A stretch of DNA of 64,000 nt from Escherichia phage rV5_ev158: sequence record LR694611; one strand, given 5' to 3'. Each line of letters starts with the position of its first letter. Positions within the stretch are counted from its first letter, which is position 1. The notes under the pieces were generated by a model. It worked only from the letters and a program-made list of their open reading frames with translations. It searched no databases and was not told the DNA's origin. The position numbers and the translations under genes were made by a program. Positions 1 through 64,000 of the stretch are shown piece after piece.

Positions 1-836
1 ATGTCTTGGATATCCAAACCCCTGATCCTGTAGAGAACTGCTTGCACACAATTAAGTGTAAAGCTAATGCAGTCCTTAATTATCTCGGTATTCCGGAAGA
101 TCGGTGCGTGGGGGTACTTGGAGGCACAGGTAATTTCAGACTAGATCTTCCCATGCCGGAAAGATATAAAGCCAACCGTAACAATACTCTTCGACCACTG
201 CTGCTTGGAGATGCAAGACAGTATCTCCAAAAGCAGTATAATGCTCAAGTGATCAACGGTATCGAGGCTGACGACTGGTTAGCTATCCAGCAATTTGAAG
301 GTTGGAACCACTACCAAAAAACAGGTAAGTTCAACAAGTTTATTATCTCTATTGATAAGGACCAAAGAACACTACCGGGGCTTGTGTTCGATCCCATGCG
401 AAACGATAAGGGAGATTTTGTAAGGGAAACCCCTATGCTGATCGATAACGGTATGGGGAACATCTTCATGAAGCCTAATGGAGAGGTTGGCGGTTACGGG
501 ATGCTGTTCTTCGGATACCAAATGCTGTGTGGTGACTCTGCTGACAACATCAAGCCGTATCAAGGACTTATCGGTAAGGGTAAGTTCGGGGATGCCTCAG
601 CATTCTACCTACTGTCTCAGTGCAGCACTCCAAAGGAGATGTGGGTGGCTATTATTGATCAGTACAAGAAGTGGTTCCCGAAAGGTGTTGTTAAGTATAC
701 TGACTTCAATGGTATTGATCGTAGAATTTCCGTAGGTCAATGGATGAGTATAATTTTTGACTGTTTGTATATGAAGCGGACATTTAATGACCAGACAAAA
801 CTTGTTAACGTTCTTAGAAATGTTGGAGCAATCTGA
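1..836 (+). CDS. 5'-3' exonuclease / flap endonuclease (FEN family), 5'-truncated by window edge
   Basis: Reading frame is open from position 1 (the listed start at 6 is TTG); GIEADDWLA and H3TH-like LCGDSADNIKPYQGLIGKGKFGDA motifs resemble T5 D15 / T4 RNase H-type nucleases (recalled). Confidence 0.6.
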   Translation, partial: VLDIQTPDPVENCLHTIKCKANAVLNYLGIPEDRCVGVLGGTGNFRLDLPMPERYKANRNNTLRPLLLGDARQYLQKQYNAQVINGIEADDWLAIQQFEGWNHYQKTGKFNKFIISIDKDQRTLPGLVFDPMRNDKGDFVRETPMLIDNGMGNIFMKPNGEVGGYGMLFFGYQMLCGDSADNIKPYQGLIGKGKFGDASAFYLLSQCSTPKEMWVAIIDQYKKWFPKGVVKYTDFNGIDRRISVGQWMSIIFDCLYMKRTFNDQTKLVNVLRNVGAI

Positions 837-1168
837 TGACTAAAAATGCTGTAGATAACGCAATTATGGAAGCTGTTTTTGAGGATGATCACACAACAGG
901 GACACTTAAAACAAAAAATACATTCGTTGTTGCCACAGGTATGTGGCGGTTGTATGAAGATGACACCATTTCATACATCCTGTACACGGATGATTACGCA
1001 GATGACCGTGTATGGTCTGCTGTTTTAAAAGAGGATTGTGAGCTGATTGAGGGCGAGCGGTTATGCATGTTCACCAGTGTGGAAACAGATGTTAAGCTTT
1101 GCTCTCTCGTCTTGTTCAAAGATAAGGCTTATGCTCCTGATGAAGGAGAGGAGGACGAGGAAGCATGA
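836..1168 (+). CDS. hypothetical protein (acidic C-terminus)
   Basis: 110 aa ORF; start overlaps upstream stop (TGATG). Confidence 0.45.
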   Translation: MTKNAVDNAIMEAVFEDDHTTGTLKTKNTFVVATGMWRLYEDDTISYILYTDDYADDRVWSAVLKEDCELIEGERLCMFTSVETDVKLCSLVLFKDKAYAPDEGEEDEEA

Positions 1169-1794
1169 GAGAGCGTCTATTATCCATAGACCAGTCGTTG
1201 ACACACACAGCTTGCGTTGTATGGGACGATGGAAAGCCTGTTCATAAGGTTGTGTTACGAACTCAAAGCTCATCTGCAAAAGAGAAGAAACCAGGGACGG
1301 TTTCTTTTGCAACAGCTGCTGAGCGTATTGACTGGATCTGCAAACAGGTCAGATATTACATCCACACGCACGGCGTTGACACCGTGGTTATGGAAGGGCT
1401 TTCCTTTGGATCACGCGGGGATGCCACACGCGAACTGGCTGGGTTGTTTTACGGTCTTGAAGTTATGCTTTGGGATGCTTTAGCTGATTGTGAAAATGAC
1501 GGCCTGTTTAAGGTTCACACAGTGACACCAACAACTGCCAAAAAGTTTGCTCGTAGTCATCTTCCTGAAGAACTTGCTTTTGAGGAGAAGAAAAAGCTTG
1601 ACAAAAAGACAGGTAAAGAGCATACTGTGAAGAAACCTGTTACGATGGATAAAAAGTTGATGGTTAAGGCCTGCGAAGTATCTGAACCAGGGTTCCTAGA
1701 TGGGATCAATTTGGTACAAGGTAAGGCCGATCTCGCAGATGCTTATTGGATAGGCAGGGCGCATCTGGAGGGGTTATCGCAAAGCGTAAAATAA
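1165..1794 (+). CDS. RuvC-like Holliday junction resolvase
   Basis: N-terminal SIDQSLTHTACVV (catalytic Asp), VVMEGLSFG (Glu) and C-terminal KADLADAYWIGRA (two Asp) in RuvC-like order. Confidence 0.55.
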   Translation: MRERLLSIDQSLTHTACVVWDDGKPVHKVVLRTQSSSAKEKKPGTVSFATAAERIDWICKQVRYYIHTHGVDTVVMEGLSFGSRGDATRELAGLFYGLEVMLWDALADCENDGLFKVHTVTPTTAKKFARSHLPEELAFEEKKKLDKKTGKEHTVKKPVTMDKKLMVKACEVSEPGFLDGINLVQGKADLADAYWIGRAHLEGLSQSVK

Positions 1795-2351
1795 GAAAGA
1801 AAGCTGTCAAAGCCCCCGTTCATAGCGGGTGGCTAAAAGATTCTAAGGACATAGCCAACTTTCGAAAAGAATTGTCAGAGGAGCAGGATGGTCTTGATCC
1901 GATCTTGTGCGAGCCACTTCGTAAGCCTTGTTTAGATCATGATCATCTGACTGGTCGTTGCAGGGGTGTTTTGTCTCAGTGCACTAATACCTTTGAGGGG
2001 TATGTGCTTAAATACTGGATGAAATACTGTAACGAGTATACAGATTGCAGTTTATCAGAGGCGTTGCGCCGGATGGCTGACTATCTGGAGAAAGACTACA
2101 GCGACTTCCCGCTCCACAAAAACTACAGAGATGATATGACAAAGTTCTTGAGGAGATGCTCTAAAGCTACGATTATTGCACGAGCAGAATCAGATCTCAA
2201 TCTTGTCATTAATCCAGAGTGCACCAAGCATGAGGCTATTGAGTCCTACATGCAGGAGTTTATAAAGAAAACTGAGGAGAGAGATTTCTATGGGGATGAA
2301 AAAGGTATTCAATCCTTGCGACTCAGTCCTGATCAGGATGAAATACCGTAA
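1746..2351 (+). CDS. endonuclease VII-like protein (T4 gp49 family)
   Basis: CLDHDHLTGRCRGVLSQCTN matches the recalled T4 endonuclease VII core HLDHDH..G..RGLLC..CN; listed start overlaps upstream gene by 49 nt, so the true start is uncertain. Confidence 0.55.
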   Translation: MDRQGASGGVIAKRKIRKKAVKAPVHSGWLKDSKDIANFRKELSEEQDGLDPILCEPLRKPCLDHDHLTGRCRGVLSQCTNTFEGYVLKYWMKYCNEYTDCSLSEALRRMADYLEKDYSDFPLHKNYRDDMTKFLRRCSKATIIARAESDLNLVINPECTKHEAIESYMQEFIKKTEERDFYGDEKGIQSLRLSPDQDEIP

Positions 2352-2511
2352 CTGGAAAGGTGTTGTTGCAGATCGCTGCGTTACTGAGCCTAATTTATGG
2401 TTTGGCTCTACAGAGTATCATAAAGAAGAGCAGTGGTTGATGCATGCCTTTGATGTAGACAAGGGCGAATATCGTGACTTCGCTTTAAAAGACATTCTTC
2501 AGTTTTACTAA
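2290..2511 (+). CDS. hypothetical protein
   Basis: 73 aa ORF in an alternative frame overlapping the end of the endonuclease VII-like gene; weak support. Confidence 0.3.
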   Translation: MGMKKVFNPCDSVLIRMKYRNWKGVVADRCVTEPNLWFGSTEYHKEEQWLMHAFDVDKGEYRDFALKDILQFY

Positions 2512-2517
2512 GGAATT

Positions 2518-3507
2518 TTGACGATGATGACAAAGTTAACTCTTGAGCAAATTTTAACACTAAAGCAGCAGGGATACACTAATAGACAAATTGCTCGTGA
2601 ATTTTTAGGCCGTGAGTCACGTGAGAGTTGGATCCGACTACAGCTTAAACGTGCACAAGAGAATATGTCAGAGATTGTAGGAGAAGCAACGGAGCGCTTC
2701 CTTGAAGAACACAAAGGAGCTAAAGTTTGGGTGTATGATACAGAAACATCACCAACAAACGGCTGGTTCTTTGGGCACTATAAGACCAACATTCAAACCT
2801 GCGGTATTGAAATTATGCCCTATATGCTAACTTTCGCAGGTAAGTGGTTAGACAGTCCTAGTGTGGTTGACTGCGCTCTTCCCGATTACAAAATGTGGGA
2901 TGAGGATATTCACAATGACCTCGAATTGATTCAGGACTTGTGGTATTATCGGGATAAATGTGATGTCGCAGTAGCCCACAATTCAGGTTTTGACTGTGGG
3001 TGGGCAAACCAACGATTTGCATTTCACGGGTTGCCTCCAACAAGCCCATACAAAGAGGTTGACACCCTTAAAATGATCAAGAAGGCATTCCGTTTGAATG
3101 CAAACACTTTGGAGTATGCATGCAAATACTTCCAACTTGCCCGACAGAAACTGATTGACCACACATTTGAAATGTGGATCAAGTGTGTTCATGGTGATCT
3201 TGAGGCGTTTAAACAGATGCGGGAGTACAATGTTGGTGATATCCTATCTCTGGAAGGCCTGTATTTGCTGGCACGCCCGTTTGCTAAGCAGCACCCCAAC
3301 ATGTCATTGTACTACCAGGATGAGGAGCCAAAAGTTCGTTGCCCACGCTGCGGTGGAGAACACCTTCACGAGGAAGAAGCTTTGGCGTATACTCAACTGA
3401 GTGCATTTAAAACATATCGCTGCGAAGGTTGTGGATCTGTTGTTCGTGACCGTAACAACATCCGTACCAGAGAAGAAATGAAAAACACCCTGATTCAGAT
3501 AATCTAA
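2518..3507 (+). CDS. DnaQ-like 3'-5' exonuclease (DEDDy) with N-terminal HTH and C-terminal zinc ribbon
   Basis: Exo motifs VWVYDTETS (DxE), VAHNSGFDCGW (H-N-x2-F-D) and YNVGDIL (Y-x3-D); N-terminal QGYTNRQIAREF HTH-like; C-terminal CPRCGG...CEGCG; terminator hairpin follows. Confidence 0.55.
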   Translation: MTMMTKLTLEQILTLKQQGYTNRQIAREFLGRESRESWIRLQLKRAQENMSEIVGEATERFLEEHKGAKVWVYDTETSPTNGWFFGHYKTNIQTCGIEIMPYMLTFAGKWLDSPSVVDCALPDYKMWDEDIHNDLELIQDLWYYRDKCDVAVAHNSGFDCGWANQRFAFHGLPPTSPYKEVDTLKMIKKAFRLNANTLEYACKYFQLARQKLIDHTFEMWIKCVHGDLEAFKQMREYNVGDILSLEGLYLLARPFAKQHPNMSLYYQDEEPKVRCPRCGGEHLHEEEALAYTQLSAFKTYRCEGCGSVVRDRNNIRTREEMKNTLIQII

Positions 3508-3516
3508 TCAAGTATA

Positions 3517-3540
3517 GGGAGGCTTGCGCCTCCCTTTTCC
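3517..3540 (+). terminator. Rho-independent terminator
   Basis: GGGAGGCTTGCGCCTCCC hairpin followed by TTTT. Confidence 0.6.
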
Positions 3541-3553
3541 TTTTGGAGGCACT

Positions 3554-4372
3554 TTGAGCAAGAAAGAGTCCAACGACAAATATTACACAAACCCTGAGTA
3601 TGCAGAATATCTTGTTGGTAAAGTAAAAGATAAGTATGGAAATTGTGCATACGTTGAGCCTTCTGCTGGAAGGGGTTCTTTTTCAAAACTATTTTCAGAG
3701 ATACTGTCTTACGATCTAGTACCAGATCCTGAATTTGAAGGACCAACACCGTGCATTCAGGCAAACTTCTTGGAGGTGCATCCCAAGGCAGATGTCTTCA
3801 TAGGTAACCCACCATTTGGCAAGAATTCATCTTTAGCTTGCAAATTCTTTAACCATTGTGCATCATTGCTAGAGCTTGGAGGGGCTATAGCCTTCATCTT
3901 GCCACGGACATTTGAAAAAATATTTTTTGCAAACAAACTGGACATGTCGATGCACCTTGTCTACAGTGAAAGGTGCCCTAAGAACTCGTTTCTACTTAAT
4001 GGCAAACCTTATGACGTGCCGTGTGTTTTCCAAATTTGGGAGAAAAAGGCGTGCAACAGGGATCCTGTAGAGATTGGGGAGAATAAGTTATTTTCTTTTA
4101 GCACTCCAGATGACTACGACTTCTGTGTAAGACGTGTTGGGTATAATGCTGGAAAAGTATTGGGGGAGGATGACCCAAAATCTGAAGAATCAACATATTT
4201 CATAAAATCTTTAGTTGACGGTGTTGACAGAGTGTTTGCTGAATGCTATTCTTCTTTTCAAGAAGAAGCAGGTAAGACTGCCGGAATGAAGAGTATAGGT
4301 AAGAAAGAACTACAATACATTTTGGAGACTAGGTATGATCAAAAGCATAGACTTGACCAAAGAACTTACTGA
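3554..4372 (+). CDS. N6-adenine DNA methyltransferase (gamma-class, TaqI-like motif order)
   Basis: KYYTNPEYAEYLV, then VEPSAGRGSF (AdoMet motif I-like), then FIGNPPFGK (motif IV); start placed at in-frame TTG 3554 after the terminator, GGAGG 4 nt upstream. Confidence 0.6.
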   Translation: MSKKESNDKYYTNPEYAEYLVGKVKDKYGNCAYVEPSAGRGSFSKLFSEILSYDLVPDPEFEGPTPCIQANFLEVHPKADVFIGNPPFGKNSSLACKFFNHCASLLELGGAIAFILPRTFEKIFFANKLDMSMHLVYSERCPKNSFLLNGKPYDVPCVFQIWEKKACNRDPVEIGENKLFSFSTPDDYDFCVRRVGYNAGKVLGEDDPKSEESTYFIKSLVDGVDRVFAECYSSFQEEAGKTAGMKSIGKKELQYILETRYDQKHRLDQRTY

Positions 4373-4415
4373 TGCAAAAGCTTTTGGTGAGACAGCGGTA
4401 CAAAGGGGGCAGGCG

Positions 4416-4793
4416 ATGGGACTGGCACTACCTTTCGTATTAAAAGAGCACTTTACAGATTTTCAACTTATCAAGGGTGATAAGGGAATGCTTATCCTGG
4501 AGCATAAGTTGAGTAAGAAACGCTATAAAGTTGTTTTTAATTCTAAAGCTCCAACAAAACTGGGATTCAGAACTTACAATCTTAACCCATCCTACACTAA
4601 GGGTGTTGGAAGGGTAGAACAACAGCATTTCAGTGCCAGAGCTTCTTTAGCCCCTTTGATGCTAAATTTCTCAGGGGTGGCTTTAGGATACCTTGATAAG
4701 AAAAGAGTTCTTCATGTCCGTTTCACAGACTTTGTAACGCTTCTAGCCAACAACGAGGTTGATGAAAAGGGACGTGTAAAAACAAACTTCTAA
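4416..4793 (+). CDS. hypothetical protein
   Basis: Listed ORF starts at 4335; internal ATG 4416 has AAGGGGG 6 nt upstream. Confidence 0.45.
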   Translation: MGLALPFVLKEHFTDFQLIKGDKGMLILEHKLSKKRYKVVFNSKAPTKLGFRTYNLNPSYTKGVGRVEQQHFSARASLAPLMLNFSGVALGYLDKKRVLHVRFTDFVTLLANNEVDEKGRVKTNF

Positions 4794-4820
4794 TAACGCA
4801 TAGTATGATTGGAGAACGCA

Positions 4821-5012
4821 ATGACACTAAAGTTAACAATTCCAGACAGCTTTTCAGAAGACTTTATCCCAGAAATGATGGGTAAGATGCGATCATTGCT
4901 TGATCAGATCGAGGAAGCTGTTTGGGAAGACGATGCTGTAGTGGCTAACGAGCTGGTAGATAAGTGTAAAAGTATTATTGATGCAGTTGAAGAATACCAC
5001 GGAGGTTTTTGA
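4821..5012 (+). CDS. hypothetical protein
   Basis: ATG 4821 preceded by GGAGA; 63 aa. Confidence 0.4.
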   Translation: MTLKLTIPDSFSEDFIPEMMGKMRSLLDQIEEAVWEDDAVVANELVDKCKSIIDAVEEYHGGF

Positions 5013-5626
5013 TGGATATTATTGTTCTTAACGCCCCACCCAGCAGTGGTAAGGATCACATTGCAGATCTCTTGTTGGAAGCTATTCCTAACTCACACCA
5101 CCGTGAGGTTAAGGAGATGCTCTTCAGTGTGGCAATTAAGGCAGCTGGTGTAACTCCTCAACTCTGGAATGCACTTTATGACCGCCACTACAAAGAAGAG
5201 CCTTGCCCTTTCTTAATGATAGACGGTAAGCATGTTTCTCCGCGAGAATGGATGATCCATTGTAGTGAAAATCTGATTAAACCTATCTTTGGTGAAGATG
5301 CTTTCGGTAAAGCCGCAGTCGCATCTTTGAAGAAAGATTTCCCTAAAGGTAAAGGGGTTGTTGTTTACTCCGATGGTGGATTCAAAGAGGAGCTGGCATG
5401 CCTTAGCGAGTACGCGTACAGCACAGGTGGAGATCTGTTGTTGTTCCGTATTCACCGTGTCGGATATGACTGGGGAAATGATTCCAGAACCTATCTAAGT
5501 CTGGAAAAGAACGGAATAAAAGGAATTGAGTTCGATGTTGTAAACCCTGAAGGTGCACCTTGGGAATGTGCATCGGAGATTGTGTGCAAGTATATTGATG
5601 CTAAAGAGGCCCAAGAAGAATGTTAA
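5009..5626 (+). CDS. deoxynucleoside monophosphate kinase-like (P-loop)
   Basis: N-terminal IIVLNAPPSSGKDHIADLL resembles the T4 gp1 dNMP kinase P-loop (recalled LSGVKRSGKDT). Confidence 0.45.
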   Translation: MMDIIVLNAPPSSGKDHIADLLLEAIPNSHHREVKEMLFSVAIKAAGVTPQLWNALYDRHYKEEPCPFLMIDGKHVSPREWMIHCSENLIKPIFGEDAFGKAAVASLKKDFPKGKGVVVYSDGGFKEELACLSEYAYSTGGDLLLFRIHRVGYDWGNDSRTYLSLEKNGIKGIEFDVVNPEGAPWECASEIVCKYIDAKEAQEEC

Positions 5627-6213
5627 TCGGTATTGATGTAGATTTGACACTGGTAGATTCAGGAACAGCATGGTGGGAGTGGTTGGAGCGTTTATATGGT
5701 CCAGCCAGTAAGACAGTCACTAAACCTTCTAATGGGTTAATGTATTACGATCTGTCAAAGTATTGGCCTGATCGCCCCAAAGAAAACATCATAGGGCCTT
5801 TTGATTTCTGGAGTGACCCGTTCCTCTACGACTTTCTTAAGCCTGAAGATGGGGCTATTGAGGTTATGAAAGATTTGGTGGCTCGTGGTCACAAGCTTGC
5901 ATTTATCTCGGTATGCAAGAAAGGTCACCTTGCATCTAAATCAAGGTTCTTAAAGCGTTGGACTAGTGATTTTATGGATCTGGACGATCACACCCAGGGT
6001 CACGGCTTCTACGCCACGCATTTCAAGGGAAATGTGGCTGTAGATGTTATAATTGACGACAGGCATGAATACCTGAACCAATTCGCTTCACGCCCTGAAG
6101 TTATTAAAATTCTAAAAGATACGCCTTATGAGCAATTTGAGGAGTTAAAGGTCAGTGTTGACTATACCGCTAATAGCTGGTATAAAATAGGAAAGTTTTT
6201 AGAAGGTATTTGA
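5620..6213 (+). CDS. HAD-superfamily 5'-deoxyribonucleotidase-like
   Basis: N-terminal GIDVDLTLVDS fits HAD motif I DxDxT. Confidence 0.45.
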   Translation: MLIGIDVDLTLVDSGTAWWEWLERLYGPASKTVTKPSNGLMYYDLSKYWPDRPKENIIGPFDFWSDPFLYDFLKPEDGAIEVMKDLVARGHKLAFISVCKKGHLASKSRFLKRWTSDFMDLDDHTQGHGFYATHFKGNVAVDVIIDDRHEYLNQFASRPEVIKILKDTPYEQFEELKVSVDYTANSWYKIGKFLEGI

Positions 6214-6214
6214 A

Positions 6215-6415
6215 ATGGGCAGATGTTCTAAAGGTGGCGATCCTGTAGTCAGATACGGTGACTGGCTAGAGGTGTATGATCTGGGAGGTAAGCTGGTGTA
6301 TGCCTCCAGGATCACCCAAGACATGTGCTCCGATATGTTCAACAGATACCTTGCATTTAAGGCCAACATAAACCCAGACGAAATTTCCAAAATTAAAACA
6401 AGGAGAGCTAAATAA
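6215..6415 (+). CDS. hypothetical protein
   Basis: 66 aa ORF. Confidence 0.4.
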   Translation: MGRCSKGGDPVVRYGDWLEVYDLGGKLVYASRITQDMCSDMFNRYLAFKANINPDEISKIKTRRAK

Positions 6416-7398
6416 TGCTAAAACTGTGCACTGCAAAGATCATTGCTGACAGCATTTCCGAGAAAGGTAAGCGCATCACCACTTTTGAGCTAGAGTATCC
6501 TCGAATTATTCACTCAGAGCTTATGACGCACCGAGTGTTCAGCCGAAACGCCATGTCTTCCCGTGCAGTGCCTGTCGGAAAGATGCTGCAACAGATTGTG
6601 GAGAATCCGGCAATGCCAGTTCGCTTCGGTGTAAATAAGCGAGGAATGGAAGATGGTGGGGAACACGATCAAAAGATCCGTGTAGAGTACACTGATATGG
6701 AGCTAACTCCGGAAGAGTTTTGGAAAGAAGCTGCAAAAAACGCCGCTTGGCATGCAGAGAAGTTTGCCCTTGCTGGTTACCATAAGCAAGTATGTAACCG
6801 CTTAGTGGAGCCTTTTCAGCGCATGAAAACAGTTGTAACAAGCACCGAGTGGAATAATTTTTTCCACCTCCGTTGCTGGCACGATGCGGATCCTACGATT
6901 CAGATGTTAGCTAATTGTATGTGGGAGGCTCTTGTGAATAGCACTCCTGAAATCCTTAAACCGGGTCAATGGCACACTCCATATGTAGAGCACGTTTATT
7001 TGGACGGGGAGTTTAACTACGCTGTACGTGACACAGAAGGAAAGCTCTGCATTCTCGATACTAAAGAAGCTCTGGCTATCAGTGCTAGTTGCTGTGCACA
7101 AGTATCTTATCGAAATATTGACAGCACGTTTGAAAAGGCAGACAGTGTGGCTAAAAAATTGATTGGTGGGGATCGTATTCATGCAAGCCCTTACGAGCAC
7201 CAGGCAACACCTATGGATCACGATAACGCAATGGAACGTTTAAACTACTACCTGTCTTCATGTGAAATCACACAAGACATCAGTACTTGGCAGGAAGGTG
7301 TAACCCATCAAGACCGTGATGGTAAATTCTGGTCTGCCAACTTTTGTGGGTGGGTTCAGCACAGACAACTGCTTAATAACCACTTCGTGAAAGGTTAA
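6415..7398 (+). CDS. thyX: flavin-dependent thymidylate synthase ThyX
   Basis: ThyX signature RHR-x7-S-x-R present as THRVFSRNAMSSRAVP. Confidence 0.8.
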   Translation: MLKLCTAKIIADSISEKGKRITTFELEYPRIIHSELMTHRVFSRNAMSSRAVPVGKMLQQIVENPAMPVRFGVNKRGMEDGGEHDQKIRVEYTDMELTPEEFWKEAAKNAAWHAEKFALAGYHKQVCNRLVEPFQRMKTVVTSTEWNNFFHLRCWHDADPTIQMLANCMWEALVNSTPEILKPGQWHTPYVEHVYLDGEFNYAVRDTEGKLCILDTKEALAISASCCAQVSYRNIDSTFEKADSVAKKLIGGDRIHASPYEHQATPMDHDNAMERLNYYLSSCEITQDISTWQEGVTHQDRDGKFWSANFCGWVQHRQLLNNHFVKG

Positions 7399-7427
7399 TC
7401 CTATCACAGCGATAGGTAACTTTTGTG

Positions 7428-7456
7428 TTGACTAATAGTATTAGATAATCTATAAT
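7428..7456 (+). promoter_or_regulatory. sigma70-like promoter TTGACT-17-TATAAT
   Basis: Perfect -35/-10 with 17 bp spacer, after palindrome CTATCACAGCGATAG (7401-7415). Confidence 0.6.
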
Positions 7457-7484
7457 AATGGCTCACTTTGTTGGTGAGCCAGAA

Positions 7485-7958
7485 ATGGAGACAGATATGA
7501 GTAATGTTATGATTCCTAAAAAGACATTTATTTCAGTTACTTTGGATTTCCTATCTACCGTTCCCGGGTTTAACGTTCGCACACGAAACGGTCTCCGAGC
7601 TGCACTCTTTGCCGTAGGGTTTGATTTAAAAAGTATTGATGTTCTTCGTGGAAAAAACGTTCGATGCAAAAATAAGCCAACACATTATCGAAAGGCAGAT
7701 GTATTTGCTGGTGTCATGCGTGCAGACTTTAGATACCCGCAAATGTATAACGGTGTAGATATTTTAGATGTGGATAAAGCACCTGGTGAGGCAATGCTTG
7801 TTCAAGATCTTCCGTATGATATTCCTGTAGAGGATCGTGTTAATGTAAGAAAGTATACAAAACAATCTGAAAAGGCTGAAGATATTCATATTGTTGATGA
7901 ACCTTTCAATTTTGAAGATCTGCATCGCCTGGAAAAATTATTCGGTATTGAAAGCTAA
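7485..7958 (+). CDS. hypothetical protein
   Basis: Listed ORF begins at 7458, directly abutting the -10; in-frame ATG 7485 has GGTGAG upstream and is more plausible. Confidence 0.5.
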   Translation: METDMSNVMIPKKTFISVTLDFLSTVPGFNVRTRNGLRAALFAVGFDLKSIDVLRGKNVRCKNKPTHYRKADVFAGVMRADFRYPQMYNGVDILDVDKAPGEAMLVQDLPYDIPVEDRVNVRKYTKQSEKAEDIHIVDEPFNFEDLHRLEKLFGIES

Positions 7959-7968
7959 GGTGGTGAAG

Positions 7969-8199
7969 ATGAGTCATAACTCCAAGTGGAAGGATCTTGG
8001 TTTTGCAAGTCGGTCAGAGTATGTTGGTTGGCTTTGGTTCAACGGCCTGACAAACGATATTAAAATGTATGATGATGTTTATTATGACGAGTATACAGGC
8101 AAAATTATAAATATCTCTGTAGAAGAGGATACCTTTATCCAGCAAGATACTGATACCTGCCTTGATAAATACGTTGATGAAGTGGAGGAAGCAAATTGA
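7969..8199 (+). CDS. hypothetical protein
   Basis: ATG 7969 preceded by AAGGTGG; 76 aa. Confidence 0.45.
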   Translation: MSHNSKWKDLGFASRSEYVGWLWFNGLTNDIKMYDDVYYDEYTGKIINISVEEDTFIQQDTDTCLDKYVDEVEEAN

Positions 8200-10511
8200 T
8201 CACCAAGGTAATTAAAAGCAACGGATGTGAAGTGGCATTCGATCCAGAACGTTTAAATAAGGCAGCTATTTTCGGTGACGACGGTAACGGCAATTGGTCA
8301 CATATTGCACTGGATGCATACAAACGACTGTATGATGGATGTACAACCAAAGAAGTTAACCAAGCTATCATAGACTCCTGTGTTAGCCGTAAAGACGAAG
8401 CACATTCCCGTATGGCTGGTCGTGTTCTTATTGGTCAGATTTATAAAGAGGCTTTTGGAGGGTTTACAAAGATCCCTTCCTTACCATCATTTTACAACGA
8501 CATGGTTGAGAAAGGGTATTGGGAGGATATGGGATATAGCTTTACCGAGCTAAACACTTTAGACGCTGTTATTGACCACAGTAAAGATCTCGGTTATGGC
8601 TATGCAGTCCTTAAACAGTTTCGCGACAAATACGGGATCAAGGATACTCTTAAAGACACCTTGTTTGAATCTCCCCAGATGATGTTTATGGGGATAGCAA
8701 TGGCTGTCATGAAGAATATGCCGAAAGAACGTCGTATCAACGATGTTGTAAAATTATACACTTATCTGTCCGACTTAAAGATCAATGCCCCGACACCGTA
8801 CTTAAACGGGCTGCGCACAGGTAAGACAGGGTATGCATCTTGTTGTGTAATAAAAGCTGACGATACAGCAAAATCTATTGGTGTGGCACGTGAAGTTGCG
8901 TACACAATGACGGTTAACCAAGCAGGTATCGGCTACTATTTATCATCAAGATCTGCAGGTGATGGTGTTCGCGGTAACACTATTAAACACATGGGTAAGA
9001 TTCCATATTATCGAGGTATTGATGCTGGTGTTAAGGAGAACAGACAACAATCACGTGGCGGTTCTGCAACAGTATCATTCCTTGCACTGGACCCGCAGAT
9101 TGATGAGCTAATCCGTTTGAGAAACCCTATGACTGTTGCTTCAAAAAGAATCAACACCATGGACTACTCCATCGGTATTAATAGGTCGTTTATCAACCGT
9201 GTGGCTAAGAATTTAGATTGGATGCTTGTTTCTTATAAGCACGCTCCTCAACTGCATGAGGGTATCTTCACCATGTCTATGGAGGAGTTCGATGCAGAGG
9301 TTGAGCGTATTGCTAAAGATGACAGTATTCCTAAGACATGGATCCGGGCTAGAGATCTTGCTGTTGAGCTGATCACGCAGCGTACTGAGGTGGGAAGGCT
9401 GTACGTATACTGGACAGATGAGATGAATAGACATACACCTTTTAAAGATGTGATCTATTCAAGCAACCTGTGTGCAGAAATAGCCCTCCCGACAAAAGGC
9501 TATTCAGATATGCGTAATATCTTCAAGTACGATGTTGATGATGGTGAGGTTGCATTGTGCTTCCTGTCATCTCTTGTAGCTGGGAGGGTTACTCCAGAGG
9601 AGTATGAGGATGTTGCATACTATACGGTGCTTATGATTGACAATGTTATGGAAATCATGACATATCCGTATGAAAATATGGAAAGCACAGTTAAAAAACG
9701 CAGATCCATCGGGGTTGGCCTTACCAATGTTGCACATTTTATTGCCAGCCATAAGGTTACTTACGGGTCTCCTGAAAGTAAACAGCTTGTTCACGATCTT
9801 GCAGAACTTCACAGCTACAGCTTGCATAAGGCAAGTTTACGGTTGGCAAAAGAGCGTGGTGTCTGCGAGTGGATGCATAAAACAAAATATCCAGAAGGTT
9901 GGTTACCAATCGACACCTATAACAAAGAGGTCGATAGCGTGGTGAAAGATCCTTCTCTTAAACAGGATTGGGAAGGGTTACGTAAAGAAATCATTGAGAA
10001 TGGTGGGCTACGTAATAGCGTTCTTGAAGCATATATGCCTAATGAAAGCTCTTCGCTGGCAACAAACACCACTAACGGGGTTTATCCTGTCCGTGAGCAC
10101 ATTATCTTTAAAAAGTCGCCACAAGGGCAGGTGCTGTTTATCGTTCCTGACTATGATGGGTTGAAAGAGTATTACACCTCGGCTTGGGACGTTGATACTA
10201 ACGACATGATCGATATGTACGCCGTGATTCAAAAATTCACAGGTCAGGCAATCAGCGCGGATTTATACATAGACTACACCAAGTTGAAAGATGGTAAAAT
10301 TTCAATGAAGGAGCAGTTAGGGTACCTTATCCGTGCCACTAAATTCGGGATGAAGACATGGTATTATTTAAACTCTAGGGTTGGTGCTGGTGACTCCTTG
10401 GCAGAGGAACTTCATGCCAAGAAACAGGCTGAAGATGAAACCAGAAAGAACTATCCTTTGATTGCAGATAGTTCAGTTGAAGATCCGTATTGCGAAAGCT
10501 GTGCACTATAA
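8196..10511 (+). CDS. nrdA: ribonucleoside-diphosphate reductase large subunit (class I)
   Basis: 771 aa; N-terminal ATP-cone-like VIKSNGCEVAFDPERL; active-site NLCAEIALP; terminator follows. Confidence 0.9.
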   Translation: MITKVIKSNGCEVAFDPERLNKAAIFGDDGNGNWSHIALDAYKRLYDGCTTKEVNQAIIDSCVSRKDEAHSRMAGRVLIGQIYKEAFGGFTKIPSLPSFYNDMVEKGYWEDMGYSFTELNTLDAVIDHSKDLGYGYAVLKQFRDKYGIKDTLKDTLFESPQMMFMGIAMAVMKNMPKERRINDVVKLYTYLSDLKINAPTPYLNGLRTGKTGYASCCVIKADDTAKSIGVAREVAYTMTVNQAGIGYYLSSRSAGDGVRGNTIKHMGKIPYYRGIDAGVKENRQQSRGGSATVSFLALDPQIDELIRLRNPMTVASKRINTMDYSIGINRSFINRVAKNLDWMLVSYKHAPQLHEGIFTMSMEEFDAEVERIAKDDSIPKTWIRARDLAVELITQRTEVGRLYVYWTDEMNRHTPFKDVIYSSNLCAEIALPTKGYSDMRNIFKYDVDDGEVALCFLSSLVAGRVTPEEYEDVAYYTVLMIDNVMEIMTYPYENMESTVKKRRSIGVGLTNVAHFIASHKVTYGSPESKQLVHDLAELHSYSLHKASLRLAKERGVCEWMHKTKYPEGWLPIDTYNKEVDSVVKDPSLKQDWEGLRKEIIENGGLRNSVLEAYMPNESSSLATNTTNGVYPVREHIIFKKSPQGQVLFIVPDYDGLKEYYTSAWDVDTNDMIDMYAVIQKFTGQAISADLYIDYTKLKDGKISMKEQLGYLIRATKFGMKTWYYLNSRVGAGDSLAEELHAKKQAEDETRKNYPLIADSSVEDPYCESCAL

Positions 10512-10516
10512 TTTTA

Positions 10517-10538
10517 AAGGGGCTTCGGCCCCATTTTA
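10517..10538 (+). terminator. Rho-independent terminator / intercistronic hairpin
   Basis: AAAGGGGCTTCGGCCCC followed by ATTTT. Confidence 0.5.
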
Positions 10539-10549
10539 GAGGTAGAATA

Positions 10550-11638
10550 ATGGCTGTATTTAATGCTGAGAACACCGCTCATAAAACTGGTGACTATCCG
10601 CTGTTTCTGGGACAGCAAATGGGTATGTACGACTCTATCAACAAAAAATATCCACAACTGTTTGAACTATACAAAAAACAAAAAGAGCAAGATTGGGCAG
10701 AGGATGAAGTGGATTTGTCGCAATCTATTTCAGATTTTGTAACATGCTCAAAGTCAACTTATGACGTGATGGTGCAGACCTTGATGTGGCAATGGGAGGC
10801 TGATAGCGTTGCGGCAAGATCGATCATCTGCCTCTTTTCACCATTCATCACTAATAGTGAGCTTTTCACTCTATTGATGAAACAGTCAGAGATTGAAGTT
10901 CTTCACGCACTAACTTACTCAGAGATTGTTAGACAATGCCTCCCCAATGCCCGTGAGATTATAGAAGAGATTCAGGAAAACCAAAACGTTCTGAGCAGAT
11001 CCGTCGTTATTGTCAAATACATGCAAGAGCTTGAGGTTATTGGTGCAAAATACCGCCTGGATCCTTCTAGTGTTGAAGAAGATATTGTGCGGAAATGCAT
11101 TCTTAGAGCGCTTTTTGCGCTTTTAGCTCTGGAAAGTATTGAGTTTATTGCAAGTTTTGCATGCACTTTCGCAGTAGCTGAACAGGGTATCTTTGTTCAG
11201 GTGGCGCAGCTTGTTCAAAAAATCATGCTTGACGAAATGCTACATTCGAAAGGTGATTTTGCCATCATTGATATCTTGCTTAATGATCCCGCATGGGAGA
11301 AAAGCTTCCTTGAGATAAAGGGGGAGTTAAAAGAGATTCTTGATGAAGTACGAACCAAAGAGTACGGTTGGAGTGACTATATTTTCAGCGAAGGAAGAGC
11401 GATTATAGGTCTTAACTCACCGTTGCTTAAAGAGTGGGTTGACTATAACTGCTCACCGATTTATGATTACTACGACATCGACAAAGACTTTGTGCCGCCA
11501 ACAAAGGACCCGCTACCGTTTATGCAGGTGTGGATGAAACCTTCATTGCAACAGACGGCGAACCAAGAAATGTCGAACACTGACTACCGCGTCAACACAA
11601 CTGTTAACGACGCTGAAGAAGAAATTTGGGAGTTTTAA
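10550..11638 (+). CDS. nrdB: ribonucleoside-diphosphate reductase small subunit
   Basis: ATG 10550 after hairpin with AGAGGTAG upstream; ferritin-like small-subunit features; acidic C-terminal tail EEEIWEF. Confidence 0.8.
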   Translation: MAVFNAENTAHKTGDYPLFLGQQMGMYDSINKKYPQLFELYKKQKEQDWAEDEVDLSQSISDFVTCSKSTYDVMVQTLMWQWEADSVAARSIICLFSPFITNSELFTLLMKQSEIEVLHALTYSEIVRQCLPNAREIIEEIQENQNVLSRSVVIVKYMQELEVIGAKYRLDPSSVEEDIVRKCILRALFALLALESIEFIASFACTFAVAEQGIFVQVAQLVQKIMLDEMLHSKGDFAIIDILLNDPAWEKSFLEIKGELKEILDEVRTKEYGWSDYIFSEGRAIIGLNSPLLKEWVDYNCSPIYDYYDIDKDFVPPTKDPLPFMQVWMKPSLQQTANQEMSNTDYRVNTTVNDAEEEIWEF

Positions 11639-11641
11639 TAT

Positions 11642-11920
11642 ATGAGCTGCGAAAAATCTTTTTTCATCATCATTTACGGTAAGGATAACTGCCCACATTG
11701 TGTCAGAGCAAAAGAATTTGCAATCAGCAAAGGTCTGCCTTTTGTATATAAGACACTTGGCGAGGGCTACACAAAAGAAGAGCTTATTGAGAAGTGTAGT
11801 CCAATCGTCCCCCGAACGTTGCCGCAGATCTTCTTAGAAAGCGATCTTGACAGTATCCATATAGGCGGTGCCGACGATTTCATCTCTTTTGTTAAGAATG
11901 GTTTTGGAGAGAAAAAGTGA
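11642..11920 (+). CDS. glutaredoxin/thioredoxin-like redoxin (NrdC/NrdH-like)
   Basis: CPHC active site in YGKDNCPHCVRAKEF; sits between nrdB and nrdD. Confidence 0.75.
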   Translation: MSCEKSFFIIIYGKDNCPHCVRAKEFAISKGLPFVYKTLGEGYTKEELIEKCSPIVPRTLPQIFLESDLDSIHIGGADDFISFVKNGFGEKK

Positions 11921-14040
11921 AAGTTGTAAAACGGGACGGTAGAGAAGAGTTCTATAACGGAATTAAGGTGATCAAGGCGGCAGAGTCCGCCTTACTTGAG
12001 TCTGGACATACTGAAGAAGAAGCTTACCGGATCGCCTGCGCGGTTAATGAAGTTGTTGCTAACAATCTACCAACCGACCAGTGCACAATCTCTGTAAAAA
12101 ATATCCATATCCTTGTTGAAGATGCTCTTATGGATATGGGTTTAAAATGTGCAGCCAGAGAATACATCCAGTATAGACAGACAAGAGATAATAACAGAGA
12201 GGCAGGTGGAAAACTGCTTGCAGATATTAGTGGCTTCTTGGATCGAACTTGTGATGAATTTACAAAAGAAAACGCAAATAAGCCTACTAATCATGTACAC
12301 ACTCATCGCGACCTGCTTGCAGGTATTCTTAGCAAACACCTTGCATCAACACAGATCCTGCCAGACCGTGTCTCCGAAGAGCACAATAAAGGCTTCATCC
12401 ATGTGCATGATCTTGACTACTTGATCAGTCCGTTAACAAACTGTTGTTTGGTAAATTATCCAGATATGTTGGAAAACGGATTCAACATTGGTAACGCCCA
12501 TGTCAGTAAGCCGAAGTCAATAGGGGTTGCAACAACAATCCTTAGCCAAATTTCTAGTGCGGTAGCTAGTGCTCAATATGGTGGTCAGACTATGAGCCAT
12601 ATTGATCATTATCTGGCACAGTATGCTGAAGCAACCTATGAGAAGAACCTTAAATTTTGCCAGGAACATTGGTTGCCAAATGCTGAGAGTGTTGCAATGC
12701 AAATGACAGATAAAGACGTATTTGACAGCATGCAGACTTTGCTCTATCAAATCAATACGTTAACTTCTGTCAACGGGCAAACTCCATTCATCACATTGAG
12801 TTTAGGACTGGATACCTCGGTCTTTGGTAGAATGATTACCAAAAACTACCTGAAAGTCCACAAAATGGGTCTTGGTGAAGAACGTATTACACCTGTGTTC
12901 CCTAAAGTGCTGTTCTTCCTAGAAGAGGGTGTCAACATGAACCCTGGGGATCCTAACTATGATTTGAAACGATTAGCTCTGGAATGCTGTGCAGAACGTA
13001 TCTACCCTGACTTCGTATCTGTACCACTAAATAGAAAAGTGACAGGCTCGACAGATGGCAAAGTAACTAGCATGGGTTGCAGGAGTTTTCTTAGCAAATA
13101 CAATGACTTGGAAACAGGCGAGGAGAAATACCTTGGCAGATTTAACTTAGGCGTTGTTAGCCTTAACCTGCCAATGATTGCGGCAAAAGCCAAGACGGAA
13201 GGTGTTGATTTCTTTGCAGTTCTTGACGAATACTTGGATCTTGCATACGAGGCTCACCTTGTAAGGGTTAATCGTCTAAAAGGAACAAAGGCAGGGCAGA
13301 ACCCCATCATGTGGTGTGAAGGCGCTCTTGCTCGCCTGGATCCTGAAGAGAGTATTGATAAACTCTTCTATGACGGGTACGCTTCCATCAGTATTGGGTA
13401 TATCGGTGTGTATGAAACCTGTCAGATTTTGGGCAGAGAGGGTGACAAGGCTTTAGCTCTTGGAATCCTTCAGCACATGAGAGATGCTTGTGAGCGATAC
13501 AAGAAGGAAAGTAGACTAGCATTTAGCTTGTACGGCACTCCTTCTGAGAGTCTATGCTATAAAGCTGCAACCTGTCTGGATCGTGAATATCCGGAAGTGT
13601 TGAAGCACGAGCATGAATATCTCACCAACAGTTTCCATCAGCCAGTATGGATAAATAGCTCTCCTTTTGATAAGTGGGAGTATGAGGAAGGTTTTGCTAT
13701 GATCTCCTCTGGTGGCAACATCGGATACGTAGAAACACCTAACCTGAAAAACAACCTGGATGCTTTAGAGGCTCTTGTTGACTTCGGGTATAAACACATT
13801 ATGTATTTTGGTATTAACCAACCTGTGGATAAATGTCTCAAGTGTGGTTTCTCTGGTGAGTTCAGTGCAACAGCTAAAGGCTTTGTATGCCCAGAGTGTG
13901 GAAACCATGAAGAGGGAACGATCAGTGTAATTCGACGTGTGTCTGGATACCTTTCCAGTCCTAACTCCCGTCCTTACAATAAAGGTAAGCAAGCGGAAGT
14001 TATCGAGCGAGTTAAGCACTACGGAAGTTGTGGTTGCTGA
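11917..14040 (+). CDS. nrdD: anaerobic ribonucleoside-triphosphate reductase
   Basis: 707 aa; N-terminal ATP cone; C-terminal zinc ribbon CLKCGF...CPECG and glycyl-radical-like RRVSGYL. Confidence 0.85.
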   Translation: MKVVKRDGREEFYNGIKVIKAAESALLESGHTEEEAYRIACAVNEVVANNLPTDQCTISVKNIHILVEDALMDMGLKCAAREYIQYRQTRDNNREAGGKLLADISGFLDRTCDEFTKENANKPTNHVHTHRDLLAGILSKHLASTQILPDRVSEEHNKGFIHVHDLDYLISPLTNCCLVNYPDMLENGFNIGNAHVSKPKSIGVATTILSQISSAVASAQYGGQTMSHIDHYLAQYAEATYEKNLKFCQEHWLPNAESVAMQMTDKDVFDSMQTLLYQINTLTSVNGQTPFITLSLGLDTSVFGRMITKNYLKVHKMGLGEERITPVFPKVLFFLEEGVNMNPGDPNYDLKRLALECCAERIYPDFVSVPLNRKVTGSTDGKVTSMGCRSFLSKYNDLETGEEKYLGRFNLGVVSLNLPMIAAKAKTEGVDFFAVLDEYLDLAYEAHLVRVNRLKGTKAGQNPIMWCEGALARLDPEESIDKLFYDGYASISIGYIGVYETCQILGREGDKALALGILQHMRDACERYKKESRLAFSLYGTPSESLCYKAATCLDREYPEVLKHEHEYLTNSFHQPVWINSSPFDKWEYEEGFAMISSGGNIGYVETPNLKNNLDALEALVDFGYKHIMYFGINQPVDKCLKCGFSGEFSATAKGFVCPECGNHEEGTISVIRRVSGYLSSPNSRPYNKGKQAEVIERVKHYGSCGC

Positions 14041-14043
14041 TTC

Positions 14044-14073
14044 TTGACAAAAGCCACAAGGATGTGGCATATT
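14044..14073 (+). promoter_or_regulatory. putative sigma70-like promoter
   Basis: TTGACA at 14044-14049; TG-extended CATATT-like -10 about 18 bp downstream. Confidence 0.4.
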
Positions 14074-14103
14074 ATTGACACACAGTGAGCTAGGAGGTGC
14101 AGT

Positions 14104-14220
14104 ATGTCATCAGGTATTTATAAAATTTGCAAGTGCGGCTGTAGTTGTAATCTTCGTTGGTGCAAGGCACTAGACGATTTTATTTGGCATTGCCCTAAAT
14201 GTGATGCGGAGTATCTATGA
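14104..14220 (+). CDS. small Cys-rich (zinc-ribbon-like) protein, 38 aa
   Basis: AGGAGG 6 nt upstream of ATG; CKCGCSC...CPKC; stop overlaps nrdG start (ATGA); below the ORF-track size cutoff. Confidence 0.35.
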   Translation: MSSGIYKICKCGCSCNLRWCKALDDFIWHCPKCDAEYL

Positions 14221-14690
14221 ACATTGCTGGATACACAGAAATATCTTACACCGAAGGACCAGGTATTAGAACTGCCTTGTGGGTATCTGGGTGCCCACAC
14301 GCTTGCCATGGTTGCTTTAATCAGGCATTTTGGTCAAAAGATAAGGGGAGGAAGTTCACTGAAGAAGACTTGCAAAAAATCTTGTCAGATTTAGATAACC
14401 CGTCTGTGTGCGGTATCTCTCTACTGGGTGGAGAACCCTTAGCATACTATAATGAGCCAGATATTATTAGCCTGATGGAGAAAATTAAGGAAAAATTTGG
14501 TGACAAGAAAACTATTCTTGTATATACTGGGTTCACATTTGACCATATCTCTAGTGATGTTCTTAAACTGGCTGATATCATCATTGACGGTAAGTATGTA
14601 AAAGATTTACCAACCAAGAAACCGTTCCGAGGCAGTGATAACCAAAGAATGTTTAAAAAAGTATCAGGCGGTTGGGTTCAGGTAGACTAG
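14217..14690 (+). CDS. nrdG: anaerobic RNR activating protein (radical SAM)
   Basis: CxxxCxxC radical-SAM motif as CPHACHGC; adjacent to nrdD. Confidence 0.8.
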   Translation: MNIAGYTEISYTEGPGIRTALWVSGCPHACHGCFNQAFWSKDKGRKFTEEDLQKILSDLDNPSVCGISLLGGEPLAYYNEPDIISLMEKIKEKFGDKKTILVYTGFTFDHISSDVLKLADIIIDGKYVKDLPTKKPFRGSDNQRMFKKVSGGWVQVD

Positions 14691-14693
14691 TTG

Positions 14694-14723
14694 TTGACAA
14701 AGCTTTGTTGAGTTGGTTATAAT
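14694..14723 (+). promoter_or_regulatory. sigma70-like promoter TTGACA-18-TATAAT
   Basis: TTGACA 14694-14699, TATAAT 14718-14723. Confidence 0.55.
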
Positions 14724-14752
14724 TGCCGTAATGAAAGCAGAGGAGGTGCCAA

Positions 14753-14866
14753 ATGGCTAAAAAAGCCTTGAAGAAGGCGTACAAGAAAGAGATTGCGCTT
14801 GAGCTTAAGAAAAAACACAAGCGTGAAAAGAAACATCATGAAGATGAAGAGGGGGTGCAACAGTGA
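14753..14866 (+). CDS. small basic protein, 37 aa
   Basis: GAGGAGGTG upstream of ATG; lysine-rich; below ORF-track cutoff. Confidence 0.3.
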   Translation: MAKKALKKAYKKEIALELKKKHKREKKHHEDEEGVQQ

Positions 14867-15213
14867 CACAAGAACGTATCGATTTGGCTAATAAGTTTGT
14901 AGATCTCATTTTGCCACGGTTAGTTACTCAACATGCAGATGCTATTTCTACTAATCTTGATGGCTTACGCCTAATGCTGAATCGCACAGATGACCCTCGT
15001 ATTCGGGCTGATTTAGAAGCCTCTGCCAACAAACTGGAAAAGTTCTTGCAAGTAGACACGCAAGAAGCCTTGCACAAGATTATGGTGGAAGGTTTCTCTA
15101 AAGAATTTACCATTAAAGAGCTTAAGGAGCTGATCCACCAAGAAGAGATGAATATCCGAGTTCAGGCTGTTGCAAGCAGCATGGAAGCGGCTATTGAAAA
15201 ACTGTTGCAGTAA
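14863..15213 (+). CDS. hypothetical protein
   Basis: 116 aa ORF, GTG start overlapping upstream stop. Confidence 0.45.
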   Translation: MTQERIDLANKFVDLILPRLVTQHADAISTNLDGLRLMLNRTDDPRIRADLEASANKLEKFLQVDTQEALHKIMVEGFSKEFTIKELKELIHQEEMNIRVQAVASSMEAAIEKLLQ

Positions 15214-15251
15214 AAGTACTTGGCACATCTCAATCTGAAAGGAGTCCCAAC

Positions 15252-16040
15252 ATGGGTCGAGCTAAAGAAACAAAACGCATGCGTGATGAAGCTAGAGAGG
15301 CTCGCAAATCTGATCGCCTGCGTAAGGCTGCTGAGAAATTTGCTGACGAAAGAGAGCACACCGCTCCAGCTCTCCGACCAATGAATAAGAAGCAGCAAAA
15401 GTATCTTGATTATCTAGGGTCACGTAAGATTATTATTGTAAACGGTGTGTTTGGATCCGGTAAGACATTTATGGCATCTGCATATGCAGGTGATCTTCTG
15501 CGTAAGAACGAGATTGATAAGATCATTGTTGCACGTCCTTACGTCCAGACAGGAAAGACTTCAGGATTTAAACCCGGAAATGCAATGCAGAAACTGTGGC
15601 CCTATCTTCGAAGCATGATGGACACGATTTGTCGTCGTGTTGGCAAAGGTGCTTTTGCCGCAATGCTGGGAGACGGTCAGAACAGTCGTATCGAGATTTG
15701 TGAAGTTGAAAGCATTCGTGGTCGTAGTTTCGATGAGCGATGCTTTGTCCTGATTGACGAGGCACAGCAAACTAACCCTGAAGAAATGTTGTCAATTATC
15801 ACAAGGATCTCTGATCAAGCCACCCTTGTAATTATGGGTGATAATAGCCAACGTGACATCCCTGGTAAATCTGGCCTTGCATGGGTGACGGATTTCTTTA
15901 CTCGTCATCCAGATCCTGAGGTTGGAATGATCAGCTTTGATAGTCCAGACGATGTCGTTCGTTCCGGGTTGGGTCGTCAAATCGCACTCAATCTTATTGA
16001 GGATCGTGCAAATCATATTTGGACCCCTGTTTCCGAGTAA
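15252..16040 (+). CDS. phoH: PhoH-like ATPase
   Basis: Walker A GVFGSGKT; ARPYVQTGKTSGFKPG resembles the recalled PhoH block RPAVEAGEKLGFLPG. Confidence 0.75.
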   Translation: MGRAKETKRMRDEAREARKSDRLRKAAEKFADEREHTAPALRPMNKKQQKYLDYLGSRKIIIVNGVFGSGKTFMASAYAGDLLRKNEIDKIIVARPYVQTGKTSGFKPGNAMQKLWPYLRSMMDTICRRVGKGAFAAMLGDGQNSRIEICEVESIRGRSFDERCFVLIDEAQQTNPEEMLSIITRISDQATLVIMGDNSQRDIPGKSGLAWVTDFFTRHPDPEVGMISFDSPDDVVRSGLGRQIALNLIEDRANHIWTPVSE

Positions 16041-16084
16041 TACAGAAGGGTGGTTATTCCACCCTTAAATATCTAAAACAGTTG

Positions 16085-16113
16085 TTGACAAATAGGCAAG
16101 CTTTAGATATTAT
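16085..16113 (+). promoter_or_regulatory. sigma70-like promoter TTGACA-17-TATTAT
   Basis: -35 at 16085-16090, -10 at 16108-16113. Confidence 0.5.
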
Positions 16114-16141
16114 TATCGGACAAAACAAAGAGAAGGACAGT

Positions 16142-16453
16142 ATGGCTACAATACAAGAGAAACTGAATAAAATATACTGCCTATTTGTCTATAACGGTGA
16201 GACAATTTTGGCAAATAAAGGATCCAAGAATGTGTGGACCAAGGACAGCGGTGGTAATATAATCAACTTAGCGTTGCTACGTGAGCGCCGACACAGATTC
16301 TTTATCGAGTCTCGAATTATTGAAAGCAGCACTTGCTACAGAACAGGCGATAAAGTAATTGTTGACAATGATACGTGGTATGTGGTAGATTGGCAATCAT
16401 TGAGTTGTGATGCTTCTGACAATCGTAAGTACTCCATAGTGATTGCTAAATAA
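16142..16453 (+). CDS. hypothetical protein
   Basis: ATG 16142 downstream of promoter with AAGGACAG SD-like sequence; listed ORF start 16019 overlaps phoH. Confidence 0.45.
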   Translation: MATIQEKLNKIYCLFVYNGETILANKGSKNVWTKDSGGNIINLALLRERRHRFFIESRIIESSTCYRTGDKVIVDNDTWYVVDWQSLSCDASDNRKYSIVIAK

Positions 16454-16513
16454 AGGTAAATGTGAATCAGGTTTAAATAAATAGCTTTCAACTTCCAATA
16501 TTAAGGATTTCTC

Positions 16514-17563
16514 ATGAATTTAACACCTCGCAGCACCATGGTACACGGCATGAAAGAGAAACAGAACGGTTTCGAACCTATGAGTAATAAAATGTTTGGT
16601 ATGCCGGGCGGTATCATGGAAACATACAGCTACCCAACACCTGTTGTTGACCACGTTCTTTATATCGACGATTTGGAAGACCTGCAGGATCATATGTCTC
16701 GCCTGCAGACGATCCGTATGGCTCAGCCTGAAGAAAGCATTCGAGTGATCATTAACAGCCCTGGTGGTTGCGTGCACATTGCGATGGCTTATCTGCAGGC
16801 ATTCCGCGAGTCTCAGGCAAGCGTTGTTGCACATGCGGAAGGGATGTGCTGCTCTGCGGGAACAATCTTATGGCTGGGTTGCAAAGAACGTACTGTGGCT
16901 CCGGACACAGAGTTTATGTTCCACTACTATCAAGGTGGCACTTATGGTAACGGTGTGAACATGAATACTCAGGTCAGCTACTGGAAAAAACGTTTTGAAC
17001 GCCTGATCGAAAAATACTACGGTGGGGTGCTGACAGAAGATGAGATCGCATCCATCACAGCTGGTGGCGAAGTGTGGTTGGACGGAGAAGAGCTGGCAGC
17101 ACGCACTGGAGCTATTATTCTGGATGAAGGCAACATACAACGCATCCAGAACGGACAAAAACCGAAAAAGCTTCTGGCAAAAGGTGATGAAGAAGGCGTG
17201 TTAGGTGAAGCAGGTCTTCCGGAGATTCACCAGTGCACATCTTTAGATGAGTTAGTTCATGCTGTTGAATCTGCAAAAGCGGGTGGTTCGAAAGGTGATG
17301 TTCACACTGTGTTCCTGAATCTGCAGATGGAAAGTGGCGAGACCGTCAGAATTGCCCTGAGTGAGATTACTTCAGAAGATCTGCAGCGATTCTCTGTCGT
17401 TGAACTTCAAGACATTCTGTCCCAATTGAAGACAACCCTGAACGGCGGTGAAGAGGTTAAGGTAAAAGATAAGACTCGCAAGCGTCTGGTGGACAATATT
17501 ATTAAAACAGCAAAAGAGCTCAATGAAAAAATCCTGGGTGCAGGAATTGTCGAAGAAGCTTAA
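16514..17563 (+). CDS. ClpP-family serine peptidase-like protein with C-terminal extension
   Basis: INSPGG and GMCCSAG (Ser) blocks, then His and Asp in ClpP order; about 150 aa extra C-terminal region. Confidence 0.6.
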   Translation: MNLTPRSTMVHGMKEKQNGFEPMSNKMFGMPGGIMETYSYPTPVVDHVLYIDDLEDLQDHMSRLQTIRMAQPEESIRVIINSPGGCVHIAMAYLQAFRESQASVVAHAEGMCCSAGTILWLGCKERTVAPDTEFMFHYYQGGTYGNGVNMNTQVSYWKKRFERLIEKYYGGVLTEDEIASITAGGEVWLDGEELAARTGAIILDEGNIQRIQNGQKPKKLLAKGDEEGVLGEAGLPEIHQCTSLDELVHAVESAKAGGSKGDVHTVFLNLQMESGETVRIALSEITSEDLQRFSVVELQDILSQLKTTLNGGEEVKVKDKTRKRLVDNIIKTAKELNEKILGAGIVEEA

Positions 17564-17574
17564 ACATTAATTCT

Positions 17575-17598
17575 AAAGCCCTCTTCGGAGGGCTTTTA
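17575..17598 (+). terminator. Rho-independent terminator
   Basis: AGCCCTCTTCGGAGGGCT hairpin followed by TTTT. Confidence 0.65.
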
Positions 17599-17614
17599 TG
17601 ATCTGGAGATTTGC

Positions 17615-18148
17615 ATGACTTGTGCTAGAAAACCTGATGAACAACGTAACGCCTACGATGAGTATGTGACACCGGAGTGGTGTGCAGAAGGGCTGTATGA
17701 CCTTATTCCGTTCCCAGAAGACTGGACCTACTTAGAGCCTTGCAGGAATAGTGCCTCAGGTGTGTTCTACTCACGTATGCCGTTAGGATCTGCATGGGGA
17801 GAAATCCAAGAAGGTGTTGACTATCTGAATACAGAATACAACCATGTTGACTGTATTATCACCAACCCACCATACAGCCTGGCTCGTGAGTTTGTAGACA
17901 AGGCGTTGAAAGATGCTGACGTAGTTATTATGCTTTTGCGTCTTAATTTTCTGGAAAGCAAAGCCAGATTTGAATGGTGGCTTGATAATGCACCTACTAC
18001 TGTGATCACAATATCTAAGCGTCCATCATTTCAATCAAATGGCAGAACTGACGGGCAAGCATATGCATATTTTGTGTGGGATAAGAAAAACCGTTTAGAC
18101 TTGCCGCCGTTTATGTGGTTGGCACCCCCAGAGGTAGACCTGAAATGA
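17615..18148 (+). CDS. small DNA N6-adenine methyltransferase-like protein
   Basis: 177 aa with IITNPPY catalytic motif; size and motif fit small phage Dam-like methyltransferases. Confidence 0.5.
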   Translation: MTCARKPDEQRNAYDEYVTPEWCAEGLYDLIPFPEDWTYLEPCRNSASGVFYSRMPLGSAWGEIQEGVDYLNTEYNHVDCIITNPPYSLAREFVDKALKDADVVIMLLRLNFLESKARFEWWLDNAPTTVITISKRPSFQSNGRTDGQAYAYFVWDKKNRLDLPPFMWLAPPEVDLK

Positions 18149-18429
18149 AAATGAGTGCTAAGGACAAATTACACCAGTTAGCGCTAAAACGTCCTGTAAC
18201 GCTTCCTGACGAGCTTAACTCCATTTATGATGCGATTGTAGGGGAGATACAAAATAAAGCGTTAGCAGGCTTTCTGGGGTGCGGATTTTCGATAAATCTA
18301 CCCTCGCATCTCTCAGATTACTTCCCGCACATTGTTGGAGATTTAAGGGCAGGAGGTCTGCAGGTAGATGTTGTTGGCATCTCCCCAGAGAAAAATAATA
18401 CGGTTGCCTACTTGACAGTAACCTGGTAG
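18145..18429 (+). CDS. hypothetical protein
   Basis: ATG 18145 with GAGGTAG upstream. Confidence 0.45.
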   Translation: MKMSAKDKLHQLALKRPVTLPDELNSIYDAIVGEIQNKALAGFLGCGFSINLPSHLSDYFPHIVGDLRAGGLQVDVVGISPEKNNTVAYLTVTW

Positions 18430-18465
18430 TTGTGTATTGTTGTTTTCAACAAGAGGGGGTCATTT

Positions 18466-18705
18466 ATGTACAAGTCATTTTCAATCTACTCAAGACAGGC
18501 GAAACACTACACAGAGATCCTGATCACTCAGAAAAAATCTGTGGAAGGTGAGTGGGAATATCACCATAAAATGTTGCGTCCAGACTGGGTTTTTGATAGA
18601 CTTATTGCTATGATCCCTCTCGGAGAAGTATACCCTCTGACAGCCCATCGCGATGCTTGGGATTTAATTGATTACATAGATTCATTTAAGGAGCCTAGAT
18701 TATGA
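18466..18705 (+). CDS. hypothetical protein
   Basis: ATG 18466 with AGGGGGT 5 nt upstream. Confidence 0.45.
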   Translation: MYKSFSIYSRQAKHYTEILITQKKSVEGEWEYHHKMLRPDWVFDRLIAMIPLGEVYPLTAHRDAWDLIDYIDSFKEPRL

Positions 18706-19100
18706 AGATTGAGATTACTAAAGAAGGTAAGAAAGTGTCCGGCAACTATGCAACAGTAATTCGGGATTTAATGTTTGAAGCCACCAAGATCGGTACATCT
18801 AAAGTTGGTCAAACTGTTAGTGTGAAAAGTAATATCGCCACAGGAGAGAAGGTATTCATTGTGGTCAAAGGGCAGGATCCCGTGGAAGGAACAGTGGGCC
18901 GAGGTGGCTACCTATGCATTTCTGAAGAGCCGCGTATGTTAGTGGCTGACGCTACTATGGGTGGGAAACGTGTGTGCGAGGCGGATGAGGTAATGATTAT
19001 CCAACCTGTTGATCCAGATGACCCAGCAACTTGGGTGGTAGGAAATGAAATCTTCTCTTTAGAAGAGTTATCCTTCCCAGCACCGCGCTCTGTTCAGTAA
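18702..19100 (+). CDS. hypothetical protein
   Basis: 132 aa ORF. Confidence 0.45.
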   Translation: MKIEITKEGKKVSGNYATVIRDLMFEATKIGTSKVGQTVSVKSNIATGEKVFIVVKGQDPVEGTVGRGGYLCISEEPRMLVADATMGGKRVCEADEVMIIQPVDPDDPATWVVGNEIFSLEELSFPAPRSVQ

Positions 19101-19137
19101 TAATTTATCTTACCGGGGACGGTAGGTAGGAGGTAGC

Positions 19138-19371
19138 ATGAAAGTTAAATTTCTTACAGATTTAGGGTACCCTTCCTTGGTTGACTGTGTTGGTAAAATT
19201 GTGGAAGCAAAACGGCTATCTGCAAACGAGAATGTTGTCCTGGTTAAAGGGAAGGATTTACTAGCTGCAGGTGCAGAGTCTGGCAGGATCTCTCCTGATT
19301 ATATGTATTACCTATCTTTAAGTAATCTGCCAGAGCGAGGCGGTAAAGGCCTTGAAGTTGTGGAGGAGTGA
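19138..19371 (+). CDS. small acidic protein, MKVK / KGxDLxAAGA paralogue family
   Basis: MKVKFL...VGKIVEA...LVKGKDLLAAGA...GLEVVEE; paralogous to 22796 and 23010 ORFs. Confidence 0.5.
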   Translation: MKVKFLTDLGYPSLVDCVGKIVEAKRLSANENVVLVKGKDLLAAGAESGRISPDYMYYLSLSNLPERGGKGLEVVEE

Positions 19372-19376
19372 CAGGT

Positions 19377-19901
19377 ATGCTTCTGATTAACTGGGAAGAC
19401 CTCTATGGGGACAAAGACCCTGTTGCGTTTGTTGATCGTAGGTGGAGATACACTGAAGAACAACTGGCGGCAAAAAATTTAACTGCAAAACGCAGAAAGA
19501 TCATCCAGTGCAAGTACAAATACGCACAGTTTGCTGCAAAAGTGTCTCCACAAATCGAGAGCTTTGTGCTTAAATTGTATGACGAGTACCTCAAATTCAA
19601 ATTGGATTTTGTGCAGGTGTACCGTGCACAGGTACGACCAGATACCAACATATGTAGATGGAAGGTTGTTTGTGAAGGTAAAGATTTGCCGCTCAGCTTG
19701 ACAATTGAGTGGCGTTATGGGTATCATGAGTGTGGTCTGTATGATATTTGGGATGTCATTGTAGATCCTGCTAAGCATCTGAACACAGAGGAGCTGGAAT
19801 ATATCAATAAGGTTATTCTCGATATGTTTTTCAGCTACACACATGAAAACTCTGAGAAAGAACGGGATAATTTTCTTGACACCCTCAGCGACCATTTGTA
19901 G
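19377..19901 (+). CDS. hypothetical protein
   Basis: ATG 19377 with GGAGGAG upstream. Confidence 0.45.
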   Translation: MLLINWEDLYGDKDPVAFVDRRWRYTEEQLAAKNLTAKRRKIIQCKYKYAQFAAKVSPQIESFVLKLYDEYLKFKLDFVQVYRAQVRPDTNICRWKVVCEGKDLPLSLTIEWRYGYHECGLYDIWDVIVDPAKHLNTEELEYINKVILDMFFSYTHENSEKERDNFLDTLSDHL

Positions 19902-19931
19902 TATACAATTTAACCTACAAAGGGAGGACCA

Positions 19932-20159
19932 ATGAGTATAAATGTTGTGCTAATAGGTTACCTGGTAATGTCCGTTATAACAGCGGTATTCTTGACAGGT
20001 GTATGCATCGTGTCCAGACGAAGGGTGAAGTTTGATGATTTTATCACCATCATCACTGCTGCACCTTTTTGGCCTGTTGTTATCTTCATCGTAATAATGT
20101 GCCTAGTTGATTACTACAAGAATATCAGGAAGGAGAGTAGGGATGGAGACCGCACCTAA
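19932..20159 (+). CDS. small membrane protein (two predicted TM segments)
   Basis: Hydrophobic stretches VVLIGYLVMSVITAVFLTGVCIV and IITAAPFWPVVIFIVIMCLV. Confidence 0.45.
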   Translation: MSINVVLIGYLVMSVITAVFLTGVCIVSRRRVKFDDFITIITAAPFWPVVIFIVIMCLVDYYKNIRKESRDGDRT

Positions 20160-20295
20160 AACTATCTATACTGTTCTTAAAGATATTGCGTTCTACGCAG
20201 ATCTTAGCCAGGCACCTTTATGGGAAAAGAGCATGTATTTAAAATGGTGCGTTAATTTAGGGAGACCTTCCAGTGTTTCAAGCCATGTTTATTGA
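20143..20295 (+). CDS. hypothetical protein
   Basis: ATG 20143 with AAGGAGAG upstream. Confidence 0.35.
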   Translation: METAPKTIYTVLKDIAFYADLSQAPLWEKSMYLKWCVNLGRPSSVSSHVY

Positions 20296-20378
20296 GATGC
20301 TATCTGGGATATTGTTACTGGTAGCCATCTTAGGTGGTGCAGTTCTGATGTATAACTATCTTGAAAAAGGAGACAGCA

Positions 20379-20564
20379 ATGGTAAAAAATAAATCTTTAG
20401 AGCAGGCTGAAAACCTTCTCCACGAGCTGGTAAAGGAGTGGAAAGTTGAATACTCAGATTTTAATGCACGAGAGGGTGAAGATTATTGGCCTACGGAGCG
20501 CTCAGAGGGAGAATGGTATCAAGATTTTATAGAGTGGTTATATCAGACGTGCGATGAGGGGTGA
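20379..20564 (+). CDS. hypothetical protein
   Basis: ATG 20379 with AAGGAG 6 nt upstream. Confidence 0.4.
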   Translation: MVKNKSLEQAENLLHELVKEWKVEYSDFNAREGEDYWPTERSEGEWYQDFIEWLYQTCDEG

Positions 20565-21031
20565 CGATGTTTGTTAAATATGTAAAAACGTGCCTCAACA
20601 GTCTTGGCAGAGAGCATTGGTACACCTTGCTTGAAAAAGGGGAAATTTTAACAAAATCTGGAAAGATAACTTTGATACCTCTTGATAGTAAAGGTAAAGA
20701 CCCGTCACGACTTGTTATAGATGATTACGTTACAGGTGTGACGTTCGAGGTCTCTGTGGAGAGGTTAATACGCAGAGCTGGCGGCCCTTATGACCGAAGA
20801 GAGTATGTTTTCGATTCCGTTACAGAGATGGGGGAGCATCCGTCTTTAATGTTCAGGATGGTAATCAGAGATATGAGGTCATCTATAGATAGGATCGTAA
20901 AGGACATTAAGGAACCTTTTAGAGTAAAAGTTAAGAAGTTTTTCGATTCTAAGATTAACATACTCGCCGTTGCACTAGGTGTAGTTCAACTTCTGTTAAT
21001 TTTGCACTATTTTGAACTACTATTTAAGTAG
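20561..21031 (+). CDS. hypothetical protein with C-terminal TM segment
   Basis: 156 aa; C-terminal ILAVALGVVQLLLILHYF. Confidence 0.45.
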   Translation: MTMFVKYVKTCLNSLGREHWYTLLEKGEILTKSGKITLIPLDSKGKDPSRLVIDDYVTGVTFEVSVERLIRRAGGPYDRREYVFDSVTEMGEHPSLMFRMVIRDMRSSIDRIVKDIKEPFRVKVKKFFDSKINILAVALGVVQLLLILHYFELLFK

Positions 21032-21093
21032 TAGTTGAGATATGGCACAAAGGATGTGCCATAGTGAAATAAACTAAGAAAGAGGTAGAGAGA

Positions 21094-21441
21094 ATGCCAA
21101 AGATTAAAACGTTATTACTGTGGGTGGCTGTTTTAGCTTTTATAGGGTACTGGACTTGGGAAACTGAATTAAAAGATATCGGATATACCAGTCTTGAGAG
21201 CAAGGCGTGCATTGGCATAACCGATGCGTTCAGGCAAAATGCTATGGATCACGAATGTGTTGATGCAGATATAGATGAGAAACTGTCTAAGGACAAAGAT
21301 TTTTACCATGGGCATGCTTTACTTGATAGTGGTGACACTGTAGAGTTCTGGTCGTGGTTTCGTGAAGATGGAACAATAAAAACAGCAGTAAAGATCTCTA
21401 ACAAAGAGTTAATGCTGTTGCAGCAAAAGGAGGCTCAATGA
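21094..21441 (+). CDS. hypothetical membrane-anchored or secreted protein
   Basis: N-terminal hydrophobic LLLWVAVLAFIGYW. Confidence 0.45.
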   Translation: MPKIKTLLLWVAVLAFIGYWTWETELKDIGYTSLESKACIGITDAFRQNAMDHECVDADIDEKLSKDKDFYHGHALLDSGDTVEFWSWFREDGTIKTAVKISNKELMLLQQKEAQ

Positions 21442-21725
21442 TCTGGATATCCTATGCTGATGGCACCATGCTGTATACTGCAGGTACCAGATATGAAGTT
21501 CAGGAGAACGATAAAAAATTTATCGTAAAAACATTTGACAAGGACGACAACCTTTTGCTAGAATTGACTTACAAGGTTGGAGAGGTATCCAATATCCAAT
21601 TGGATTGTGGTTATAAAGATAATCCACTCAAAAAACCTGGAATAGGCAAGGCTTCAGAAGAACGTTTGTCTCGTATTGCAGAAAGCGTTTCTACACAAAA
21701 ATCTAAGAAGGGGACTAGAAAATGA
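21438..21725 (+). CDS. hypothetical protein
   Basis: 95 aa ORF, 4 nt overlap. Confidence 0.45.
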   Translation: MIWISYADGTMLYTAGTRYEVQENDKKFIVKTFDKDDNLLLELTYKVGEVSNIQLDCGYKDNPLKKPGIGKASEERLSRIAESVSTQKSKKGTRK

Positions 21726-21916
21726 AAAACTTACGTTTTAACACTTATTACTACAACACATTGAATGATTTGTACTATATTGTTCGAAGTAAAAGTCCTG
21801 AAACAGTCCTATTCTGCCGTGAACCTTTCAAAGGGGAGGAAGTAGAGTCTGAGATGAATGTTAGCCAAATCACCTCTTTGTTGCTCTCAGGCGCAATGGA
21901 AGAAGCAATATTCTAA
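21722..21916 (+). CDS. hypothetical protein
   Basis: 64 aa ORF. Confidence 0.4.
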   Translation: MKNLRFNTYYYNTLNDLYYIVRSKSPETVLFCREPFKGEEVESEMNVSQITSLLLSGAMEEAIF

Positions 21917-21934
21917 ACCAGGCGGGAGGGTTTT

Positions 21935-22120
21935 ATGAAGCACTATTGCCTGTCTGGTAGAATGGGTGCAGATTGTGATTGGGTTTTCTTAAAACTTGTC
22001 AGCATTCGAGAGTTCATCCCAGAGGAAGAGCAAGAAAGCGAGCTGATGTCATGGATCAACCATTACGGTAACACTTTTCGGCATGTTAAGGTAGAAGAGT
22101 TGCCAAGCGAGGCTGATTGA
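21935..22120 (+). CDS. hypothetical protein
   Basis: 61 aa ORF. Confidence 0.4.
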   Translation: MKHYCLSGRMGADCDWVFLKLVSIREFIPEEEQESELMSWINHYGNTFRHVKVEELPSEAD

Positions 22121-22215
22121 CTATGATTGCATCAATATTAACGTTTATGGGTGGCGTGGCATTCGGATTCATTGTTTGCCTGTTTATAGTGATTATGTCT
22201 ATGCGAGGCTGAATT

Positions 22216-22512
22216 ATGAAACTTTTTGAGTGGTTTAAAAAGTTTAAATATAAAGCTGTAGCCATCGTGCCGTGGTCCATTCAGTGGGTTGATGAAGGTG
22301 GTCTACCGATACCTGGTGACAAAGATACTGGGTACTGGATTATGATGGAGAACGGGTTTGGAAAGCGAAAGTATACGTGCACAAACTCTACTCGATCTGC
22401 ACTTAATAGAGTTCCTGGTTACAAACTTATGGTTGTGTGGAAAATGTCAGGCGTGCCTCCAGCCAATGCTCAATTTCTTACTGACAATCCTACCACGGTA
22501 GAGGAAGATTGA
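22216..22512 (+). CDS. hypothetical protein
   Basis: 98 aa ORF. Confidence 0.45.
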   Translation: MKLFEWFKKFKYKAVAIVPWSIQWVDEGGLPIPGDKDTGYWIMMENGFGKRKYTCTNSTRSALNRVPGYKLMVVWKMSGVPPANAQFLTDNPTTVEED

Positions 22513-22514
22513 TA

Positions 22515-22796
22515 ATGAAAAAGATTAACAGTAGTGAAGTCGAGTTTAAACTTGTCGGAAAAGGCACTTACTGGGAAGTTCGTCAAAAGGTATATTTGTT
22601 CGGTCTTATTCCTTACTGGTCTAAATTCTACTGGGGAGCTAACGAGTGGGGAAGATACGCCACCAAATCAATGGCACTTATTGGTATAGCAGAGTACATT
22701 GCAGCCAGAGATAGGGTTGAAGACACTTATTACTATACTGCGGACGATATTCGTAACAGTGTTTACGTCCCACAACCACCTGATGGAGACCGTTGA
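22515..22796 (+). CDS. hypothetical protein
   Basis: ATG 22515; 93 aa. Confidence 0.45.
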   Translation: MKKINSSEVEFKLVGKGTYWEVRQKVYLFGLIPYWSKFYWGANEWGRYATKSMALIGIAEYIAARDRVEDTYYYTADDIRNSVYVPQPPDGDR

Positions 22797-23020
22797 TGAA
22801 AGTTAAAGTTTTAGATTCAAGCTTCTATATTGGTCAGGAGCCCTTAGTGGGGAAAGTGTTTACTGCTGTCCCTAACGAAGATTACCCCGACCTTTTAAAA
22901 ATAAAAGGGGCAGATCTTATTGCCGCTGGTGCATCTCAGGAATGCTTTGACAGTCAGTGGACCTACAACTTTGCCCTAGGTGAGGATGTAGAGATAGTGG
23001 AGGACAATCATGAAGGTTAA
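22796..23020 (+). CDS. small acidic protein, MKVK / KGxDLxAAGA paralogue family
   Basis: MKVKVLDSSFYIGQEPLVGKVF...IKGADLIAAGA...EIVED. Confidence 0.5.
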   Translation: MKVKVLDSSFYIGQEPLVGKVFTAVPNEDYPDLLKIKGADLIAAGASQECFDSQWTYNFALGEDVEIVEDNHEG

Positions 23021-23264
23021 AATTCTTGATTCTAACGTCTACTTGGGACAATCCTTCCTGAAGGGAAAGGTCGTTCCTGCGGTATACTTTGAAGGGTTGC
23101 CGTGGGATGATCCTGTTCGGCAACATCACAGTTATGTAGGCCACAACGTAGTGTTTATCTTAGGAGCAGACCTGATCACCGCTGGTGCACCTGAATATTA
23201 TTTCGGGGAAGAGTCCTATTATGCCTTTGGGGTAGGGTCAGATGCAGATATTGTAGAGCTGTGA
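23010..23264 (+). CDS. small acidic protein, MKVK / KGxDLxAAGA paralogue family
   Basis: MKVKILDSNVYLGQSFLKGKVV...ILGADLITAGA...DIVEL. Confidence 0.5.
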   Translation: MKVKILDSNVYLGQSFLKGKVVPAVYFEGLPWDDPVRQHHSYVGHNVVFILGADLITAGAPEYYFGEESYYAFGVGSDADIVEL

Positions 23265-23276
23265 TGGGCAACCGTT

Positions 23277-23675
23277 GTGAAAAATAAACTGTTCAAAGTT
23301 ACAATGAAAATTCGCGGAGCTTGGAGCGTAAAGCAAGGGCGTATTCCAGAATTTGAGAAAGACTTCTACGTAGTCTCCACCTCGGAGGAGGCTGCATGCT
23401 GGCAAGCTGGCTATGCCTATGCAAGAACCTGGTACGAAGGATACCAGACTGGGGGCTATGACGGAGAAATTATCAGCAAGGGTGTAGAAGAAATTAATGT
23501 GTTGACAAGTGAAAAAGTTTTTGTTATAGTGCATCCAGATTCCAGAGTGAAGCATTACTGGAATGCCAGAACAAAAACTTGGACACCGTTTGCAGATTCT
23601 GCTACACCACTTTTAAACCAGAAAGCTCTTGACTCTGTCCCGAGCTATGGGGTTGTTGAAGAAAAGCTAAACTGA
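23277..23675 (+). CDS. hypothetical protein (paralogue of 25482-25877)
   Basis: Shares VIVHPDSRVKHYWNARTKTWTP with VMRHPHSNIAYYWDVLNNEWTP in the other ORF. Confidence 0.5.
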   Translation: MKNKLFKVTMKIRGAWSVKQGRIPEFEKDFYVVSTSEEAACWQAGYAYARTWYEGYQTGGYDGEIISKGVEEINVLTSEKVFVIVHPDSRVKHYWNARTKTWTPFADSATPLLNQKALDSVPSYGVVEEKLN

Positions 23676-23692
23676 AACAGTGGGGTACTAAC

Positions 23693-23983
23693 ATGATGGA
23701 TTTAGTTCTGGACACTGATAACACCGGAGCGTTTAAAAAGGGTGGTGTAACAAGCGTTGACCAATCCTTCCCTGCCAAGATTGACTCAAAATGGACCTAC
23801 AAGTTTGATGGAGAGATCTTCGCAAATGATGAGAAGGTTGTAGATGCTGCAGCCATTTTGAACGCTCTAGGGTACGACCCTGTGAATTCTTTGATCAAGG
23901 ATCCTGTTGAGTTTGCAGAGTATGTTCGAAAAATGGCAGATCTTGCTGTGGATATTTTAAAAACTATCGACAACAATCTGTAA
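23693..23983 (+). CDS. hypothetical protein
   Basis: 96 aa ORF. Confidence 0.45.
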   Translation: MMDLVLDTDNTGAFKKGGVTSVDQSFPAKIDSKWTYKFDGEIFANDEKVVDAAAILNALGYDPVNSLIKDPVEFAEYVRKMADLAVDILKTIDNNL

Positions 23984-23989
23984 AAACTG

Positions 23990-24018
23990 TTGACACAACG
24001 CTTCAGATTTAGTATCAT
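23990..24018 (+). promoter_or_regulatory. putative sigma70-like promoter upstream of hpf homologue
   Basis: TTGACA 23990-23995 with TATCAT-like -10 about 17 bp downstream; hairpin GAGGGTTTGGTTCCCTC in the leader. Confidence 0.4.
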
Positions 24019-24065
24019 TGTTTTCAAAGAGGGTTTGGTTCCCTCTTCTTTAAAAGGAACACGTT

Positions 24066-24383
24066 ATGCAAATTGAAATCACTGGCAACGTAGAAATCAC
24101 TGAAGGTATGGTGTCTTTCATTTCCAACAAAATGTCTAAACTGGAGCGTTTGCACCCCTCTGCCAACTATGCACGTGTGAGTGTAAAAGTTGAAAATGAT
24201 CACCAGGAAGTTATGGCGTTCATTTTTGACAATTCTGGAAAAGAAGTTATTGCCAAGGCTAAAGGTAGTGATGCTTACGAGGCAACTGACCGTATGGTAG
24301 ATGTTGCAGCACGTCAGCTGGCTAAATGCGGTGGAAAGAAAGGTAAGGGGAAAGGCAAAGTAAAGATTGACTTTGGAGAATGA
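24066..24383 (+). CDS. hpf: ribosome hibernation promoting factor / RaiA (YfiA) family homologue
   Basis: MQIEITGNVEITEGM... resembles recalled E. coli HPF MQLNITGNNVEITEAL...; conserved VKVE block and C-terminal ARQLAK; Lys/Gly-rich tail. Confidence 0.75.
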   Translation: MQIEITGNVEITEGMVSFISNKMSKLERLHPSANYARVSVKVENDHQEVMAFIFDNSGKEVIAKAKGSDAYEATDRMVDVAARQLAKCGGKKGKGKGKVKIDFGE

Positions 24384-24520
24384 GGTGCTACAACGGGTGT
24401 GATTAAGAAATTAGTCCCAAATGTAGAGATTGCATGCTTTGAAATTATGTTTGCAATCGCAGTTGTAGTTAATGTGTTAGGTTACGGCTATTAATATCAA
24501 ATAATTGAGGAGACCTCTAA

Positions 24521-24790
24521 ATGAAAATTAAATTATTCAAAACTGAGCTGGCAGACAAAAACTGTGGACTGGTTGAAGGCATGATTGTTGAAGCACAACC
24601 AGTGGACTATATGAAGGTGGTTCGTGATGCCCTGGGTGAAGGTTTTGATCTGATGGAGCCAGCTCTGCGAGAAGATGTTATCGAGATGGCTAAAAAGCAC
24701 ACACCTGAAGGTTTGGTGGTGTTTGTTGCACCGGGTAACGGAGAAGAATTGATTGTAACTCCTGATGTGTATGAGATTGTAGAGGAATAA
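24521..24790 (+). CDS. small acidic protein (MKIK start, EIVEE end)
   Basis: 89 aa; compositionally similar to the MKVK family. Confidence 0.45.
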   Translation: MKIKLFKTELADKNCGLVEGMIVEAQPVDYMKVVRDALGEGFDLMEPALREDVIEMAKKHTPEGLVVFVAPGNGEELIVTPDVYEIVEE

Positions 24791-24881
24791 TCCTGCTTGG
24801 ATTAGCATACTTCCTCGATAAGGAAGATTTGTAATTATTTGTGGGAAAGGAATCCCAATCTCTTACCAGAGGTGATACTAT

Positions 24882-25145
24882 ATGATTGTTTATTTTAAAA
24901 CTTCAGGTGGATACCCTGATTCTCAAAGCTTGATCGGAAAAACGTGCACAGCATACTCACCTCTTGATGAGGAGGTAAGCGATATTCTACGAAATATGTA
25001 TCGGATTGACCCCCAAGAAGCCTTTGATCAAAACCTTGTATTTGTCAAGGGCTCAGATATGAAGTCTTTGGGAGCATTCCCTGAAGCAGATGATGATGCC
25101 GTTTATTCGTTCATGACTCCTTTTGAAGCTATGGTTGTTGGGTGA
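24882..25145 (+). CDS. small acidic protein
   Basis: 87 aa. Confidence 0.45.
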   Translation: MIVYFKTSGGYPDSQSLIGKTCTAYSPLDEEVSDILRNMYRIDPQEAFDQNLVFVKGSDMKSLGAFPEADDDAVYSFMTPFEAMVVG

Positions 25146-25149
25146 TAAT

Positions 25150-25482
25150 ATGAAAGTACGCTTTATTGGTGAAACAATTCCTGTGCATCTCCGGTCTCCT
25201 GAGGATTCTGCAGATCTTGCATCTCAAAAGGCGAGAGGTTATGATAAGAAAGTAACCTCAACCGATGTAGTGCTTGAGGCTACCAGTCTACCTGACCCTG
25301 CTGCATTCTTTAATCATTATGGGTACTATTTCAGCAATCTGATGAATATCGGTGAGCTTGTGTTTATTAGTGGTGGAGAGATTGTTAGCAAGCTTGGCGG
25401 CGATCCAGATGTCTTTCATGAAACCTGTCCTTTTGCATTTGTGGTAGGTTCAGATGTGGAAGTTATTGAGGAGGTGCGGTAA
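25150..25482 (+). CDS. small acidic protein (MKVR start, EVIEE end)
   Basis: In-frame ATG 25150 just after upstream stop; listed start 25123 overlaps. Confidence 0.45.
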   Translation: MKVRFIGETIPVHLRSPEDSADLASQKARGYDKKVTSTDVVLEATSLPDPAAFFNHYGYYFSNLMNIGELVFISGGEIVSKLGGDPDVFHETCPFAFVVGSDVEVIEEVR

Positions 25483-25877
25483 TGGTAAGCCTATACCGTG
25501 TTGAGTATAGCTCAGATACTGTATACAACGTAAGAAGCAAAGATCGCAGCGACAGAGTGCAAGAAATGTATGTTCTTGCCGACAGTCCGTTATCTGCAGC
25601 GTTCAAGGCAGGGGCTCTTGCATCTCGTTGGAAATTTGAAGGGGGATCTTTCTATGAAGAAACCCTTGAAGATTCTGTTGTTATTTCTTCTGTAGAGGTT
25701 TCAGACGACTACGAAGGGAAAAAGTTCGTAATGCGGCACCCACACAGCAACATTGCGTACTACTGGGATGTTCTGAACAACGAGTGGACCCCAGATCTTC
25801 AGAAGGCTACTGTGCTAACACCGTTTTTGGCAGATAAGTTCCCACCAGAAGGTAATTTATCCGCACTGTTTCAGTAA
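25482..25877 (+). CDS. hypothetical protein (paralogue of 23277-23675)
   Basis: Shared HP...YYW...WTP block. Confidence 0.5.
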   Translation: MVSLYRVEYSSDTVYNVRSKDRSDRVQEMYVLADSPLSAAFKAGALASRWKFEGGSFYEETLEDSVVISSVEVSDDYEGKKFVMRHPHSNIAYYWDVLNNEWTPDLQKATVLTPFLADKFPPEGNLSALFQ

Positions 25878-25953
25878 TTTTCTTGCACACAGGTGTTGAC
25901 AACGCCAACCCTGTGTGAAATAATACCTTCATCTTAACAAGACAGGAGACCGA

Positions 25954-26214
25954 TTGATGAAGATTAAATTGAAAAACCTTGAAACGGCAGAGATTCAGGA
26001 CGGTGTTGATTTCCGTTCTAAAGATGGTGACATCTTAGATGTAAATATTCCAACCTACGAGCTGATTAAAGGTTTTGGCAACGTTCCGGAAGAGGATATT
26101 ACAGAAATTCTTATGATGTTGATTCTTGACGGAACTGTGTTTGCAGGTGAAGGTGAGAACGCTATTGCAATCCCAGGCCATTTTTATGAAGTAGTTGACG
26201 AAGAGGTGCTGTAA
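25954..26214 (+). CDS. small acidic protein (MKIK start, EVVDEEVL end)
   Basis: TTGACA 25896-25901 upstream; 86 aa. Confidence 0.45.
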   Translation: MMKIKLKNLETAEIQDGVDFRSKDGDILDVNIPTYELIKGFGNVPEEDITEILMMLILDGTVFAGEGENAIAIPGHFYEVVDEEVL

Positions 26215-26565
26215 ATGAAAGTAGAAATTACCGGTTTTGATGTGAATGTGGTTCCGGAAGATATTTTAGCTAAACTTCCAGAAGGTTTTGGTAACGGCGT
26301 TGTGGTGGATGCTGTTCCTCCTACCAAAGACATTCTGCTGCAGTATGGTGTAGCAGAGGAAGATGTCGATAAAGTTCTTACAATGATGGCAATCGATCGT
26401 GTTGTCGTTGTTAAAGGTCTCGATAATTTTGAGAGTGATCCCCTGATTATTCGTGGAGATGACTACAAAATCATCGATAATGAAGGCCAAGAGTTCTATG
26501 AGCCTTGTGCAGAAGATATTCTTAACTTATTACTGGAAGCAGGCACCGAAGAGGAGGACGAATAA
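26215..26565 (+). CDS. small acidic protein
   Basis: 116 aa, strongly acidic C-terminus TEEEDE. Confidence 0.45.
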   Translation: MKVEITGFDVNVVPEDILAKLPEGFGNGVVVDAVPPTKDILLQYGVAEEDVDKVLTMMAIDRVVVVKGLDNFESDPLIIRGDDYKIIDNEGQEFYEPCAEDILNLLLEAGTEEEDE

Positions 26566-26894
26566 TGAAGATTGACCCGTTACTGAAGGCTCGTGCAGAA
26601 AAAGCGTACACCATTAAGTTGACCAACCTGGTTCCTACTTGTCATCCGGATGTAGGTTGGCCCGAAGGTTTGGTGGAGGGAACTGTAACAGCTGCATACC
26701 TTCCTAACATCAAATACCTTATGGAAATCTTGGAGCTGGATGAGGAAACTGCAGAACAGTTCCAGTTGGATATGAAACAAAGTGGGACTCTGGTTATTCA
26801 CGGGTGGTACAATACTAAAGATGCAGAAGACCCTCTGGTAACTTCTAATCTGGCATATGAAATCTTAGGACCTTTGAACCTGGAGAAAGACTAA
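26565..26894 (+). CDS. hypothetical protein
   Basis: 109 aa. Confidence 0.45.
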   Translation: MKIDPLLKARAEKAYTIKLTNLVPTCHPDVGWPEGLVEGTVTAAYLPNIKYLMEILELDEETAEQFQLDMKQSGTLVIHGWYNTKDAEDPLVTSNLAYEILGPLNLEKD

Positions 26895-27181
26895 TGAAAG
26901 ATCTGGTTAAGATTAAGATTAAAGATACCAATGGAGAACTCAGTCATTTTGGAATTAATGATGGTGACGAGCTGATCGCACACCTGCCTACCAAGGAAGT
27001 TGTAAGCAAAGCAGTTGCCGGAGAAGAAGATGCAATGCAGGCTGCAGGTGTGGATGAAAACTATGTAGCCATGTGCATGTGCCGAGATCAGGTTGTTCTG
27101 TATAAAGCGTATCGACCAAACGGAGCCACGGAGTGGCTTGTATTCCGACCCGAAGGATATGAAATCTTAGAGGCACTATGA
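26894..27181 (+). CDS. hypothetical protein
   Basis: 95 aa. Confidence 0.45.
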   Translation: MKDLVKIKIKDTNGELSHFGINDGDELIAHLPTKEVVSKAVAGEEDAMQAAGVDENYVAMCMCRDQVVLYKAYRPNGATEWLVFRPEGYEILEAL

Positions 27182-27270
27182 TAAATCTTGCCAAGGTTGC
27201 AACGGCACTGTTAATTATTTGCTGGTCAGTAACCTTAACACTGTGTCTTGTATTTCAGTAAGGTGCTTAT

Positions 27271-27534
27271 ATGAACATCCTGATGTGGGTTGTAGCAGTG
27301 GCGTTTGTTGCATGTTTTTGCTGCTGGGTTGCGGTGAGGATTTCTGTAGCTACCCTTCGGAAGTTGGGGTTCTCAGAGTGGGATATTAATATCCTTTCTT
27401 TTCGCAATGAAACAATCTCAGCCGCCCTGCTCTGTAAGAAATTCAAGTGGGAACCTTGCGAGGTCATGAACTATCTAAGAACGGGAGATATCCCTGAAAG
27501 ATTTAAAAAAGTTCTTGACGACAAGGATAAATGA
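27271..27534 (+). CDS. small membrane protein
   Basis: N-terminal TM MNILMWVVAVAFVACFCCWVAV. Confidence 0.45.
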   Translation: MNILMWVVAVAFVACFCCWVAVRISVATLRKLGFSEWDINILSFRNETISAALLCKKFKWEPCEVMNYLRTGDIPERFKKVLDDKDK

Positions 27535-27562
27535 TAGTATAGTGACTAACAAGAGGTGAGGA

Positions 27563-27703
27563 ATGACTAATTTTACTGAAGCTTTAATGATGGCCTTGTC
27601 TGTTTTAGCGCTATCGGTGTGTTTTGGGGCGTTATTCACATCTCTGGTTAAAGTTTTACATACAGTATTATTACCCAAGGAGCGCAGTAATGACGAAGAT
27701 TGA
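27563..27703 (+). CDS. small membrane peptide, 46 aa
   Basis: AAGAGGTGAGGA before ATG; hydrophobic core; below ORF-track cutoff. Confidence 0.35.
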   Translation: MTNFTEALMMALSVLALSVCFGALFTSLVKVLHTVLLPKERSNDED

Positions 27704-27941
27704 CTTAAATGCTGGAGACCATGTTGTTGTCAAATGCATCGGAGATTATCTTGGATTCACAATCGGCAATACTTACGAGGCGGTAGTGGCGAAGGTTTAC
27801 CATGATAAAGTCCTCAGTCTTGTATTTGACTGCGATGATGATGGGGATGACCGATACGTCTGTGAGGTGCTGGCACGAGACGATAGTGAAGACCAGAAAT
27901 TCCTGGTTATTGAACTGAACGGTATTTTTGTAGAACGTTAA
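27690..27941 (+). CDS. hypothetical protein
   Basis: ATG 27690 with AAGGAG upstream; listed ORF start 27624 less likely. Confidence 0.45.
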   Translation: MTKIDLNAGDHVVVKCIGDYLGFTIGNTYEAVVAKVYHDKVLSLVFDCDDDGDDRYVCEVLARDDSEDQKFLVIELNGIFVER

Positions 27942-27969
27942 TTTAAAACAACATAAGGAGACTCTTACT

Positions 27970-28275
27970 ATGGCTAAATCTAAAGTTGAACTGTTCACCT
28001 CTCTTCCTTCTGACACTGCAGAGCGTGATCGCCTTCGCAAAACAATCGAAGAACTGGTAGAACTCCAACTTCAGATTAAAGATCTGAAAGATGCCATTAA
28101 GGATATCATTCTCGTTGAGAAGCAGGATCACCTGTATTCTCCTAAATTCATCAAATCTCTGGTGGCTACCGAGTTCGATATTCGCTATGAGGCTGAAAAA
28201 CGTCGCGCTAAAATCGAAGAAGAGGTTGAGCACATGTCTGAGGCAGACATTCTGTTCAAACGCTCTGTAGAATAA
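27970..28275 (+). CDS. hypothetical coiled-coil protein
   Basis: 101 aa, charged heptad-like; followed by terminator. Confidence 0.5.
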   Translation: MAKSKVELFTSLPSDTAERDRLRKTIEELVELQLQIKDLKDAIKDIILVEKQDHLYSPKFIKSLVATEFDIRYEAEKRRAKIEEEVEHMSEADILFKRSVE

Positions 28276-28283
28276 TGACAAAG

Positions 28284-28307
28284 AGGGGGGCTTGGGCCCC
28301 TCTTTTT
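28284..28307 (+). terminator. Rho-independent terminator
   Basis: GAGGGGGGCTTGGGCCCCTC hairpin plus TTTTT. Confidence 0.65.
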
Positions 28308-28330
28308 ACTATCTATGAAGGAGATTTGAG

Positions 28331-28657
28331 ATGGGTATACCGATTACTGTAAAAGAGCTAAATGAACGTGATGCAGGTGGTCTATGGCCTGCACGAAAAA
28401 TCCGCTGCGTCTATATGAAAGAGAATCTTGAACATCTTGATCAACAGATAAAGGTCGGCGATATTTTCGAGGTCTTCTATTCCAATCGGCGCAACTGGGA
28501 AACCATTCAGCCTTCTGGTTTTGTTCTTGCCAAACTTGACACTGGAGAAGTGATTATCCCTGGGTTGGATATTGTCTTCGAAATTATCCAAGAGTGGGAT
28601 CCGGATAAGATTAGATACGAAGAATTATTCGGTAAAGGTATTATCAAACCTGTGTGA
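28331..28657 (+). CDS. hypothetical protein
   Basis: 108 aa. Confidence 0.45.
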   Translation: MGIPITVKELNERDAGGLWPARKIRCVYMKENLEHLDQQIKVGDIFEVFYSNRRNWETIQPSGFVLAKLDTGEVIIPGLDIVFEIIQEWDPDKIRYEELFGKGIIKPV

Positions 28658-28965
28658 GGTGGATTATGTCTACAAAGGCGGCTAAATACTCCTATATGCC
28701 ATCAACCTCTGCAGAGGTAGACTTTAGTTTCGATGTGTTTCCACTGTTTGAGGTGATTCTGGCATACCCAACAATACTATCTACTCCTGAATCACTTGTA
28801 CCTGTTAAGTTGCAGAACGCTATGCATTCTATGCACTACAACAACAAATGTAGGCACAGATGGTGTCAGGACGAGGAAAAAGATTTGGATAGTTTGAGGG
28901 ATTTTGACAGTCACCTTTTGACACCTTTCAGCTACTCCAACCTTGATAAGCCCTCATGGGTATAG
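28654..28965 (+). CDS. hypothetical protein
   Basis: 103 aa. Confidence 0.4.
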   Translation: MRWIMSTKAAKYSYMPSTSAEVDFSFDVFPLFEVILAYPTILSTPESLVPVKLQNAMHSMHYNNKCRHRWCQDEEKDLDSLRDFDSHLLTPFSYSNLDKPSWV

Positions 28966-28989
28966 CAAAATATCAAATTTAAGACACCT

Positions 28990-29016
28990 AGGACGCTCTG
29001 TGGCGTCCTTTTCTTT
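28990..29016 (+). terminator. Rho-independent terminator
   Basis: AGGACGCTCTGTGGCGTCCT hairpin plus TTTCTTT. Confidence 0.65.
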
Positions 29017-29177
29017 ATCTGGTGCACGATTGCATACCTTGGACAGATAATCTCGTTACAGAGCGTTTAAGAGCTTTCTACAAACAAGTCTCTCTTTCGA
29101 GCGTAGCGAGAACGCACGTCCGTTTTGACCCAAATCACCATACGCTCGGATTTTAACCAAACCCTCGCGGCGTTGCT

Positions 29178-29206
29178 GTTGACACATTACCGCTCCCGTG
29201 ATAGTA
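29178..29206 (+). promoter_or_regulatory. sigma70-like promoter TTGACA-17-TAGTAT
   Basis: -35 at 29178-29183, -10 at 29201-29206. Confidence 0.5.
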
Positions 29207-29239
29207 TCCACACACAGTTTGGAGAATATGGAATACACA

Positions 29240-29329
29240 ATGAGAACATTGTCTGAAGTTTTAGTGGTGATCCTGATGATCATTACTTCCATAGCGGCTG
29301 TTGCCGGAATACTCACGGGTGGAACATGA
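29240..29329 (+). CDS. small hydrophobic peptide, 29 aa
   Basis: Downstream of promoter; single TM-like VLVVILMIITSIAAVAGIL; stop overlaps next start (ATGA). Confidence 0.3.
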   Translation: MRTLSEVLVVILMIITSIAAVAGILTGGT

Positions 29330-29538
29330 TCAACACACATGCATCTGAAGAGACATCCGAAGGAGTGACCATATGTCCCTTGGATGAGCCAGTTAAAGAG
29401 GAAAACTTAGATTCTGAGGACTCTTCATCTTCGTCCCAGACAGATCCTGAGGCTGATGACCTGACGTGGGAGGACATCGTAGATATCTGGTTCTCTATTA
29501 TGCCTGAGCACGAAGAGTTCAGAGGTGGTAGACTATGA
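29326..29538 (+). CDS. small highly acidic, Ser-rich protein
   Basis: 70 aa; DSEDSSSSSQTDPEADD. Confidence 0.4.
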   Translation: MINTHASEETSEGVTICPLDEPVKEENLDSEDSSSSSQTDPEADDLTWEDIVDIWFSIMPEHEEFRGGRL

Positions 29539-29659
29539 AGCACCGAGCCCACACAGGTTCCTCATGCTAAAGCATGGCCTGAAGAGGCAAACGTGTATAA
29601 TTCTTGTGCATTGGAACGTATAAAACCCTGTTCACACTCTCATTCCCAGAGGAGATTTT

Positions 29660-29875
29660 ATGAAGATAGAGATATTTGGTGGAGCTGACAACACTCGTGG
29701 CCTGATTTACCTTGAATTCGATGAATCATACCTGCCAGAGGTGTTAAATATAGACTCTGTTGCTGAGGCTTTGGGAGTAAACCCTAAAGAACTCCACTCT
29801 TGTGCTGAGATCGATGGTTGGGAAGAGACCATGAACATTGATTTCAGTGAAGTAGAGGATGAACCGCTAGACTGA
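29660..29875 (+). CDS. small acidic protein (MKIE start)
   Basis: 71 aa; last plus-strand gene before the ORF-free zone. Confidence 0.45.
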   Translation: MKIEIFGGADNTRGLIYLEFDESYLPEVLNIDSVAEALGVNPKELHSCAEIDGWEETMNIDFSEVEDEPLD

Positions 29876-30004
29876 CACACAATCAGCTGCCCGGCTAAAG
29901 TGCTGGAAGCGCACCTATAACACATCTTTCAACTAAATTTCCTACCACCACAATCACTTACCTACCACACATGACTGTTTGCTTGTTTAGTGAGCAGTCA
30001 TGCC

Positions 30005-30033
30005 TTGACATTCTTGCCTATCCTGATAAAATT
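30005..30033 (+). promoter_or_regulatory. sigma70-like promoter TTGACA-16-TAAAAT reading into ORF-free DNA
   Basis: -35 at 30005-30010, -10 at 30027-30032; no ORF of 60 aa or more on either strand for about 2.2 kb downstream. Confidence 0.45.
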
Positions 30034-31382
30034 AAGTTCTTCTCTTTTCTTTTACCGAGTAATTCGGGTTTTCTGTTCTCTTCGGTTTGAAGGGGTATGG
30101 AGATACACCTGAGTGAACAGGGTGAACAACCGAACCATTGGCTATGGCATTAGCATGGCGAAGCGGACGGGTGACGAAAGAGGGGCCGGAGGACACCAGT
30201 CACTGCCATATGATATATGGGTGATAACCTGAAGAGTCTGAATAAGTGTTTAAGTACCAGTCAGAGGAAAAGGTGAATGGTAGCCGAAGGGGGATGGGGG
30301 GTTTCTTGTATCTTTAATTTGTATATTATGTATACACTTGTAAACCAATCTCATCTGAATCTGTTTACCACACAAAGCGGATAGAGACAAATATCACCTA
30401 TTAAACTTGAATTATTTATAGAAAATACCACAACACCACTTAAGTCTTTGATTTTACACACAAATCCTACAGATATTCAACCTCCATATTTAACATACTT
30501 GTAACATATTCCATACTCTACCTGTCTGATCAATTTCCCCAACTACATTCTCATATTTTCCCTGTCTGTACTACCCCTGCCCCGCCGGGAGTCCCGTCAT
30601 ATCTGGCTTTCCAGCAAATATCACACCCACAAATATCATTGCCTGAAGAGGGTTTCATCCCATAATACCTGCCTTACCTGAAGAGCGCTTCATACACCAC
30701 GTAAATTTTTTAATTGACCTCCCCCTGCCCCGCCGGAGAGGTTGGCTTTTCCCACACAGACCTGAAGAGTCAGCCAGAAATATCTGAACAGGCCCAATTC
30801 TACCACGATTTTGACCTGACCTACAGGGAGGCCCGAAGGGTCTAGCTTTCAGCTAGAGTCCTTGCAGGACCTACAGGAGCGCTGCCAGGCGGACGGAATG
30901 GGAATACTTCTCATTCTTATAACAATTCTCAAATATCGAGACAGTGAGAGAAATTAATAGGCCAGGCCGTTCACACAGTGGCACAACATTTGCAACCTAT
31001 TTTGGGTGGATGAATGAGAATACCTATCATTGTGAGAACTGTTATCATTACGGGCAATTTAACATAATACCCATTATGCGCACCACCGGCGATACATACA
31101 GGGATTGATAACATGGGTTACTGTTTACGCACATAACAATTATATTTCTTACTATTTGTGTGGGATATAGTTAGCAGCCGATAGATTAGATATTAACCTG
31201 CAGACTTCTGACCGTCCAGACGTCTAAACGCCCACACACCAAGGATTATACATACACTCCTGAATGTAAACAGGGCCGCAAAAATGCTACCATACAAGCT
31301 TGTAAATTTTTCATGCAGCACTTGACAAAGAGGAGAAAAACTTGTCTGACATAATGTGACCTAACTGACACAACATGACACT

Positions 31383-31471
31383 TTTACACACCTATTAGTT
31401 TACACACTGGATTGTTTACATTCCTGATTGTTCACATGCTAACCATTTACATGATTGACTGTTTACACACC
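31383..31471. repeat. iteron-like array, six copies of (T/A)GTT(T/C)ACA spaced 14-16 bp
   Basis: TTTTACACACC, AGTTTACACAC, TGTTTACATTC, TGTTCACATGC, CATTTACATGA, TGTTTACACACC; further TGTTTAC copies near 31121, 31265 (inverted), 31871, 31924, 31973. Confidence 0.6.
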
Positions 31472-31479
31472 GATAATCA

Positions 31480-31773
31480 GCCATGCCATTCGTTTGCATG
31501 AAAACAATTAACAAGATAACAATCGACAAGTTAATAATCTTTCGCTGGCTATGCCAGGTGACTAGGTCACCCCTTCGGGCGTTCCTATGACATAATATAA
31601 AAGCAGGGCAACTATTAGCAGATCTATAGTTGCCTTGCTTGTTATGTCATGATTAACTAAATACAAGGCAACTATGATCTGATTAATAGTTTGCAGACAA
31701 ACTATCACGGGGGTGATGGTTACTGCTTTTATATTATGTCGCGACTCCGTCGCGCCATGCCATTCGTTTGCAT
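31480..31773. repeat. 20 bp perfect direct repeats flanking a palindrome-rich 274 bp module
   Basis: GCCATGCCATTCGTTTGCAT at 31480-31499 and 31754-31773; between them a ~66 bp imperfect palindrome (31586-31652, centre AGATCT), GCAACTAT/ATAGTTGC inverted repeats and hairpin CGCGACTCCGTCGCG. Confidence 0.6.
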
Positions 31774-32380
31774 AGTTGCCTTATTGTTACGAATAAAACA
31801 ATTGCATTGTTAATGATTTCTTATCTTTCTCTTAGTCATCTAATGATTCCAGTCAGTATAGTAATGTACAGTAAACATTAGACGACTAAAGATTTCTCTG
31901 TTTATGATAACTCATCTTGATAATTTCGGACTGTTTACGAAAAATGTTGACACCTGAGCTGATTTATGTTATGCAGTTTACACGAATAATTATTTTATGC
32001 AGGTATTGACTATTCCGTTATTCTGTGGTTGGAATAAATACTTTGCAGGCTATAGAATGGCGTGCGTACGTGAATTCTGAGATCTGGCGGCTATAGTTAT
32101 ACTCGATTTTTCGCGTAGAACACGCTTTCGATGCTGTGTAAGTGTATGACTTATAAAGATTTTTAGTTGTTGACAAGATATTGGAGATGTGCATCAGGTT
32201 AAAATTTGTGCAATAGCGGCATTACGTGCACTTTTGGGAGAGAAAACGGGTAAAAATGGACTTGCTACCACACAATGAAAAATTATGCAATAGTTATTTT
32301 CCATGTATATTTGTACAGTATGTGGGATTGATGGCTAGTCAATTATTCCACTTGCCAGGTAGGGCCGTTTATGGTAGGAG

Positions 32381-32404
32381 AAGAGCAGACAAAAAGAAAG
32401 GGGC
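32381..32404 (-). terminator. Rho-independent terminator for the minus-strand block
   Basis: AGGGGCCTAAGCCCCT hairpin; on the minus strand it is followed by a T-run (plus-strand AAAAAGAAA upstream). Confidence 0.6.
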
Positions 32405-32433
32405 CTAAGCCCCTTGATAATTCAGTTAAAAAA

Positions 32434-32853
32434 TTATAATGATTCGTATATTTCAAAAATCCGATTTGCCAGGTCGTTACGGTAGCGGAATTTTTCCTCA
32501 CGTTTGATCATAAGATCTTTATAGCCGTACTCTTTAAGCACTTCATTAACTTTATGGCGGCATACTTTCATATTATCCTGCGCGTCACCAATAAATCTGT
32601 TGCTATGGTGCATGGCTTTAATTTCTTCTTCCAGGACCAGGGCAACTATGCGGACCGGATCAAGCTGATAGGCGGTAACATCCATGCGGCATTGTAAACG
32701 GCTTTTTACGTCTGCCACCGGATATACTGCAACCTCTTCCCCGTCAACATTGATAATAATTAGTTTACCATCGATTTCGAATCCTTTCGCCGCCGGACCG
32801 TGACAAAAAGCGTTATCAAAGCTATATGCCGGATTATTAGATTTAATGTTCAT
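32434..32853 (-). CDS. hypothetical protein
   Basis: 139 aa; last gene of the minus-strand block. Confidence 0.5.
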   Translation of the reverse strand: MNIKSNNPAYSFDNAFCHGPAAKGFEIDGKLIIINVDGEEVAVYPVADVKSRLQCRMDVTAYQLDPVRIVALVLEEEIKAMHHSNRFIGDAQDNMKVCRHKVNEVLKEYGYKDLMIKREEKFRYRNDLANRIFEIYESL

Positions 32854-32997
32854 GGTGTTTTTACCTCTTAGTTAATTTTCTTACAACTTCCCTTCAAAAA
32901 AGAATATAGCAAAACTGCCGATCCCTGTCAACCAGGGATAGCATAATTTTTATGTGATCAAGGGGCTTTATTGCCCCTGACCATGTAACTTGTTGTA

Positions 32998-33261
32998 TTA
33001 TTTGTTGCTCATCCAGTTTTCCCAAGCTGCCTGATAATCTGCCTCACTACGGCGGATCTCTTCTTGCTCTTCAAGGCGGATCTCTTCTTCCAGGTACCCC
33101 AAGATGTCAGCCTTTTTAGTCTGGCGTAGCATCCAGTCATCTTTTTTGCGAGTGAAGATCTTATAAGCTTTCTCGCAAACCTCTTTTTTGCTACCTTTCT
33201 GGACTTCAAGAACACGATAAGCCATATATTGAACTAATTTGAGCTGATCAAGACGTTTCAT
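32998..33261 (-). CDS. hypothetical protein
   Basis: 87 aa, charged. Confidence 0.45.
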   Translation of the reverse strand: MKRLDQLKLVQYMAYRVLEVQKGSKKEVCEKAYKIFTRKKDDWMLRQTKKADILGYLEEEIRLEEQEEIRRSEADYQAAWENWMSNK

Positions 33262-33321
33262 GATGTTTACCTCTTTGTGCGGTTCTGATTAGTGGGCCTT
33301 TTGGCCCGTGTCATTATCTTA

Positions 33322-33594
33322 TTACTTATGGCGGCAGAATTCAAGCGTTTTTAATTGATAATCTTCCTCAGCCTGGAGTACAACCGCCTCGATCATTTCG
33401 TTGGCATTGTTGAAGCCATACCCTTTAGCGAACTCGTCCGCACCACCTTCGTGATCATGTTCTGCGTTCATCGCTTCCACAAAATGGAATTCCAAATTGT
33501 TGAGGTAGGGGCTTGATGTGCCGTCTTCTTTTTCGATGAGATCCCAAATAGCATTAAAACGTGATTCGACTTCTTGATTAATCCAGCTTGACAT
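33322..33594 (-). CDS. hypothetical protein
   Basis: 90 aa; AGAGGAAAA upstream of ATG; TTGACA promoter-like sequence in the upstream intergenic region. Confidence 0.45.
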   Translation of the reverse strand: MSSWINQEVESRFNAIWDLIEKEDGTSSPYLNNLEFHFVEAMNAEHDHEGGADEFAKGYGFNNANEMIEAVVLQAEEDYQLKTLEFCRHK

Positions 33595-33812
33595 AGTGTT
33601 TTCCTCTCTTCTGGTTGTTGTGTGGGCACCTTTGCCCCTTCAAGATAAATGTTACCCCACCCCCTGGCAGATGTCAACGGTTTTTATAGTTCTTATATGA
33701 CAGGCAGGCCTGGTGATTGTCTCCCCCTGTTCCCAAGTGCCGCCCGTTTAATAAGAATAGCAAAAGGGGCCGAACAAGTCAACCCCAAAATCAGTACCAA
33801 AACACTTTTTAT

Positions 33813-34124
33813 TTATACGGTCCGGTCATTGGCCTTTGTCCAGGACCTGGCGATCCGTTTCCCAGTCACCTGGAACGGAGACTGCATTGTGTGTAATGAA
33901 TCCAGCGTAAGGGAGGACCGTTTACGGCGTATCTTCAGGATCGCCAATGTATTGTCCATCTCACGGCCAGGTCCTGGGCGGTATGGTGTGCCTCCAGCGT
34001 TAAGGTTGATGATCTCATGTATTGAGATCCGGCGTTGTTTTGCTTCCGCATCTTTGAAGATAGCCAGTGGAGGCGCTATGCGTTGCCGATACCAATCTAA
34101 AACGGTTGGCGTAATAGCGATCAT
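33813..34124 (-). CDS. hypothetical protein
   Basis: 103 aa; AGGGGGT 5 nt upstream of ATG; start overlaps upstream stop (ATGA). Confidence 0.45.
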   Translation of the reverse strand: MIAITPTVLDWYRQRIAPPLAIFKDAEAKQRRISIHEIINLNAGGTPYRPGPGREMDNTLAILKIRRKRSSLTLDSLHTMQSPFQVTGKRIARSWTKANDRTV

Positions 34125-34312
34125 ATTTTACCCCCTATGTAGTCCGGTCGGTTTTTCTCTGTCATGCGTTTTAGCAATTCTTGAATAATCCCTATTGCGG
34201 TTAATGTCTCATCTTCACGCTTTGAGTCAACATACCCGGGATCGTTTATAACTTTTGTCTGATTATGATATCTCAATACCGCCAACACTTTTACAGCTTC
34301 ATCAGTGGTCAT
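34121..34312 (-). CDS. hypothetical protein
   Basis: 63 aa. Confidence 0.4.
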   Translation of the reverse strand: MTTDEAVKVLAVLRYHNQTKVINDPGYVDSKREDETLTAIGIIQELLKRMTEKNRPDYIGGKI

Positions 34313-34457
34313 TATCGCACCTAAAACAATGAGTTAATATATAACACCAGATCGCTGACCACTAGAACAACACTGATCAGCACATACCTAACCATAAGGG
34401 TAAAGAGCGCCAATATTGACACCACAATCCCCAAGGTGGTGATTATCTTTTTCATGG

Positions 34458-34742
34458 TTAACGGTTCACGTAAGCTTTACCGTTTACCGTCATCGGCAAA
34501 TCTTCCAGGTCTGGATCTTCCTTAAGGTCACGAGCAAGCTCACCGCACCGGATACCCTCGAATCCGTAGTACTCTGTTGTACCGTCATTAAAAGTTTTAG
34601 TGGCAAGGCATAAGCGATAAGTAACCCCGATTCGATTGACGGCATGAATATCCGTTAGATTAACCTCTTTTGCCAGCTCATTAGCCATTGCAGGCGCATT
34701 AAGTCCAACAACCAGGGTAACCGCTGCGATCATCTTTTTCAT
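34458..34742 (-). CDS. secreted small protein (signal peptide)
   Basis: N-terminal MKKMIAAVTLVVGLNAPAMA signal-peptide-like; AAGAGGA upstream. Confidence 0.5.
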   Translation of the reverse strand: MKKMIAAVTLVVGLNAPAMANELAKEVNLTDIHAVNRIGVTYRLCLATKTFNDGTTEYYGFEGIRCGELARDLKEDPDLEDLPMTVNGKAYVNR

Positions 34743-34833
34743 TGTGTCTATCCTCTTTCTGCTACGTTTAAGGCGGCGGTAACCGCCTGTTTATGCTTTG
34801 TTGGTTAATTTTCAGGTATCTGTATAAATTAAA

Positions 34834-35049
34834 CTATGCTGTACGCTCAACTATAACAACGGTTTGGGGGATCTCCCCTTCCACCACTAGTAAGGCCTTT
34901 TTCTGCGTGATAGATATCTTTACCCGTTGCAGCGTGGCGGTGAAGTCTTTCATTTCGTCACGCGGTGTTTTAGTGCAGTACCAGATCTCAGGCTTGCCGA
35001 TCTGTAAGTTGCGTAAAAATTCTGTTTTGCCTGTTTTGTTAGTGATCAT
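34834..35049 (-). CDS. hypothetical protein
   Basis: 71 aa. Confidence 0.4.
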   Translation of the reverse strand: MITNKTGKTEFLRNLQIGKPEIWYCTKTPRDEMKDFTATLQRVKISITQKKALLVVEGEIPQTVVIVERTA

Positions 35050-35233
35050 TTGTCAACCTCACCCGATACCGTTGGAAGACAAGATCACATTAGCCATGGT
35101 TGCAATCAGGCCAATACCCAGGGCAATAACCGGGATCACAGCATCAATTAATTTTTGTTTCATGGTGTTTATTCTCTTCTGTTAGTAACCTTATTCATAG
35201 GGCCGCTGCCACGGCCCCAGGGTAAGGCGGCTA

Positions 35234-35479
35234 TTAGTGTTTCATTCCAACCATAGCGGCGCGGATCGCCGTAGTGCTGTACTTGAAGCCGTCCGGGGTC
35301 TTATCTTGTCCGGTTAGCTCCAGAAAAAGCATCATATCCCGCGCCGCATCATTACGATTAGCATTAGCGTTAATAAAGCCTTGGGCCAACCGGTACAATG
35401 ACTCATCGTTATTAATCCAAAGGCTTACATTCCAATGAGTTTTGTTTTTGTAACCGTTATAACCTTTATTGCTTTTCAT
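35234..35479 (-). CDS. hypothetical protein
   Basis: 81 aa. Confidence 0.45.
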   Translation of the reverse strand: MKSNKGYNGYKNKTHWNVSLWINNDESLYRLAQGFINANANRNDAARDMMLFLELTGQDKTPDGFKYSTTAIRAAMVGMKH

Positions 35480-35570
35480 GGTGTTTACCTCTTCTTTGTT
35501 CCGGGTGGCGGATCATTCTACCACCTTATGTATTATGCTTTGTTAGATGGTTGTTTGTTGTCAAACTATT

Positions 35571-35792
35571 TTAACGATAATCATCGTACGCTTTATTAAC
35601 CTGGCGAATATAACATTCAAAAGCTAGATCAATAGATTCATATTCACGGATATACTCACCATAGGAAACCACATACATTTCTATAGCTTCCTCATATGCG
35701 AGGAGAATAGAATCTAAGCCTACGATCTCGGTCTTTGCAATAATAGCCATGATTTTTATCCTCTTTGTGGTTGGTGGGGCTTGTTGCTCCAT
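35571..35792 (-). CDS. hypothetical protein
   Basis: 73 aa. Confidence 0.4.
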   Translation of the reverse strand: MEQQAPPTTKRIKIMAIIAKTEIVGLDSILLAYEEAIEMYVVSYGEYIREYESIDLAFECYIRQVNKAYDDYR

Positions 35793-35825
35793 TTTATTTA
35801 TATATTACAGTTTTATATGGTCATG

Positions 35826-36059
35826 TCAACTATTTTCAAAAAATTTTTCTGCTGTGATATTCTTTCCGGTAGGGTTCGCTACTTTCAAAATTCTATCATG
35901 CACCGGACGCCCGAAAGAATAAGATCCGTATACAGTAAACCAATAATCACCGTCAGGCTGTACTATTACCGCCGCATAGGGTACGCCTTTTTCGTTTTTG
36001 CTGACAAAATAGATCACATTGCCATTAATAGCCTCAGTGCGTTTAATTTGTTCCATCAT
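35826..36059 (-). CDS. hypothetical protein
   Basis: 77 aa. Confidence 0.45.
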   Translation of the reverse strand: MMEQIKRTEAINGNVIYFVSKNEKGVPYAAVIVQPDGDYWFTVYGSYSFGRPVHDRILKVANPTGKNITAEKFFENS

Positions 36060-36114
36060 GATGATTTACCTCTCTTTATTTTCATAATTGGGGGCCTTTT
36101 CGGCCCCGCCAGGT

Positions 36115-36399
36115 TTATTTATTGATAGCGTGCAGCGGGAAAGCTACGCCAGGTTGATAAATAACCTTTACAACCTCATCAGGACAAAAGAAGTTGCAGA
36201 ACTCACCGCAATAGGCCTCATCCTCTTTCAACTCTTCATCAACATACTCAAAAAAGTAGTCGATGCTTGGATAATCCTGGCCGGGATTATAGTCAACCAT
36301 CGTTAATAATAACTCTTGATCATTCCGTAGGATGTGCATACCCGCTTTTAAGTATTTTGCTTCCATTTCTACTACATCGCCAGCGGTAACAATAGCCAT
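36115..36399 (-). CDS. hypothetical protein
   Basis: 94 aa. Confidence 0.45.
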   Translation of the reverse strand: MAIVTAGDVVEMEAKYLKAGMHILRNDQELLLTMVDYNPGQDYPSIDYFFEYVDEELKEDEAYCGEFCNFFCPDEVVKVIYQPGVAFPLHAINK

Positions 36400-36526
36400 G
36401 ATTTTAACTCCTATCTATCTGGTCAACGATTGGGGGCCTCCCCCTCGACAACTCTTATTATCCATATTGTCGGGAATGATGCAAGTACTTCTTTAAAAAT
36501 TTTTTAAGCGCCCCGTATGCCGTTGT

Positions 36527-36567
36527 AACGCCAAAATAATAAAGGCCATGCAACCGCATGGCCTTTA
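36527..36567 (-). terminator. Rho-independent terminator
   Basis: 8 bp stem GGCCATGC/GCATGGCC; minus-strand transcript would have a T-rich tail after the hairpin. Confidence 0.55.
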
Positions 36568-36601
36568 TGTGATTATATTGCTGCAGGCCCTGCTAGGGGC
36601 C

Positions 36602-36952
36602 TTATTTTGCATTCTTGCCTGTATTGCCGCCACGGTACCAGCGTTTGCGGTGAAAATGGTAATAATCACCCTCGGCATTAAACATCAGATGATTTTCAAT
36701 AACCAGCTTACGAAGGTGGGCCGGATCTTGTTCCATTCTTGCCAGATTCCGGCGGCTGTTACGTAAGCGTATAAATTCCATATTCAGGCCGTTGATTGCA
36801 GCATGGATGTTAAAGTAACCACCTTTGAGACGTTCACGCATGGCGTTAAGCTCAACACAATATACAGATTTCTCACAAATCAAGGTATTAGCTAGGGCGC
36901 GGACCTGGGCAAGGGGGTTAAGCTCATTAAAGTAATATAGTTTGACTTTCAT
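36602..36952 (-). CDS. hypothetical protein
   Basis: 116 aa. Confidence 0.45.
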   Translation of the reverse strand: MKVKLYYFNELNPLAQVRALANTLICEKSVYCVELNAMRERLKGGYFNIHAAINGLNMEFIRLRNSRRNLARMEQDPAHLRKLVIENHLMFNAEGDYYHFHRKRWYRGGNTGKNAK

Positions 36953-36969
36953 AAAATCGCCTGCTGAAA

Positions 36970-37269
36970 TTAGTTTGAGAAAACATCGTTCACAATAGCG
37001 ATCACAATGCCGCCCACCTTGTCACGGTCAACAATGCACAAATCACCATAGATCATGTGGTAGTCTGGATGATCTTTCACAGAATAGTCAATAAGTGTTT
37101 TCTTGTCATCCAGCTTCGTAACTTCCATTCTCATAACGATATGAGAATCATCAAAGGCATTATTCCGAAAAGTCATAGCCTGACCGCCAGGGCACCCGGT
37201 GATCTCCACTTCCACACCATCTACGATCTGACCATCAAAGAAATAAAGATTATTAGCCTGGATAAACAT
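36970..37269 (-). CDS. hypothetical protein
   Basis: ATG 37269 with AAGGAG 8 nt upstream (listed GTG start 37278). Confidence 0.45.
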   Translation of the reverse strand: MFIQANNLYFFDGQIVDGVEVEITGCPGGQAMTFRNNAFDDSHIVMRMEVTKLDDKKTLIDYSVKDHPDYHMIYGDLCIVDRDKVGGIVIAIVNDVFSN

Positions 37270-37315
37270 GTCTATCACTCCTTGTTAACTGCGTGGTATT
37301 TTAACAGGGTTTAAA

Positions 37316-37359
37316 TTTACTTTATTGATGGCCCTGGAGTCAAGGCCATCTAAAAATAA
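37316..37359 (-). promoter_or_regulatory. conserved 44 bp promoter/operator-like element, copy 1
   Basis: TTTACTTTATTGATGGCCCTGGAGTCAAGGCCATCTAAAAATAA; on minus strand TTGACT -35 lies in the loop of palindrome GATGGCC...GGCCATC; about 47 nt upstream of the next minus-strand gene. Confidence 0.5.
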
Positions 37360-37362
37360 ATT

Positions 37363-37563
37363 TTACAGGCCTACAATCTCTTTGATTCGTTTAACCGCTG
37401 CCTCAGCGCCTTGGGGGTAAAAATTATGGTAACCAATCACGCGAGTGATACTAATCGCCGTTTGATGATCTTCATAGTCGCCCTTGAAGATTTCTTGACC
37501 GTCAATCAGCACGGCAATTTTTTCTTCTTTTTTGAAGTTAATAACGCGGATATTGTTGCTCAT
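37363..37563 (-). CDS. hypothetical protein
   Basis: 66 aa. Confidence 0.4.
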   Translation of the reverse strand: MSNNIRVINFKKEEKIAVLIDGQEIFKGDYEDHQTAISITRVIGYHNFYPQGAEAAVKRIKEIVGL

Positions 37564-37702
37564 TTTGTTTCTCCTTTCTGGTTTTTGTGGTGGTGGGGAT
37601 TAGCTCCCCGTTGATTGTTATTATCCACATTCCGGACCGGATTGCAACACCACGGAAGAAAAATTTTTTAAAAAGATAGGCCCCCATGATCGGGGGCCGT
37701 TC

Positions 37703-37822
37703 CTAGTTACTTACAGCGATAAAGTACATCCCTACGCCTAGCAATATTTCAAGGGCGATAATCTCAAGCCATACCATAACGCGGCGCACCTTATCGGTGC
37801 ATGGCTTATCCTTGGTTGTCAT
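37703..37822 (-). CDS. small membrane peptide, 39 aa
   Basis: GGAGGAAAGGGGGAG upstream of ATG; hydrophobic C-terminus; below ORF-track cutoff. Confidence 0.35.
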   Translation of the reverse strand: MTTKDKPCTDKVRRVMVWLEIIALEILLGVGMYFIAVSN

Positions 37823-37991
37823 CGTCTCCCCCTTTCCTCCGGGTAGTAGTGACGCGATCTACAATGGCCCCCAGGAGTCCTATCACGACACACACCACAA
37901 GAAAAATTATCTCCGCTGTTGTTCGATCCATTGTTATAAAATTCCTCAAGATCAGGCCTGAAAATAAAGCGTTCGTTATTGAATCCGTCAC
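37806..37991 (-). CDS. small membrane peptide
   Basis: Listed GTG start 37991; internal ATG 37931 would give a 41 aa TM peptide; translationally coupled to the 37703-37822 ORF. Confidence 0.3.
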   Translation of the reverse strand: MTDSITNALFSGLILRNFITMDRTTAEIIFLVVCVVIGLLGAIVDRVTTTRRKGGDDDNQG

Positions 37992-38041
37992 GCCAGGCGG
38001 CTGGCTTCAAATCTTCACTAAAGGGATTAATTAACGTGGCA

Positions 38042-38413
38042 TTATTTAAACGGTTGGCCCACATATTTTCTATTCCTCTCAAATAGGCGATCCGCCTCAG
38101 TTAAACATATCTCATGGGCTTGATCTCTGGTTTTAGCCTCATCAAAAACCTGTTGTGCCAGGCTGCAGCGTAGGGAGACTGGAAGATCACTATAATAGGC
38201 GTTGACAAACGTTTGAGCGTCGTACAGGTCTGAAAATACTTTACCCTTTCTATTATTCCCCTTGTCAACAATTGCAAGGATAACCAATACAATAGTTGCA
38301 ACCACCCCCAGGAAAATAGATATAATAAACCATAAAAAGGCGGATCTGCCCATCTTGCCAGCGATCCAGGCGTTAAACAAGGAAACCAATACAGCCAAAA
38401 TAATAAATTCCAT
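38042..38413 (-). CDS. membrane protein (two predicted TM segments)
   Basis: MEFIILAVLVSLFNAWIAG and FLWFIISIFLGVVATIVLVILAIV; listed start 38446. Confidence 0.45.
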   Translation of the reverse strand: MEFIILAVLVSLFNAWIAGKMGRSAFLWFIISIFLGVVATIVLVILAIVDKGNNRKGKVFSDLYDAQTFVNAYYSDLPVSLRCSLAQQVFDEAKTRDQAHEICLTEADRLFERNRKYVGQPFK

Positions 38414-38477
38414 TCTATGTACCTCTTTTGCAGTTCTGTTTAACAATAAGGCGGCAAATATGCCGCCTGTTACCTGA

Positions 38478-38858
38478 TTAAAAATTATCGCCGTAAATCT
38501 TTCCGCTTTCTGCCCATACCACCACGCGGGGCATACTATCCCACACGTCTTGTTTTAGATTGAGCGCGTGCAATTCTTCGGTGGTGCCCATACCAGGCAC
38601 GGGCTGATTGTATACTGCAAAACGACCACCTGCATAATCGTAGGCCAGAGTTAAATCACACTGGATCATCTTTTTGATCATGGCGTTGAGCATAGCGTTA
38701 GCCGCATACTGGTCACGTTTTAAAGGCAACTCTTTGATTAGTTTGCGATAGTTTTCAATGTGATCGCACACTGTTTCACGTGGAAGATCTTTCATGTCCT
38801 CGCGAAAGGTAACCAGGTTAAACATAACGGTGTCAATAGCTTTAGTAGTGTTTTTCAT
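38478..38858 (-). CDS. hypothetical protein
   Basis: 126 aa; upstream TTGCAA/TATATT promoter-like sequence and leader hairpin GGGGCAAGACGTTTGCCCC. Confidence 0.5.
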   Translation of the reverse strand: MKNTTKAIDTVMFNLVTFREDMKDLPRETVCDHIENYRKLIKELPLKRDQYAANAMLNAMIKKMIQCDLTLAYDYAGGRFAVYNQPVPGMGTTEELHALNLKQDVWDSMPRVVVWAESGKIYGDNF

Positions 38859-38947
38859 AATGTTTACCTCTTTGTTTTGTGTGGGGGCAAACGTCTTGCC
38901 CCTTGAGTTTTAATATAGCAGGTTTTTAGGTTATTGCAACACTTTAT

Positions 38948-39571
38948 TTATGAAAAAGTCATCTCGCCATATTCATCCACATCAAACCGCCAATCATTGG
39001 CCTCGATAAGGCCGATCAGGTTTTCGGTGGTGAATTGTTCAAGATAGGCTTGCTCCAGGTCTACGTAAACCTTGCGGGATAACTCCCGTACCGTCTCGGT
39101 GATCAGCTCTTCCAGCTCTTCAACTTTATCCTCTTGCTTGGTGGTCAGGTCTAGCCAATTGGTATCGATGCACCCGCCTATTGTGTTTTCGTGATGATAA
39201 TGGCTAAACGGGATACGTTCAACGCTGGCTGACAGTTCGCCATCATGCATTGTGCCGAACAAGTGTCTAATTAAGCGGAATTTTGTAAGCGCTTTAACCT
39301 TACGCAAGAATTTTTCTAAGTTTACATTTTCAGCACTAATTGATGCGCCGTCGCCTTGACACCAAAAGCCGGACCAATGTACTTCGGTATCTTCAAGGCC
39401 GTACTCTGGAAAAACATATTCTTTATAGTATTCAATTACACTTTCTGCGAAAAAATCCTCTCCGCTGTGTTCTTCTCTTTCGCGGACCATTTCAATAGCC
39501 TTTTCTTTTTGTTCGTCGGTCAGCACGTCGAAAGATAAATTGCAACCTGTGGTAATGTTAACGGTGGTCAT
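38948..39571 (-). CDS. hypothetical protein
   Basis: 207 aa; preceded by promoter and leader hairpin. Confidence 0.5.
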   Translation of the reverse strand: MTTVNITTGCNLSFDVLTDEQKEKAIEMVREREEHSGEDFFAESVIEYYKEYVFPEYGLEDTEVHWSGFWCQGDGASISAENVNLEKFLRKVKALTKFRLIRHLFGTMHDGELSASVERIPFSHYHHENTIGGCIDTNWLDLTTKQEDKVEELEELITETVRELSRKVYVDLEQAYLEQFTTENLIGLIEANDWRFDVDEYGEMTFS

Positions 39572-39628
39572 GATATTTTCTCCTGTTTTCTTTGTTAGTG
39601 GCGGGAAGTTTTCCCGCCTGTGTTTTTA

Positions 39629-39656
39629 ATTATACTTATTGAGATTTACTTGTCAA
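39629..39656 (-). promoter_or_regulatory. sigma70-like promoter TTGACA-16-TATAAT with leader hairpin
   Basis: Minus-strand -35 at 39651-39656, -10 at 39629-34; leader hairpin GGCGGGAAAACTTCCCGCC (39600-39618) before the RBS. Confidence 0.55.
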
Positions 39657-39906
39657 CACTATTTTTTAAATTATTGTGGCGCAAAATGTTTAAAATCTCC
39701 TCAACGTCATCAACACGGCGGCAATTTTTAAACGCTACCAATTGCCCCATGATTTTAATCACTGGGCGGCCTTGCCAGTGCCCCTGGAGAAAGCGCGCCT
39801 TGACTTTATCGGTGGAACTATCACGCCACCAAATGGCCTTGTTGTTGCAGTAGTAAAAATTATTCAGGACAACATCAACTTTATCAAAATTTTTTAATTT
39901 ACGCAT
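39646..39906 (-). CDS. hypothetical protein
   Basis: 86 aa. Confidence 0.45.
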   Translation of the reverse strand: MRKLKNFDKVDVVLNNFYYCNNKAIWWRDSSTDKVKARFLQGHWQGRPVIKIMGQLVAFKNCRRVDDVEEILNILRHNNLKNSVDK

Positions 39907-40110
39907 GGCGTTTACTCCTTTCTCTCTTTGATGTGGTTAGTATAGCTAACCTGTTTAAGATGTCAAGCTTTAAATAAAATCACTGTCAATGATATTTTTA
40001 ACGCCATAAAACGGCCCTAAGCGATGTTTTCAGGTTAAAGGGGGGCGATTGCATAGGTGGGGCCTTTTTGGCGCTTACAGGGCCAACCAGGGGCGCTATT
40101 CGTAGGATAG

Positions 40111-40139
40111 AAATAAAAAGCCCCGCACAATGGCGGGGC
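40111..40139 (-). terminator. Rho-independent terminator
   Basis: GCCCCGC...GCGGGGC hairpin; minus-strand T-run after it. Confidence 0.6.
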
Positions 40140-40147
40140 GTTGGTTG

Positions 40148-40369
40148 TTATTTGTCTTTATGGCGGTATCGTTCTGCCTGTCGTTCACGTTCCAAAAGTA
40201 GGCCAGGCAATTTACGATCATAATGATTTCGCCAGATCTTTCCAAATCTTTTTGGCTTATTCAGTTTATTGTTACGCTGGCGTCGTTCCGGCAGCTCTTC
40301 GGAATCATGAGATCGCTTTACAATCTTCTCAAAATTAATCTTCATATATTCCCCCCTTGCTAACTTCAA
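40148..40369 (-). CDS. hypothetical basic protein
   Basis: Arg/Lys-rich; alternative ATG start at 40345. Confidence 0.4.
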   Translation of the reverse strand: MKLARGEYMKINFEKIVKRSHDSEELPERRQRNNKLNKPKRFGKIWRNHYDRKLPGLLLERERQAERYRHKDK

Positions 40370-40706
40370 TATTGGCCTGAATAGCCCGGATACGCCGTTT
40401 TATAACCTCCTGATCCTTGCAATCATATCCCCAAAAGTCTACGATTTTTGCGCCTCCAGCCTTTAGGCGGTATAGTGTTTCTTGCATCTTGTAGGCCGGG
40501 ATCGGTCGCGGTGTTACCTGGTCGCCCTTCTCATTCTTGTACTTGATAATGTAGTCTTCATTGTCGTTGAATATCCAAAATGGGTATTCTGTGAGCGCGT
40601 TGCTCTCTTTTTCGTTTTTAGATTGGATCTTGTTTACAATTAAAGCCGTAGCAATAGCGCCAATAATAAAACTTGCCCCACTGATCATGTTACTTTCTCC
40701 TTTCAT
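40335..40706 (-). CDS. hypothetical protein with N-terminal TM segment
   Basis: ISGASFIIGAIATALIV. Confidence 0.45.
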   Translation of the reverse strand: MKGESNMISGASFIIGAIATALIVNKIQSKNEKESNALTEYPFWIFNDNEDYIIKYKNEKGDQVTPRPIPAYKMQETLYRLKAGGAKIVDFWGYDCKDQEVIKRRIRAIQANIEVSKGGIYED

Positions 40707-40764
40707 TGTATTGATAAACTATCTTTATAGATGGCCCTGCTACCAGGACCACCGAAAAAACAGT

Positions 40765-41010
40765 TTATTTGACGATACCGACAAAACAGATCCCGCCTTC
40801 CCCTATATAGGCAATATCGGTAATTTTATAATTTGTCAAGATCCGCGTGTTCAGCTCATTAATAAAATCTGTCATCGCGTTGGTGTAGTTGTCTTCCGTG
40901 TCTAAGGCATAATCCCAGGTGTAAACCTTTTTACGTCCGAAGCCTTTTACCATGATACGGGCGCTTTTGGTGTTGGTAGGGGCATAATATTTGGTGATTA
41001 GTGCTGCCAT
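40765..41010 (-). CDS. hypothetical protein
   Basis: 81 aa; preceded by conserved 44 bp element copy 2. Confidence 0.45.
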   Translation of the reverse strand: MAALITKYYAPTNTKSARIMVKGFGRKKVYTWDYALDTEDNYTNAMTDFINELNTRILTNYKITDIAYIGEGGICFVGIVK

Positions 41011-41053
41011 GGTTTTAACTCCTATGCATTAGTTCAGTGTTAACAGTATAAAG

Positions 41054-41097
41054 TTTACTTTATTGATGGCCCTGGAGTCAAGGCCATCTAAAAATAA
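41054..41097 (-). promoter_or_regulatory. conserved 44 bp promoter/operator-like element, copy 2
   Basis: Near-identical to copy 1; about 44 nt upstream of gene start 41010. Confidence 0.5.
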
Positions 41098-41099
41098 TC

Positions 41100-41441
41100 T
41101 TACTCGTTTTCTTCCAGCTCCGCAAGCTCTTCTTTTGCTTCTTCTAACTCTGTCTGTAATTCCTGGTATTCTTCATCGTCCTCAATATCCAGGCTGTCGA
41201 TGTAGTCGCTAAATCCGCAGCGGTAAGCGATAGGATCTAGCTCCTTGAGGATACGCGACGGAAGAAAAGAAATGTTTCCGATCATGATTTCGCCGTAGAT
41301 CTCGTCTAACCATTCATCATAGTTTTCGTCGTACTTGTCCTCGTCGATTTCAAAGGTATCGATCTTGTTCTCAAGGTCTGCGATCTGTTTTTTCAGTGCG
41401 GCAACCTGAATAGCTTTTTCTGCGGCGGTCATAGTAGTCAT
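41100..41441 (-). CDS. highly acidic coiled-coil protein
   Basis: 113 aa, Asp/Glu-rich. Confidence 0.5.
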   Translation of the reverse strand: MTTMTAAEKAIQVAALKKQIADLENKIDTFEIDEDKYDENYDEWLDEIYGEIMIGNISFLPSRILKELDPIAYRCGFSDYIDSLDIEDDEEYQELQTELEEAKEELAELEENE

Positions 41442-41492
41442 GGTGTTTTCTCCTTTTGTGTGTTCTGGGAAGTTTTCCCGTTTACGGGTTTA

Positions 41493-41520
41493 AGTATACC
41501 GATCTAAGTTAGCTTGTCAA
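41493..41520 (-). promoter_or_regulatory. sigma70-like promoter TTGACA-16-TATACT with leader hairpins
   Basis: Leader contains GGGAAGTTTTCCC / CCCGTTTACGGG hairpins (41467-41488). Confidence 0.5.
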
Positions 41521-41640
41521 TTAAAAATTTAAGAAAAATTTTGCAAAACTGTTAGCGCTACTCATTAACATTTGCGCCAGGATGTAACCGACAACGCAGA
41601 CGATAATAGTTACCTTTGTGTATTGGCGTGTAGTGCCCAT
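41521..41640 (-). CDS. small membrane peptide, 39 aa
   Basis: AAGGGGG upstream of ATG; TM-like VTIIVCVVGYILAQMLM; lies just downstream of element copy 3. Confidence 0.3.
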   Translation of the reverse strand: MGTTRQYTKVTIIVCVVGYILAQMLMSSANSFAKFFLNF

Positions 41641-41674
41641 CTTAAAGCCCCCTTTTTCGCTTAACTGAGATTAG

Positions 41675-41718
41675 TTTACTTTATCGATGGCCCTGGAGTC
41701 AAGGCCATCTAAAAATAA
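41675..41718 (-). promoter_or_regulatory. conserved 44 bp promoter/operator-like element, copy 3
   Basis: Same sequence with one substitution (ATCGATGG). Confidence 0.5.
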
Positions 41719-41720
41719 AC

Positions 41721-42125
41721 TCAATAAGTTTTTAGTACTTTCCCGTCCAACCTGTCTAGCTGGATCTCAATGGCTGCAGAAAACCTATTATAAACCACGT
41801 CGCCCATGGAATCCAACCAGTCTATGACGTTATACACTTGCTCTTTGTTCTTGCAGGTCCGGATCCGTTTCATGATGTAAGCCGGATCAATATTGGTACT
41901 CTCGTTGGTGTTCCCCTGTACCTGGTTTGCCGTATTAGCCACATCTTTAATGGCCTTTACCACCACCTGGAAGGGCTTTAAGGTGCCTTTTGCGTTCATC
42001 TCACGCGCTTTTGCGGCGCGGTTGTTATAGGTTACACAACGGCGGCAAATGTTCACTAAGTGCATGTCAATAATTTTTTCATCGTTTGCCAGTTCGTTCA
42101 TGATGCGGCGTACGTTCTTATTCAT
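41721..42125 (-). CDS. hypothetical protein
   Basis: 134 aa. Confidence 0.5.
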   Translation of the reverse strand: MNKNVRRIMNELANDEKIIDMHLVNICRRCVTYNNRAAKAREMNAKGTLKPFQVVVKAIKDVANTANQVQGNTNESTNIDPAYIMKRIRTCKNKEQVYNVIDWLDSMGDVVYNRFSAAIEIQLDRLDGKVLKTY

Positions 42126-42173
42126 GATCTTTTTCCTTTGTGCTGGCGGGAAACATTCCCGCCTTTTGTGTCT

Positions 42174-42201
42174 AGTTTACTTAAATTTTGCAGCGTGTCA
42201 A
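42174..42201 (-). promoter_or_regulatory. sigma70-like promoter TTGACA-16-TAAACT with leader hairpin
   Basis: Leader hairpin GGCGGGAAACATTCCCGCC (42145-42163). Confidence 0.5.
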
Positions 42202-42207
42202 TGATTT

Positions 42208-42606
42208 TTATTCGTGGGCGCATGTCACAATGTGCTTTTTATAGCCCAGGTGGTCAGCAAGTGCCGACAAAAACTCTTCTTCGTAGATCCAGCCGTCGGC
42301 AGTGATCCCCATAGCATTTAATGCACTCTCAAGTGCTGCGTTAGCTTTATCGTAACCGTGACCGCTCGCCTTGCCGCCAGTATAACCGTACTTATTGTTC
42401 TTGTTGTCGTGAATCCAAAACACGCAGTAGTGAGTGTTACCACTGGCGGCGGCATAATACCGGATCTCAGCTACTTCGTGCAAATTATTGTCATCATCCA
42501 GGCCCACCAGATTATAAGCCTTGTAAAATCCACGATCACGGCGGCAGTTCTTGACATCAGAAAAAGAAAAGTCCGCATTATCAAAATTAAAGGTAGTGGT
42601 TTTCAT
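42208..42606 (-). CDS. hypothetical protein
   Basis: 132 aa. Confidence 0.5.
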   Translation of the reverse strand: MKTTTFNFDNADFSFSDVKNCRRDRGFYKAYNLVGLDDDNNLHEVAEIRYYAAASGNTHYCVFWIHDNKNNKYGYTGGKASGHGYDKANAALESALNAMGITADGWIYEEEFLSALADHLGYKKHIVTCAHE

Positions 42607-42669
42607 GATTTTATCCTCTTAGTGTCTTTTGCGATTTCAGTGTATTTTGTGTCAGACCATATGTCAACA

Positions 42670-42867
42670 TTATTTTTTATTAAACCAGTGGTTGATCTGA
42701 CCTTTTGTCAGGGCGCAACGGTTAAGCTGTTGCAGGGTATAGCTATGACCGCGACGAAATTTATAAAGGCCTTGCCCGTTGTTGATGGTTACATCCACCC
42801 GGCAAATCACTTGATTGGTGACCACCTGGCGAGTGTTGCGACGTACTTTAATTCCGTAGGCGTTCAT
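42670..42867 (-). CDS. hypothetical basic protein
   Basis: 65 aa. Confidence 0.4.
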   Translation of the reverse strand: MNAYGIKVRRNTRQVVTNQVICRVDVTINNGQGLYKFRRGHSYTLQQLNRCALTKGQINHWFNKK

Positions 42868-42962
42868 GATTTTTTATCCTCTCTGTTAATTGGTGTGGTG
42901 TTGTTCACCTTGCGAGGATAAGAATAACAAGAACTGTCCGAGCTGTCAACCATTAGTTAAAA

Positions 42963-43130
42963 TTATTTTTTTGGGTAGAATTCTCCAGCCGCCGCCCCTG
43001 CCAGGTTAACCATCATTTTTTCGTACTCTTCTTTATGTTCCAACGCTCCCGCCATAGCCTTTTCAACCAGGGCGATAGCCTCAGCGTCATTAATAGCTAC
43101 ATTTTCCAGGGGGATCATATTACCTTCCAT
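42963..43130 (-). CDS. small protein, 55 aa
   Basis: AGAGGAGGT 7 nt upstream of ATG 43130; below ORF-track cutoff. Confidence 0.4.
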   Translation of the reverse strand: MEGNMIPLENVAINDAEAIALVEKAMAGALEHKEEYEKMMVNLAGAAAGEFYPKK

Positions 43131-43673
43131 TTTTGTACCTCCTCTTCAATTGTTACCTATCCTATAGCATAGGCCCACCAGGTTTGCAAGCCTTCATTCT
43201 CTCCTACCTGGTCAGTTAGGCCCTGCCAGGCTGGCCCCGCCAGGTTGCAGCGGTCAGCGCATCAGGTTAGAATTTTTTTTTTTGAAAAGTGTTGACAGCG
43301 GCCCCGCCAGGTGGCAAAATATACCTATCGAAAGGACGGCAGGCACCGGTGACGGGGGAGACAACCACCGGGGATGGGCGCTGCATGAAATGAGAACGAT
43401 TATCATTATCGTCTAAAAATTTATGCAAAAACTTCTTGCTTTCTTTGTCCTGTGTGTTACTATAATAACAAGCCGGGGCAGTAGGGGCCGGGAGACAATC
43501 ACCGGGCCTGCCCGTTATTCTGCAAACGAGAATGATTATCATTCAAAATTCTAAATGAGAACTCCTCGCATTTAATAAATTTAATTAGCACGCTAATTAC
43601 CCTACGTAACAATTTCCTATAAAATAGTATCCACTAAAATATTCCCATATAGAAATTTTAAAAATCCATTTCT

Positions 43674-43836
43674 GAAAACGAAAAATCGATTTCGTCCCCA
43701 AAAATTTCAGGTCGAGAGCCGGAACGATTTCCGGAAAATCCGATTCAGAAAACGAAAAACAGATCGAGTACTGAGAAATTTATCGAGAAAAATTTTCAGA
43801 AAATTCAATCTTTGAAACGAAAAACAGATCGAGTAC
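43674..43836. repeat. direct repeats GAAAACGAAAAACAGATCGAGTAC (two near-exact copies plus one degenerate)
   Basis: Copies start near 43674 (degenerate), 43747 and 43813; period about 66-73 bp; no convincing ORF. Confidence 0.55.
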
Positions 43837-44147
43837 TTGGAAAGCTGCGCCACAACTTCAAGGTAGTGGTTGGATTATTACTATAAAAGGTCAAGGGTAA
43901 GTGGGGGAAGTTCTAGTAGAAGGGTGTGAGCATGTGCGGGAAATCTGTAATGGTGGTCTGGAATATGGTGCAGACGATAGGATGAGTGGTTCATCTCGTC
44001 GTGCCTGCTCTGAAAAATCCATTTTAGTTTTCGATCCATTTTCTGATTTTCTAAGGATTTTAAAATATCCTGGTAGGTAAAATATCAAAAGGAGGAAATC
44101 CATTTTAGAAATCCTCCTGATCTCTGGCAACCTGATAACTTAAAATA

Positions 44148-44480
44148 TCAGGCTCCCAGTGTGTTCTTTCCTTTATACAACCGTAAGGGTATAGTTTTTG
44201 TAACAGTCCATCTCCCCAGCCCTTCCCAGTTCCAGTTGTAGGCATGGTACCCGGTTACGCATGCACTGCTGGAGTGATCATAGGCATAAGAGAACGCTAT
44301 ACGCACCAAATGAAACCAGTCTTTCCACGGTTGTGGTCCGTAAGCTTTTCTCCAACACCGACACAAGCTAAATGTCTCAAGAATAGGCAGGATAACAAAT
44401 CCATACACCGCCACCAGAATAGCCAACGCAATGATTGTCAGGAATACATACCCTGCAGTTGAAACGATGATCTCTGTCAT
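44148..44480 (-). CDS. membrane protein
   Basis: N-terminal TM VFLTIIALAILVAVYGFVILPIL. Confidence 0.5.
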   Translation of the reverse strand: MTEIIVSTAGYVFLTIIALAILVAVYGFVILPILETFSLCRCWRKAYGPQPWKDWFHLVRIAFSYAYDHSSSACVTGYHAYNWNWEGLGRWTVTKTIPLRLYKGKNTLGA

Positions 44481-44680
44481 TTGTCGTCCCCTTTCTTATG
44501 GATATAGATGTGAGAGCCTGCCTGTATATAAATTTCTCGACCATCTTCTGCAAAGATATGAAATACACGATCACCTTCATACTCGATACGTGATATCTTC
44601 ATAATGGTCTTTCCACCTGGGATGCGGATCTCGTCCCCCACAGCGATGTTCCATGCAGATTTAAGCTTAAACATCTGCAC
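44477..44680 (-). CDS. hypothetical protein
   Basis: 67 aa. Confidence 0.4.
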   Translation of the reverse strand: MQMFKLKSAWNIAVGDEIRIPGGKTIMKISRIEYEGDRVFHIFAEDGREIYIQAGSHIYIHKKGDDK

Positions 44681-44912
44681 CCTCCTTTGGGAGCTCTAAC
44701 TCTGGCATAGCCATATACGCCACAACAGGGTTGTAATCAAAGTAGAAATGACCGTTAATTATCCCAGTTTTGTGCACATGGTCACCAGATCCTGCAAGAA
44801 CAATCTCGCAAGCTCCGAAATCAACCTTGCCATTCTCATCTGCCATGGCTACAATATACTTTCCTAGAGGCATGTTTTCAACGCCGTCTACAAATGTCCA
44901 CCCTTTGTTCAT
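44667..44912 (-). CDS. hypothetical protein
   Basis: 81 aa. Confidence 0.45.
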   Translation of the reverse strand: MNKGWTFVDGVENMPLGKYIVAMADENGKVDFGACEIVLAGSGDHVHKTGIINGHFYFDYNPVVAYMAMPELELPKEGADV

Positions 44913-44932
44913 ACTTTATCTCCTGCACTTTC

Positions 44933-45268
44933 TTAAGGTAACCAGTAAACAATCTCGCCTTTCAGCTTCATGTCATTTCCAACATAAATTTGCCAGCCAT
45001 CCATCGTTTTGGCAACTGCAGGCCCAAAGTCATCCGCACCCCTTACCTCTTTCCAGGTCCCGTAGTCAGGTTGCCAGATATAAAATCCACCTTCTTTGTC
45101 CCATGCTCCATACACCACGTTTGACAGGTTTCCCATTGCAACAATAGTGGGCCGTGGGAATAATGCATCTACAGATGCGCCACAATATCGGGTATCTTTT
45201 AAATTGCACTCCCAAAAGATGTCTGCCAGTGTGGCGGCGATAGCTTTACGTCTTTCTAATGTTACCAT
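44933..45268 (-). CDS. hypothetical protein
   Basis: 111 aa. Confidence 0.5.
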   Translation of the reverse strand: MVTLERRKAIAATLADIFWECNLKDTRYCGASVDALFPRPTIVAMGNLSNVVYGAWDKEGGFYIWQPDYGTWKEVRGADDFGPAVAKTMDGWQIYVGNDMKLKGEIVYWLP

Positions 45269-45275
45269 ATCATAC

Positions 45276-45467
45276 TCACTTGTTGTTAATAAGTTCTAAA
45301 ACTTTCTGTCTTACTTTGTCAAGATCTGTTGATTCAAAAACTGTACGATATCCCCAACTTTGCCCATATGAGTGATTGCAATCCCCGTAGCACCATTGCT
45401 CAATTTGATAGTATTCAAGGAACGGGTGCTGTCTAACTATGATACCATCCCGGTTAAAAATTACCAT
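45276..45467 (-). CDS. hypothetical protein
   Basis: 63 aa. Confidence 0.4.
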   Translation of the reverse strand: MVIFNRDGIIVRQHPFLEYYQIEQWCYGDCNHSYGQSWGYRTVFESTDLDKVRQKVLELINNK

Positions 45468-45530
45468 AATACATCGCTCTCTGTTAGTTTATGCGTATAT
45501 TATACACTGCAGTTTTCAGATGTCAACCTC

Positions 45531-45782
45531 TTACAGATTGCTCCAGTACAATCGGCATTTACATTTTGGGCAATGAGGTTCTTTTATGTAATAACCATCA
45601 GTCTTTGGAACACTTTTTGGTGCAGTTTTAAGATTGTACCTGGTAAAACATCTGAAGCAGGTTACCTCTCCCACCTGTTGATCGTTGATCCACTCACCAG
45701 AGTAAAGCTCTTTCTTGTTTCTCATAATTCTCTCCCAAATCCTCTGCAATCTTATACCAAAATCTCCAGCCAGAAAGCACAC
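45531..45782 (-). CDS. hypothetical Cys-rich protein
   Basis: CFRCF...CPKCKC zinc-ribbon-like. Confidence 0.4.
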   Translation of the reverse strand: MCFLAGDFGIRLQRIWERIMRNKKELYSGEWINDQQVGEVTCFRCFTRYNLKTAPKSVPKTDGYYIKEPHCPKCKCRLYWSNL

Positions 45783-45976
45783 GGGAACACTTTGAGGATT
45801 GAATCTTTACTTGGCTCGGAAGTTCTTTTTCCGTATGGTAGGTAGAAATACCCTCCTGCAGATTCGAATATAGCTCCTTCGGTTGTATCTACCACAGCAA
45901 GAATTAAGATTTTAGTCTCCACAGTGCTCTCCTCTCTTAGTTGTCGTGGAAACTATATCACCTCAGAAGATGGTCG

Positions 45977-46516
45977 TCAACACTTTTTGTACTCCACCAC
46001 GACAATATCTATGTCGAAAGTGGCAAGTTTAATAACGTCCTCTACGTGTTCCCACTTCAAACCGCCTATGCCGCACCCGATCTTAGGGATGTAGAATGGT
46101 AAAGTCGATCCGCTAAATACTTCATTGACTAGCTCAAAGCCTTTCAGGATTGAGAAATACTCAGCATTAGGTCCTGGGTAGAACTGGGTATATAGATTGA
46201 TTCCGTAGACAATACCTATCGGAGATAAGTGCTCCCATCGGGAGAACGCACCCAGTTTACTTAGGCAACCGTATCTAGTCTCTTTGTCGGCTGACAGTGC
46301 TTGAGGAAACTCACGGGCAATCTGTTTTGCTATACCCTTGCCCATTGTGTGGAAGCAGTTACAACCGTGGATCAGGTGACCAGCACCGCTCTTAAAAAGG
46401 GAGATTAAATCTCCCTCTACAGTATCAATAATCACGGTAGGCCAGCTCCTCTTCCGCAATTTCAAAAAACTCAGTCCAGCACTGTGGCATATTGGAGTTA
46501 CCGAAGTGGCTTTCAT
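45977..46516 (-). CDS. macrodomain protein (DarG-like ADP-ribose hydrolase fold)
   Basis: HLIHGCNCFHTMGKGIAKQIAREFP and YIPKIGCGIGGLKWEHVEDV resemble recalled DarG macrodomain blocks VNTVGVMGKGIALQFKQAFP and MPALGCGNGGLPWEDV; alternative GTG start at 46435. Confidence 0.65.
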   Translation of the reverse strand: MKATSVTPICHSAGLSFLKLRKRSWPTVIIDTVEGDLISLFKSGAGHLIHGCNCFHTMGKGIAKQIAREFPQALSADKETRYGCLSKLGAFSRWEHLSPIGIVYGINLYTQFYPGPNAEYFSILKGFELVNEVFSGSTLPFYIPKIGCGIGGLKWEHVEDVIKLATFDIDIVVVEYKKC

Positions 46517-46850
46517 AGTAAAGGTTCTTACCGCTAGGAAGGTAGAAATCTGTTACCTCATAAAATCCACAATCGTCGCACTCACCTTCTTCAAACTTGG
46601 CCTTAACCTTAATACCGAGGAAGGTGAAAAGTTTATGGACATCTTCAGTTTCGAACTCCCAGGGAATGTTGTTTTCCGCATCGGTGTAGAACTGGATCAG
46701 CAGACCATTGTCCAGTTTACCAAAATACTCTGTGAAGTAACTTCCTTCCCAGAAATCTTTATGACAAATAATATCCATGCGTTTGCCCATAATAATGGTG
46801 TGAGCGTTTTGGGCATCGTCACGAATCAGTTTTGGCATTTCATAGATCAT
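46425..46850 (-). CDS. hypothetical protein
   Basis: 141 aa. Confidence 0.45.
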   Translation of the reverse strand: MIYEMPKLIRDDAQNAHTIIMGKRMDIICHKDFWEGSYFTEYFGKLDNGLLIQFYTDAENNIPWEFETEDVHKLFTFLGIKVKAKFEEGECDDCGFYEVTDFYLPSGKNLYYESHFGNSNMPQCWTEFFEIAEEELAYRDY

Positions 46851-46918
46851 CTTAGTTCTCCGGGTTCAACAGGTGGTGGTGCTACAGGAAGATCATAAAA
46901 CATGGCTATCACAGTCTC

Positions 46919-47116
46919 TTACACAGGAATTGCTTCAAACAGGCCGTTATCTATACCGTCCTTCAGATAGAGATTATATTCTATGTCGGTATCTGTATAA
47001 AGGGCAGCATCCAGCATTCTATCTGTGAGTCCATCCATTGGGTGGAGAAACCACCACCCACGCCAGTCAAAGTAACAGCCTGGTGCATCTTCTCTTACAC
47101 GGATTCGATAAATCAT
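46919..47116 (-). CDS. hypothetical protein
   Basis: 65 aa. Confidence 0.4.
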   Translation of the reverse strand: MIYRIRVREDAPGCYFDWRGWWFLHPMDGLTDRMLDAALYTDTDIEYNLYLKDGIDNGLFEAIPV

Positions 47117-47212
47117 GGGCAGTGGCCTCCTGTTAGTTATACATCCCAGTTTTCTTCGTTCATCACGTCCTCCCGTTCTATGAAGTTATAATTGCACACC
47201 TTTCCACCTGTG

Positions 47213-47629
47213 TCAACAGAAAACTTCAACAAACTCTTCCACAGTTTTAATGTCGTGGGAAAAAGGTTTACGGCTATAACGGGCAATAGCACTATCAACC
47301 ACCACCCGGTACTCCAAATCTTCAGAATATTTCATGAAGCATTGCAGCGTCTCTGGGCAGATAGCTAAATAGCTCCACCACCCTTCTTCAGATTGGTAGT
47401 CGAATCCCATACTCTCCAACCATGAAGCATATACGCCTGCACCCTCAAGCCAGTGAGTATTTTCATCCAGAAACTTGTTAATAGACATGTGAGCTTCTAA
47501 GCATTTATCCAGCTCTTTTCCGTTAACCAGCCACGCACTGACCGTGGCGCATCCAAAGTCTACAGATTGAGTTGACAGGTTGTATTGGTCATAGTTCTCA
47601 GGTTTAACAATGATATCTTCTAATGTCAT
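47213..47629 (-). CDS. hypothetical protein
   Basis: 138 aa. Confidence 0.5.
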   Translation of the reverse strand: MTLEDIIVKPENYDQYNLSTQSVDFGCATVSAWLVNGKELDKCLEAHMSINKFLDENTHWLEGAGVYASWLESMGFDYQSEEGWWSYLAICPETLQCFMKYSEDLEYRVVVDSAIARYSRKPFSHDIKTVEEFVEVFC

Positions 47630-47642
47630 TTTCAGATCTCCT

Positions 47643-47675
47643 TATACAAAAATGCCCCACCCTTTCGGGCAGGGC
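47643..47675 (-). terminator. Rho-independent terminator (repeated element, copy 1)
   Basis: GCCCCACCCTTTCGGGCAGGGC hairpin; minus-strand T-run follows; same element at 58468-58495. Confidence 0.55.
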
Positions 47676-47690
47676 TATGTTAACTAGGTG

Positions 47691-48314
47691 CTAAAAGTAT
47701 TCGTAGAGGTATCCATCGGGGGCTGGAATTTTTTCATGAATGTAGTAATCAACACATATTCCGGTTTCTCTTCTACAAGAATTGTGGGATACCCATTCTT
47801 TAAGAACGTTTCCATTCATGTCCAGCCTTCTTACATTTTTACACCGTCTACCGCTGGTGCTTCTATGCAACAGAATATCCTCCGTCTGCTTGTCTTTATT
47901 TTCTCCCCAGGTAGTTAAACGGATATTATCAAAAGAGTACCCTTTGAAATCATCTATCCTGTCACAAGAAGGCTTTTTCCTTTTGTCGTATCCGCTGGCT
48001 ACCCACTGATCATACAACTCTTTGTAACCGTTCAGGTATAGCCACTCCTTAAACTCTTTTTTGGTGTAAGTCGGAGGAGGGTGGCCTCTTTGCTTGCTGT
48101 TGCACTTTTGAGCCTTGTACAGCACGCGTATTACACCTTTTTCTGAAGAGTCGTGGGAAAATTGGTCAGCCTCCTTGCTGGCCTTCTTGCAACACTCTTT
48201 GCACTTATTAAGATGACCGTCAGACATCTTTGGGTGTTTGTAGAACTCGGAGAGGTTTTTCACCTCTCCGCACTTTATGCACCTCTTACAATGCGTGGAT
48301 TCTGCTTTTGCCAT
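47691..48314 (-). CDS. Cys-rich zinc-finger protein
   Basis: N-terminal HCKRCIKCGEV...NKCKECC cluster; function not recognised. Confidence 0.5.
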   Translation of the reverse strand: MAKAESTHCKRCIKCGEVKNLSEFYKHPKMSDGHLNKCKECCKKASKEADQFSHDSSEKGVIRVLYKAQKCNSKQRGHPPPTYTKKEFKEWLYLNGYKELYDQWVASGYDKRKKPSCDRIDDFKGYSFDNIRLTTWGENKDKQTEDILLHRSTSGRRCKNVRRLDMNGNVLKEWVSHNSCRRETGICVDYYIHEKIPAPDGYLYEYF

Positions 48315-49557
48315 ATTGCAAACCTACCGGAGCGAAAGGTATGTCATCACAGAAGTCATACTGCGCCGGATTCTGACCCATCGGGTCATCTTCCTCATCA
48401 TTTACAGGAGGAGCGTCTACAGTGTTTTGCTGTGGAGCTGCTTCCTGTTTGGCAGCCTGAGGTTCTTGATGGTCAGTTGACCCAGCACCGTTCTTGATCC
48501 AATCGTACAACGGCTCAGCCAGATTAGTCAAGACATCTTTTGCTTCTGCAGTAATTGCCGCTGCAAAATCATCAACTTTCGTTTTCTTGTCAATACGGCG
48601 ACAAGCGTTCAACACCGCATTACCGACACTGGCACCTACTTCATCTTCAGTTCGGTTGGTGGCTTGAGCATACTCTTTCTTAAGCTCAATGGTGACTACG
48701 TGCAGTGTTTTAGCCACACCTAGTGGGTCGTCTACCTTAAACCCGCGATCCAGGATGATTTGCAACGCATTGATGCTATGTCCCGTCTCCACACCAATAG
48801 GGTCGTAAGAGGATTTACGCTTGCCACCAGAGCCTTGAGTGCCGTTCTCTGCCTTAGGTGGATAGGCTTTGAAACCGCTGATAATGTTTCCGGTGTCTTT
48901 GTCAACAATGGCTGCAACACGACCACCTACCACCAGGTCTTTAAGCTGCTCATCAGTAACAACCATGGCACCTTCGCCAATCTTGTGGTCATTAACAGTA
49001 ACCACGTTGCCAACAATCTGAGTCACATCGCCATAGATGCGTAAAACGTCCTGATTGGCATTCTGCTGAGGTTTCTGCTTCTGGCCTTGTGATTGTGCAC
49101 CTTGTTGCTGTTTTTGCTGCTGAGTCGCTGCTGGAGCCTCTCCTGCACCCAGCTTGACCATCTTAGCCAGTGAGCCTTTGTAATAGGTCTTACCGTTATG
49201 CTCGTTTGCCTTCAAAGGGATATTTACGATCCATCCCGGCGTTACGGTTTCCCACTTGTCATCAATTTTAACAGAGACAGAGTCTTGATGACCAGGTTTA
49301 AGCAGCTTATCACCCATACTGATCCAAACTTCTTCACCACCTTGAAGCAGGTTATCAGAGGAATCCAGTTCAGAAATCAGTAAAGAGATGGTGTGGCTGG
49401 ATTCAATTTTCTTACCTTGCCACACAGTGGTTTTAATACCTGTTGTAGGATCAGCACCTTTGATAGGTTTGATGCTGACACGTTTAATCATGCCGTGAGC
49501 CAGTAAAACAGTTTCACGCGGATTCATCGGGTTAGCGAATTGTTGAATAACGCTCAT
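48286..49557 (-). CDS. putative ssDNA-binding protein (SSB-like; tentative)
   Basis: 423 aa; Gln-rich low-complexity linker and acidic C-terminal region containing DDIPF, the canonical SSB tail motif, though not at the extreme C-terminus. Confidence 0.35.
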   Translation of the reverse strand: MSVIQQFANPMNPRETVLLAHGMIKRVSIKPIKGADPTTGIKTTVWQGKKIESSHTISLLISELDSSDNLLQGGEEVWISMGDKLLKPGHQDSVSVKIDDKWETVTPGWIVNIPLKANEHNGKTYYKGSLAKMVKLGAGEAPAATQQQKQQQGAQSQGQKQKPQQNANQDVLRIYGDVTQIVGNVVTVNDHKIGEGAMVVTDEQLKDLVVGGRVAAIVDKDTGNIISGFKAYPPKAENGTQGSGGKRKSSYDPIGVETGHSINALQIILDRGFKVDDPLGVAKTLHVVTIELKKEYAQATNRTEDEVGASVGNAVLNACRRIDKKTKVDDFAAAITAEAKDVLTNLAEPLYDWIKNGAGSTDHQEPQAAKQEAAPQQNTVDAPPVNDEEDDPMGQNPAQYDFCDDIPFAPVGLQYGKSRIHAL

Positions 49558-49922
49558 TATTTGTCTCCTTGTTCTTCGTTAGTGTTCGCCGTGTGTGCAA
49601 ACCCTGCCTGAATTAATTTGTCCTGAACTTGAGCCAACAGGCCCATTGCAAAACTTGTGGTCCCAGAGAGAGCCATCAGCATATCTCGTTGTTGAGCTAC
49701 CCAACCTAAGGCATAGTCCAAACGACGATATTTTTCTTCTTCGCGCAGAGCCTGAAATAATTGTTCAGCCTCCGGTTGTTGTGTGAGCTCCTGAAGTCTT
49801 CCCATGAAAGAAGAAAGCACTAGCAAAAGAGACACTTGATCTTTACTTAACCCTAAGAAAAATTCTTGAGGTTGTTCTTGCTCGTTCATCGCAACCGACG
49901 CTTGATCGTTCATTTGTTCCAT
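49557..49922 (-). CDS. hypothetical protein
   Basis: 121 aa. Confidence 0.45.
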   Translation of the reverse strand: MEQMNDQASVAMNEQEQPQEFFLGLSKDQVSLLLVLSSFMGRLQELTQQPEAEQLFQALREEEKYRRLDYALGWVAQQRDMLMALSGTTSFAMGLLAQVQDKLIQAGFAHTANTNEEQGDK

Positions 49923-50005
49923 TATGGAATCTCCGATTTTATTTGAACAACATAGAAGGAGACACTATTTTAGCATCCCCTTCTGTAAATTACAATAGGT
50001 ATTTG

Positions 50006-50251
50006 TTAGCCAATCACTTCAAAAGTTCCCCAATTCCCGTCCAGCAGGCAGGTGATCGGATCCCCATCGTCGTCAAAGATTTCAAAGTTTTCAGCATCCA
50101 GGATGTGGCCCTCGAACACAATACTTTCGTCGCCACCACCAGAAATAACAGCGTATTCCTTACCTTGAGTCAAGTTTTGACACCCTTTGCCACCAAAACC
50201 TACTTCCACACAACGTACTTTCTGTCCTGCGCGAGCAACTACTTCAGCCAT
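50006..50251 (-). CDS. hypothetical protein
   Basis: 81 aa. Confidence 0.45.
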   Translation of the reverse strand: MAEVVARAGQKVRCVEVGFGGKGCQNLTQGKEYAVISGGGDESIVFEGHILDAENFEIFDDDGDPITCLLDGNWGTFEVIG

Positions 50252-50268
50252 CTTAAGGTCTCCTGATA

Positions 50269-50589
50269 TTAATCGTCAAGTTCAAAATAGATTTTAACAG
50301 CTTCATCAAAGATTGGGATCCCGATGTTGTTGATAAGCTGCCAAACTACCATATCTTTACCTGGGTCTGGGAGAATGTCAACCTTCCTCCATGCGCTGTA
50401 TATCCAGTTTGGACCACCTTCTGCACTAACTGGCAGATTTTCACCAGCCTCCTGCAGATACTTATACAGCAAAAGATATTCTGGATACTCTAGAACACTG
50501 TCCTCTGTAGTATATAGCAGTTCACGGTATACTTTTAAGAACCCTGCTGGGGTAATGTTTTCAGTCTTCATTTGCCGCTTCTCCTGCAT
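50269..50589 (-). CDS. hypothetical protein
   Basis: 106 aa. Confidence 0.45.
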   Translation of the reverse strand: MQEKRQMKTENITPAGFLKVYRELLYTTEDSVLEYPEYLLLYKYLQEAGENLPVSAEGGPNWIYSAWRKVDILPDPGKDMVVWQLINNIGIPIFDEAVKIYFELDD

Positions 50590-50950
50590 TCATCAGGTCT
50601 GCCATGGCGTCACCCACGAAGAGAACAACCACATCGTTGACAGCGTCAGCATCATCTTTGTTGACGTTGCTGAATTTAGGACACACAGCGATGATCATAT
50701 AGACACCGTTACCAACCTGGACTGTCCGTGTGGTGCACATCATGGCGGTATTTGTGCCTTCTTTGAAGGCGAAGCCTTGAAGACGCTCCTCTAAAGTGTT
50801 ACCGGTAGATTTCAGAAGCGCCAGCTCGTCCAAGGCATAGATGATATCTCCGGAAGTTAGTGTTGCCTTGCCATCAGACACCATAATCACTCCATCAGCA
50901 CCGTCAAGCTTAGAGGCTTCAAAGATATCAATATCCCAAATATTTTTCAT
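50561..50950 (-). CDS. hypothetical protein
   Basis: 129 aa. Confidence 0.45.
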   Translation of the reverse strand: MKNIWDIDIFEASKLDGADGVIMVSDGKATLTSGDIIYALDELALLKSTGNTLEERLQGFAFKEGTNTAMMCTTRTVQVGNGVYMIIAVCPKFSNVNKDDADAVNDVVVLFVGDAMADLMNAGEAANED

Positions 50951-51282
50951 TACGCTTCCTCGTCGTCTAAGTAATCATCAAGAGAGGTGAAGATTTCACC
51001 GAAGTATTCTAAGATTTCTAGCTCACGTGTGGTGCAGCAAACATAATCGCCTTGGTCGTCCTTAATAGTGGCCTCTTTACCCAGAACATCTACTTCAAAT
51101 TCATCGTTCAGCAGGACGGCCCCTGTGTAAACTTTGTCAGCTGTGCAGTCCCGAAAAGCAGAGTCCTTTTCCAGATAGTCTGGCTTAACCTTGGCTTTAA
51201 TTCGTTGATATTGTTTGGTCATTGCTGTGGTCCCCTTTCGTTTTGATAGGGCCATTATATTAGGCCCCATCACTGTTGTCAA
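50950..51282 (-). CDS. hypothetical protein (paralogue of 51286-51540)
   Basis: KPDYLEKDSAFRDCTADKVY vs KPECVANDRAFKDCTVGAIY; alternative ATG start at 51222. Confidence 0.45.
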   Translation of the reverse strand: MTTVMGPNIMALSKRKGTTAMTKQYQRIKAKVKPDYLEKDSAFRDCTADKVYTGAVLLNDEFEVDVLGKEATIKDDQGDYVCCTTRELEILEYFGEIFTSLDDYLDDEEA

Positions 51283-51285
51283 GTA

Positions 51286-51540
51286 TTAATGTTCAGGTTT
51301 TACAAAAACTACTTCATTAACAGTGCACCAGACAGAGTCTCCTTCGTCATCTTTAAAGGTAAGGCACTGTGCTGAGTTTTCCAGCTCATCAATCTCTTCT
51401 TGTGATAAAGGGGCCCCTTCTTCCAGAAGGGCTTTTACCAGAGGGTTCTCACAAAACTCTGCTTCATAAATTGCACCGACTGTGCAGTCTTTAAAAGCTC
51501 GGTCATTTGCAACGCATTCTGGCTTCAAAGTAATTTTCAT
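51286..51540 (-). CDS. hypothetical protein (paralogue of 50950-51282)
   Basis: 84 aa. Confidence 0.45.
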   Translation of the reverse strand: MKITLKPECVANDRAFKDCTVGAIYEAEFCENPLVKALLEEGAPLSQEEIDELENSAQCLTFKDDEGDSVWCTVNEVVFVKPEH

Positions 51541-51617
51541 CTTGGCAGTCTCCTTAGTTATTTAAAAAATCAACGCTTTGTTTGTGTGAAGCATCTTATA
51601 TCTAATCTGACTTCTTG

Positions 51618-52016
51618 TCAATGGCTATTTTCAATCAGCCACACAGGGTCTAGGTAGATTTGTTGACGTCTTGCCCAATGACAAACTTCATTATACATCT
51701 GAATCTCTTTGTCTGTCAATTCACGAATAGGCTCATCTATACCCTCATTTTTGTGGTAATCCCATTCTGCGTCTATCTCCCACAGCCATGACTTGTTGTC
51801 ACCACGCTTACGCACACAGAAGTCACCAGGGCGGCCTGCCAATGCATTTAAGAACTCGTTCTCCGCTCGCTCCTGGAGAATACTAAGGAGCAAAACGTTG
51901 GAACATGACCGTAAAATATGCTTCAGCTCGCAGTCATCGATCTCAACTTCGATACGTTGTTTGACTGTGTGAGTACCTTTTACTAACATTCTACCTCCTC
52001 TAAACAAACTCTGCAA
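51618..52016 (-). CDS. hypothetical protein
   Basis: 132 aa; contains the recurrent GGCAGGCC..GGTGA motif in coding sequence. Confidence 0.45.
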   Translation of the reverse strand: MQSLFRGGRMLVKGTHTVKQRIEVEIDDCELKHILRSCSNVLLLSILQERAENEFLNALAGRPGDFCVRKRGDNKSWLWEIDAEWDYHKNEGIDEPIRELTDKEIQMYNEVCHWARRQQIYLDPVWLIENSH

Positions 52017-52194
52017 GGGTTGTGTTGTTCACTGCACCACAGTAAATGGAGTATCCCAGCCCATTAGGGTGCAGAAACCACGGCGTGCCGAAATTATCTT
52101 TCACGTAGACATCGCCGTTGCTTGTAAAGGGCCAATATTCTTCACCAAGGGTGAAATACCTACTCATACCCTCAGCCAGATACTTTACTTTCAT
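52000..52194 (-). CDS. small protein, paralogous trio member
   Basis: DNFGTPWFLHPNGLGYSIY block. Confidence 0.4.
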   Translation of the reverse strand: MKVKYLAEGMSRYFTLGEEYWPFTSNGDVYVKDNFGTPWFLHPNGLGYSIYCGAVNNTTLAEFV

Positions 52195-52418
52195 AGGTCC
52201 TCTTCAACAGCTACAAACTTGGCAAGCAGGGTGGTTCCGTAGATATGATACTCACCGTTTGCCAGATGGGAGATAAACCAGGCAATCCCTTCCTCGTCTT
52301 TAATCATCTTGTTTGCACGAGCTTTATCGTAATAAACCTCGTAGGTCTTTCCTTCTTTAAAGAATGACAGGTCTGTCATCTTTTCTTCTACAAAGGTAGC
52401 TTTAACCAAAGTCGTCAT
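52191..52418 (-). CDS. small protein, paralogous trio member
   Basis: DEEGIAWFISHLANGEYHIYG block. Confidence 0.4.
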   Translation of the reverse strand: MTTLVKATFVEEKMTDLSFFKEGKTYEVYYDKARANKMIKDEEGIAWFISHLANGEYHIYGTTLLAKFVAVEEDL

Positions 52419-52822
52419 TGATCAGTCTCCTTCTTGTTAAGTCTGAATACTGCAATAATAGCATTCCCAAGGTGCAGTGTCAAATCATTTCCAAGATACC
52501 ACAGCATTCCACGGTCATCTTTGATGAAAGGGTAGCAATTTGGTGCCTTCTCTTTAATGAAAGGGTGACAATCTGGTGCCTTCCAGACATTGTACACTTT
52601 CCCAACCTGAAAGAAATCAGGCCCTGTTGGGATTTTAGTGCCTGGCCACACTTGAGATACCTGAACACACTCCACCTGCATAATAACAGGGATAGTCATG
52701 GATGTAAATGTTTTTGTTGGTTCTACTACCATAAAAGTCTCCTCTTTGCTCAACAACACTTCCATGTGTTGATAGTTTACATTAGTGACAATCACCCCAA
52801 TTACGACCACACAGGTATTCAC
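52415..52822 (-). CDS. small protein, paralogous trio member, with internal 11 aa tandem duplication
   Basis: APDCHPFIKEK/APNCYPFIKDD from a 33 bp tandem repeat at 52519-52582; DDRGMLWYLGNDLTLHLGN block. Confidence 0.45.
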   Translation of the reverse strand: MNTCVVVIGVIVTNVNYQHMEVLLSKEETFMVVEPTKTFTSMTIPVIMQVECVQVSQVWPGTKIPTGPDFFQVGKVYNVWKAPDCHPFIKEKAPNCYPFIKDDRGMLWYLGNDLTLHLGNAIIAVFRLNKKETDQ

Positions 52823-55559
52823 CTGTGATCTGGAACGGGACGCCCATCATTTTAGAAGCTTGCCAGAAGCAATGCACCACCATTTCACCCACAGGGCTCC
52901 AGATAAGTTCAAGCTTTCCGTCATCGTTCAGGATAGGATCGTACACCGTGTTTCCGTCTCTGTCAACCACTTCGTTTCCGTCCTCATCCTTGCGTGCCTT
53001 TTTGTACTTATGACCGTCGAACACATGAAGTTTGGCCTCCTGCTCTGCCTTAAATGCTTCCAGTTCTTCGATTGTGTCGAAGGTGTACACAGTCTTATAC
53101 TTCGGTGTGTCAGGGACTTGAAGCTGATATTCGTCATGGTAATAGATAATACGACGAACACCTTCATCGTACCACCCACGCTTCACCATTTGATGGTGCA
53201 TGAGTATCCCAACTAAGTCACACAACGATGCGCCGCCATTTTGTTGGTATGCATTAAGTAAAGAGTGTTTAGATCGGGTCCAGATAGCATGACCATCAAA
53301 AGAGTAGATAAACTTCTTACCCGTTGCTTCCCAGAATTTCTCCAGATCTTCTTTACGCCCCTTAAGACCAGGGTTGGCATCCCAGAGTGCATCGATTACC
53401 CTTTGTCCCAACTCTGGAGAGATGTCCAGCATATCTGCAACTTTATCTTTTTGTGCCCCATACATAACCCCATACGTGATAGGTTTACCGTCGTTACGAG
53501 ACACCTCTCTACCTGCTACTTTTGTATATGCCTCAGCATTGTTTTGGTGTGCGTCCCCGTTACTTACAACATCGTAATACAGGCCGTTGTCGAACTCAAA
53601 GGCACCCCAAGCCCCGATAAGCTGCTCTAAGTTGGACCCGTCAATACCGATCTCAAAGTATCCTGGAGGAACACCCCACAGACTACGCATCTCTTTACCC
53701 ATAACCACTTTAGGAGATGGTTTAGGCATGTTTGCACAAATACTGTGTTTCTGTCGGGAAGTGTTTGTTAATCCAGAACTTTTAGCAGGAAGCTTATGGT
53801 CAATCTTCAAACGTGGGTGATTAAGAAGACCAGTATCAACCTTATCCTCCTTGATTGGATCAAGGACCGATCTGCGGTTTCGCAATGATAACCACAAGAC
53901 GATATCTTTAGCCATCTCTCCGTTCAATTTTTCAAGATTCGGGCATAGGTGTCCAAACGTATCTTTCAGTTGCGGAGAAGTAATAAGTGCCCTAGCTTTT
54001 CTACGTATTTTCCCGAATACTTCCTTTTTAATCCTTTCGGAGTTAGGAAAGCTTCGGAACTTGTGCACGGTTGTCTGGAACTTAGCATCAGTTTTGTTCC
54101 AGAAGTTGATAATTAGGTCACAATACTCTGACTCTAAAAGCTCGTCCATATATGCATACACTCGTGCATCAACATCTGCATCAGGTAGAGCTTTCTTCTT
54201 GCTGTCTTTAGTTACATCCTTAGTTCTCCACATTGTCGGAAGCCAACCAGCACTGATCAGGTATCGCTTAATATCGTCCTGATTACTGATTTTCATAGGT
54301 ATCTTGCAGTCAGGCATTCGCTTCTGCTGTAGATCACTTATTGCCTGATCCATTAGCTCTTTAGGTAAAGGTTGTGGTGTGGAGGTGCCCTTGATATAGC
54401 CCCTCAAGAAATCCGCCATCTTATCAGGGTCTTTACAGCCCATCTCTTCACACCATTTTATCCCCATCTTACTGACATCTCCTGTGGAGGTAAATGCTCG
54501 CTTAGGAGGAGCTTTGAATTCTAAAGCACTCATGTCCACAGGGTAGCCAAGCTTGTCTTTTAACCATTTCCAACCATTATTGGAGATTGTCCCATCCTGG
54601 TTAAACGGCTTTTCAGGGAACTTAGGCCGCTGAGACATTGATAACTCTTTTAAAGGAAGTTGTGGTTCAACACGATCAGCGATCTCTTTCATCCACGCAT
54701 CGCAGCGGTCACGTAAAGCAATAGCCCCATCTATGTCGAAATACACACCCTGTCGAGCCTGCAGCTCCATCAGGAAATGCTGCAGCATGCCTCGGCGTAA
54801 TGCATTCTTCCAGGTAATCTTCTTGAATCCTTTAGGCTTCTCTTTGGCAGGGTCATACATAAAGTTCTGCATGTCAGATTTGCCGTAGAATACACCTTTT
54901 GATTCCGCTACCAACTCTTTCCAGAGCAACTCCTGGATGATAACGTCCTCGAACACACGATCCACATATTTCCACAGCGGAAGATCGCGCCAGTCATCAA
55001 TTTGAACTTTCTGGTTACCAAGGGCGTAGCCCCATGCCATAAGGCCGTGAGGACCAACAGGTTGCATTTTCTTAGTAACCGGGTTGAATACAGCGTCCGG
55101 ACAACCTTTTGGTAAAGGGCGATCAGGCCACAAGATTCGGCTCATAGCCAACGTATCAAACAGGTTAACCTGGTGGTCGTTGATAGTCCCCATGCATTTA
55201 GGATCACGGAACATATCAAAATGAATACCGGATAATCTTTCCATTAGCATAAAGTCATAACTGTAGCAGTTATGGCAGTTCAAAGCTGTTGGTGACCAGT
55301 CAGAATTGCCTGTAAGCCAACCTTCCAACTCCGAAAAATCTGCTATGCGAACTTCAAAATCTTTATAAAGAGTTTTCTTTGCCAGAATGAAGTTCTTAGC
55401 CTTTTCTATATCCTCCTCGGAGTAGTGTGTGCGGTCATTTAGAGGAAGGAACAGCATAAAACGGTTCTTATTCAGCTCTTTAAACAGACCGCAGTGATAA
55501 TAAAGATCTGGGTCTTCCAGCAAACCGGATGACTCAAAATCGAAAGACCACATACTCAT
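52782..55559 (-). CDS. family A DNA polymerase with 3'-5' exonuclease domain
   Basis: 925 aa; N-terminal FDFESSG (exo I DxE); PolA-like motif B KPITYGVMYGAQ and motif C YYHDEYQ. Confidence 0.8.
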   Translation of the reverse strand: MSMWSFDFESSGLLEDPDLYYHCGLFKELNKNRFMLFLPLNDRTHYSEEDIEKAKNFILAKKTLYKDFEVRIADFSELEGWLTGNSDWSPTALNCHNCYSYDFMLMERLSGIHFDMFRDPKCMGTINDHQVNLFDTLAMSRILWPDRPLPKGCPDAVFNPVTKKMQPVGPHGLMAWGYALGNQKVQIDDWRDLPLWKYVDRVFEDVIIQELLWKELVAESKGVFYGKSDMQNFMYDPAKEKPKGFKKITWKNALRRGMLQHFLMELQARQGVYFDIDGAIALRDRCDAWMKEIADRVEPQLPLKELSMSQRPKFPEKPFNQDGTISNNGWKWLKDKLGYPVDMSALEFKAPPKRAFTSTGDVSKMGIKWCEEMGCKDPDKMADFLRGYIKGTSTPQPLPKELMDQAISDLQQKRMPDCKIPMKISNQDDIKRYLISAGWLPTMWRTKDVTKDSKKKALPDADVDARVYAYMDELLESEYCDLIINFWNKTDAKFQTTVHKFRSFPNSERIKKEVFGKIRRKARALITSPQLKDTFGHLCPNLEKLNGEMAKDIVLWLSLRNRRSVLDPIKEDKVDTGLLNHPRLKIDHKLPAKSSGLTNTSRQKHSICANMPKPSPKVVMGKEMRSLWGVPPGYFEIGIDGSNLEQLIGAWGAFEFDNGLYYDVVSNGDAHQNNAEAYTKVAGREVSRNDGKPITYGVMYGAQKDKVADMLDISPELGQRVIDALWDANPGLKGRKEDLEKFWEATGKKFIYSFDGHAIWTRSKHSLLNAYQQNGGASLCDLVGILMHHQMVKRGWYDEGVRRIIYYHDEYQLQVPDTPKYKTVYTFDTIEELEAFKAEQEAKLHVFDGHKYKKARKDEDGNEVVDRDGNTVYDPILNDDGKLELIWSPVGEMVVHCFWQASKMMGVPFQITGEYLCGRNWGDCH

Positions 55560-55617
55560 ATACAGTTCTCCTTAAAGGGGAGGCGGTTGTACTACCCCTC
55601 CCACTCTTTGTTAAACA

Positions 55618-57696
55618 TTAAAAAGGCGTTTCATCATCCTCAAAACCAGGGACCGGGTCAGAGGATGGATCATCGTACTGGAGGTCTTCCTGCGTGTCAA
55701 CAGGCTTAACAGTAGGAGTTACAACCTTATCAGCCACAACCTTGCCCATAGGTGTTTCTACAACTGCATGCTCCTGATCCTCAAACATAGCCTGAGGTCT
55801 CCAAACAACCTCCCCACCTTCTCCGTCTGTAAACATTTGCATTTCTTTGTCCCAGTACCAATTACTGGCATCATGGAACTTACCTGTGTGCGGGTCCATA
55901 ACCAAAGTGTCAGCAATACCTAGAGTTTTTGCTGGACGGTTTTTAAGACCTACCAGACGGACACGTCCACGAGAACGATCCACCATTTCTTCGGCCTCGA
56001 CACCTATGACTACCCAACTCAACTGTTCAAGCCCCGCCGATCCTCGCAAATTCTCTTTTCGCACAGGATACCAGAAAGGTAACGGGTTACCATCCTTGTC
56101 CTTAGGAGGCACAATCTCTGTACGTTTGAGGTGAGCGATCACCAAGATAAACACGTTAAACTGCTTACAAAACGCAGCCAGCTGAGTCATAGCCATGTCC
56201 AGTTCTTTTCGCTCATCCTTAACATTAAGCCCTGAAATTACCATGGACAGGTGATCCAGCACAATATAACGGCAATGGTACAGGCAAACCATTTGCTTAA
56301 GCTTGGTAATCAACTCGTCCACCGGAATAGATCCGAAATGTTTGAACACTTTGATTTTTCCAGCTTTTGCCCATGATTGGTGAATCTCTGCGTGTTCTTG
56401 ATCAGTTAAAAACTGGCTAGGATCTTCAACAAACTCTTTAACATCAAACCCTAACTGGTTTGCATACAAGGAGTTAATTGCTTCCTCTGGGTCCTCCTCA
56501 AGATGGATCATACATAGACGATCATCCTCTTCATAGTCATCAGCCTTCGGGCATGTCGGGTCCATTAGGTATCTTGCAATACAATGTTCCAGTTTTTTAG
56601 CTACAGTTGTTTTACCGCCCCCTGATGGCCCTGTAAGCATTACGAGTGTCCCTTTGTGCAAGCCTTTTAGCATTTTTTGCAGTTTTGGGAACTCTGCGCT
56701 GATATCTACCCCGTTGGAAGTCTTTTTCCGCAAAGACTCGATAGAGAAGTCTTCTAAATCCGACACAGCATCAGGCACATATTTAACAGGGTGCCGGAAC
56801 ATGTTGACAATATCTTCCAGCTTTTTAGCCTTCAGCATGTCACGGATATCTTTTACCCCGTCAGGGTCATTTACTTCACCAGGGTATTCTACGTGGTAAA
56901 CGTTATCAGCCATCAAAAATGCTGCGATATTGTGCGTGGCCTCAACACCTTTAATGACGTGTTTTTGCTTCTCTACCTCGTTAGCTGCATCGTTATCCAT
57001 TGCCAGCACAACTGTTCCATAGCTACGGATAAACTTCTCATTGTTTGCAAAAGTATCTACTGCGTTTGCACATCCACAGTTAATTCCAACAAAAGGCAGG
57101 CAGGGTTTTCCTGCCAGATCACCACCGTTGATAACTGCGTCGATCCCGTCCTGGACCTCTTTAGCCCACTGCTTCACCTTTGCCGGGGCTTTAGCGTTGG
57201 TGAGAATCCCTTTTACTTGTATCTGATATGCAGCCTGCCATGCTGCAATAACATCACCTTCTCCCTCACAAACGTTAATCTGCTTACGGTTGTTGGAAGA
57301 TGCACACAGCTTTTGACCAAACATCTGGGAGTTGGCCTTTACGATGCCAACAACGGAGAAGTGGCCCCTTTGTTCTTTAGGAATAGTCCAGTCACGCTTT
57401 TTGAAACCGGACAGATTTCCGTAGCGGTCGTAATATGGGAAATATGTTGCAGTGACTGTCACACCGTCTTCTTGTGACAATGCTGATCGCACACCAAAAT
57501 ATTGTGCAGCCATCAGACCGATATTTTGTTGTGGGACAGGGACAATTTTAGTATTTTCTAAAACAGTCTCTACAGTTTCAACTTCTTTTTCATCACGATA
57601 GTCTCGTTTCACACTTCCCCCACTTTTATACTTAGTTGCTTTCGGGTTTGGCTCACCGAAACGGTTGTATGCAGATGCCATAAATTTACTTCCCAT
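55618..57696 (-). CDS. primase-helicase (TOPRIM primase plus DnaB/gp4-like helicase)
   Basis: 692 aa; TOPRIM-like VVLAMDNDAAN; Walker A LTGPSGGGKTT; Walker B-like IVLDHLSMV. Confidence 0.75.
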   Translation of the reverse strand: MGSKFMASAYNRFGEPNPKATKYKSGGSVKRDYRDEKEVETVETVLENTKIVPVPQQNIGLMAAQYFGVRSALSQEDGVTVTATYFPYYDRYGNLSGFKKRDWTIPKEQRGHFSVVGIVKANSQMFGQKLCASSNNRKQINVCEGEGDVIAAWQAAYQIQVKGILTNAKAPAKVKQWAKEVQDGIDAVINGGDLAGKPCLPFVGINCGCANAVDTFANNEKFIRSYGTVVLAMDNDAANEVEKQKHVIKGVEATHNIAAFLMADNVYHVEYPGEVNDPDGVKDIRDMLKAKKLEDIVNMFRHPVKYVPDAVSDLEDFSIESLRKKTSNGVDISAEFPKLQKMLKGLHKGTLVMLTGPSGGGKTTVAKKLEHCIARYLMDPTCPKADDYEEDDRLCMIHLEEDPEEAINSLYANQLGFDVKEFVEDPSQFLTDQEHAEIHQSWAKAGKIKVFKHFGSIPVDELITKLKQMVCLYHCRYIVLDHLSMVISGLNVKDERKELDMAMTQLAAFCKQFNVFILVIAHLKRTEIVPPKDKDGNPLPFWYPVRKENLRGSAGLEQLSWVVIGVEAEEMVDRSRGRVRLVGLKNRPAKTLGIADTLVMDPHTGKFHDASNWYWDKEMQMFTDGEGGEVVWRPQAMFEDQEHAVVETPMGKVVADKVVTPTVKPVDTQEDLQYDDPSSDPVPGFEDDETPF

Positions 57697-58480
57697 TAAT
57701 TCTGCTCCTTACTACAGGCTCGTTTGCTAGGAATACGGCTTTTGCCCAGCCACGTGGTGTGAGGCTTCGGATCATCTTCGTTCTTGCACTCTTTCCACCC
57801 AGCTTGGCGTGTTGCATGGAATACCCGCTAACCGCGTCAACTATTTGCGGGACAGGTTTTGTGGCCGGGATTATAAATCCATTACCTATCCAGCCGCAAG
57901 TTATTTTTGGATAGGCATCACGTGGAGCTATAAATTCAGGAAACCAGGGGTTTACATCATCCTCCGGTAAATACCCGCCATAGTCAGAAGGGTGAAAACG
58001 GTAATCAGGTTTGCGCCACAGTGTGGACATAACACCCACAGGATTCTCTACATGCCACGGGCAATCGTAAATCTCTCCCAACTCTTCTGCAACCCGAGCA
58101 TCCTTTACAGCATTAATCTGGATCAGCGGGTCCTTAGCCAGCTTCTTCTTAAAGTGTGCAGCACCTGACACCGCTAAGTGGGTGCACGGAGGAAATGCAA
58201 GAACAAAGTCCGGAGCTGGGTACATGCAGAAAGTTTCCTGAGGGAACCATGGATCAATCCAATAATCTACATAGTGAATATTTGGATGATCGGTGATCAC
58301 CTCTGCATAACTGCCGTGGTCAGCACCTTCTGCGTTAAAGCACAGGCACAGATATCCAGCTTTTGCCCAGTCAATGACTGCACCGCCAGATCCGTCAAAT
58401 AGACTCCACACAACACCTTTGTGGTAGTGTTCTTTATAGATAAATTTCAATTTGCTGTCTCCTAATGCAAAAAGCCCCAC
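57686..58480 (-). CDS. C5-cytosine methyltransferase-like protein (short)
   Basis: LFDGSGG (motif I FxGxG), AFPPC (motif IV PC) and HVENPVG (motif VI ENV) in C5-MTase order; only 264 aa. Confidence 0.45.
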   Translation of the reverse strand: MGLFALGDSKLKFIYKEHYHKGVVWSLFDGSGGAVIDWAKAGYLCLCFNAEGADHGSYAEVITDHPNIHYVDYWIDPWFPQETFCMYPAPDFVLAFPPCTHLAVSGAAHFKKKLAKDPLIQINAVKDARVAEELGEIYDCPWHVENPVGVMSTLWRKPDYRFHPSDYGGYLPEDDVNPWFPEFIAPRDAYPKITCGWIGNGFIIPATKPVPQIVDAVSGYSMQHAKLGGKSARTKMIRSLTPRGWAKAVFLANEPVVRSRINGK

Positions 58481-58495
58481 CCTTTCGGGCAGGGC
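58468..58495 (-). terminator. Rho-independent terminator (repeated element, copy 2)
   Basis: Identical GCCCCACCCTTTCGGGCAGGGC hairpin. Confidence 0.55.
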
Positions 58496-58501
58496 CTAGT
58501 G

Positions 58502-58984
58502 TTAAACCCGGATACCTATTGTATACTCGGTGGATACCAATGTCAAATCTAAATTTAAAATTTCTTGCATCTCATAGTATGCATCCAGGGTGAGATACAT
58601 TTCCCCATCCTTTTCTACATACTTGTCCAAGTGCTTGAGGCATTTCGGATAACTATCAAGGGCAGCCTTTAGGCACTCAAACTCTGTGCTGTTGATGAGT
58701 CCTTCCATCTTGGCTACCCGTTCTGGGGTAACGATAGCACTGTAGTGAGATTTAGCTTCCTGGATGCAATGGGTCCAAGCATCAACTTTCTCTTCGAAAA
58801 GTCCGAAGAACTTCTTTTTGGTGAGCTTCAGATTCTTTAAGTGCTTAAGCACTCGGTTACCGATCACAGCCACATCACGAAACTTAAGGATCACTTTGTC
58901 GATATCCTCGCGGCCTATTTTCACAAAGCAAGCCTCACACATTTCAGGAGCTGCGTAACCTACTTTCCACATAAAATCTGACAT
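58502..58984 (-). CDS. hypothetical protein
   Basis: 160 aa. Confidence 0.5.
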   Translation of the reverse strand: MSDFMWKVGYAAPEMCEACFVKIGREDIDKVILKFRDVAVIGNRVLKHLKNLKLTKKKFFGLFEEKVDAWTHCIQEAKSHYSAIVTPERVAKMEGLINSTEFECLKAALDSYPKCLKHLDKYVEKDGEMYLTLDAYYEMQEILNLDLTLVSTEYTIGIRV

Positions 58985-58996
58985 AACACTATCCCC

Positions 58997-59395
58997 TTAT
59001 TCTTCCTGAAAAGCAACGATATCATATGAACTTGCAGACGATCCTGGTGAAGAATGACTCCAGTCTAGGTCATCAGAGTAGTCAGCGTACTGTGCACCAC
59101 TACGTAGTTTATATTTTACCCACTTACCTGGTGCAGGGTTTTCACCACCTTCCCATACTTCCCAGCCTTCTGGCAGGCCGTCCTGGGGATAGTCATCCAC
59201 CTCACTAATAATCTTAGGGTTTGGCACCAAGATCCCTGCAGGCTCTTCCTTCCGGATAAGTGTCCACACAACGTAGGTGTCTGAGCAGGCGCATGATAGC
59301 AAAGTATATCCACTATTCAGAACTTCTGCAAGCTCTTTTTCAGCATCTTCCAATTTGGTTAAGTGGTATTGGATAACCTTCACACCTGTAATCAT
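58997..59395 (-). CDS. hypothetical protein
   Basis: 132 aa. Confidence 0.5.
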   Translation of the reverse strand: MITGVKVIQYHLTKLEDAEKELAEVLNSGYTLLSCACSDTYVVWTLIRKEEPAGILVPNPKIISEVDDYPQDGLPEGWEVWEGGENPAPGKWVKYKLRSGAQYADYSDDLDWSHSSPGSSASSYDIVAFQEE

Positions 59396-59739
59396 CAGAA
59401 ACCTCCCACTTCTTCAGCAAATGCAGCTGCTGTCGTCGCTGCATCCAGATAGGACTCTAGTTCACGGGCTGCACGTTTGTAAATTGAGTGTCGCAAATCG
59501 TTTGGCAGTTGGTGGAAGTCCACCTCTTCACCGTTGTGGTAAACATGCACATCGGTAATTTGTCTAAATCCGTAATAGTCAACATCAGAATCACGGCACT
59601 CTGGGTCTGGCAACTGGACAACTGCCTGAGCTTCCACAGTGAACATATCGTCAAGTTCGAAATCGATTTCAAAAGTGTATGGTTTATAACATTTCATCAT
59701 TTGATTGTACTCTTTATTGATCAGACTTATCTTTCGCAA
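59395..59739 (-). CDS. hypothetical protein
   Basis: 114 aa. Confidence 0.45.
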   Translation of the reverse strand: MRKISLINKEYNQMMKCYKPYTFEIDFELDDMFTVEAQAVVQLPDPECRDSDVDYYGFRQITDVHVYHNGEEVDFHQLPNDLRHSIYKRAARELESYLDAATTAAAFAEEVGGF

Positions 59740-61039
59740 TTAAGGTCGGGGCAAGTTTGTAATAACGGAAGCCACCACCACCTTGCCAGTTTACAGACTT
59801 AGAAATACCACCTTGATCTTCACCATCGATCACTTTTTCCAAGCGCGGAATAATATGGGTATGACAATGATCACCTAGCTCGATTGAGATCCAACGTCTT
59901 TTCATCTTGTGAGCTACAGCAGCAGTAGTTCCCGAACCACCGAATGAATCCAATACCAAATAGCCTTCTCGCGTACACATTTCGAAAATTCGCTTCAAAA
60001 GCGCTTCTGGTTTTTTCCCATTTTTGAAACTAACGCCGCCTTCATTTGCTATTCCATTCCAACTAATGTCTGTCCAAACATCAGTTATTAGTTCCGCAGG
60101 TTGCATATCACCGTCAATTTCCAAAAGCCTGTTGGAGTAAAAGACCATTTGCCTACCATTTACGATATAAAATCCTTCAACATCTTCATTTGGATGTACA
60201 TAAACCTTATCCCTATCTTTCTTTGACTTCTCGATAGTTTCTTTTCTCTTTATTTTAGCACCACCGCCGATTGCAACAGATTGAAATACACGTTCTGCAT
60301 TATCAATTGCGAATTGTGCTAATTCATCATCGAATGTATCAGGCAGTTTTTTCTTGGCCTCTTTTGCATCTTTATAGCCATTGGCCTTTGCAAACGCATC
60401 GGCAATACCGCACCACGTCCAATTTTTATAATGGTCATCCGGGTTTAATAGGTATTTGTTATATCCTGTATCGTACCCTTTAGGTATATAGATTTTGTTA
60501 AGCGGTTTCTGGGTGCGATCTTTTGCATATACAAGCAAAAAGTTTGCTGTGGAGAAAACTGTGGCTCCTGTTGCCTTAAATCCCGAAGGGGAATTTGTGG
60601 TCATCGATATGGTATTTAACTGATTTGCACGACCAAAAATCTCGTCCATCAAAACTTTTAAATACGCCATTTCGCAATCATCTAAGTGAACGAATATTAC
60701 CCCATCATCACTTAGAAGATTACGAATTATTTCTAACCTATCCCTCATTAAGCCCAGCCAAATGGAATGCTCCAGGCTATCATCGTAGTGCTCAAAAGCC
60801 CTCCCGGTATTGAATGGCGGGTCTATGTAAACACACTTCACTTTGCCTGCATACTCTTGCTCTAGCGCCTTCAATGCTAATAAGTTATCTCCAAAAATCA
60901 GTTTATTATCAAAAATATCGTTTTCGGTCACTTTCTGGCTGCGGTAAGACTTGCTAGAATCTTCTAATAAAATGTGCGGCTCTAACTTTTTGCGCTCGTT
61001 TTTACCTATCCAGGTAAGTTCTAATTTGGTTTTGCTCAT
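59714..61039 (-). CDS. DNA methyltransferase (N6-adenine or N4-cytosine, beta-class motif order)
   Basis: VYIDPPFNTG (motif IV) near N-terminus and LVLDSFGGSGTT (motif I) near C-terminus; AAGGAGAG upstream. Confidence 0.7.
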   Translation of the reverse strand: MSKTKLELTWIGKNERKKLEPHILLEDSSKSYRSQKVTENDIFDNKLIFGDNLLALKALEQEYAGKVKCVYIDPPFNTGRAFEHYDDSLEHSIWLGLMRDRLEIIRNLLSDDGVIFVHLDDCEMAYLKVLMDEIFGRANQLNTISMTTNSPSGFKATGATVFSTANFLLVYAKDRTQKPLNKIYIPKGYDTGYNKYLLNPDDHYKNWTWCGIADAFAKANGYKDAKEAKKKLPDTFDDELAQFAIDNAERVFQSVAIGGGAKIKRKETIEKSKKDRDKVYVHPNEDVEGFYIVNGRQMVFYSNRLLEIDGDMQPAELITDVWTDISWNGIANEGGVSFKNGKKPEALLKRIFEMCTREGYLVLDSFGGSGTTAAVAHKMKRRWISIELGDHCHTHIIPRLEKVIDGEDQGGISKSVNWQGGGGFRYYKLAPTLIAKDKSDQ

Positions 61040-61100
61040 CGTTTGGTGCTCTCCTTAGTTTTTTGTGGGGAGGAGGCCTCCCCTTTATACTCACATCTTA

Positions 61101-61442
61101 CTACTCAAGGTCTTCAGAGTCAAGCTCAAAAAGAATCAAACTGTGCATGCCTGCAGATAGATTAACACACCCTGCAACAATAAGGGTCTGATAGTAAGGT
61201 TCAGCACCCTCGATGTCTTCGTTAAAATCCACAACAAGGTAGTCACCTTTGTTAAAGGTGTATTTGTCCGATGTAAACGCAAAACCTGCCCAGTCCCCTA
61301 CTGCAGGGTCTTTATCAGTCACCTTTGTTAACAGTAGATCTTTTTCACGGGATCTTTTAGTAAAATCGTGAATCACAACATCCTTCTCTTCAGGAGTTGG
61401 ATTGCCACACACGTAGTTAACTATATTTCTCCACAAACTCAT
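61101..61442 (-). CDS. hypothetical protein
   Basis: 113 aa. Confidence 0.45.
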   Translation of the reverse strand: MSLWRNIVNYVCGNPTPEEKDVVIHDFTKRSREKDLLLTKVTDKDPAVGDWAGFAFTSDKYTFNKGDYLVVDFNEDIEGAEPYYQTLIVAGCVNLSAGMHSLILFELDSEDLE

Positions 61443-62809
61443 ACGTCCCCCTCTTCGGCTCTGGTTTCAAAATCTTTCCTGACAATTTTGTCTAAGTCAG
61501 GGAATGTTGTATTGTAAAACTCTACGACTCGCGGGTCAACAATAATGTCAACTTCTCTTAGTGGACGCAACAAGTTTATCCCTTGTATTGTCTTAACTCT
61601 ACTCAGAGCGACATACGTCATCCCAGGAGAGAAAGCTCCGTTCTTTCCAAGGTCTAGGTTGTAACAATCTAGCGTAAGTCCTTGACTTTTATGAGATGTT
61701 ACGGCGTACCCAGATTTCAGAGGAAGTTGCTTGTATGATCCAATCACTACCCTCTCTATAAACTTCTCCATCTTCCTTTCTGCAATGTTGTATCTCTGAG
61801 ATGGCTTATACTCGTTATTTTCCCACAACCTCTGCTCTATGTCAACCTGTGTTCCATCTTCAAGCTCTACCACCACCGCCTTGTTCTTAAATTTAACAAT
61901 TGTGGCACGTGTTCCGTTAACATAATAAGGTACTTTGTGCGTCGGGTCAACATCGTTGGCGGTTATCATAACTTTCATGCCAATTTTCAACTTCATCTCC
62001 TGCTCAACTGGCAGGGTGGAGGGAAACTTACCCTTCATTTCACCAGTGTATACCTTCTCTGGGCCATTGATGGCATCATAGAACCTTCTGTTCACTTCCT
62101 CTGCTTGTTTGTTGGTGGCGCAAATTGTGAGAGCGTCTGTTGGTACACCGCCTTTGTAACAGCGAGCATTAAGTTCTGCTACAACCTCTTTTATGCGACG
62201 ACCCTCACGAACACAGTTGAGCATTGTGGCAAATCGAATAGACTCCTGTCGGAACTGGTCTATTAGGGCTATGTTGTGAAGGTCCAGCTCTTTCCAAGAT
62301 TCGGTATAGCAACATAGGTCTGTGTGGTAGAAGTTGAAGTAGGCCTCCTTCTCCATAGAAGAGACAACAGGAGGTGCCTGGTAAAAATCGCCAAACAATA
62401 TGACCTGTATGCCTCCGAAAGGTTTGTCATTTTTTCGAAGGAAGCGGAGTTTCCTATCCATCTCTATAAACTTATCAGCACGGATCATAGAGATTTCATC
62501 GATAATTAGGATGGTAAATGCCTTGCTTTTCAAAGGCTTTGCTGTTTTTGCCCTTATTGCAGTCCAGTCAGACTCCATGCTCACACCTGCTGCAAGATCG
62601 AAGGTTCGGTGTGCTGTTGCTCCATTAACGTTTAAAGCGGCTACCCCTGTCGGGGCAACCGTTATGCAAGAGTCTCCATACATTGACTGGATCATGTTGA
62701 TGAGGTACGTCTTCCCACAACCTGCGGGTCCTGAAACGAAGACATTCTCCCCACTCATGATTGCAACAAGGGCAGCATCTGTGCCTACATCATACTGCCC
62801 TTTTTCCAT
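61439..62809 (-). CDS. SF1B helicase (Dda/RecD/Pif1-like)
   Basis: Walker A VSGPAGCGKTY, Walker B ILIIDEISMI, C-terminal VTSHKSQGLT. Confidence 0.75.
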   Translation of the reverse strand: MEKGQYDVGTDAALVAIMSGENVFVSGPAGCGKTYLINMIQSMYGDSCITVAPTGVAALNVNGATAHRTFDLAAGVSMESDWTAIRAKTAKPLKSKAFTILIIDEISMIRADKFIEMDRKLRFLRKNDKPFGGIQVILFGDFYQAPPVVSSMEKEAYFNFYHTDLCCYTESWKELDLHNIALIDQFRQESIRFATMLNCVREGRRIKEVVAELNARCYKGGVPTDALTICATNKQAEEVNRRFYDAINGPEKVYTGEMKGKFPSTLPVEQEMKLKIGMKVMITANDVDPTHKVPYYVNGTRATIVKFKNKAVVVELEDGTQVDIEQRLWENNEYKPSQRYNIAERKMEKFIERVVIGSYKQLPLKSGYAVTSHKSQGLTLDCYNLDLGKNGAFSPGMTYVALSRVKTIQGINLLRPLREVDIIVDPRVVEFYNTTFPDLDKIVRKDFETRAEEGDV

Positions 62810-64000
62810 TACGCCTCCTCGTAAAGAATGTCGATAGTGTTACCGTCTCGGTCAACCACGTATTCAATCGGGTCTCCGTCCTTGCGTGCTTCCGGAGCTA
62901 CCACAATCTCATAGCGGCATGCACGGCACTTAGCGCTATTGTGTTGGTATGGCACACTAACCACATCTGCAGGGTCAACCATGACAGTCATTACAGTGCC
63001 GTAGCTCTTTGCATACTCCTTGCTGGCGCAGTGTAAGCCATAGGAGCACGCAGCTTCAGGATCATCCTCTACAAAGTCACGAGGCATGGATACAAAAGCA
63101 CCCTGGTATTGTGGAACTTTACCACTGTGACAATCCACCCACTTGCTGCCGTTAAACTGAACCCCTTTGTAGCAAATGATTCGACCATCTTCTGCAATCT
63201 GGATATCGTTGGCCTGCATAAAATCGTAGAGCATGTTTACAGATTTTGCAGAAGGATTGCGTAGCAGGCGAACGAGGAATTTCACATAGCGGTCATCCAG
63301 TGTTCCGTCTGCATAGTCTTTCTCAATTTTCTTTGCAATGGTGGATCGCATCTCTACACCGTAGTAGTAGAGCTTACCATCTTTCATGATCAGGTTGTCT
63401 GCAAGTGTGGTGAACTCATTCTTGCGTTCCAGCCAGACAAGGATTTCACCAATTGCCTCATCATATTCCTGAACAGAGATATGGTCGAAGACTTTCTGGT
63501 AAACTTCCTCACTTTCGCTGCGGCGAATTTCAAAAATGCCTTCGTTGCAGGTGATCTGGAGGAGTTCCCCACAAATAACTACTAAAGGCTCGATGCTTCG
63601 AGTCTGTTGCTGAGACACACTGCTCACCACCTCCAGCACCGGGTCTTTGACTTCTACTAAAGGTTCTTCTGACTTGATTGCCACCCCAGTGAACCCCACA
63701 CCGTGAACAACACACAGTGGGTATACCACGCCCCAACGTTTAACGGAACCTTCGCCTAAGTCTAAGATCATGGCGTACTTACCATTATCTTCCAGCCCAT
63801 ATCGAAATAGACGGGCCTCTTCACGGGTTTCAAAATCCTCACGGGTGTAGCAGACGCTGTCACGGTCAGGATCGAACAACTCTGGGGCACCAACTGCCAG
63901 TGTCCAGGTTGTGTCGCCTTTCTCAATGGCACATGTGAAACCCTTCTTCTCAAGTTCTGCACGGCGGTCGCGTGCTTCTTTACGAGTTTTGAAGTGTTCG
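62809..64000 (-). CDS. hypothetical protein, 5'-truncated by window edge
   Basis: Listed start 63879 is TTG; the frame stays open to position 64000, so the gene begins beyond the window. Confidence 0.5.
   Translation of the reverse strand, partial: EHFKTRKEARDRRAELEKKGFTCAIEKGDTTWTLAVGAPELFDPDRDSVCYTREDFETREEARLFRYGLEDNGKYAMILDLGEGSVKRWGVVYPLCVVHGVGFTGVAIKSEEPLVEVKDPVLEVVSSVSQQQTRSIEPLVVICGELLQITCNEGIFEIRRSESEEVYQKVFDHISVQEYDEAIGEILVWLERKNEFTTLADNLIMKDGKLYYYGVEMRSTIAKKIEKDYADGTLDDRYVKFLVRLLRNPSAKSVNMLYDFMQANDIQIAEDGRIICYKGVQFNGSKWVDCHSGKVPQYQGAFVSMPRDFVEDDPEAACSYGLHCASKEYAKSYGTVMTVMVDPADVVSVPYQHNSAKCRACRYEIVVAPEARKDGDPIEYVVDRDGNTIDILYEEA

Follow-up and report, generated by a model that had tools for sequence, protein, structure and literature searches.

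The minus-strand early gene block of Escherichia phage rV5_ev158 carries four intergenic copies (c1 to c4) of a repeat that, as RNA of the gene-sense strand, forms a long bipartite hairpin whose pairing is conserved among relatives. We give about an even chance to the reading in which these repeats are cis-acting RNA hairpins that serve as RNase III-type processing or stability signals, with the copies doubling as recombination points. The window analyzed is a 64,000-nucleotide stretch of sequence record LR694611, and its relevant features are collected in Table 1.

A first-pass annotation of this DNA had described three near-identical 44-bp copies, each behind a minus-strand stop codon and ahead of the next start, with a degenerate fourth near 40723-40754, and this description was borne out. 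The exact 24-nt core GATGGCCCTGGAGTCAAGGCCATC occurs three times on the plus strand, at 37327-37350, 41065-41088 and 41686-41709; the number expected by chance is 0, and matches with up to three mismatches appeared in 0 of 100 dinucleotide-preserving shuffles. In copies 1-3 the repeat unit reaches about 49 nt at 94-100% identity, which is at least partly due to recombination or gene conversion between copies. A fourth copy lies in register at 40717-40765, with 65% identity. Each repeat begins 0-3 nt past the stop of one minus-strand ORF, and about 26-40 nt separate its end from the next start. Zero further copies were found in the other 74 kb of the genome. The family is specific to the genus Vequintavirus, with four copies per genome, all located in the minus-strand early ORFan block.

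All four copies lie within operons, between cistrons, with a canonical promoter upstream and the operon terminator downstream. Behind the promoter at 41493..41520 the order is 113-aa gene, c2, 81-aa gene, c4, 123-aa gene and a gp1.1-like gene, and behind that at 37620..37647 it is 66-aa gene, c1, 102-aa gene and 116-aa gene. The promoter at 42174..42201 would drive a transcript with the 134-aa gene and c3. Canonical promoters in this region match the consensus at 10-12 of 12 positions with spacers of 16-17 nt, and each of the five inspected has a 5' hairpin behind it (at 41467-41479 for the P192-type promoter). The neighboring genes are all functionally uncharacterized ORFans.

Table 1. Repeat hairpins, their parts, and the promoters and terminators of the surrounding early operons.
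Feature	Position	Strand	Basis
Early promoter TTGACA-16-TAAACT (rV5 P194), canonical	42174..42201	-	Consensus scan; rV5 Table S4
c3 hairpin, gap between 134-aa gene and 39-aa membrane-like ORF	41672..41722	-	RNAfold -27.5 kcal/mol, z -6.61; covariance-model match 87.4 bits
c3 upper stem and loop	41709-41686	-	
Sigma-70-like pair TTGACT-18-TAAACT in c3	41673-41702	-	9/12
Early promoter TTGACA-16-TATACT (rV5 P192), canonical	41493..41520	-	Consensus scan; rV5 Table S4
c2 hairpin, gap between 113-aa and 81-aa genes	41051..41101	-	RNAfold -23.5 kcal/mol, z -5.14; covariance-model match 88.2 bits
c2 upper stem and loop	41088-41065	-	
Sigma-70-like pair TTGACT-18-TAAACT in c2	41052..41081	-	9/12; Gotham PhagePromoter prediction
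c4 hairpin, diverged, same architecture	40714..40768	-	RNAfold -29.0 kcal/mol, z -6.81; covariance-model match 80 bits
Intrinsic terminator, GCCCCGCCATTGTGCGGGGC and U-tract, ends c2/c4 operon	40120..40139	-	Consensus scan; Murica terminator annotation
Early promoter TTGCAA-16-GATAAT, with 5' hairpin	37620..37647	-	Consensus scan
c1 hairpin	37313..37363	-	RNAfold -25.2 kcal/mol, z -4.81 (antisense z -2.62); covariance-model match 80.1 bits
c1 lower stem	37363-37353 / 37323-37313	-	
c1 internal loop	37352-37351 (UA) and 37326-37324 (AAU)	-	
c1 upper stem and tetraloop	37350-37327	-	
Sigma-70-like pair TTGACT-18-TAAATT in c1	37314-37343	-	9/12
Intrinsic terminator (rV5 t177), ends c1 operon	36539..36568	-	Consensus scan; rV5 list

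On the gene-sense strand, RNAfold gives each copy a hairpin of 51-55 nt composed of an 11-13-bp A/U lower stem, a 2x3-nt internal loop, a 10-bp G/C upper stem and a tetraloop. The palindrome, described as 7 bp long, is as RNA not a 7-bp stem with a 10-nt loop but a 10-bp stem (with one U.G pair) closed by a 4-nt loop, and it makes up only the upper half of a hairpin that runs past the 44-bp repeat, with its lower stem extending into unique, non-repeated flanks. Across the four copies the sense-strand folds range from -23.5 to -29 kcal/mol (z -4.8 to -6.8), a stability reached by 0 of 200 shuffles, and the antisense folds are weaker (z -2.6 to -3.4). The c1 hairpin begins with the last letter of the UAA that ends the 66-aa gene, and the UAA stop of the 81-aa gene sits within the lower stem of c4. 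This diverged copy has a 13-bp lower stem, an internal loop of UC / UAU and the upper stem GGUGGUCCUG-GUAG-CAGGGCCAUC, which includes two G.U pairs. A search of Rfam returned no match to the element. Long hairpins are not scarce in the window, where 30 over both strands pass a strict filter.

From 35 distinct copies aligned with MAFFT, RNAalifold independently arrived at an identical consensus structure. In the covariation analysis 97.4% of cells are paired, against 36-56% when the partners are slid by 1-3 columns; for 57 copies from 16 genomes or contigs the values are 97% and 37-54%. The covariation score was reached by 0 of 500 shuffles, although few independent evolutionary events lie behind it (essentially c1-3 against c4, one c4 haplotype against the other, and the c1 flanks against those of c2 and c3), so that the shuffle statistics overstate its significance. 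Four lower-stem pairs change in a compensatory manner (G-C/A-U/G.U; U-A/C-G; U-A/G.U/A-U; A-U/U-A), c4 differs from c1-c3 by compensatory changes at four lower-stem pairs, and the two c4 haplotypes have C-G and U-A. The proposed -10 hexamer (TAAA[T/C]T) has T or C in step with an A or G of the upstream flank. Upper-stem variation is confined to wobble changes at three pairs. Between orthologous copies the upper stem shows 2 changes in 80 column-loci, both of which keep the pairing, and the terminal loop 15 in 24, so that per column the loop is 25-fold more variable. The internal loop keeps its 2x3 form with an invariant AU. The conserved pairing is that of the sense RNA, as it includes G.U pairs, which become A.C mismatches when the opposite strand is read. 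With at least 7 substitutions, double compensatory ones included, c4 has lost TTGAC and kept every pair of the structure. In c1-c3, TTGAC is invariant except in one c3 copy (TTGATA), and this invariance, two of the bases being loop positions, hints at some constraint beyond pairing.

Several relatives carry recombinant forms of the elements. In ECP26, ime and one IMG/VR contig a 621-bp interval is absent and a single chimeric copy joins the left flank of c3 to the right flank of c2, and in 241Ecol014PP a c2/c4 chimera stands in place of a 335-bp interval with the 81-aa gene. The loop variants ACTT, ACAC, ACCC and ACGC recur at different paralogous loci across genomes. Nearly identical over about 50 bp and directly oriented, c1-c3 also serve phage recombination as crossover points, at which the gene cassettes between copies are deleted, inserted or shuffled and the copies homogenized. 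The deletions with chimeric junctions show that the copies act as recombination linkers as well. In Gotham, c3 lacks 5 nt of its 3' arm, and unless this is an assembly error the phage tolerates loss of a copy. Template switching or gene conversion can also maintain palindromes neutrally.

When host RNA polymerase reads the early operons into what are probably polycistronic transcripts, each copy would fold into a regular helix of about 22 bp. Host RNase III, the probable reader, would recognize this helix as it does the five processing signals of T7 early mRNA. The cut is predicted at the internal loop, on the 3' side between ...GGCCAUC-NAU and AAAG..., and would part the cistrons, with the G/C hairpin then protecting the end of one product. 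E. coli RNase III sites are enriched in intergenic regions within transcripts (PMC6212723), and an internal loop at the target leads to a single-strand cut and a stabilizing 3' hairpin (PMC3867540). The published requirements are that 11 bp of helix separate loop and target, that the helix reach about 22 bp if all contacts are to form, and that a UA/UG distal box occupy positions 2-3 counted from the loop-closing pair (PMC1540722). The pairs in copies 1-3 are G-C, U-A, U.G, C-G, C-G, G-C, G-C, U-A, A-U, G-C and A.A, in which the distal box is canonical and in register and pb2 is A-U, hence without a G/C antideterminant. In the middle box, the counterpart of U12:G27 is a G-C pair, reported as mildly activating (PMC1540722). 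Against recognition, the proximal box is only partly canonical, with pb1 U-A (canonical G-C) and pb3 G-C (canonical A-U), and in c4 the distal box has C-G in place of U.G and pb2 is G.U, changes for which the uR1.1 rules lead one to expect lower reactivity (PMC1540722).

The T7 sites R0.3, R0.5, R1, R1.1 and R1.3 are likewise a family of near-identical hairpins between early cistrons transcribed by host RNA polymerase. In both sets a G/C-rich upper stem of 9-10 bp with a U.G pair carries a loop of 4-5 nt, the target has an internal loop and the lower helix is rich in A/U, and they share the UA/UG distal box in the same register and NAU before the 3'-side cut, which is known in T7 and predicted here. 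The coordinates of the T7 sites are those we take to be given by Dunn & Studier 1983; R1.1 alone was cross-checked, against the base identities in PMC1540722. One gene of the c2/c4 operon is homologous to T7 gene 1.1. The elements themselves have no sequence homology to the T7 sites, however, and differ in a longer and more regular lower stem (11-13 bp), a smaller internal loop (2x3 nt), a partly canonical proximal box and a cleavage that is only predicted. Unlike T7, the phage is a large myovirus without a T7-like RNA polymerase or kinase context.

The first-pass annotation had instead proposed a sigma-70 promoter under a dimeric repressor that binds the GATGGCC/GGCCATC dyad as an operator. 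The minus-strand hexamers it named, TTGACT and TAAACT or TAAATT about 18 bp apart, are present in c1-c3, and the dyad is perfect in these copies and overlaps the putative -35. The shared DNA operator was unsupported, since what is tightly conserved is sense-RNA pairing with compensatory flanks. That pairing runs 3 bp into the supposed loop and at least 11 bp outward, which a protein-DNA operator would not need; the dyad center is the most variable part; and in c4 the dyad is mismatched at 2 of 7 positions as DNA, both G.U-compatible on the sense RNA only. No regulator was identified among the genes adjoining the elements, and we consider the operator very improbable. The hexamers may act as a weak promoter, or may be fortuitous and simply follow from the hairpin sequence; 46 sites of the 9/12, 18-nt-spacer class were found against 28 +/- 5.9 in shuffles (about 28 per 13 kb). 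They also fit a PeSL (promoter-early stem-loop), an AT-rich tract and sigma-70 promoter with a stem-loop that can overlap the -35; PeSLs are found in hyperplastic regions, where they separate ORFans and give rise to indels with chimeric junctions (PMC2839356, PMC4122927), and T4-type phages are known to have promoter cassettes in which a stem-loop covers the -35 box (PMC2839356). The elements would then be weak early promoters with the -35 overlapped by an attenuating or insulating stem-loop, conserved mainly as portable regulatory linkers for cassette shuffling, which is compatible with the RNase III reading; we regard this as unlikely. The following DNA-level behaviors of the PeSL cassettes of RB49/phi1, T4/PST and KVP40/nt-1 are all seen here: conserved intergenic motifs of about 50-100 bp between small ORFans in a plastic early region, an AT-rich tract, sigma-70-like hexamers, a stem-loop possibly overlapping the -35, and relatives that differ by cassette indels with one chimeric element at the junction. 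PhagePromoter calls in Gotham also favor it, as do TAAACT being the accepted -10 of rV5 promoter P194 and the near-invariant TTGAC of c1-c3, next to a sixth base that is free to vary and is the -35 position that matters least. However, c4 has no -35 and the full structure, the '-10' and AT-rich tract form opposite arms of the lower stem and change together, so that pairing accounts for their sequence, and a 9/12 match with an 18-nt spacer is at chance level in this AT-rich DNA, whereas PeSL promoters are near-consensus and shown to be active. The 5' hairpin of the inspected canonical promoters follows none of these elements. The stem-loop of a PeSL is a short G(n)-loop-C(n) terminator, in contrast to a bipartite helix of about 22 bp with RNA covariation and no U-tract, which would be a poor intrinsic terminator, and the phage lineage here is Vequintavirinae rather than Tevenvirinae.

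The same structure and covariation would suit a reader other than RNase III, an explanation we hold to be improbable, a little more so than the cassette. The hairpin could be a barrier to 3'-to-5' exonucleases, REP-like, once RNase E has cut the A/U-rich tract that follows, or the site of a phage RNA-binding regulator that controls the flanking ORFans. E. coli REP/BIME elements are imperfect palindromes, intercistronic or 3' within operons, and as RNA can protect upstream message from 3' exonucleases; siting right behind stop codons inside operons, as here, is typical of REP-type stabilizers. The four phage-borne copies share no sequence similarity with REP/BIME, lack a RAYT transposase context and have a longer helix with RNase III-like features. 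A barrier would need only the 10-bp G/C hairpin, which leaves the selected 11-13-bp A/U stem, the fixed 2x3 loop with its invariant AU and the UA/UG box in RNase III register unexplained. The undefined functions of the neighbors allow for an unrecognized RNA-binding protein, but the flanking proteins examined yielded no candidate RNA-binding domain. Rho-independent termination is suggested by the Murica annotation, which places 45-nt 'terminator' features exactly on c1 and c4, and by a stable G/C hairpin after a stop codon. The intrinsic terminators of the region have a 3' U-tract and close operons, whereas these elements have none after the upper stem (AAUAAAG) or the lower stem, their U-run being on the 5' side as part of the stem; the consensus scan lists the true nearby terminators and 0 of the 4 copies, and the elements are missing from the list of 20 that the rV5 authors obtained with ARNold/MFOLD. 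Termination is thus most unlikely. Scarcely more probable is a functionless selfish or neutral palindrome, spread and kept uniform purely by recombination, gene conversion and template switching, to which the loop variants common to paralogous loci, the repeat-mediated deletions, the 5-nt deletion in one copy and the restriction to one genus would point. At 65% identity, c4 is too diverged for conversion with c1-c3 and yet keeps all pairs; the lower stem draws on non-repeated flanks; and the pairing is strand-asymmetric.

Under the RNase III reading, processing would result in differing stability or translation of the neighboring ORFan genes. Related phages have gained or lost genes through recombination between the copies.

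The four minus-strand copies of the repeat, here c1 to c4 (coordinates in the table), are best described as a genus-specific family of intercistronic bipartite RNA hairpins, which by analogy with phage T7 most likely serve as processing or stability signals of the RNase III type and which double as recombination linkers. The first-pass annotation had pointed to three near-identical repeats and a degenerate fourth copy, and these are real, far beyond chance: a 24-nt core is found three times with no mismatches where zero copies are expected, the repeat unit covers approximately 49 nt at 94-100% identity in c1 to c3, and c4 is 65% identical. All four copies fall within 4.4 kb, and neither a mismatch search nor a covariance model detected further copies in the other 74 kb of the genome. 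Over the 5.3 kb that surrounds the element, the sequence matches Escherichia phage rV5_ev168 (LR694610.1) at 100% identity, with window position 36900 falling at 111025 of that record, and approximately 120 other Vequintavirus records at 90-96%.

A sensitive BLAST search of 50,697 phage records with a 56-nt query found the element in 121 records, at about three places per genome, and 120 of the 121 are of Vequintavirus type. Seventeen records labelled 'Campylobacter phage' (GenBank MG0656xx, with C. jejuni given as host) share 94-95% identity with E. coli Vequintaviruses over the element region and are probably mislabelled or contaminant genomes. An exact-pattern scan of IMG/VR with CAGGGCCATCNATAAAG returned 18 loci, only two of them Vequintavirus contigs; the others, about as many as chance would give with 16 specified bases, were left out. 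Only three new Vequintavirus contigs were gained from a metagenome scan. Thirty loci in which the 113-aa gene has distant homologues were searched with the covariance model and added no members, and folding of the regions 3' of these homologues found nothing comparable except an unrelated AU hairpin in contig L045. This 26-bp A/U-rich hairpin (approximately 4821-4880; -25 kcal/mol) lies on an unrelated metagenome contig, 24 nt past the stop of a homologue with 61% identity over 51 aa, and has no sequence in common with the rV5 element. Rfam returned sub-threshold chance matches only, such as rhtB, whose 23 bits fall short of the gathering score of 55.

The element is absent from both regulatory tables of the rV5 genome paper, which list 33 promoters and 20 terminators (PMC3606486). 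No description of it was found in that paper or in the rest of the literature searched, nor was transcript mapping for any Vequintavirus. Existing labels are inconsistent, as the same sequence is a 'terminator' in one GenBank genome (Murica, two copies) and a 'promoter' in another (Gotham, where the copies are labelled PhagePromoter promoters). In the locus taken from the rV5 RefSeq record NC_011041 (L025), a 285-nt 'Rho-independent terminator' feature at 3136-3420 approximately coincides with ORF196 at a 3-nt offset, and is likely an annotation slip.

Every gene in the element region is small and on the minus strand. The rV5 genome paper distinguishes four transcription units (PMC3606486), and these genes are part of one of them, the long leftward unit made up of hypothetical genes of early type. 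The operon layout was drawn from a promoter and terminator scan together with rV5's published list. On these positions, each copy lies between a canonical promoter and the next terminator, and is therefore intercistronic within an operon predicted from sequence. Five canonical promoters, with 16-nt spacers and scores of 9-12/12, are found in 37-42.3 kb. The flanking genes are all ORFans, and Pfam and PHROG searches with ten neighbouring proteins returned no regulator, nuclease or DNA-binding domain. A 66-aa protein encoded in the operon of c2 and c4 has a Pfam hit to PF08200 ('Bacteriophage 1.1 protein', E = 2.5e-11); the T7 gene 1.1 is located directly behind the RNase III site R1.1.

Other repeats were noted elsewhere in the window. 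A non-coding interval holds 2.5 copies of the GATC-containing TACTCGATCTGTTTTTCGTTT, spaced 65-74 nt apart, which look iteron-like; this interval may be the one drawn as a 'non-coding' box on the rV5 genome map. A direct repeat of 20 nt, with no mismatch between its two copies, encloses a perfect 14-bp hairpin that can form on either strand. Two near-identical terminator hairpins (GCCCCACCCTTTCGGGCAGGGC), 10.8 kb apart, represent a second regulatory sequence duplicated in the early region.

Positions in the window of the four element copies, the predicted operons that hold them, and other structured or repeated sequences
Unit	Feature	Position	Strand	Remark
Operon 1	Promoter P194	42201-42174	-	rV5 name
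Operon 1	134-aa gene		-
Operon 1	Element c3	41672..41722	-
Operon 1	39-aa ORF		-
Operon 2	Promoter P192	41520-41493	-	rV5 name
Operon 2	113-aa gene		-
Operon 2	Element c2	41051..41101	-
Operon 2	81-aa gene		-
Operon 2	Element c4	40714..40768	-	repeat unit 40717-40765
Operon 2	123-aa gene		-
Operon 2	T7-gp1.1-like gene (66 aa)	40151-40348	-
Operon 2	Terminator	40139-40120	-
Operon 3	Promoter	37647-37620	-
Operon 3	66-aa gene		-
Operon 3	Element c1	37313..37363	-
Operon 3	102-aa gene		-
Operon 3	116-aa gene		-
Operon 3	Terminator	36568-36539	-
	Promoter hairpin	37591-37613	-
	Promoter hairpin	38883-38903	-
	Promoter hairpin	39600-39618	-
	Promoter hairpin	41467-41479	-
	Promoter hairpin	42145-42163	-
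	Iteron-like repeats (candidate)	43540-43880
	Direct repeat, 20 nt	31480-31773		copies at 31480 and 31754
	Perfect hairpin, 14 bp	31588-31681	both
	Terminator hairpin	47649-47675		rV5 t213
	Terminator hairpin	58469-58495		rV5 t232

The palindrome GATGGCC/GGCCATC of the first-pass annotation is real, but its 7-bp extent was too short: on the sense strand it is a 10-bp stem with one U.G pair and a 4-nt loop, and folding of 76-nt sense-strand RNAs gave a bipartite hairpin of which this stem-loop makes up just the upper half. The sense-strand layout is TTATTTTTA-GATGGCCTTG-ACTC-CAGGGCCATC-AATAAAGTAAA(C/T)T. The lower stem is A/U-rich and 11 bp long (13 bp in c4), and a fixed asymmetric internal loop, with two nucleotides in its 5' strand and three (NAU) in its 3' strand, divides it from the upper stem. 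The lower stem takes in the final bases of the stop codon upstream as well as sequence beyond the 44-bp repeat, and it contains the hexamer that had been proposed as a -10. Folding energies on the sense strand range from -23.5 to -29 kcal/mol, and the z-scores from -4.8 to -6.8; antisense z-scores reach only -2.6 to -3.4, because several of the sense-strand pairs are G.U. In the Gotham locus (L022), the 3' arm of c3 (4392-4437) lacks GGGCC and the hairpin is destroyed, and on the metagenome contig L034, c1 (4950-5028) has an A-to-G change and an extra G in the 3' arm; these variants may be natural alleles in which the structure is lost, or errors of assembly at a hairpin.

The comparison set comprised 11 GenBank genomes, two IMG/VR contigs and three metagenome contigs, and RNAalifold predicted the same bipartite structure from 35 distinct copies aligned with MAFFT. 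Standard pairs fill 97.4% of cells, compared with 36-56% when partners are slid by 1-3 columns. Four lower-stem pairs vary on both sides, and three upper-stem pairs vary with every change being wobble only. The covariation score was matched by 0 of 500 shuffles; since the independent events behind these counts are few, the shuffle statistics are taken as supportive and not as probabilities. When 57 copies were placed on the covariance model, 97.0% of cells were paired, with 100% in the upper helix. Among orthologous copies, the upper stem has two changes in 80 column-loci, both pair-preserving, and the tetraloop 15 in 24. The T/C in TAAA(T/C)T pairs with a base in the non-repeated upstream flank, which is A or G to match. 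The most telling copy is c4, which has many differences from c1 to c3, lacks TTGAC and breaks the DNA dyad at two positions, yet has all pairs in both stems preserved by G.U or double substitutions; its two haplotypes are distinguished by C-G versus U-A. Long hairpins alone are not distinctive, as a first genome-wide scan gave 231 matches and was too permissive to be informative, and a stricter scan still gave 30 in 64 kb on both strands, so the argument rests on covariation and shared architecture and not on stability alone. We consider it highly probable that the element is a selected sense-strand RNA structure of some function.

The first-pass annotation had instead read the repeat as a promoter with a shared DNA operator. 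The hexamer pair does exist in c1 to c3, as TTGACT-18-TAAA(C/T)T scoring 9/12 with TTATTTTTA upstream, and a weak internal sigma-70 promoter, which would be compatible with an RNA role, is possible: TAAACT is the accepted -10 of rV5 P194, and TTGAC is invariant in all c1 to c3 copies but one (a c3 reading TTGATA), though two of its bases are loop positions. The promoter reading is nevertheless secondary: base-pairing accounts for both hexamers, c4 has no such pair and no -35, and 9/12 sites with an 18-nt spacer number approximately 28 per 13 kb of shuffled sequence. An operator for a dimeric repressor would have its dyad conserved in the duplex DNA, with the half-sites under the tightest constraint; this reading is not supported, because conservation tracks pairing far beyond the dyad and c4 pairs as RNA despite changes at 2 of 7 dyad positions. 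Promoters of the MotA type or for a phage RNA polymerase were rejected, as the conserved positions follow base-pairing and no such machinery is known in rV5.

An intrinsic terminator is a G/C-rich hairpin directly followed by a U-tract. Here there is no U-tract, with AAUAAAG following the upper stem and AAACCC, UAUACU, AAUCUC or CAAUAC following the lower stem, and none of the four copies was reported by the terminator scan; the missing U-tract led to the rejection of this reading. REP and BIME elements are dispersed in many copies, are associated with a RAYT transposase and have a palindrome flanked by the conserved tetranucleotide GTAG. A MITE- or REP-type mobile element was rejected, since only four clustered copies are present; no GTAG flanks them and no transposase was found among the annotated genes of the other 74 kb.

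We give roughly even chances to the element being an RNase III signal, judged by its likeness to characterized substrates. RNase III needs at least 11 bp of regular double-stranded RNA from loop to target and approximately 22 bp for full contact (PMC1540722), a length provided here by the 10-bp upper stem, one mismatch position and the 11-13-bp lower stem that is coaxial across the 2x3-nt loop. The distal box is UA/UG at positions 2-3 from the loop-closing pair of the 11-bp helix (PMC1540722). Copies c1 to c3 have the canonical U-A and U.G at exactly these positions; c4, with U-A and C-G, lacks the U.G and is predicted to be less reactive to RNase III. In the proximal box beside the scissile bond, pb1 is G-C, pb2 A-U/U-A, pb3 A-U and pb4 A-U/U-A, and G-C or C-G at pb2 or pb4 is inhibitory (PMC1540722). 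Read in the register of R1.1, the T7 early-mRNA signal, c1 to c3 give G-C, U-A, U.G, C-G, C-G, G-C, G-C, U-A, A-U, G-C, A.A. In this register pb1 (U-A) and pb3 (G-C) are non-canonical, pb2 (A-U) and pb4 (A.A) have no antideterminant, and pb4 is mismatched as in natural T7 R1.1; the match is partial, and natural RNase III substrates vary.

The T7 records NC_001604 and V01146 have no RNase III sites in their feature tables; the five T7 early intercistronic regions were folded at what we take to be the site coordinates. They too are a family of near-identical structures, each with an internal loop, a loop of 4-5 nt and an upper stem of 9-10 bp that contains U.G. A regular helix of approximately 22 bp with a small internal loop, situated between phage early cistrons, is the anatomy of T7 RNase III signals. 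The 2x3-nt internal loop is present in all copies of the rV5 element, and the AU of its 3' side is invariant. An internal loop or mismatch at the target leads to a single-strand cut that leaves the terminal hairpin (PMC3867540). In the rV5 element the cut would fall on the 3' side after the invariant AU, between NAU and AAAG of ...GGCCAUC-NAU-AAAG, and would leave a G/C hairpin on the upstream message, an arrangement known to stabilise RNA 3' ends (PMC3867540). Where RNase III sites have been mapped in E. coli, they are over-represented between genes of the same transcript (PMC6212723).

Recombination at the element is recorded in several genomes. ECP26, ime and the IMG/VR contig L012 have a single element with the left flank of c3 and the right flank of c2, and in all three the 621-bp interval in which the 39-aa and 113-aa genes lie is absent. 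In 241Ecol014PP, a c2/c4 chimera has its crossover inside CAGGGCCATC[A/T]ATAAAG, and the 335-bp interval holding the 81-aa gene is missing. The loop variants ACTT, ACAC, ACCC and ACGC each occur at at least two different paralogous loci in different genomes, which argues for exchange between copies. Only c2 and c4 are present in rV5_ev146 (L026), where the c3/c1 segments of other genomes are swapped for different small ORFs at 3500-4600 and beyond 6000 of the locus, a pattern that indicates further cassette replacement in the element block.

The promoter-early stem-loop cassettes (PeSLs) of T4-type phages consist of an AT-rich tract, a sigma-70 promoter and a stem-loop able to overlap the -35 (PMC2839356; PMC4122927), and the stem-loop falls into five positional subclasses, -35 overlap among them (PMC2839356). 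Here too the upper stem-loop overlaps TTGACT, and the copies lie between small ORFans of a plastic region with chimeric junctions at indel boundaries. Unlike the rV5 element, which by sequence has neither a U-tract nor a place in the terminator scan, the PeSL stem-loop is a terminator, and the PeSL promoter is strong whereas the rV5 hexamers score 9/12 in c1 to c3 and are missing from c4. PeSL-like recombination offers a non-operator explanation for the near-identity of c1 to c3. Each of the five sigma-70 early promoters is followed, 9-14 nt past the -10, by a G/C-rich hairpin (for example GGCGGGAAAACUUCCCGCC) that would cap the very 5' end of the transcript, an arrangement that the four elements lack. 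These promoter hairpins are like the PeSL subclass with the 'stem-loop downstream of the -10', or like a stabiliser at the 5' end of an mRNA.

It is conceivable, if rather improbable, that one 51-bp sequence is at once an RNA processing signal, a weak internal sigma-70 promoter and a cassette-swap linker. Read-through RNA would then carry an RNase III (or other) processing signal, transcripts from the internal promoter would start past the hairpin and so escape processing, and the repeat would be a dedicated linker for swapping early ORFan cassettes among Vequintaviruses. If true, this threefold role would mean that PeSL-like shuffling arose independently beyond the T4 group, with an RNase III site as its basis instead of a terminator. 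The two functions of the favoured reading, as RNA signal and as recombination linker, have close precedents in the T7 R-sites and in PeSLs.

Phages related to rV5 are widely used as therapy and biocontrol candidates, and we know of no study of their early gene expression. The only regulatory catalogue (rV5, 2013) omits the element, and viewing it as a structured RNA makes post-transcriptional control in these phages readily testable. If the RNase III reading is true, the T7 paradigm of RNase III-processed early operons would extend to a large myovirus. The chimeric junctions are direct evidence that short regulatory repeats drive the gain and loss of early ORFans outside the T4 family, which bears on predicting the host-takeover gene content of rV5-like phages and on engineering them.

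Follow-up and report, generated by a model that had tools for sequence, protein, structure and literature searches.

A repeated early-gene cassette of Escherichia phage rV5_ev158 joins a promoter, a leader hairpin apparently kept by selection on pairing, and a ribosome-binding site

Why would a phage place a GC-rich hairpin at the head of the leaders of many of its small early genes? The question is raised by a stretch of 64,000 nucleotides of Escherichia phage rV5_ev158 (LR694611; hereafter the window), in which some 30 genes of 35-207 aa, none with an assigned function, lie at 32-43 kb. At least nine small early genes of this region, and one more at 61 kb, carry on the minus strand the same cassette, which runs from a sigma-70-type promoter through a GC hairpin, an A/C-rich unstructured spacer and the Shine-Dalgarno sequence (SD) to the ATG. 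A sequence-only reading had proposed this order of promoter, hairpin at the predicted transcript start and ribosome-binding site (RBS) from five quoted hairpins. All five are present in the sequence and the architecture is both supported and extended, since the class also includes promoter-linked hairpins at 37595-37609, 36432-36444, 33624-33637, 33294-33307 and 61067-61083. The features are as follows, with hairpin distances counted from the -10 box.

42174-42201, minus strand: promoter TTGACA-16-TAAACT (rV5 P194 in rV5 Table S4), cassette c42145
42145-42163, minus strand: leader hairpin GGCGGGAA-TGT-TTCCCGCC (in full GGCGGGAAACATTCCCGCC; 8 bp stem, loop of 3), 10 nt past -10, 5' of gene 41721-42125
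41493-41520, minus strand: promoter TTGACA-16-TATACT (rV5 P192), cassette c41467
41467-41479, minus strand: weak leader hairpin GGGAA-AAC-TTCCC (GGGAAGTTTTCCC; 5 bp stem), 13 nt past -10, 5' of gene 41100-41441
39629-39656, minus strand: promoter TTGACA-16-TATAAT, 12/12 consensus matches (rV5 P185), cassette c39600
39600-39618, minus strand: leader hairpin GGCGGGAA-AAC-TTCCCGCC (GGCGGGAAGTTTTCCCGCC read on the plus strand; 8 bp stem, loop of 3), 10 nt past -10, 5' of the 207-aa gene 38948-39571
38912-38939, minus strand: promoter TTGCAA-16-TATATT with TG extension, cassette c38884
38884-38902, minus strand: leader hairpin GGGGCAA-GACGT-TTGCCCC, 9 nt past -10, 5' of gene 38478-38858
37620-37647, minus strand: promoter TTGCAA-16-GATAAT, cassette c37595
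37595-37609, minus strand: leader hairpin GGGGA-GCTAA-TCCCC, 10 nt past -10, 5' of gene 37363-37563
36457-36484, minus strand: promoter TTGCAT-16-GATAAT, read from the sequence, cassette c36432
36432-36444, minus strand: leader hairpin GGGGG-AGG-CCCCC, 12 nt past -10, 5' of gene 36115-36399
36091-36107, minus strand: intercistronic hairpin GGGGCC-GAAAA-GGCCCC (GGGGCCTTTTCGGCCCC; 6 bp stem), 7 nt past the stop of gene 36115-36399
35802-35829, minus strand: promoter TTGACA-16-TAATAT (rV5 P174), cassette c35773
35776-35792, minus strand: decayed leader hairpin TGGAGC-AACAA-GCCCCA, with an A.C mismatch
35200-35217, minus strand: promoter-less intercistronic hairpin GGGCCG-TGGCAG-CGGCCC, before the RBS of gene 35059-35163
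34771-34788, minus strand: promoter-less hairpin AGGCGG-TTACCG-CCGCCT, before the RBS of gene 34458-34742
33649-33677, minus strand: promoter TTGACA-17-TAACAT (rV5 P168), cassette c33624
33624-33637, minus strand: leader hairpin GGGCA-AAGG-TGCCC, 11 nt past -10, 5' of gene 33322-33594
33316-33344, minus strand: weaker promoter TTGAAT-17-TAAGAT, overlapping the end of the upstream gene, cassette c33294
33294-33307, minus strand: leader hairpin GGGCC-AAAA-GGCCC, 8 nt past -10, 5' of gene 32998-33261
61067-61123, minus strand: cassette of TTGACT-17-TAAGAT, 11 nt and hairpin, 5' of methyltransferase gene 59714-61039
61067-61083, minus strand: hairpin GGGGAGG-CCT-CCTCCCC of that cassette

The promoters, predicted from sequence, are of the form TTGACA/TTGCAA-16/17-TATAAT, match the consensus at 8-12 of 12 positions and have a spacer of 16 nt in most cassettes and 17 nt in some. 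Those at 39656-39629, 41520-41493, 42201-42174 and 38939-38912 are as previously described. The 25 nt upstream of the -35 box contain 56-88% A+T against 57% in the window, most of them but not all being enriched. The hairpin, with a stem of 5-9 bp and a loop of 3-6 nt, starts 8-13 nt downstream of the -10 box and is followed by a G-poor, A/C-rich and unstructured spacer and then a strong SD. Ten cassettes align in register from the -35 box through the ATG, and all ten have a pyrimidine-purine step 6-8 nt past the -10 box. The cassettes are partly paralogous to one another, so their fixed spacing cannot be taken as wholly independent evidence. Within this one genome, at least seven stems of unrelated sequence are found at this position. 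The arms GGCGGGAA-N3-TTCCCGCC recur in two full copies and a partial one, and the hairpin at 41467 is a truncated relative of the GGCGGGAA type. The block also contains strong promoters free of hairpins, at 39966, 42667, 42949 and 45526. Elsewhere in the window the loop of a hairpin holds the -10 box (51223-51285 and 49923-50005) or the -35 box (37327-37350, 41065-41088 and 41686-41709).

Two of the hairpins first quoted need amendment. The one placed at 38886-38905 exists, but its coordinates were some 2-3 nt off; it lies at 38884-38902 (GGGGCAA-ACGTC-TTGCCCC on the plus strand). The hairpin at 36091-36107, which precedes the RBS of gene 35826-36059, had been given as a promoter-linked example, but it has no recognisable promoter and sits just past the stop of the preceding gene.

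Hairpins of this kind exceed the random expectation. The window has 62 perfect GC hairpins, against 31 +/- 8 in Markov-1 controls. Under a strict criterion (a perfect hairpin in a minus-strand promoter leader, with a stem of 5 bp or more of which 4 or more are GC pairs), 6 of 24 leaders have one where 0.23 are expected, a number reached in 0/2000 shuffles, and all six begin 9-11 nt downstream of the -10 hexamer. In eight of the ten predicted leaders the fold is more stable than in 95% or more of their own dinucleotide shuffles (z-scores from -1.5 to -5.4). The most extreme is that of 39600 (-5.4); the z-score is -3.4 at 42145, -3.0 at 33294, -2.7 at 61067 and -2.5 at 38884, and the hairpins at 39600 and 42145 both reach -14.6 kcal/mol. 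The 41467 hairpin is weak (-5.5 to -5.9 kcal/mol; leader z-score -1.05). In the predicted leaders the hairpin is the sole stable element and the SD is unpaired.

Is the pairing itself maintained? We counted divergence from the window per cell across 11 Vequintavirus loci, taking 10 nt as flanks, and found 4.5% in stems, 16.9% in loops and 7-8% in flanks. Stem conservation is roughly double that of the flanks and four times that of the loops. One Vequintavirus, rV5_ev168, is 100% identical to the window. Among the compared relatives the hairpin persists at each orthologous site despite sequence change, by replacement of the loop, by paired lengthening or by a swap for another hairpin, and whole-hairpin inversions occur at c42145, c38884 and c34771. 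At 42145 one locus (L008) is flipped and another (L019) resized. At 38884 there are eight variants across 12 genomes, every one still a hairpin: FV3 is flipped, HMD-6 and WM are 2 bp longer and PDX has a G.U pair on the sense strand. The promoter-less hairpin at 34771 is flipped in FV3, HMD-6 and WM. A second allele at 37595, GGGGAG-ACA-CTCCCC, is found in four genomes; 36432 has seven variants, in which one pair runs GC, GU, AU; and 33294 keeps its stem with AAAA, GGGA or GAAA as loop. In PDX the c33624 hairpin is swapped for one of the c38884 type, GGGGCAAGACGTTTGCCCC. Even the weak 41467 hairpin is kept in 10/11 loci; the alternative CCCG/CGGG hairpin at this place shows no conservation among the compared loci. 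The decayed 35776 site has a perfect GGGGC/GCCCC hairpin in most relatives.

The direction of the changes is also informative. About six stem changes leave G.U in the sense RNA and A.C on the opposite strand, such as the C-to-U change that retains a G.U pair at 39600 in L008, and one or two do the reverse, a difference of no statistical significance. Formal covariation yields one compensatory pair, a thin signal because the genomes diverge by 5-10% only. Taken together, the sequence comparisons indicate that the leader hairpin is maintained by selection, and that this selection acts on pairing only, leaving loop sequence, orientation and length free.

What could such pairing do? We give about even weight to the reading that these are early-gene cassettes resembling the promoter-early stem-loops (PeSL) of T4-type phages, in which the hairpin would act as a barrier of the ompA type to decay by RppH and RNase E. 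Transcription would start at the pyrimidine-purine step 7-8 nt past the -10 box, putting the hairpin 2-6 nt from the predicted +1, at the 5' end of every transcript made from the cassette's own promoter; this terminal position is predicted from promoter geometry. The single-stranded 5' tail would then be too short for efficient conversion by RppH and for 5'-end-dependent attack by RNase E. In read-through RNA the hairpin would lie between cistrons and might hinder exonucleases and RNase E scanning. RNase E attacks base-paired 5' ends much more slowly, and mRNA is stabilised by the 5' stem-loops of ompA and papA (PMC3997798). Also in favour of this reading, rV5 gp11 is a probable Srd homologue, and the Srd of T4 stimulates RNase E on host mRNA (PMC4980113). 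Stabilisation of the transcript, one of three functions proposed earlier, fits the anatomy as predicted: a tail of 2-6 nt, no U-tract, an open SD and pairing under apparent selection. We infer a stabilising effect of the hairpin on the mRNA. Protection may be partial, because RppH needs 2-3 unpaired nt and the predicted tails are of this length or longer. The promoter-less hairpins at 36091, 35200 and 34771 do not fit a 5'-terminal role, unless processing makes new ends there.

The other two functions proposed earlier, classical attenuation and cleavage by RNase III, found no support. Leaders of a classical attenuator would have a U-tract on the sense strand, alternative pairing and a leader peptide, and none of these is seen here. 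A different kind of attenuation we think unlikely: as has been suggested by the behaviour of an RB49 PeSL stem-loop, which cut expression like rrnB T1 when placed between promoter and lacZ (PMC2839356), the hairpins might pause, or in part end, transcription that runs in from cassettes upstream. They would damp cumulative read-through, and each gene would therefore be driven mainly by its own promoter. The annotators of EdH4 indeed named the 42145 and 35776 hairpins terminators, and three hairpins are intergenic without a promoter. Yet, the sense strand lacks a U-tract (0-3 T in the 8 nt after the stem, mean 1.1, against 5-7 in bona fide regional terminators), and the phage has canonical terminators wherever needed. 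Any intergenic place would suit an attenuator of upstream transcription, whereas the hairpins are fixed at 8-13 nt past the -10 box, where transcripts from their own promoter would be affected just as much. In RB49, moreover, most PeSL stem-loops sit within the promoter instead. If the terminators faced the other way, they would halt antisense transcription against the early genes and into their promoters. A terminator consensus scan lists none of the leader hairpins on the minus strand and flags 39600, 42145, 38883, 37591, 35773 and 34771 on the plus strand only, and on that strand 5/13 have 5 or more T among the 8 nt that follow the stem. However, the -10 box and the hairpin are separated by an A-rich stretch, of which this T-richness is the complement; tails are poor in 8/13, and in the phages EmilieFrey and ukendt the antisense tails are of the CCTATGTGATAC type, not T-rich. 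No plus-strand genes or good plus-strand promoters are aimed into 32-43 kb, and the wobble changes favour the sense RNA. We regard antisense termination as improbable.

Slightly more improbable still is a role at the DNA level, in which the inverted repeats, at about +4 to +23, would be operators where a dimeric phage or host protein shuts off the early promoters. Their position is classical for repressor operators, the inversion of whole hairpins is expected to be tolerated at a symmetric site, and the GGCGGGAA-N3-TTCCCGCC arms recur here and in other phages (see below). But one protein would face at least seven unrelated stems at the same position here, and at least three in ukendt, with both stem and loop lengths variable; orthologous sites change sequence and keep pairing, and G.U states break the symmetry of the DNA. 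Might the hairpins then be functionless, scars of template switching or recombination between cassettes that hitch-hike with duplicated promoters? Loop inversions and hairpin swaps do reveal active turnover of the DNA, and paralogy among cassettes agrees with duplication; nevertheless the excess conservation of stems over flanks and loops, and the fact that hairpins persist at all orthologous sites and, with other sequences, in other genera, make this very improbable. We find it hardest to credit that RNase III cleaves a polycistronic early RNA into single-gene units, as it does in the early region of T7. The hairpins are intercistronic in a densely packed early region, but RNase III substrates have about 20 bp of double-stranded RNA, roughly two helical turns, and the stems here have just 5-9 bp. 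The Rfam evidence does not help this view either: covariance models of Rfam 15, run over both strands of 31-64 kb, gave no match at E-values up to 1.

Hairpins also seem to be places of exchange. Gene content of 32-43 kb varies among close relatives. In EdH4 a gene indel at 32434-32853 has a hybrid hairpin as its junction, and a breakpoint at the hairpin 33766-33786 recurs in five loci. The sequences thus indicate that hairpin arms also mark recombination breakpoints. The runs of G and C in the arms would offer short homologies for swapping cassettes and genes, like the PeSL of T4-type phages; one ORFan common to this phage and RB49 is 89% identical. The design itself extends to other phage genera. 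Av-05 has the same cassettes with different stems, its orthologue of the 207-aa gene having a different hairpin in the same place. Phages related to phi92 and phAPEC8 have the same design in a more uniform version. In EmilieFrey and ukendt it is nearly uniform, most cassettes having the GGCGGGAA-N3-TTCCCGCC arms with a conserved ACATAGG start region, and in ukendt at least three unrelated stems occupy the hairpin position.

One might speculate that the hairpin is a lineage-wide 'self' mark on the early mRNAs of large coliphage myoviruses (Vequintavirinae, Stephanstirmvirinae), with an Srd-like protein turning RNase E on host mRNAs and the module shared with T4-type phages. We consider this idea rather doubtful. 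If true, host mRNAs with accessible 5' ends would be destroyed while phage early transcripts with a 5' stem-loop would be spared, and the promoter-hairpin-RBS module would be a unit of horizontal gene shuffling that includes T4-type phages.

How do these cassettes compare with known systems? Intrinsic terminators have GC-rich hairpins of similar size, and two annotation teams labelled some of ours so, but terminators have a U-tract on the coding strand and ours have none; ours also stand between a promoter and the gene under its control. The RNase III sites of T7 and the nut boxB of lambda are, like ours, RNA hairpins in early leader or intercistronic phage RNA. T7 sites are long, irregular hairpins, much longer than those described here, and boxB, which an N-like protein recognises, has conserved loop and stem sequences and a boxA nearby, whereas our loops vary freely and even invert and the cassette alignment contains no shared motif resembling boxA. 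The stabilising 5' stem-loops of ompA and papA (Emory, Bouvet and Belasco 1992; Arnold et al. 1998; reviewed in PMC3997798) are closer: a short hairpin a few nt from the 5' end (predicted in our case), an accessible RBS and dependence on pairing rather than on sequence, as the comparisons suggest here. They are features of single genes, and ours is an exchangeable module repeated on about ten genes of one phage. In this it matches its closest described counterpart, the PeSL of the T4-type phages RB49/phi1, also found in PST and nt-1 (Arbiol et al. 2010, PMC2839356; Comeau et al. 2014, PMC4122927). Both have a consensus sigma-70 early promoter with an adjacent G(n)-loop-C(n) stem-loop, an SD and an ATG, one per small ORFan, the stems here being GGCGGGAA/TTCCCGCC, GGGGCAA/TTGCCCC, GGGGA/TCCCC, GGGGG/CCCCC, GGGCC/GGCCC and GGGGAGG/CCTCCCC. 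Both form dense arrays within a plastic genome region, with recombination or indel junctions inside or beside the stem-loops. PeSL belong to Straboviridae and ours to Vequintavirinae. Five subclasses of PeSL differ in the position of the stem-loop, which is most commonly between -35 and -10 or over -10 (PMC2839356), as in the RB49 cassettes inspected and unlike here; the minority subclass with the stem-loop downstream of -10 (PMC2839356) corresponds to the dominant position in our leaders. The sole RB49 PeSL stem-loop assayed behaved as a strong terminator (PMC2839356), a role that is doubtful here because there is no U-tract. The cassette is thus a phage version of known regulatory cassettes, not a new kind of system.

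Many small early genes on the minus strand carry a stereotyped cassette, and the class is larger than the sequence-only reading had noticed. In order, the cassette comprises a -35 box, 16 or 17 nt, a -10 box, 8-13 nt, a GC stem-loop (stem of 5-8 bp, loop of 3-5) and a spacer leading to the ATG. This spacer, 19-32 nt from stem-loop to ATG, is A/C-rich and G-poor and includes the Shine-Dalgarno sequence (SD). Ten cassettes can be aligned in register. The full layout in gene orientation, a decayed copy and three hairpins lacking a promoter are found at the following positions.

42201-42126, minus strand, cassette with full layout
41520-41442, minus strand, cassette with full layout
39656-39572, minus strand, cassette with full layout
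38939-38859, minus strand, cassette with full layout
37647-37564, minus strand, cassette with full layout
36484-36400, minus strand, cassette with full layout
33677-33595, minus strand, cassette with full layout
33344-33262, minus strand, cassette with full layout
61123-61040, minus strand, cassette with full layout
35829-35751, minus strand, decayed cassette copy
36091, 35200 and 34771, minus strand, promoter-less hairpins with spacer and SD downstream as in the cassettes

All the hairpins quoted earlier are present in the sequence, and the promoters described with them were borne out. Some details had to be amended: the hairpin placed at 38886-38905 lies at 38884-38902, the one at 36091-36107 stands 7 nt after a stop codon without a recognisable promoter, and the one at 41467-41479 is a marginal 5-bp stem (leader z-score -1.05). 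We rejected the A.C mismatch of the 35776 hairpin as a sign of plus-strand RNA: this hairpin is perfect in most relatives, and the mismatch therefore reflects decay in ev168. An alternative CCCG/CGGG hairpin at 41480-41491 was ruled out by its lack of conservation. We also dropped the G-first/C-second polarity as a strand indicator, because a perfect inverted repeat is identical on both strands.

The setting of these cassettes is that of Escherichia phage rV5_ev168 (LR694610.1, Vequintavirus), which matches the window at 100% identity (record position minus 74125 gives window position). Plus-strand genes at 1-30 kb have nucleotide and DNA metabolism functions, and minus-strand genes occupy 32-64 kb. 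The cassette-bearing run at 32-43 kb, about 30 genes of 35-207 aa without assigned function, looks like the typical early, host-takeover region of a phage. In the rV5 genome paper, 33 sigma-70-type promoters and 20 terminators were predicted; P185, P192, P194 and others of these cassettes are listed there, but the sequence downstream of them is left unmentioned. Between the convergent plus- and minus-strand blocks, about 2.5 kb (29877-32433) hold no annotated gene, and an ARAGORN search of the whole window, this region included, found no tRNA. Another gene-free stretch, of 761 bp (43387-44147), contains three direct repeats of 57 nt at a spacing of 65-74 nt and other short repeat families. Its iteron-like look would fit a replication origin or a regulatory region of another kind.

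The hairpins exceed chance expectation. Perfect GC hairpins are twofold enriched in the window (62 against 31 +/- 8 in Markov-1 controls). When leader hairpins are required to be perfect, with at least 5 bp and at least 4 GC pairs, they occur in 6 of 24 minus-strand promoter leaders against 0.23 from shuffles, none of 2000 shuffles reaching six, and all six start 9-11 nt past the -10 box. For eight of ten predicted leaders the fold is better than in at least 95% of dinucleotide shuffles of the same leader; in the predicted folds the hairpin is the sole stable element and the SD is unpaired. The region 32-43 kb has some 16 promoter-like sites: a leader hairpin follows nine of them (strong in seven, weak or decayed in two), three others have a hairpin around the -35 box, and the remaining four lack both. 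Past 43 kb, a leader hairpin occurs at a single one of about 12 promoters, and the plus-strand block offers two looser cases (7459-7481 and 24027-24047).

The leader hairpin is not only real but under selection. We compared 11 other Vequintavirus loci, 85-95% identical, using the window as reference: the cells differing from it amount to 4.5% in stems, 16.9% in loops and 7-8% in the 10-nt flanks, and a hairpin is kept at every orthologous site despite sequence change. At the sites c37595 and c36432 (named, like those below, by approximate hairpin position) loop and stem length are remodelled, from GGGGA-GCTAA-TCCCC to GGGGAG-ACA-CTCCCC or the reverse in the former and through seven variants in the latter. 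HMD-6 and WM have both arms of c38884 extended in step, as has FV3 at c36432. Inversion of the whole hairpin is seen in locus L008 (c42145), in FV3 (c38884 and c34771) and in HMD-6 and WM (c34771), and at c33624 PDX has the c38884 hairpin instead. One c36432 pair shows GC, GU and AU states. About six stem substitutions yield G.U on the sense RNA (A.C on the other strand) against one or two of the opposite kind, an excess suggestive of sense-strand RNA, though the count is not significant. Formal covariation (RNAalifold, two orthologous sets) gave one compensatory pair only, because the genomes are too close.

What might such a hairpin do? Among the functions proposed from the sequence, a stabiliser is plausible, whereas neither RNase III processing nor attenuation is supported. 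Stems of 5-9 bp speak against the former. As for the latter, the sense strand has no U-tract: the 8 nt after the stem hold on average 1.1 T, compared with 5-7 in seven genuine terminators on that strand in the same region. A consensus terminator scan of the minus strand never listed the leader hairpins, which together with the poor T tails counts against any sense terminator or classical attenuator. The plus-strand scan flagged several of them, but good T tails on that strand occur in only 5 of 13, these tails complement the A-rich sequence that separates -10 box and hairpin, and the Stephanstirmvirinae versions of the same hairpins have non-T tails, so that we also set antisense termination aside. 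A nut-like or other sequence-specific RNA site is at odds with loops that vary freely and can invert; an Rfam scan of 31-64 kb, with E-values up to 1, matched no family. The recurrence of GGCGGGAA arms would fit a DNA operator, yet this reading, to which we give minor weight, is hard to reconcile with a single genome having seven or more unrelated stems at the same position.

These distinctions matter for annotation, where hairpins are mistaken for terminators or hidden beneath spurious ORFs. Some leader hairpins are labelled terminators in two annotation sets. In rV5_ev168, a 'Phage protein' CDS at 37538-37687 (minus strand) overlaps the promoter, leader hairpin and start of gene 37363-37563, as well as the terminator at 37679-37698. 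This CDS is missing from the Murica, EdH4, FV3, 366V and nomine annotations, a smaller overlapping ORF is annotated in rV5, and the call is probably spurious.

E. coli transcripts usually start on a purine that follows a pyrimidine, 7-8 nt past the -10 hexamer. A Y-R step occupies this position in every cassette, and the transcript is thus predicted to begin 2-6 nt before the stem. Since RNase E is much slower on base-paired 5' ends, and since the 5' stem-loops of ompA and papA lengthen mRNA life (PMC3997798), we read the hairpin as a 5'-end shield. It would protect the predicted transcript end, and the unstructured A/C-rich spacer downstream would offer a ribosome landing pad. In read-through transcripts, and at the three sites lacking a promoter, the hairpin would lie between cistrons and could stop 3' exonucleases or the scanning of RNase E. 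We infer that the leader stem-loop probably works like an ompA-type 5' hairpin. rV5 encodes a probable homologue of Srd, which in T4 stimulates RNase E against host mRNA (PMC4980113), which turns a selective shielding of phage messages into a concrete hypothesis. In the literature on Vequintavirus, rV5, phi92 and phAPEC8 we found no transcript start, transcriptome or half-life data; in the single RNA-seq paper to mention Vequintavirinae, the phage sequenced was T5-like. T4 and other virulent phages accelerate the decay of host mRNA and spare their own early messages. Hairpins capping the 5' ends of early transcripts, if true, would be a simple, testable answer to the long-standing question of this selective survival.

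The cassette extends beyond rV5-like phages. Av-05 (Avunavirus) has a copy of the 207-aa gene (58% amino-acid identity), preceded by the layout with a different stem (TTGACA..TACTAT, 11 nt, GGCG-ATACAC-CGCC), and further cassettes with spacings of 10 and 12 nt. In two Stephanstirmvirinae, EmilieFrey (phi92-like) and ukendt (phAPEC8-like), a nearly uniform cassette stands on most small early genes: TTGACA-16-TAAnAT, then gtatcACAtAGG, with a conserved start region ACATAGG, the hairpin GCGGGAA-N3-TTCCCGC or GCGGCA-ATGG-TGCCGC mostly 11-12 nt past the -10 box, an A-rich spacer before SD and ATG. The window hairpins 39600 and 42145 share the GGCGGGAA/TTCCCGCC arms with these cassettes. The uniformity of the Stephanstirmvirinae version points to concerted evolution or to a partner that recognises the sequence. 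In IMG/VR, the exact pattern of promoter plus GCGGGAA-N3-TTCCCGC gave 8 stretches, confined to five contigs, of which four resemble rV5-like or phAPEC8-like phages in size or sequence; seven stretches lay on contigs of 137-153 kb or on a fragment of a close rV5-like contig also met with the 207-aa protein, and two on one 97-kb contig. A search with the 207-aa protein found 2 close contigs only, and this route to more relatives yielded no deep alignment. So few matches indicate that the specific cassette is lineage-restricted. As compact and, as predicted from their sequence, strong natural promoter-leader-RBS parts, the cassettes might be reused in phage or E. coli engineering.

Other promoter and stem-loop arrangements occur in the window.

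51223-51285 and 49923-50005, promoter-internal hairpins with the -10 hexamer in the loop, as in the PeSL (promoter-early stem-loop) subclass 'stem-loop over -10'
37315-37360, 41055-41100 and 41675-41720, minus strand, three near-identical copies of a ~45-bp repeat, with a variant at 40720-40760

The former read GATGGGGCC-TAATATAAT-GGCCCTATC and AGAAGGGGATGC-TAAAAT-AGTGTCTCCTTCT, an arrangement also seen three times in Av-05. The repeat (TTATTTTTAGATGGCC-TTGACTCCAG-GGCCATCAATAAAGTAAACT, minus strand) has a 7-bp hairpin with a -35-like TTGACT in its loop and TAAACT or TAAATT 18 nt on. It is annotated as a terminator in Murica, but neither strand has a T-run; it is a second, PeSL-like type of promoter/stem-loop cassette. 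At 58546 a promoter (TTGACA-17-TACAAT) is followed by a full terminator (GCCCTGCCCGAAAGGGTGGGGC plus T-run) and then by the SD and TTG of gene 57686-58450. This order, at 58451-58546, could be a true attenuator, and a near-identical copy of its terminator hairpin lies at 47654-47675.

PeSLs, as defined in T4-type phages, combine a sigma-70 early promoter with a G(n)-loop-C(n) stem-loop and precede ORFans in plastic regions; of their five positional subclasses, one has the stem-loop downstream of the -10 box (PMC2839356). Here too, gene content varies among close relatives, with breakpoints at hairpins. Gene 32434-32853 is absent from three genomes and present in other close relatives. Its EdH4 junction (about 1465-1490 of locus L005) is a hybrid hairpin, with the left arm from 32398-32415 and the right arm from 32961-32978, much like the PeSL junctions reported in RB49 and phi1 (PMC2839356). 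The junction in FV3 and HMD-6 differs, hence at least two events have affected this locus. Loop inversion and hairpin replacement also point to PeSL-like recombination at hairpins. Gene 45276-45467 (minus strand, 63-aa ORF) has 88.9% protein identity to an ORF of RB49 (Krischvirus, T4-type; 4001-4192 of locus L024), indicating that rV5-like and PeSL-defining phages have recently exchanged such genes; the RB49 copy has an upstream gap of only 23 nt. A protein search with gene 33322-33594 did not have RB49 among the matches listed. The RB49 PeSL cassettes that we inspected have the stem-loop inside the promoter. In contrast, the cassette described here, for which there appears to be no earlier description in these phages, is best filed as a PeSL-like cassette of Vequintavirinae and Stephanstirmvirinae with its stem-loop in the predicted transcribed leader. 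PeSL-type mobile regulatory cassettes now reach two more subfamilies of therapeutic-candidate coliphages, the rV5-like and the phi92-like/phAPEC8-like phages.

Follow-up and report, generated by a model that had tools for sequence, protein, structure and literature searches.

At the primary origin of phage T7, the tandem promoters 1.1A and 1.1B are followed by an AT-rich region, and the T4 origins oriF, oriG and oriE comprise a promoter and an unwinding element, with iterons at oriE. Typical iterons are 17 to 22 bp long. HK022 put and the nut sites of lambda and P22 are promoter-proximal antitermination or leader RNAs. The present study concerns a gap of 1017 bp (43131-44147) between well-supported minus-strand genes in a 64,000-nucleotide stretch of Escherichia phage rV5_ev158, analysed at its full length (the window). 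Like the T7 and T4 promoter-dependent origins, the gap has predicted tandem same-direction promoters, followed by an AT-rich stretch and direct repeats. In contrast to them, its promoters are of the host sigma70 type, its repeats are three units of 66-74 bp and Fur operators are interposed; as an origin it is a candidate. With plasmid and lambdoid iteron origins, it shares same-orientation direct repeats beside AT-rich DNA and extra short repeat classes nearby. However, its repeats have neither an enclosing or adjoining initiator gene nor DnaA boxes, and each unit has three to four times the length of a typical iteron.

The GC-rich elements of the gap resemble put and nut in being short, conserved, multi-copy and directly downstream of early promoters, and their predicted inner hairpin in rV5 presents a GACAA pentaloop, as does P22 boxB. 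They differ in that the loop-closing pair is not conserved, no boxA-like element was identified and covariation gives no support. A boxB-like identity of the pentaloop was rejected, as position W of the closing pair is A, T or C. PhiTE, a related Pectobacterium phage, carries a pseudo-ToxI repeat RNA that is transcribed during infection (PMC3475682). Both loci are non-coding and contain repeats, and PhiTE belongs to the same subfamily, but the gap repeats show neither ToxI similarity nor predicted RNA structure. We rejected an identity with ToxI or pseudo-ToxI, since the PhiTE escape locus lies elsewhere and the periods differ (66-74 bp versus about 36 nt). In rV5, a T7-like Pol A and a gp4-type primase-helicase are present with no mapped origin; the authors of its genome paper sought one in vain, and skew analysis gave no signal in the region of the gap (PMC3606486). 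No description of this region was found in the literature on Fur boxes, origins and transcriptomes of these phages.

Layout and conservation of the gap

The gap is real and non-coding. The minus-strand gene on its left has its start codon at 43130, with the RBS GAGGAGG at 43144-43138, and the one on its right ends in a stop codon at 44148, which bears out the ORF-poor island suspected in a preliminary description. All ordered elements of the gap lie on the plus strand, opposite to the flanking genes; they are listed here with the minus-strand signals at the two edges.

43161-43189, minus strand: putative sigma70-like leftward promoter of the gene 43130-42963, read from sequence
43219-43235, 43233-43249 and 43300-43316: GGCCCYGCCAGG motif cluster, flanking a T-run at 43269-43281
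43292-43320, plus strand: predicted promoter P1' (-35 TTGACA, 17-nt spacer, TG-extended -10 CAAAAT)
43334-43384, plus strand: GC-rich element 2a, a paralogue of 2b, with core GGGGGAGACAACCACCGGGG
43392-43410: Fur box 1, 17/19 to consensus; the minus strand reads GATAATGATAATCGTTCTC
43436-43466, plus strand: predicted promoter P2 (-35 TTGCTT, 19-nt spacer, -10 TATAAT), read from sequence
43472-43524, plus strand: GC-rich element 2b ('RNA-2'), GCCGGGGCAG...GGGAGACAATCACCGGGCCTGCCCGTTATTCTGC
43528-43546: Fur box 2, GAGAATGATTATCATTCAA, 15/19 to consensus, with the 7-1-7 core cGAGAATgATTATCA
43545-43650, plus strand: AT-rich, G-poor linker (73% A+T, 6.6% G)
43554-43572: degenerate box 3, AATGAGAACTCCTCGCATT
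43613-43618 and 43635-43640, plus strand: weak candidate promoter P3 (TTTCCT, 16-nt spacer, TAAAAT), found by eye
43648-43843, plus strand: three iteron-like direct repeats of 66-74 bp
43846-44010: variable spacer with 33.5% G and 13.7% C on the plus strand
44011-44149, plus strand: right-hand repeat block, three copies each of ATCCATTTT and TAAAATATC
44078-44159, minus strand: predicted terminator of the upstream leftward operon, two hairpins followed by UUUUGAUAUUUU

The three long repeats, the ATCCATTTT and TAAAATATC triplets, the minus-strand terminator and the Fur-box identity discussed below were absent from the preliminary description.

The gap is the most conserved non-coding DNA of the early region. 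Across 10 Vequintavirus genomes, its core (43331-43545) has 97.8% identity and 93% invariant columns, as against about 94% identity for the surrounding 16 kb. The comparison with related phages for insertions and deletions, which had been proposed earlier, found no indels in this core, and frameshifting ones in the spacer 43846-44010 (1 and 2 nt; 77% mean identity). In distant genera, blastn still detects the core, and the element order is identical in 9 representatives. Seunavirus, Certrevirus, Mydovirus, Henunavirus and Avunavirus share the layout, and Phapecoctavirus does so in part. Among plasmids and E. coli genomes, the search for homologues returned no more than one entry, a phage genome under a wrong label. 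Within Vequintavirinae, the gap is conserved as a self-contained control module of non-coding DNA, and its orientation is opposite to that of the surrounding early genes.

At the left edge, the reported cluster of CC(C)GCCAGG motifs is genuine, with exact copies at 43235, 43302 and 36104. Its reverse-complement form CCTGGYGGGG has 12 matches with at most one mismatch in the 64-kb window, where 3.5 are expected, and none of 100 shuffles reaches this number. Five of the matches lie within 42996-43311, the copy at 42996 being inside a real gene (42963-43130), and the copy at 36104 belongs to a separate hairpin between two genes. Most of the motifs are GC-rich sequence in the spacers, or next to the -35 hexamers, of the putative divergent (leftward and rightward) early promoters. 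In other genera, the orthologous promoters have similar GC-rich CCTGGGGC/GGCCC spacers, and 76.8% of the columns in 43222-43330 are invariant in the Vequintavirus alignment. The putative leftward promoter combines -35 TTGCAA (43189-43184), a 17-nt spacer with CCTGGTGGGCC and -10 TATAGG (43166-43161), in a segment that is the least conserved part of the gap. Since the segment is deleted in several Vequintavirus relatives, this promoter is either dispensable or redundant with the upstream TGCAACCTGGCGGGGCC copy (43249-43233).

The plus-strand TTGACA already noticed at 43292 holds up as the -35 of P1', which scores 10/12 in the promoter scan with the TG present, has an A/T tract upstream and a predicted start near 43327. 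This -35 is invariant across the 10 Vequintavirus genomes, and GTGTTGAC of P1' matches the early-promoter core reported for Certrevirus (PMC7344957). P2, with a predicted start near 43471-43473, was not picked up by the scan because of its 19-nt spacer. At the orthologous position, PVP-SE1, GAP31, KpS11, CB7, Hena1 and anhysbys carry TTGATC, TTGCAA or TTGACC as -35, a spacer of 16-17 nt, and TATTAT, TATATT or GATAAT as -10. Clear promoters also occupy the place equivalent to P3, namely TTGACA..TGaGAAAAT in PVP-SE1 and GAP31, TTGACT..GATACT in KpS11 and TTGTGA..CATAAT in Hena1. The hexamers of P2 and P3 are kept between genera while the spacers diverge. All three predicted promoters point rightward and lie upstream of the AT-rich repeat region; from this promoter-like sequence we infer that P1' and P2, and perhaps P3, fire.

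The GC content is 33-35% across 43400-43849. The 66-74-bp repeats share the core GAAAATMCGATTYnGAAAAYGAAAAAYaGATCGAGTAC, and a profile of the unit detected three copies in constant orientation in 30 of the 33 related loci (nhmmer). Tandem Repeats Finder, run on the gap, missed these units because they are too diverged. In Vequintavirus they have 95.1% mean identity and no indels. As they do not fold as RNA (z = -0.5), a DNA-level role is favoured. The G-rich, C-poor composition of the spacer that follows makes it C-rich and G-poor in leftward transcripts.

Further right, ATCCATTTT lies at 44017, 44034 and 44098 (6 copies in the window, 0.83 expected) and TAAAATATC at 44061, 44078 and 44141, its only 3 copies in the window. 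This block has 94.9% identity in Vequintavirus; at the equivalent place PVP-SE1, GAP31, KpS11, Hena1 and CB7 carry two to three copies of AAACCATTTCG and three of AAATATCA. The predicted terminator consists of a hairpin at 44159-44124 and another at 44118-44090 (AGGAGGA...TCCTCCT). It folds at -37.3 kcal/mol (z = -5.96), a value matched by none of 200 shuffles, and slur16 shows a compensatory GGAGAA/TTCTCC change in the terminator hairpin.

Fur boxes

The preliminary description had proposed two tandem units of about 137 bp, each with a GC-rich dyad and a GAGAA(C/T)GATTATCATT block. The start-to-start spacing of 134-136 bp agrees with this, but the overall identity is only 59% (85 of 145 columns) and is concentrated in GGGAGACAAYCACCGG and the GAGAAYGATTATCATT block (43392-43407, 43528-43543). 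Nor do dyad and block form a single object. Judged by their sequence, the blocks are Fur boxes. Against the Fur consensus GATAATGATAATCATTATC (PMC4506495), box 1 scores higher than any other site of the 64-kb window, and not one of 30 Markov-simulated 64-kb sequences reaches 16/19. The box consensus of the phage family, AATGAGAATgATTCTCATT, is a 7-1-7 core with one mismatch per half-site relative to TGATAATnATTATCA. Other genera have 1-5 boxes at the equivalent place, and that of 4MG is a perfect TGATAATgATTATCA.

More than 120 genomes of diverse bacteria in GTDB contain the perfect palindrome AATGAGAATNATTCTCATT. Its flanking ORFs include Fe-type SBP (8), FUR (6), ZnuA (4), TonB Plug (4), FeoB (3), FeoA (2), FTR1 (2) and Zip (2), as raw counts with n=107. 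Whereas the bacterial operators thus stand beside fur, feoAB, TonB-receptor and metal-transporter genes, the phage boxes are found in a virulent phage, not before an iron gene, and within predicted short non-coding transcripts, just upstream of the next promoter. The same Fur-type palindrome stands beside DnaA boxes, adjoining primase-helicase genes, in two lineages of viral contigs that are unrelated, which speaks for an origin.

Fur would be expected to bind at the boxes, given their likeness to its consensus. They lie at +55 to +100 from the upstream starts (P1'/P2) and 15-40 bp upstream of the next promoter (P3). A weak minus-strand promoter was seen by eye over box 1 (TTGCAT 43428-43423, 18-nt spacer, GATAAT 43404-43399). 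Since the boxes overlap no strong -35 or -10, their regulatory logic is a guess.

Possible origin, RNA locus or operon boundary

Tentatively, and at somewhat less than an even chance, we read the gap as an iteron-type replication origin or control region that transcription activates and host Fe-Fur gates. Host RNA polymerase would initiate at sigma70 early promoters in rightward tandem, two or perhaps three in number, transcribe a short GC-rich leader and then reach canonical operators of the host iron repressor Fur. Past the operators it would enter the AT-rich stretch, the three iteron-like repeats and the further short direct repeats, an array that the far-side terminator would shield from the upstream leftward operon. 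The core of repeats and AT-rich DNA would serve as replication origin, or as some other DNA site for assembly by a phage protein, and incoming transcription would activate or prime it, as at the promoter-dependent origins of T7 and T4. Fe-Fur on the boxes would gate this transcription, and the module would thereby be tied to host iron status.

An origin activity of the repeats would fit the anatomy. Iteron origins have at least three same-orientation direct repeats and an adjacent AT-rich region, and the gap has both (43648-43843 and 43545-43650). The idea of a second origin, raised in the preliminary description, thus agrees with the tandem promoters, the AT-rich stretch and the iteron-like repeats, but not with the surroundings. 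No adjacent initiator gene was found, as the only matches of the ten flanking proteins were PHROGs of unknown function, with no Pfam domain among them; no conserved DnaA box was found either, the only match (7/9, at 43627-43635) not being conserved. The 19-nt spacer of P2, the weakness of P3 in Vequintavirus and the different downstream repeats of Phapecoctavirus also speak against this reading. A Chi-like CCTGGTGG was set aside, since it matches at only 7/8 and is not conserved. The suggestion of a regulatory hub gains support from conserved sigma70-type promoters predicted on both strands, the putative host Fur operators and the terminator.

The main rival to an origin or control region is a Fur-linked locus of small ncRNAs, which we consider possible, though on the unlikely side. 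P1', P2 and perhaps P3 would make short early RNAs of Fur-controlled amount or length; a conserved exposed GAGACAAWCACC segment would act in trans or as a cis-acting leader, and the repeats would not be an origin but belong to a longer ncRNA or serve as a protein sponge. In every genus examined, conserved plus-strand promoters immediately precede conserved non-coding elements, as this rival predicts. The GC-rich elements, about 50 nt long with the loop GAGACAAWCA, follow each of two sigma70-type promoters. No other piece of the gap is conserved as widely as element 2b, which has 72-88% identity by blastn in Seunavirus, Certrevirus, Mydovirus, Henunavirus and Phapecoctavirus and family matches at E = 1e-15 to 1e-23 (nhmmer). 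Element 2a matches the family profile at an E of about 1e-12 and is invariant in Vequintavirus. The module is multi-copy and always promoter-proximal. A boxless copy of promoter and element lies on the minus strand at 33695-33740, upstream of an ordinary gene, and Klebsiella-type phages have extra copies of the module; therefore, a transcription-leader role fits it better than an origin-specific one.

Folding of single sequences predicts a shared two-helix fold, an outer helix and an inner hairpin presenting GAGACAAWCA. In a cleaner alignment of 15 sequences, the outer helix is paired in 87.5% of cells, as against 32-60% in slid controls, and has many G-C to G-U changes that are compatible with pairing on the plus strand only. 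A second conserved element of other genera, 'RNA-1', has a predicted structure and one compensatory pair. However, RNAalifold gave no consensus structure for a 25-sequence MAFFT alignment of the GC-rich element, and pair counting in the 15-sequence alignment put covariation at shuffle level, with one double change; for these two reasons, the claim of a proven structured RNA was dropped. MFE z-scores are only about -2 (-2.1 for 2a), and the long repeats, as noted, are unstructured as RNA. Rfam 15 had no match at the gathering threshold in the window, only chance-level matches in the gap (E > 0.9) and none in three related loci. Likewise, no plus-strand intrinsic terminator was found in 42600-44600 and no complementary target within the window. 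The RNA gene cluster that the preliminary description had envisaged is, on balance, plausible and unproven: conserved plus-strand promoters do abut non-coding elements, whereas no Rfam family matches, RNAalifold gives no consensus and covariation stays at shuffle level. ARAGORN found no tRNA or tmRNA in the window. A by-eye likeness of CCCCGCCAGG to the E. coli I-E CRISPR repeat (Racr-like) was dropped, as it has no matching hairpin.

A plain operon boundary, in which the upstream early operon ends at a terminator and the downstream one has its promoters, seems improbable. In that case the Fur boxes would do no more than titrate host Fur, as a decoy whose copies multiply with genome replication, and the repeats would bind a phage transcription factor timing early and middle expression. 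The strong minus-strand terminator at the right edge and the leftward promoter at the left are as such a boundary would have them, and the TAAAATATC repeats are similar to TggTAaAAtA, described in rV5 as a late-promoter-like motif (PMC3606486). Further Fur-like boxes in the other non-coding island (30899-31047) are in keeping with a decoy, and suggest that box number matters more than position. However, far less than 1 kb would suffice for a boundary, and its leftward promoter would sit in the least conserved segment of the gap. Moreover, a decoy leaves unexplained why the elements keep a strict order and orientation and why, from genus to genus, the boxes stay tightly linked to the GC-rich element.

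Terminase binding sites such as lambda cosB, P1 pac and SPP1 pac invite a further comparison. A packaging-recognition (pac) region, its direct repeats being small-terminase binding sites, would account for several short direct-repeat classes with A/T tracts and for the GATC inside most repeat cores. The rV5 genome is circularly permuted (PMC3606486), which implies headful packaging, and two GenBank records (H67, H78) begin within the gap. Nevertheless, we hold this to be very improbable: two record starts among 248 matching records are close to chance, the Hena1 repeats are devoid of GATC, the gap lies within the early block far from the terminase genes, and a pac site has no use for promoters or Fur boxes.

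Finally, the idea that the gap codes for small proteins (rV5 ORF198, ORF199 and counterparts in other records) can be practically dismissed, because the GenBank records that annotate such ORFs disagree with one another, the ORF199 frame (within 43846-44010) is broken by 1- and 2-nt indels among relatives, the ORF198 frame meets early stops in anhysbys, PVP-SE1, GAP31, KpS11 and 4MG despite conserved DNA, neither has a Pfam match, and the GGAGGA preceding an internal ATG at 44103, which might pass for an RBS, is one arm of the minus-strand terminator hairpin.

Significance for rV5-like phages

Many GenBank records inconsistently annotate the gap as hypothetical genes, and these spurious calls should be removed. 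The gap also flags candidate new phage ncRNAs. Through its near-consensus, conserved Fur operators, a connection of phage development with the iron status of the host can be tested directly. Phage-therapy and biocontrol collections make wide use of rV5-like phages (Vequintavirinae). Since iron limitation is normal in the gut and in infected tissue, a link to Fur could affect therapeutic efficacy.

It may even be, although we find this doubtful, that the entire subfamily, made up of virulent phages of enterobacteria, uses the host iron sensor as a licensing switch, where operator-bound Fe-Fur decides whether early transcription enters the iteron and AT-rich origin. If true, phage DNA replication, or a linked ncRNA programme, would be tuned to the iron status of the host, and the gap would be without precedent among the origins and control regions described in lytic phages in being gated by a host metalloregulator.

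A conserved non-coding interval among early genes

The ORF-poor stretch 43131-44147, hereafter the gap, is surrounded by a long run of short early genes on the minus strand with no assigned function, in a window 100% identical to Escherichia phage rV5_ev168 (LR694610.1, Vequintavirus; window position = record position - 74125). On the left, the last credible gene starts at 43130, with its ribosome-binding site GAGGAGG at 43144-43138; on the right, the neighbouring gene's stop lies at 44148, leaving 1017 bp. The preliminary description, made from the sequence alone, had called this an ORF-poor island, and our analysis agrees: no credible gene is found across the 1017 bp, and the frames of the annotated ORFs are broken in relatives. 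These ORFs differ between GenBank records and are mutually inconsistent. When ten Vequintavirus genomes are aligned, 1- and 2-nt indels appear in the 'ORF199' region (43846-44010), which is 77% identical. The DNA underlying the 'ORF198' frame (43267-43542, minus strand) is almost invariant within Vequintavirus, and on the same conserved DNA in other genera the frame stops early (codon 7 in anhysbys, codon 8 in KpS11, codons 26-27 in PVP-SE1, GAP31 and 4MG). Neither ORF had a Pfam match. We are highly confident that the gap is a conserved non-coding control region; that it encodes small proteins is scarcely credible. A GGAGGA at ~44112 was rejected as a ribosome-binding site, being one arm of a terminator hairpin. 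In relatives, PVP-SE1 gp202/gp203 (L005 2601-3028) and GAP31_043A/043 (L006 2651-3050) are annotated over the three-repeat array and are probably not genes; for GAP31_043A the annotators themselves noted a 'poor ribosome-binding site'.

Conservation of gap segments within Vequintavirus
43131-43221: low identity, large deletions
43331-43545: mean identity 97.8%, 93% invariant columns, no indels
43648-43845 (three repeats): mean identity 95.1%
43846-44010 (spacer): mean identity 77%, 43% invariant columns
44011-44120 (right-hand block): mean identity 94.9%

The flanking 16 kb is ~94% identical in the same phages. Distant blastn recognises 43435-43588 at 72-88% identity in five other genera: Seunavirus (PVP-SE1, GAP31, 4MG), Certrevirus (CB7, F4M1E), Mydovirus (Mydo, KpS11), Henunavirus (Hena1) and Phapecoctavirus. 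Despite free drift and indels, the spacer keeps a strong plus-strand G>C bias in 10/10 Vequintavirus genomes; its composition, not its sequence, seems to be under selection. Seventeen GenBank 'Campylobacter phage' records (MG0656xx) are 96-98% identical here to E. coli rV5-like phages, and their host assignment, Campylobacter jejuni, looks doubtful. Under PLSDB CP057073.1, a 137,565-bp sequence filed as an E. coli 'plasmid' is 99.4% identical to this region; evidently an rV5-like phage genome was assembled together with its host.

Architecture shared across genera

In nine representatives the elements occupy one strand in a common order.

Order of elements
1. Small plus-strand ORF, and promoter driving a conserved ~95-nt 'RNA-1'; non-Vequintavirus genera only
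2. sigma70-type promoter; hexamers kept, spacer divergent
3. ~50-nt GC-rich element; near-invariant GAGACAAWCACC, then TGCCCGYYATTCTG
4. 19-bp palindromes, AATGAGAATgATTMTCATT; one to five copies
5. Further promoter
6. Three direct repeats of 66-74 bp
7. Short repeats, types AAACCATTTCG and AAATATCA

Vequintavirus is without item 1 (RNA-1 and ORF) and has items 2-4 duplicated instead. This duplicated module is the pair of ~137-bp tandem units described earlier; the pair is real, with a spacing of 134-136 bp, but its units are only 59% identical overall. Every other feature of that description was also present. The reported motif cluster, read as its reverse complement CCTGGYGGGG, matches 12 sites in the window when up to one mismatch is allowed, where 3.5 are expected (12 was reached in 0/100 shuffles); five of them lie within 42996-43311, with exact copies at 43235, 43302 and 36104. 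The TTGACA at 43292 is part of a predicted promoter that scores 10/12 and has an extended -10. The lone exact copy of CCCCGCCAGG, at 36104, sits inside a hairpin, GGGGCC-TTTTC-GGCCCC (36088-36113), between two minus-strand genes, and probably belongs to an element for termination or RNA stability, not to a promoter.

Overlooked were the three direct repeats (43648-43843), a right-hand block with ATCCATTTT x3 and TAAAATATC x3, and a strong minus-strand terminator. The repeats (core GAAAATMCGATTYnGAAAAYGAAAAAYCGATCGAGWAC) occur as three units in a single orientation in 30/33 related loci (nhmmer) and lie where the GC content of the region is lowest (0.33-0.35). As RNA they fold no more stably than shuffles (z = -0.5), which points to a role at the DNA level. 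The terminator comprises two hairpins followed by UUUUGAUAUUUU (-37.3 kcal/mol, z = -5.96), with a compensatory stem change in slur16; leftward transcription of the upstream operon should stop short of the repeats. Read leftward, the spacer beyond it gives RNA rich in C and poor in G, which would suit Rho-dependent termination.

By profile search the promoter-element(-box) module is multi-copy, with two plus-strand copies in the gap. A third GC-rich copy (GGGGGAGACAATCACCAGGCCTGCCTG), with no Fur box, is found on the opposite, minus strand (33695-33740, within the stretch 33695-33782) behind the promoter TTGACT-17-TATTCT; it is followed downstream by a second promoter (TTGACA at 33677, CTGCCAGGGGG in its spacer) and a gene (33594-33322). 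Klebsiella-type phages carry additional box-bearing copies elsewhere in the genome. Folded one sequence at a time, copies of the GC-rich element have in common an outer helix (AUAGCGGG/CCCGCUAU type) and, inside it, a hairpin presenting GAGACAAWCA, with MFE z-scores of ~-2. RNAalifold found no consensus structure in a naive alignment; in a cleaner alignment of 15 sequences, 87.5% of cells were paired in the outer helix versus 32-60% when it was slid, its covariation score equalled the shuffle mean, and one pair was doubly changed. The element is very probably transcribed, and we consider it reasonably likely that the plus-strand promoters yield short non-coding early transcripts.

Just upstream of the module, other Vequintavirinae genera and Phapecoctavirus carry the promoter-driven RNA-1 (GCCACCCCACGGCGAAAAGGCGGGGCTAAC...GGAAGGTGGATCGCCGGTAG; L005 2318-2412, L006 2308-2405, L008 1305-1405, L004 2373-2470), followed by TTTGTAAAGA x2. 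RNAalifold predicted 18 pairs, one compensatory (GC x5 / AU x4), and a pseudoknot between loop CCCC and a downstream GGGG looks possible. RNA-1 has no Rfam match and is not present in the window. The plus-strand ORF heading the module in these genera (60-140 aa), missing in Vequintavirus, could encode the module's protein partner (PVP-SE1 gp201, L005 2083-2265; GAP31_044, L006 2069-2260; KpS11_190, L008 1071-1256; anhysbys gp079, L004 2066-2332; CB7_124, L007 897-1319).

Fur-type palindromes

The hosts of these phages are all Enterobacterales, which share a common Fur consensus. On the minus strand, box 1 (43392-43410) reads GATAATGATAATCGTTCTC and matches 17/19 positions of the Fur consensus GATAATGATAATCATTATC (PMC4506495), the top score anywhere in the 64-kb window; 16/19 was reached in 0/30 Markov-simulated windows. 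Box 2 (43528-43546) matches 15/19, and 4MG has a perfect 7-1-7 core, TGATAATgATTATCA. As an independent test, the family's perfect palindrome AATGAGAATNATTCTCATT was searched in 185,579 species-representative genomes. It occurred at ≥120 loci in widely different phyla, versus ~9-17 expected by chance (our own arithmetic, uniform base composition). Among the matches listed, 107 ORFs starting ≤350 bp from the palindrome included Pfam families FUR (6), Fe(III)-type solute-binding proteins (8), ZnuA (4), TonB-receptor Plug (4), FeoB (3), FeoA (2), FTR1 (2) and Zip (2). Because iron and metal genes flank its bacterial copies, the exact palindrome is, as judged from gene neighbourhood, a Fur-family operator context. 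The GAGAA(C/T) blocks of the preliminary description are likely Fur operators. We found no literature report of a virulent phage with Fur boxes in its non-coding DNA.

Similar sites occur elsewhere. The first ORF-poor island (29876-32434), drawn as a grey 'non-coding' box in the rV5 publication (PMC3606486), is 2.5 kb of non-coding DNA where plus- and minus-strand gene blocks converge. Two pairs of Fur-box-like sites lie within it (30899-30931, 31015-31047; four sites in all), together with a set of four 22-nt repeats of the TTTACA type spaced at 16 bp (31383-31467), a 20-nt sequence repeated exactly (31480 and 31754) and CTMCCCCTGCCCCGCCGG x2. In other viral contigs and Phapecoctavirus (L030 7030-7120; L044 1880-2010; L004 2589-2700), three to five palindromes of the Fur type (AATGCGAATGATTCGCATT, AATGAGAATGATTCTCATT) stand in tandem at a spacing of 23-29 bp.

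Origin reading and its rivals

T7 and T4 have promoter-activated origins. The gap's anatomy most resembles such origins, being alike in the succession of tandem promoters, AT-rich DNA and iterons. The rV5 genome codes for Pol A and for a primase-helicase of the T7 gp4 type, and skew analysis failed to locate its origin (PMC3606486). Against an origin, neither an initiator gene nor a DnaA box adjoins the gap, and the module also stands upstream of an ordinary gene. The full model, a Fur-gated, transcription-activated origin or control core, is offered tentatively, at somewhat below even chances. Its main rival, a Fur-linked ncRNA locus, is somewhat less probable. Ranked below this are a simple operon boundary with Fur-decoy boxes, which is improbable, a pac site, which is very improbable, and the small proteins.

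In unrelated IMG/VR contigs, the same Fur-type palindrome (GAGAATGATTCTCATTCAA) lies 10-100 bp from two or three DnaA-box-like TGTGGATAA/TTATCCACA (L017 1200-1320; L053 1840-1985; also L018, L032, L034, L036). In two unrelated lineages, among the few contexts examined, the non-coding region with the palindrome adjoins a Toprim+AAA_25/DnaB_C primase-helicase gene. It resembles an origin region with a Fur box inside and, on these few contexts, is possibly related to the gap, lending the origin reading slight support.

Taken one by one, the components of the gap (sigma70 promoters, Fur boxes, iterons, a terminator) are of known kinds. Their combination has no Rfam match, and was neither described in the rV5 (PMC3606486), CB7 (PMC7344957) and PhiTE (PMC3475682) papers nor turned up by our literature searches. 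Conserved in a virulent phage subfamily, this combination is directly testable.
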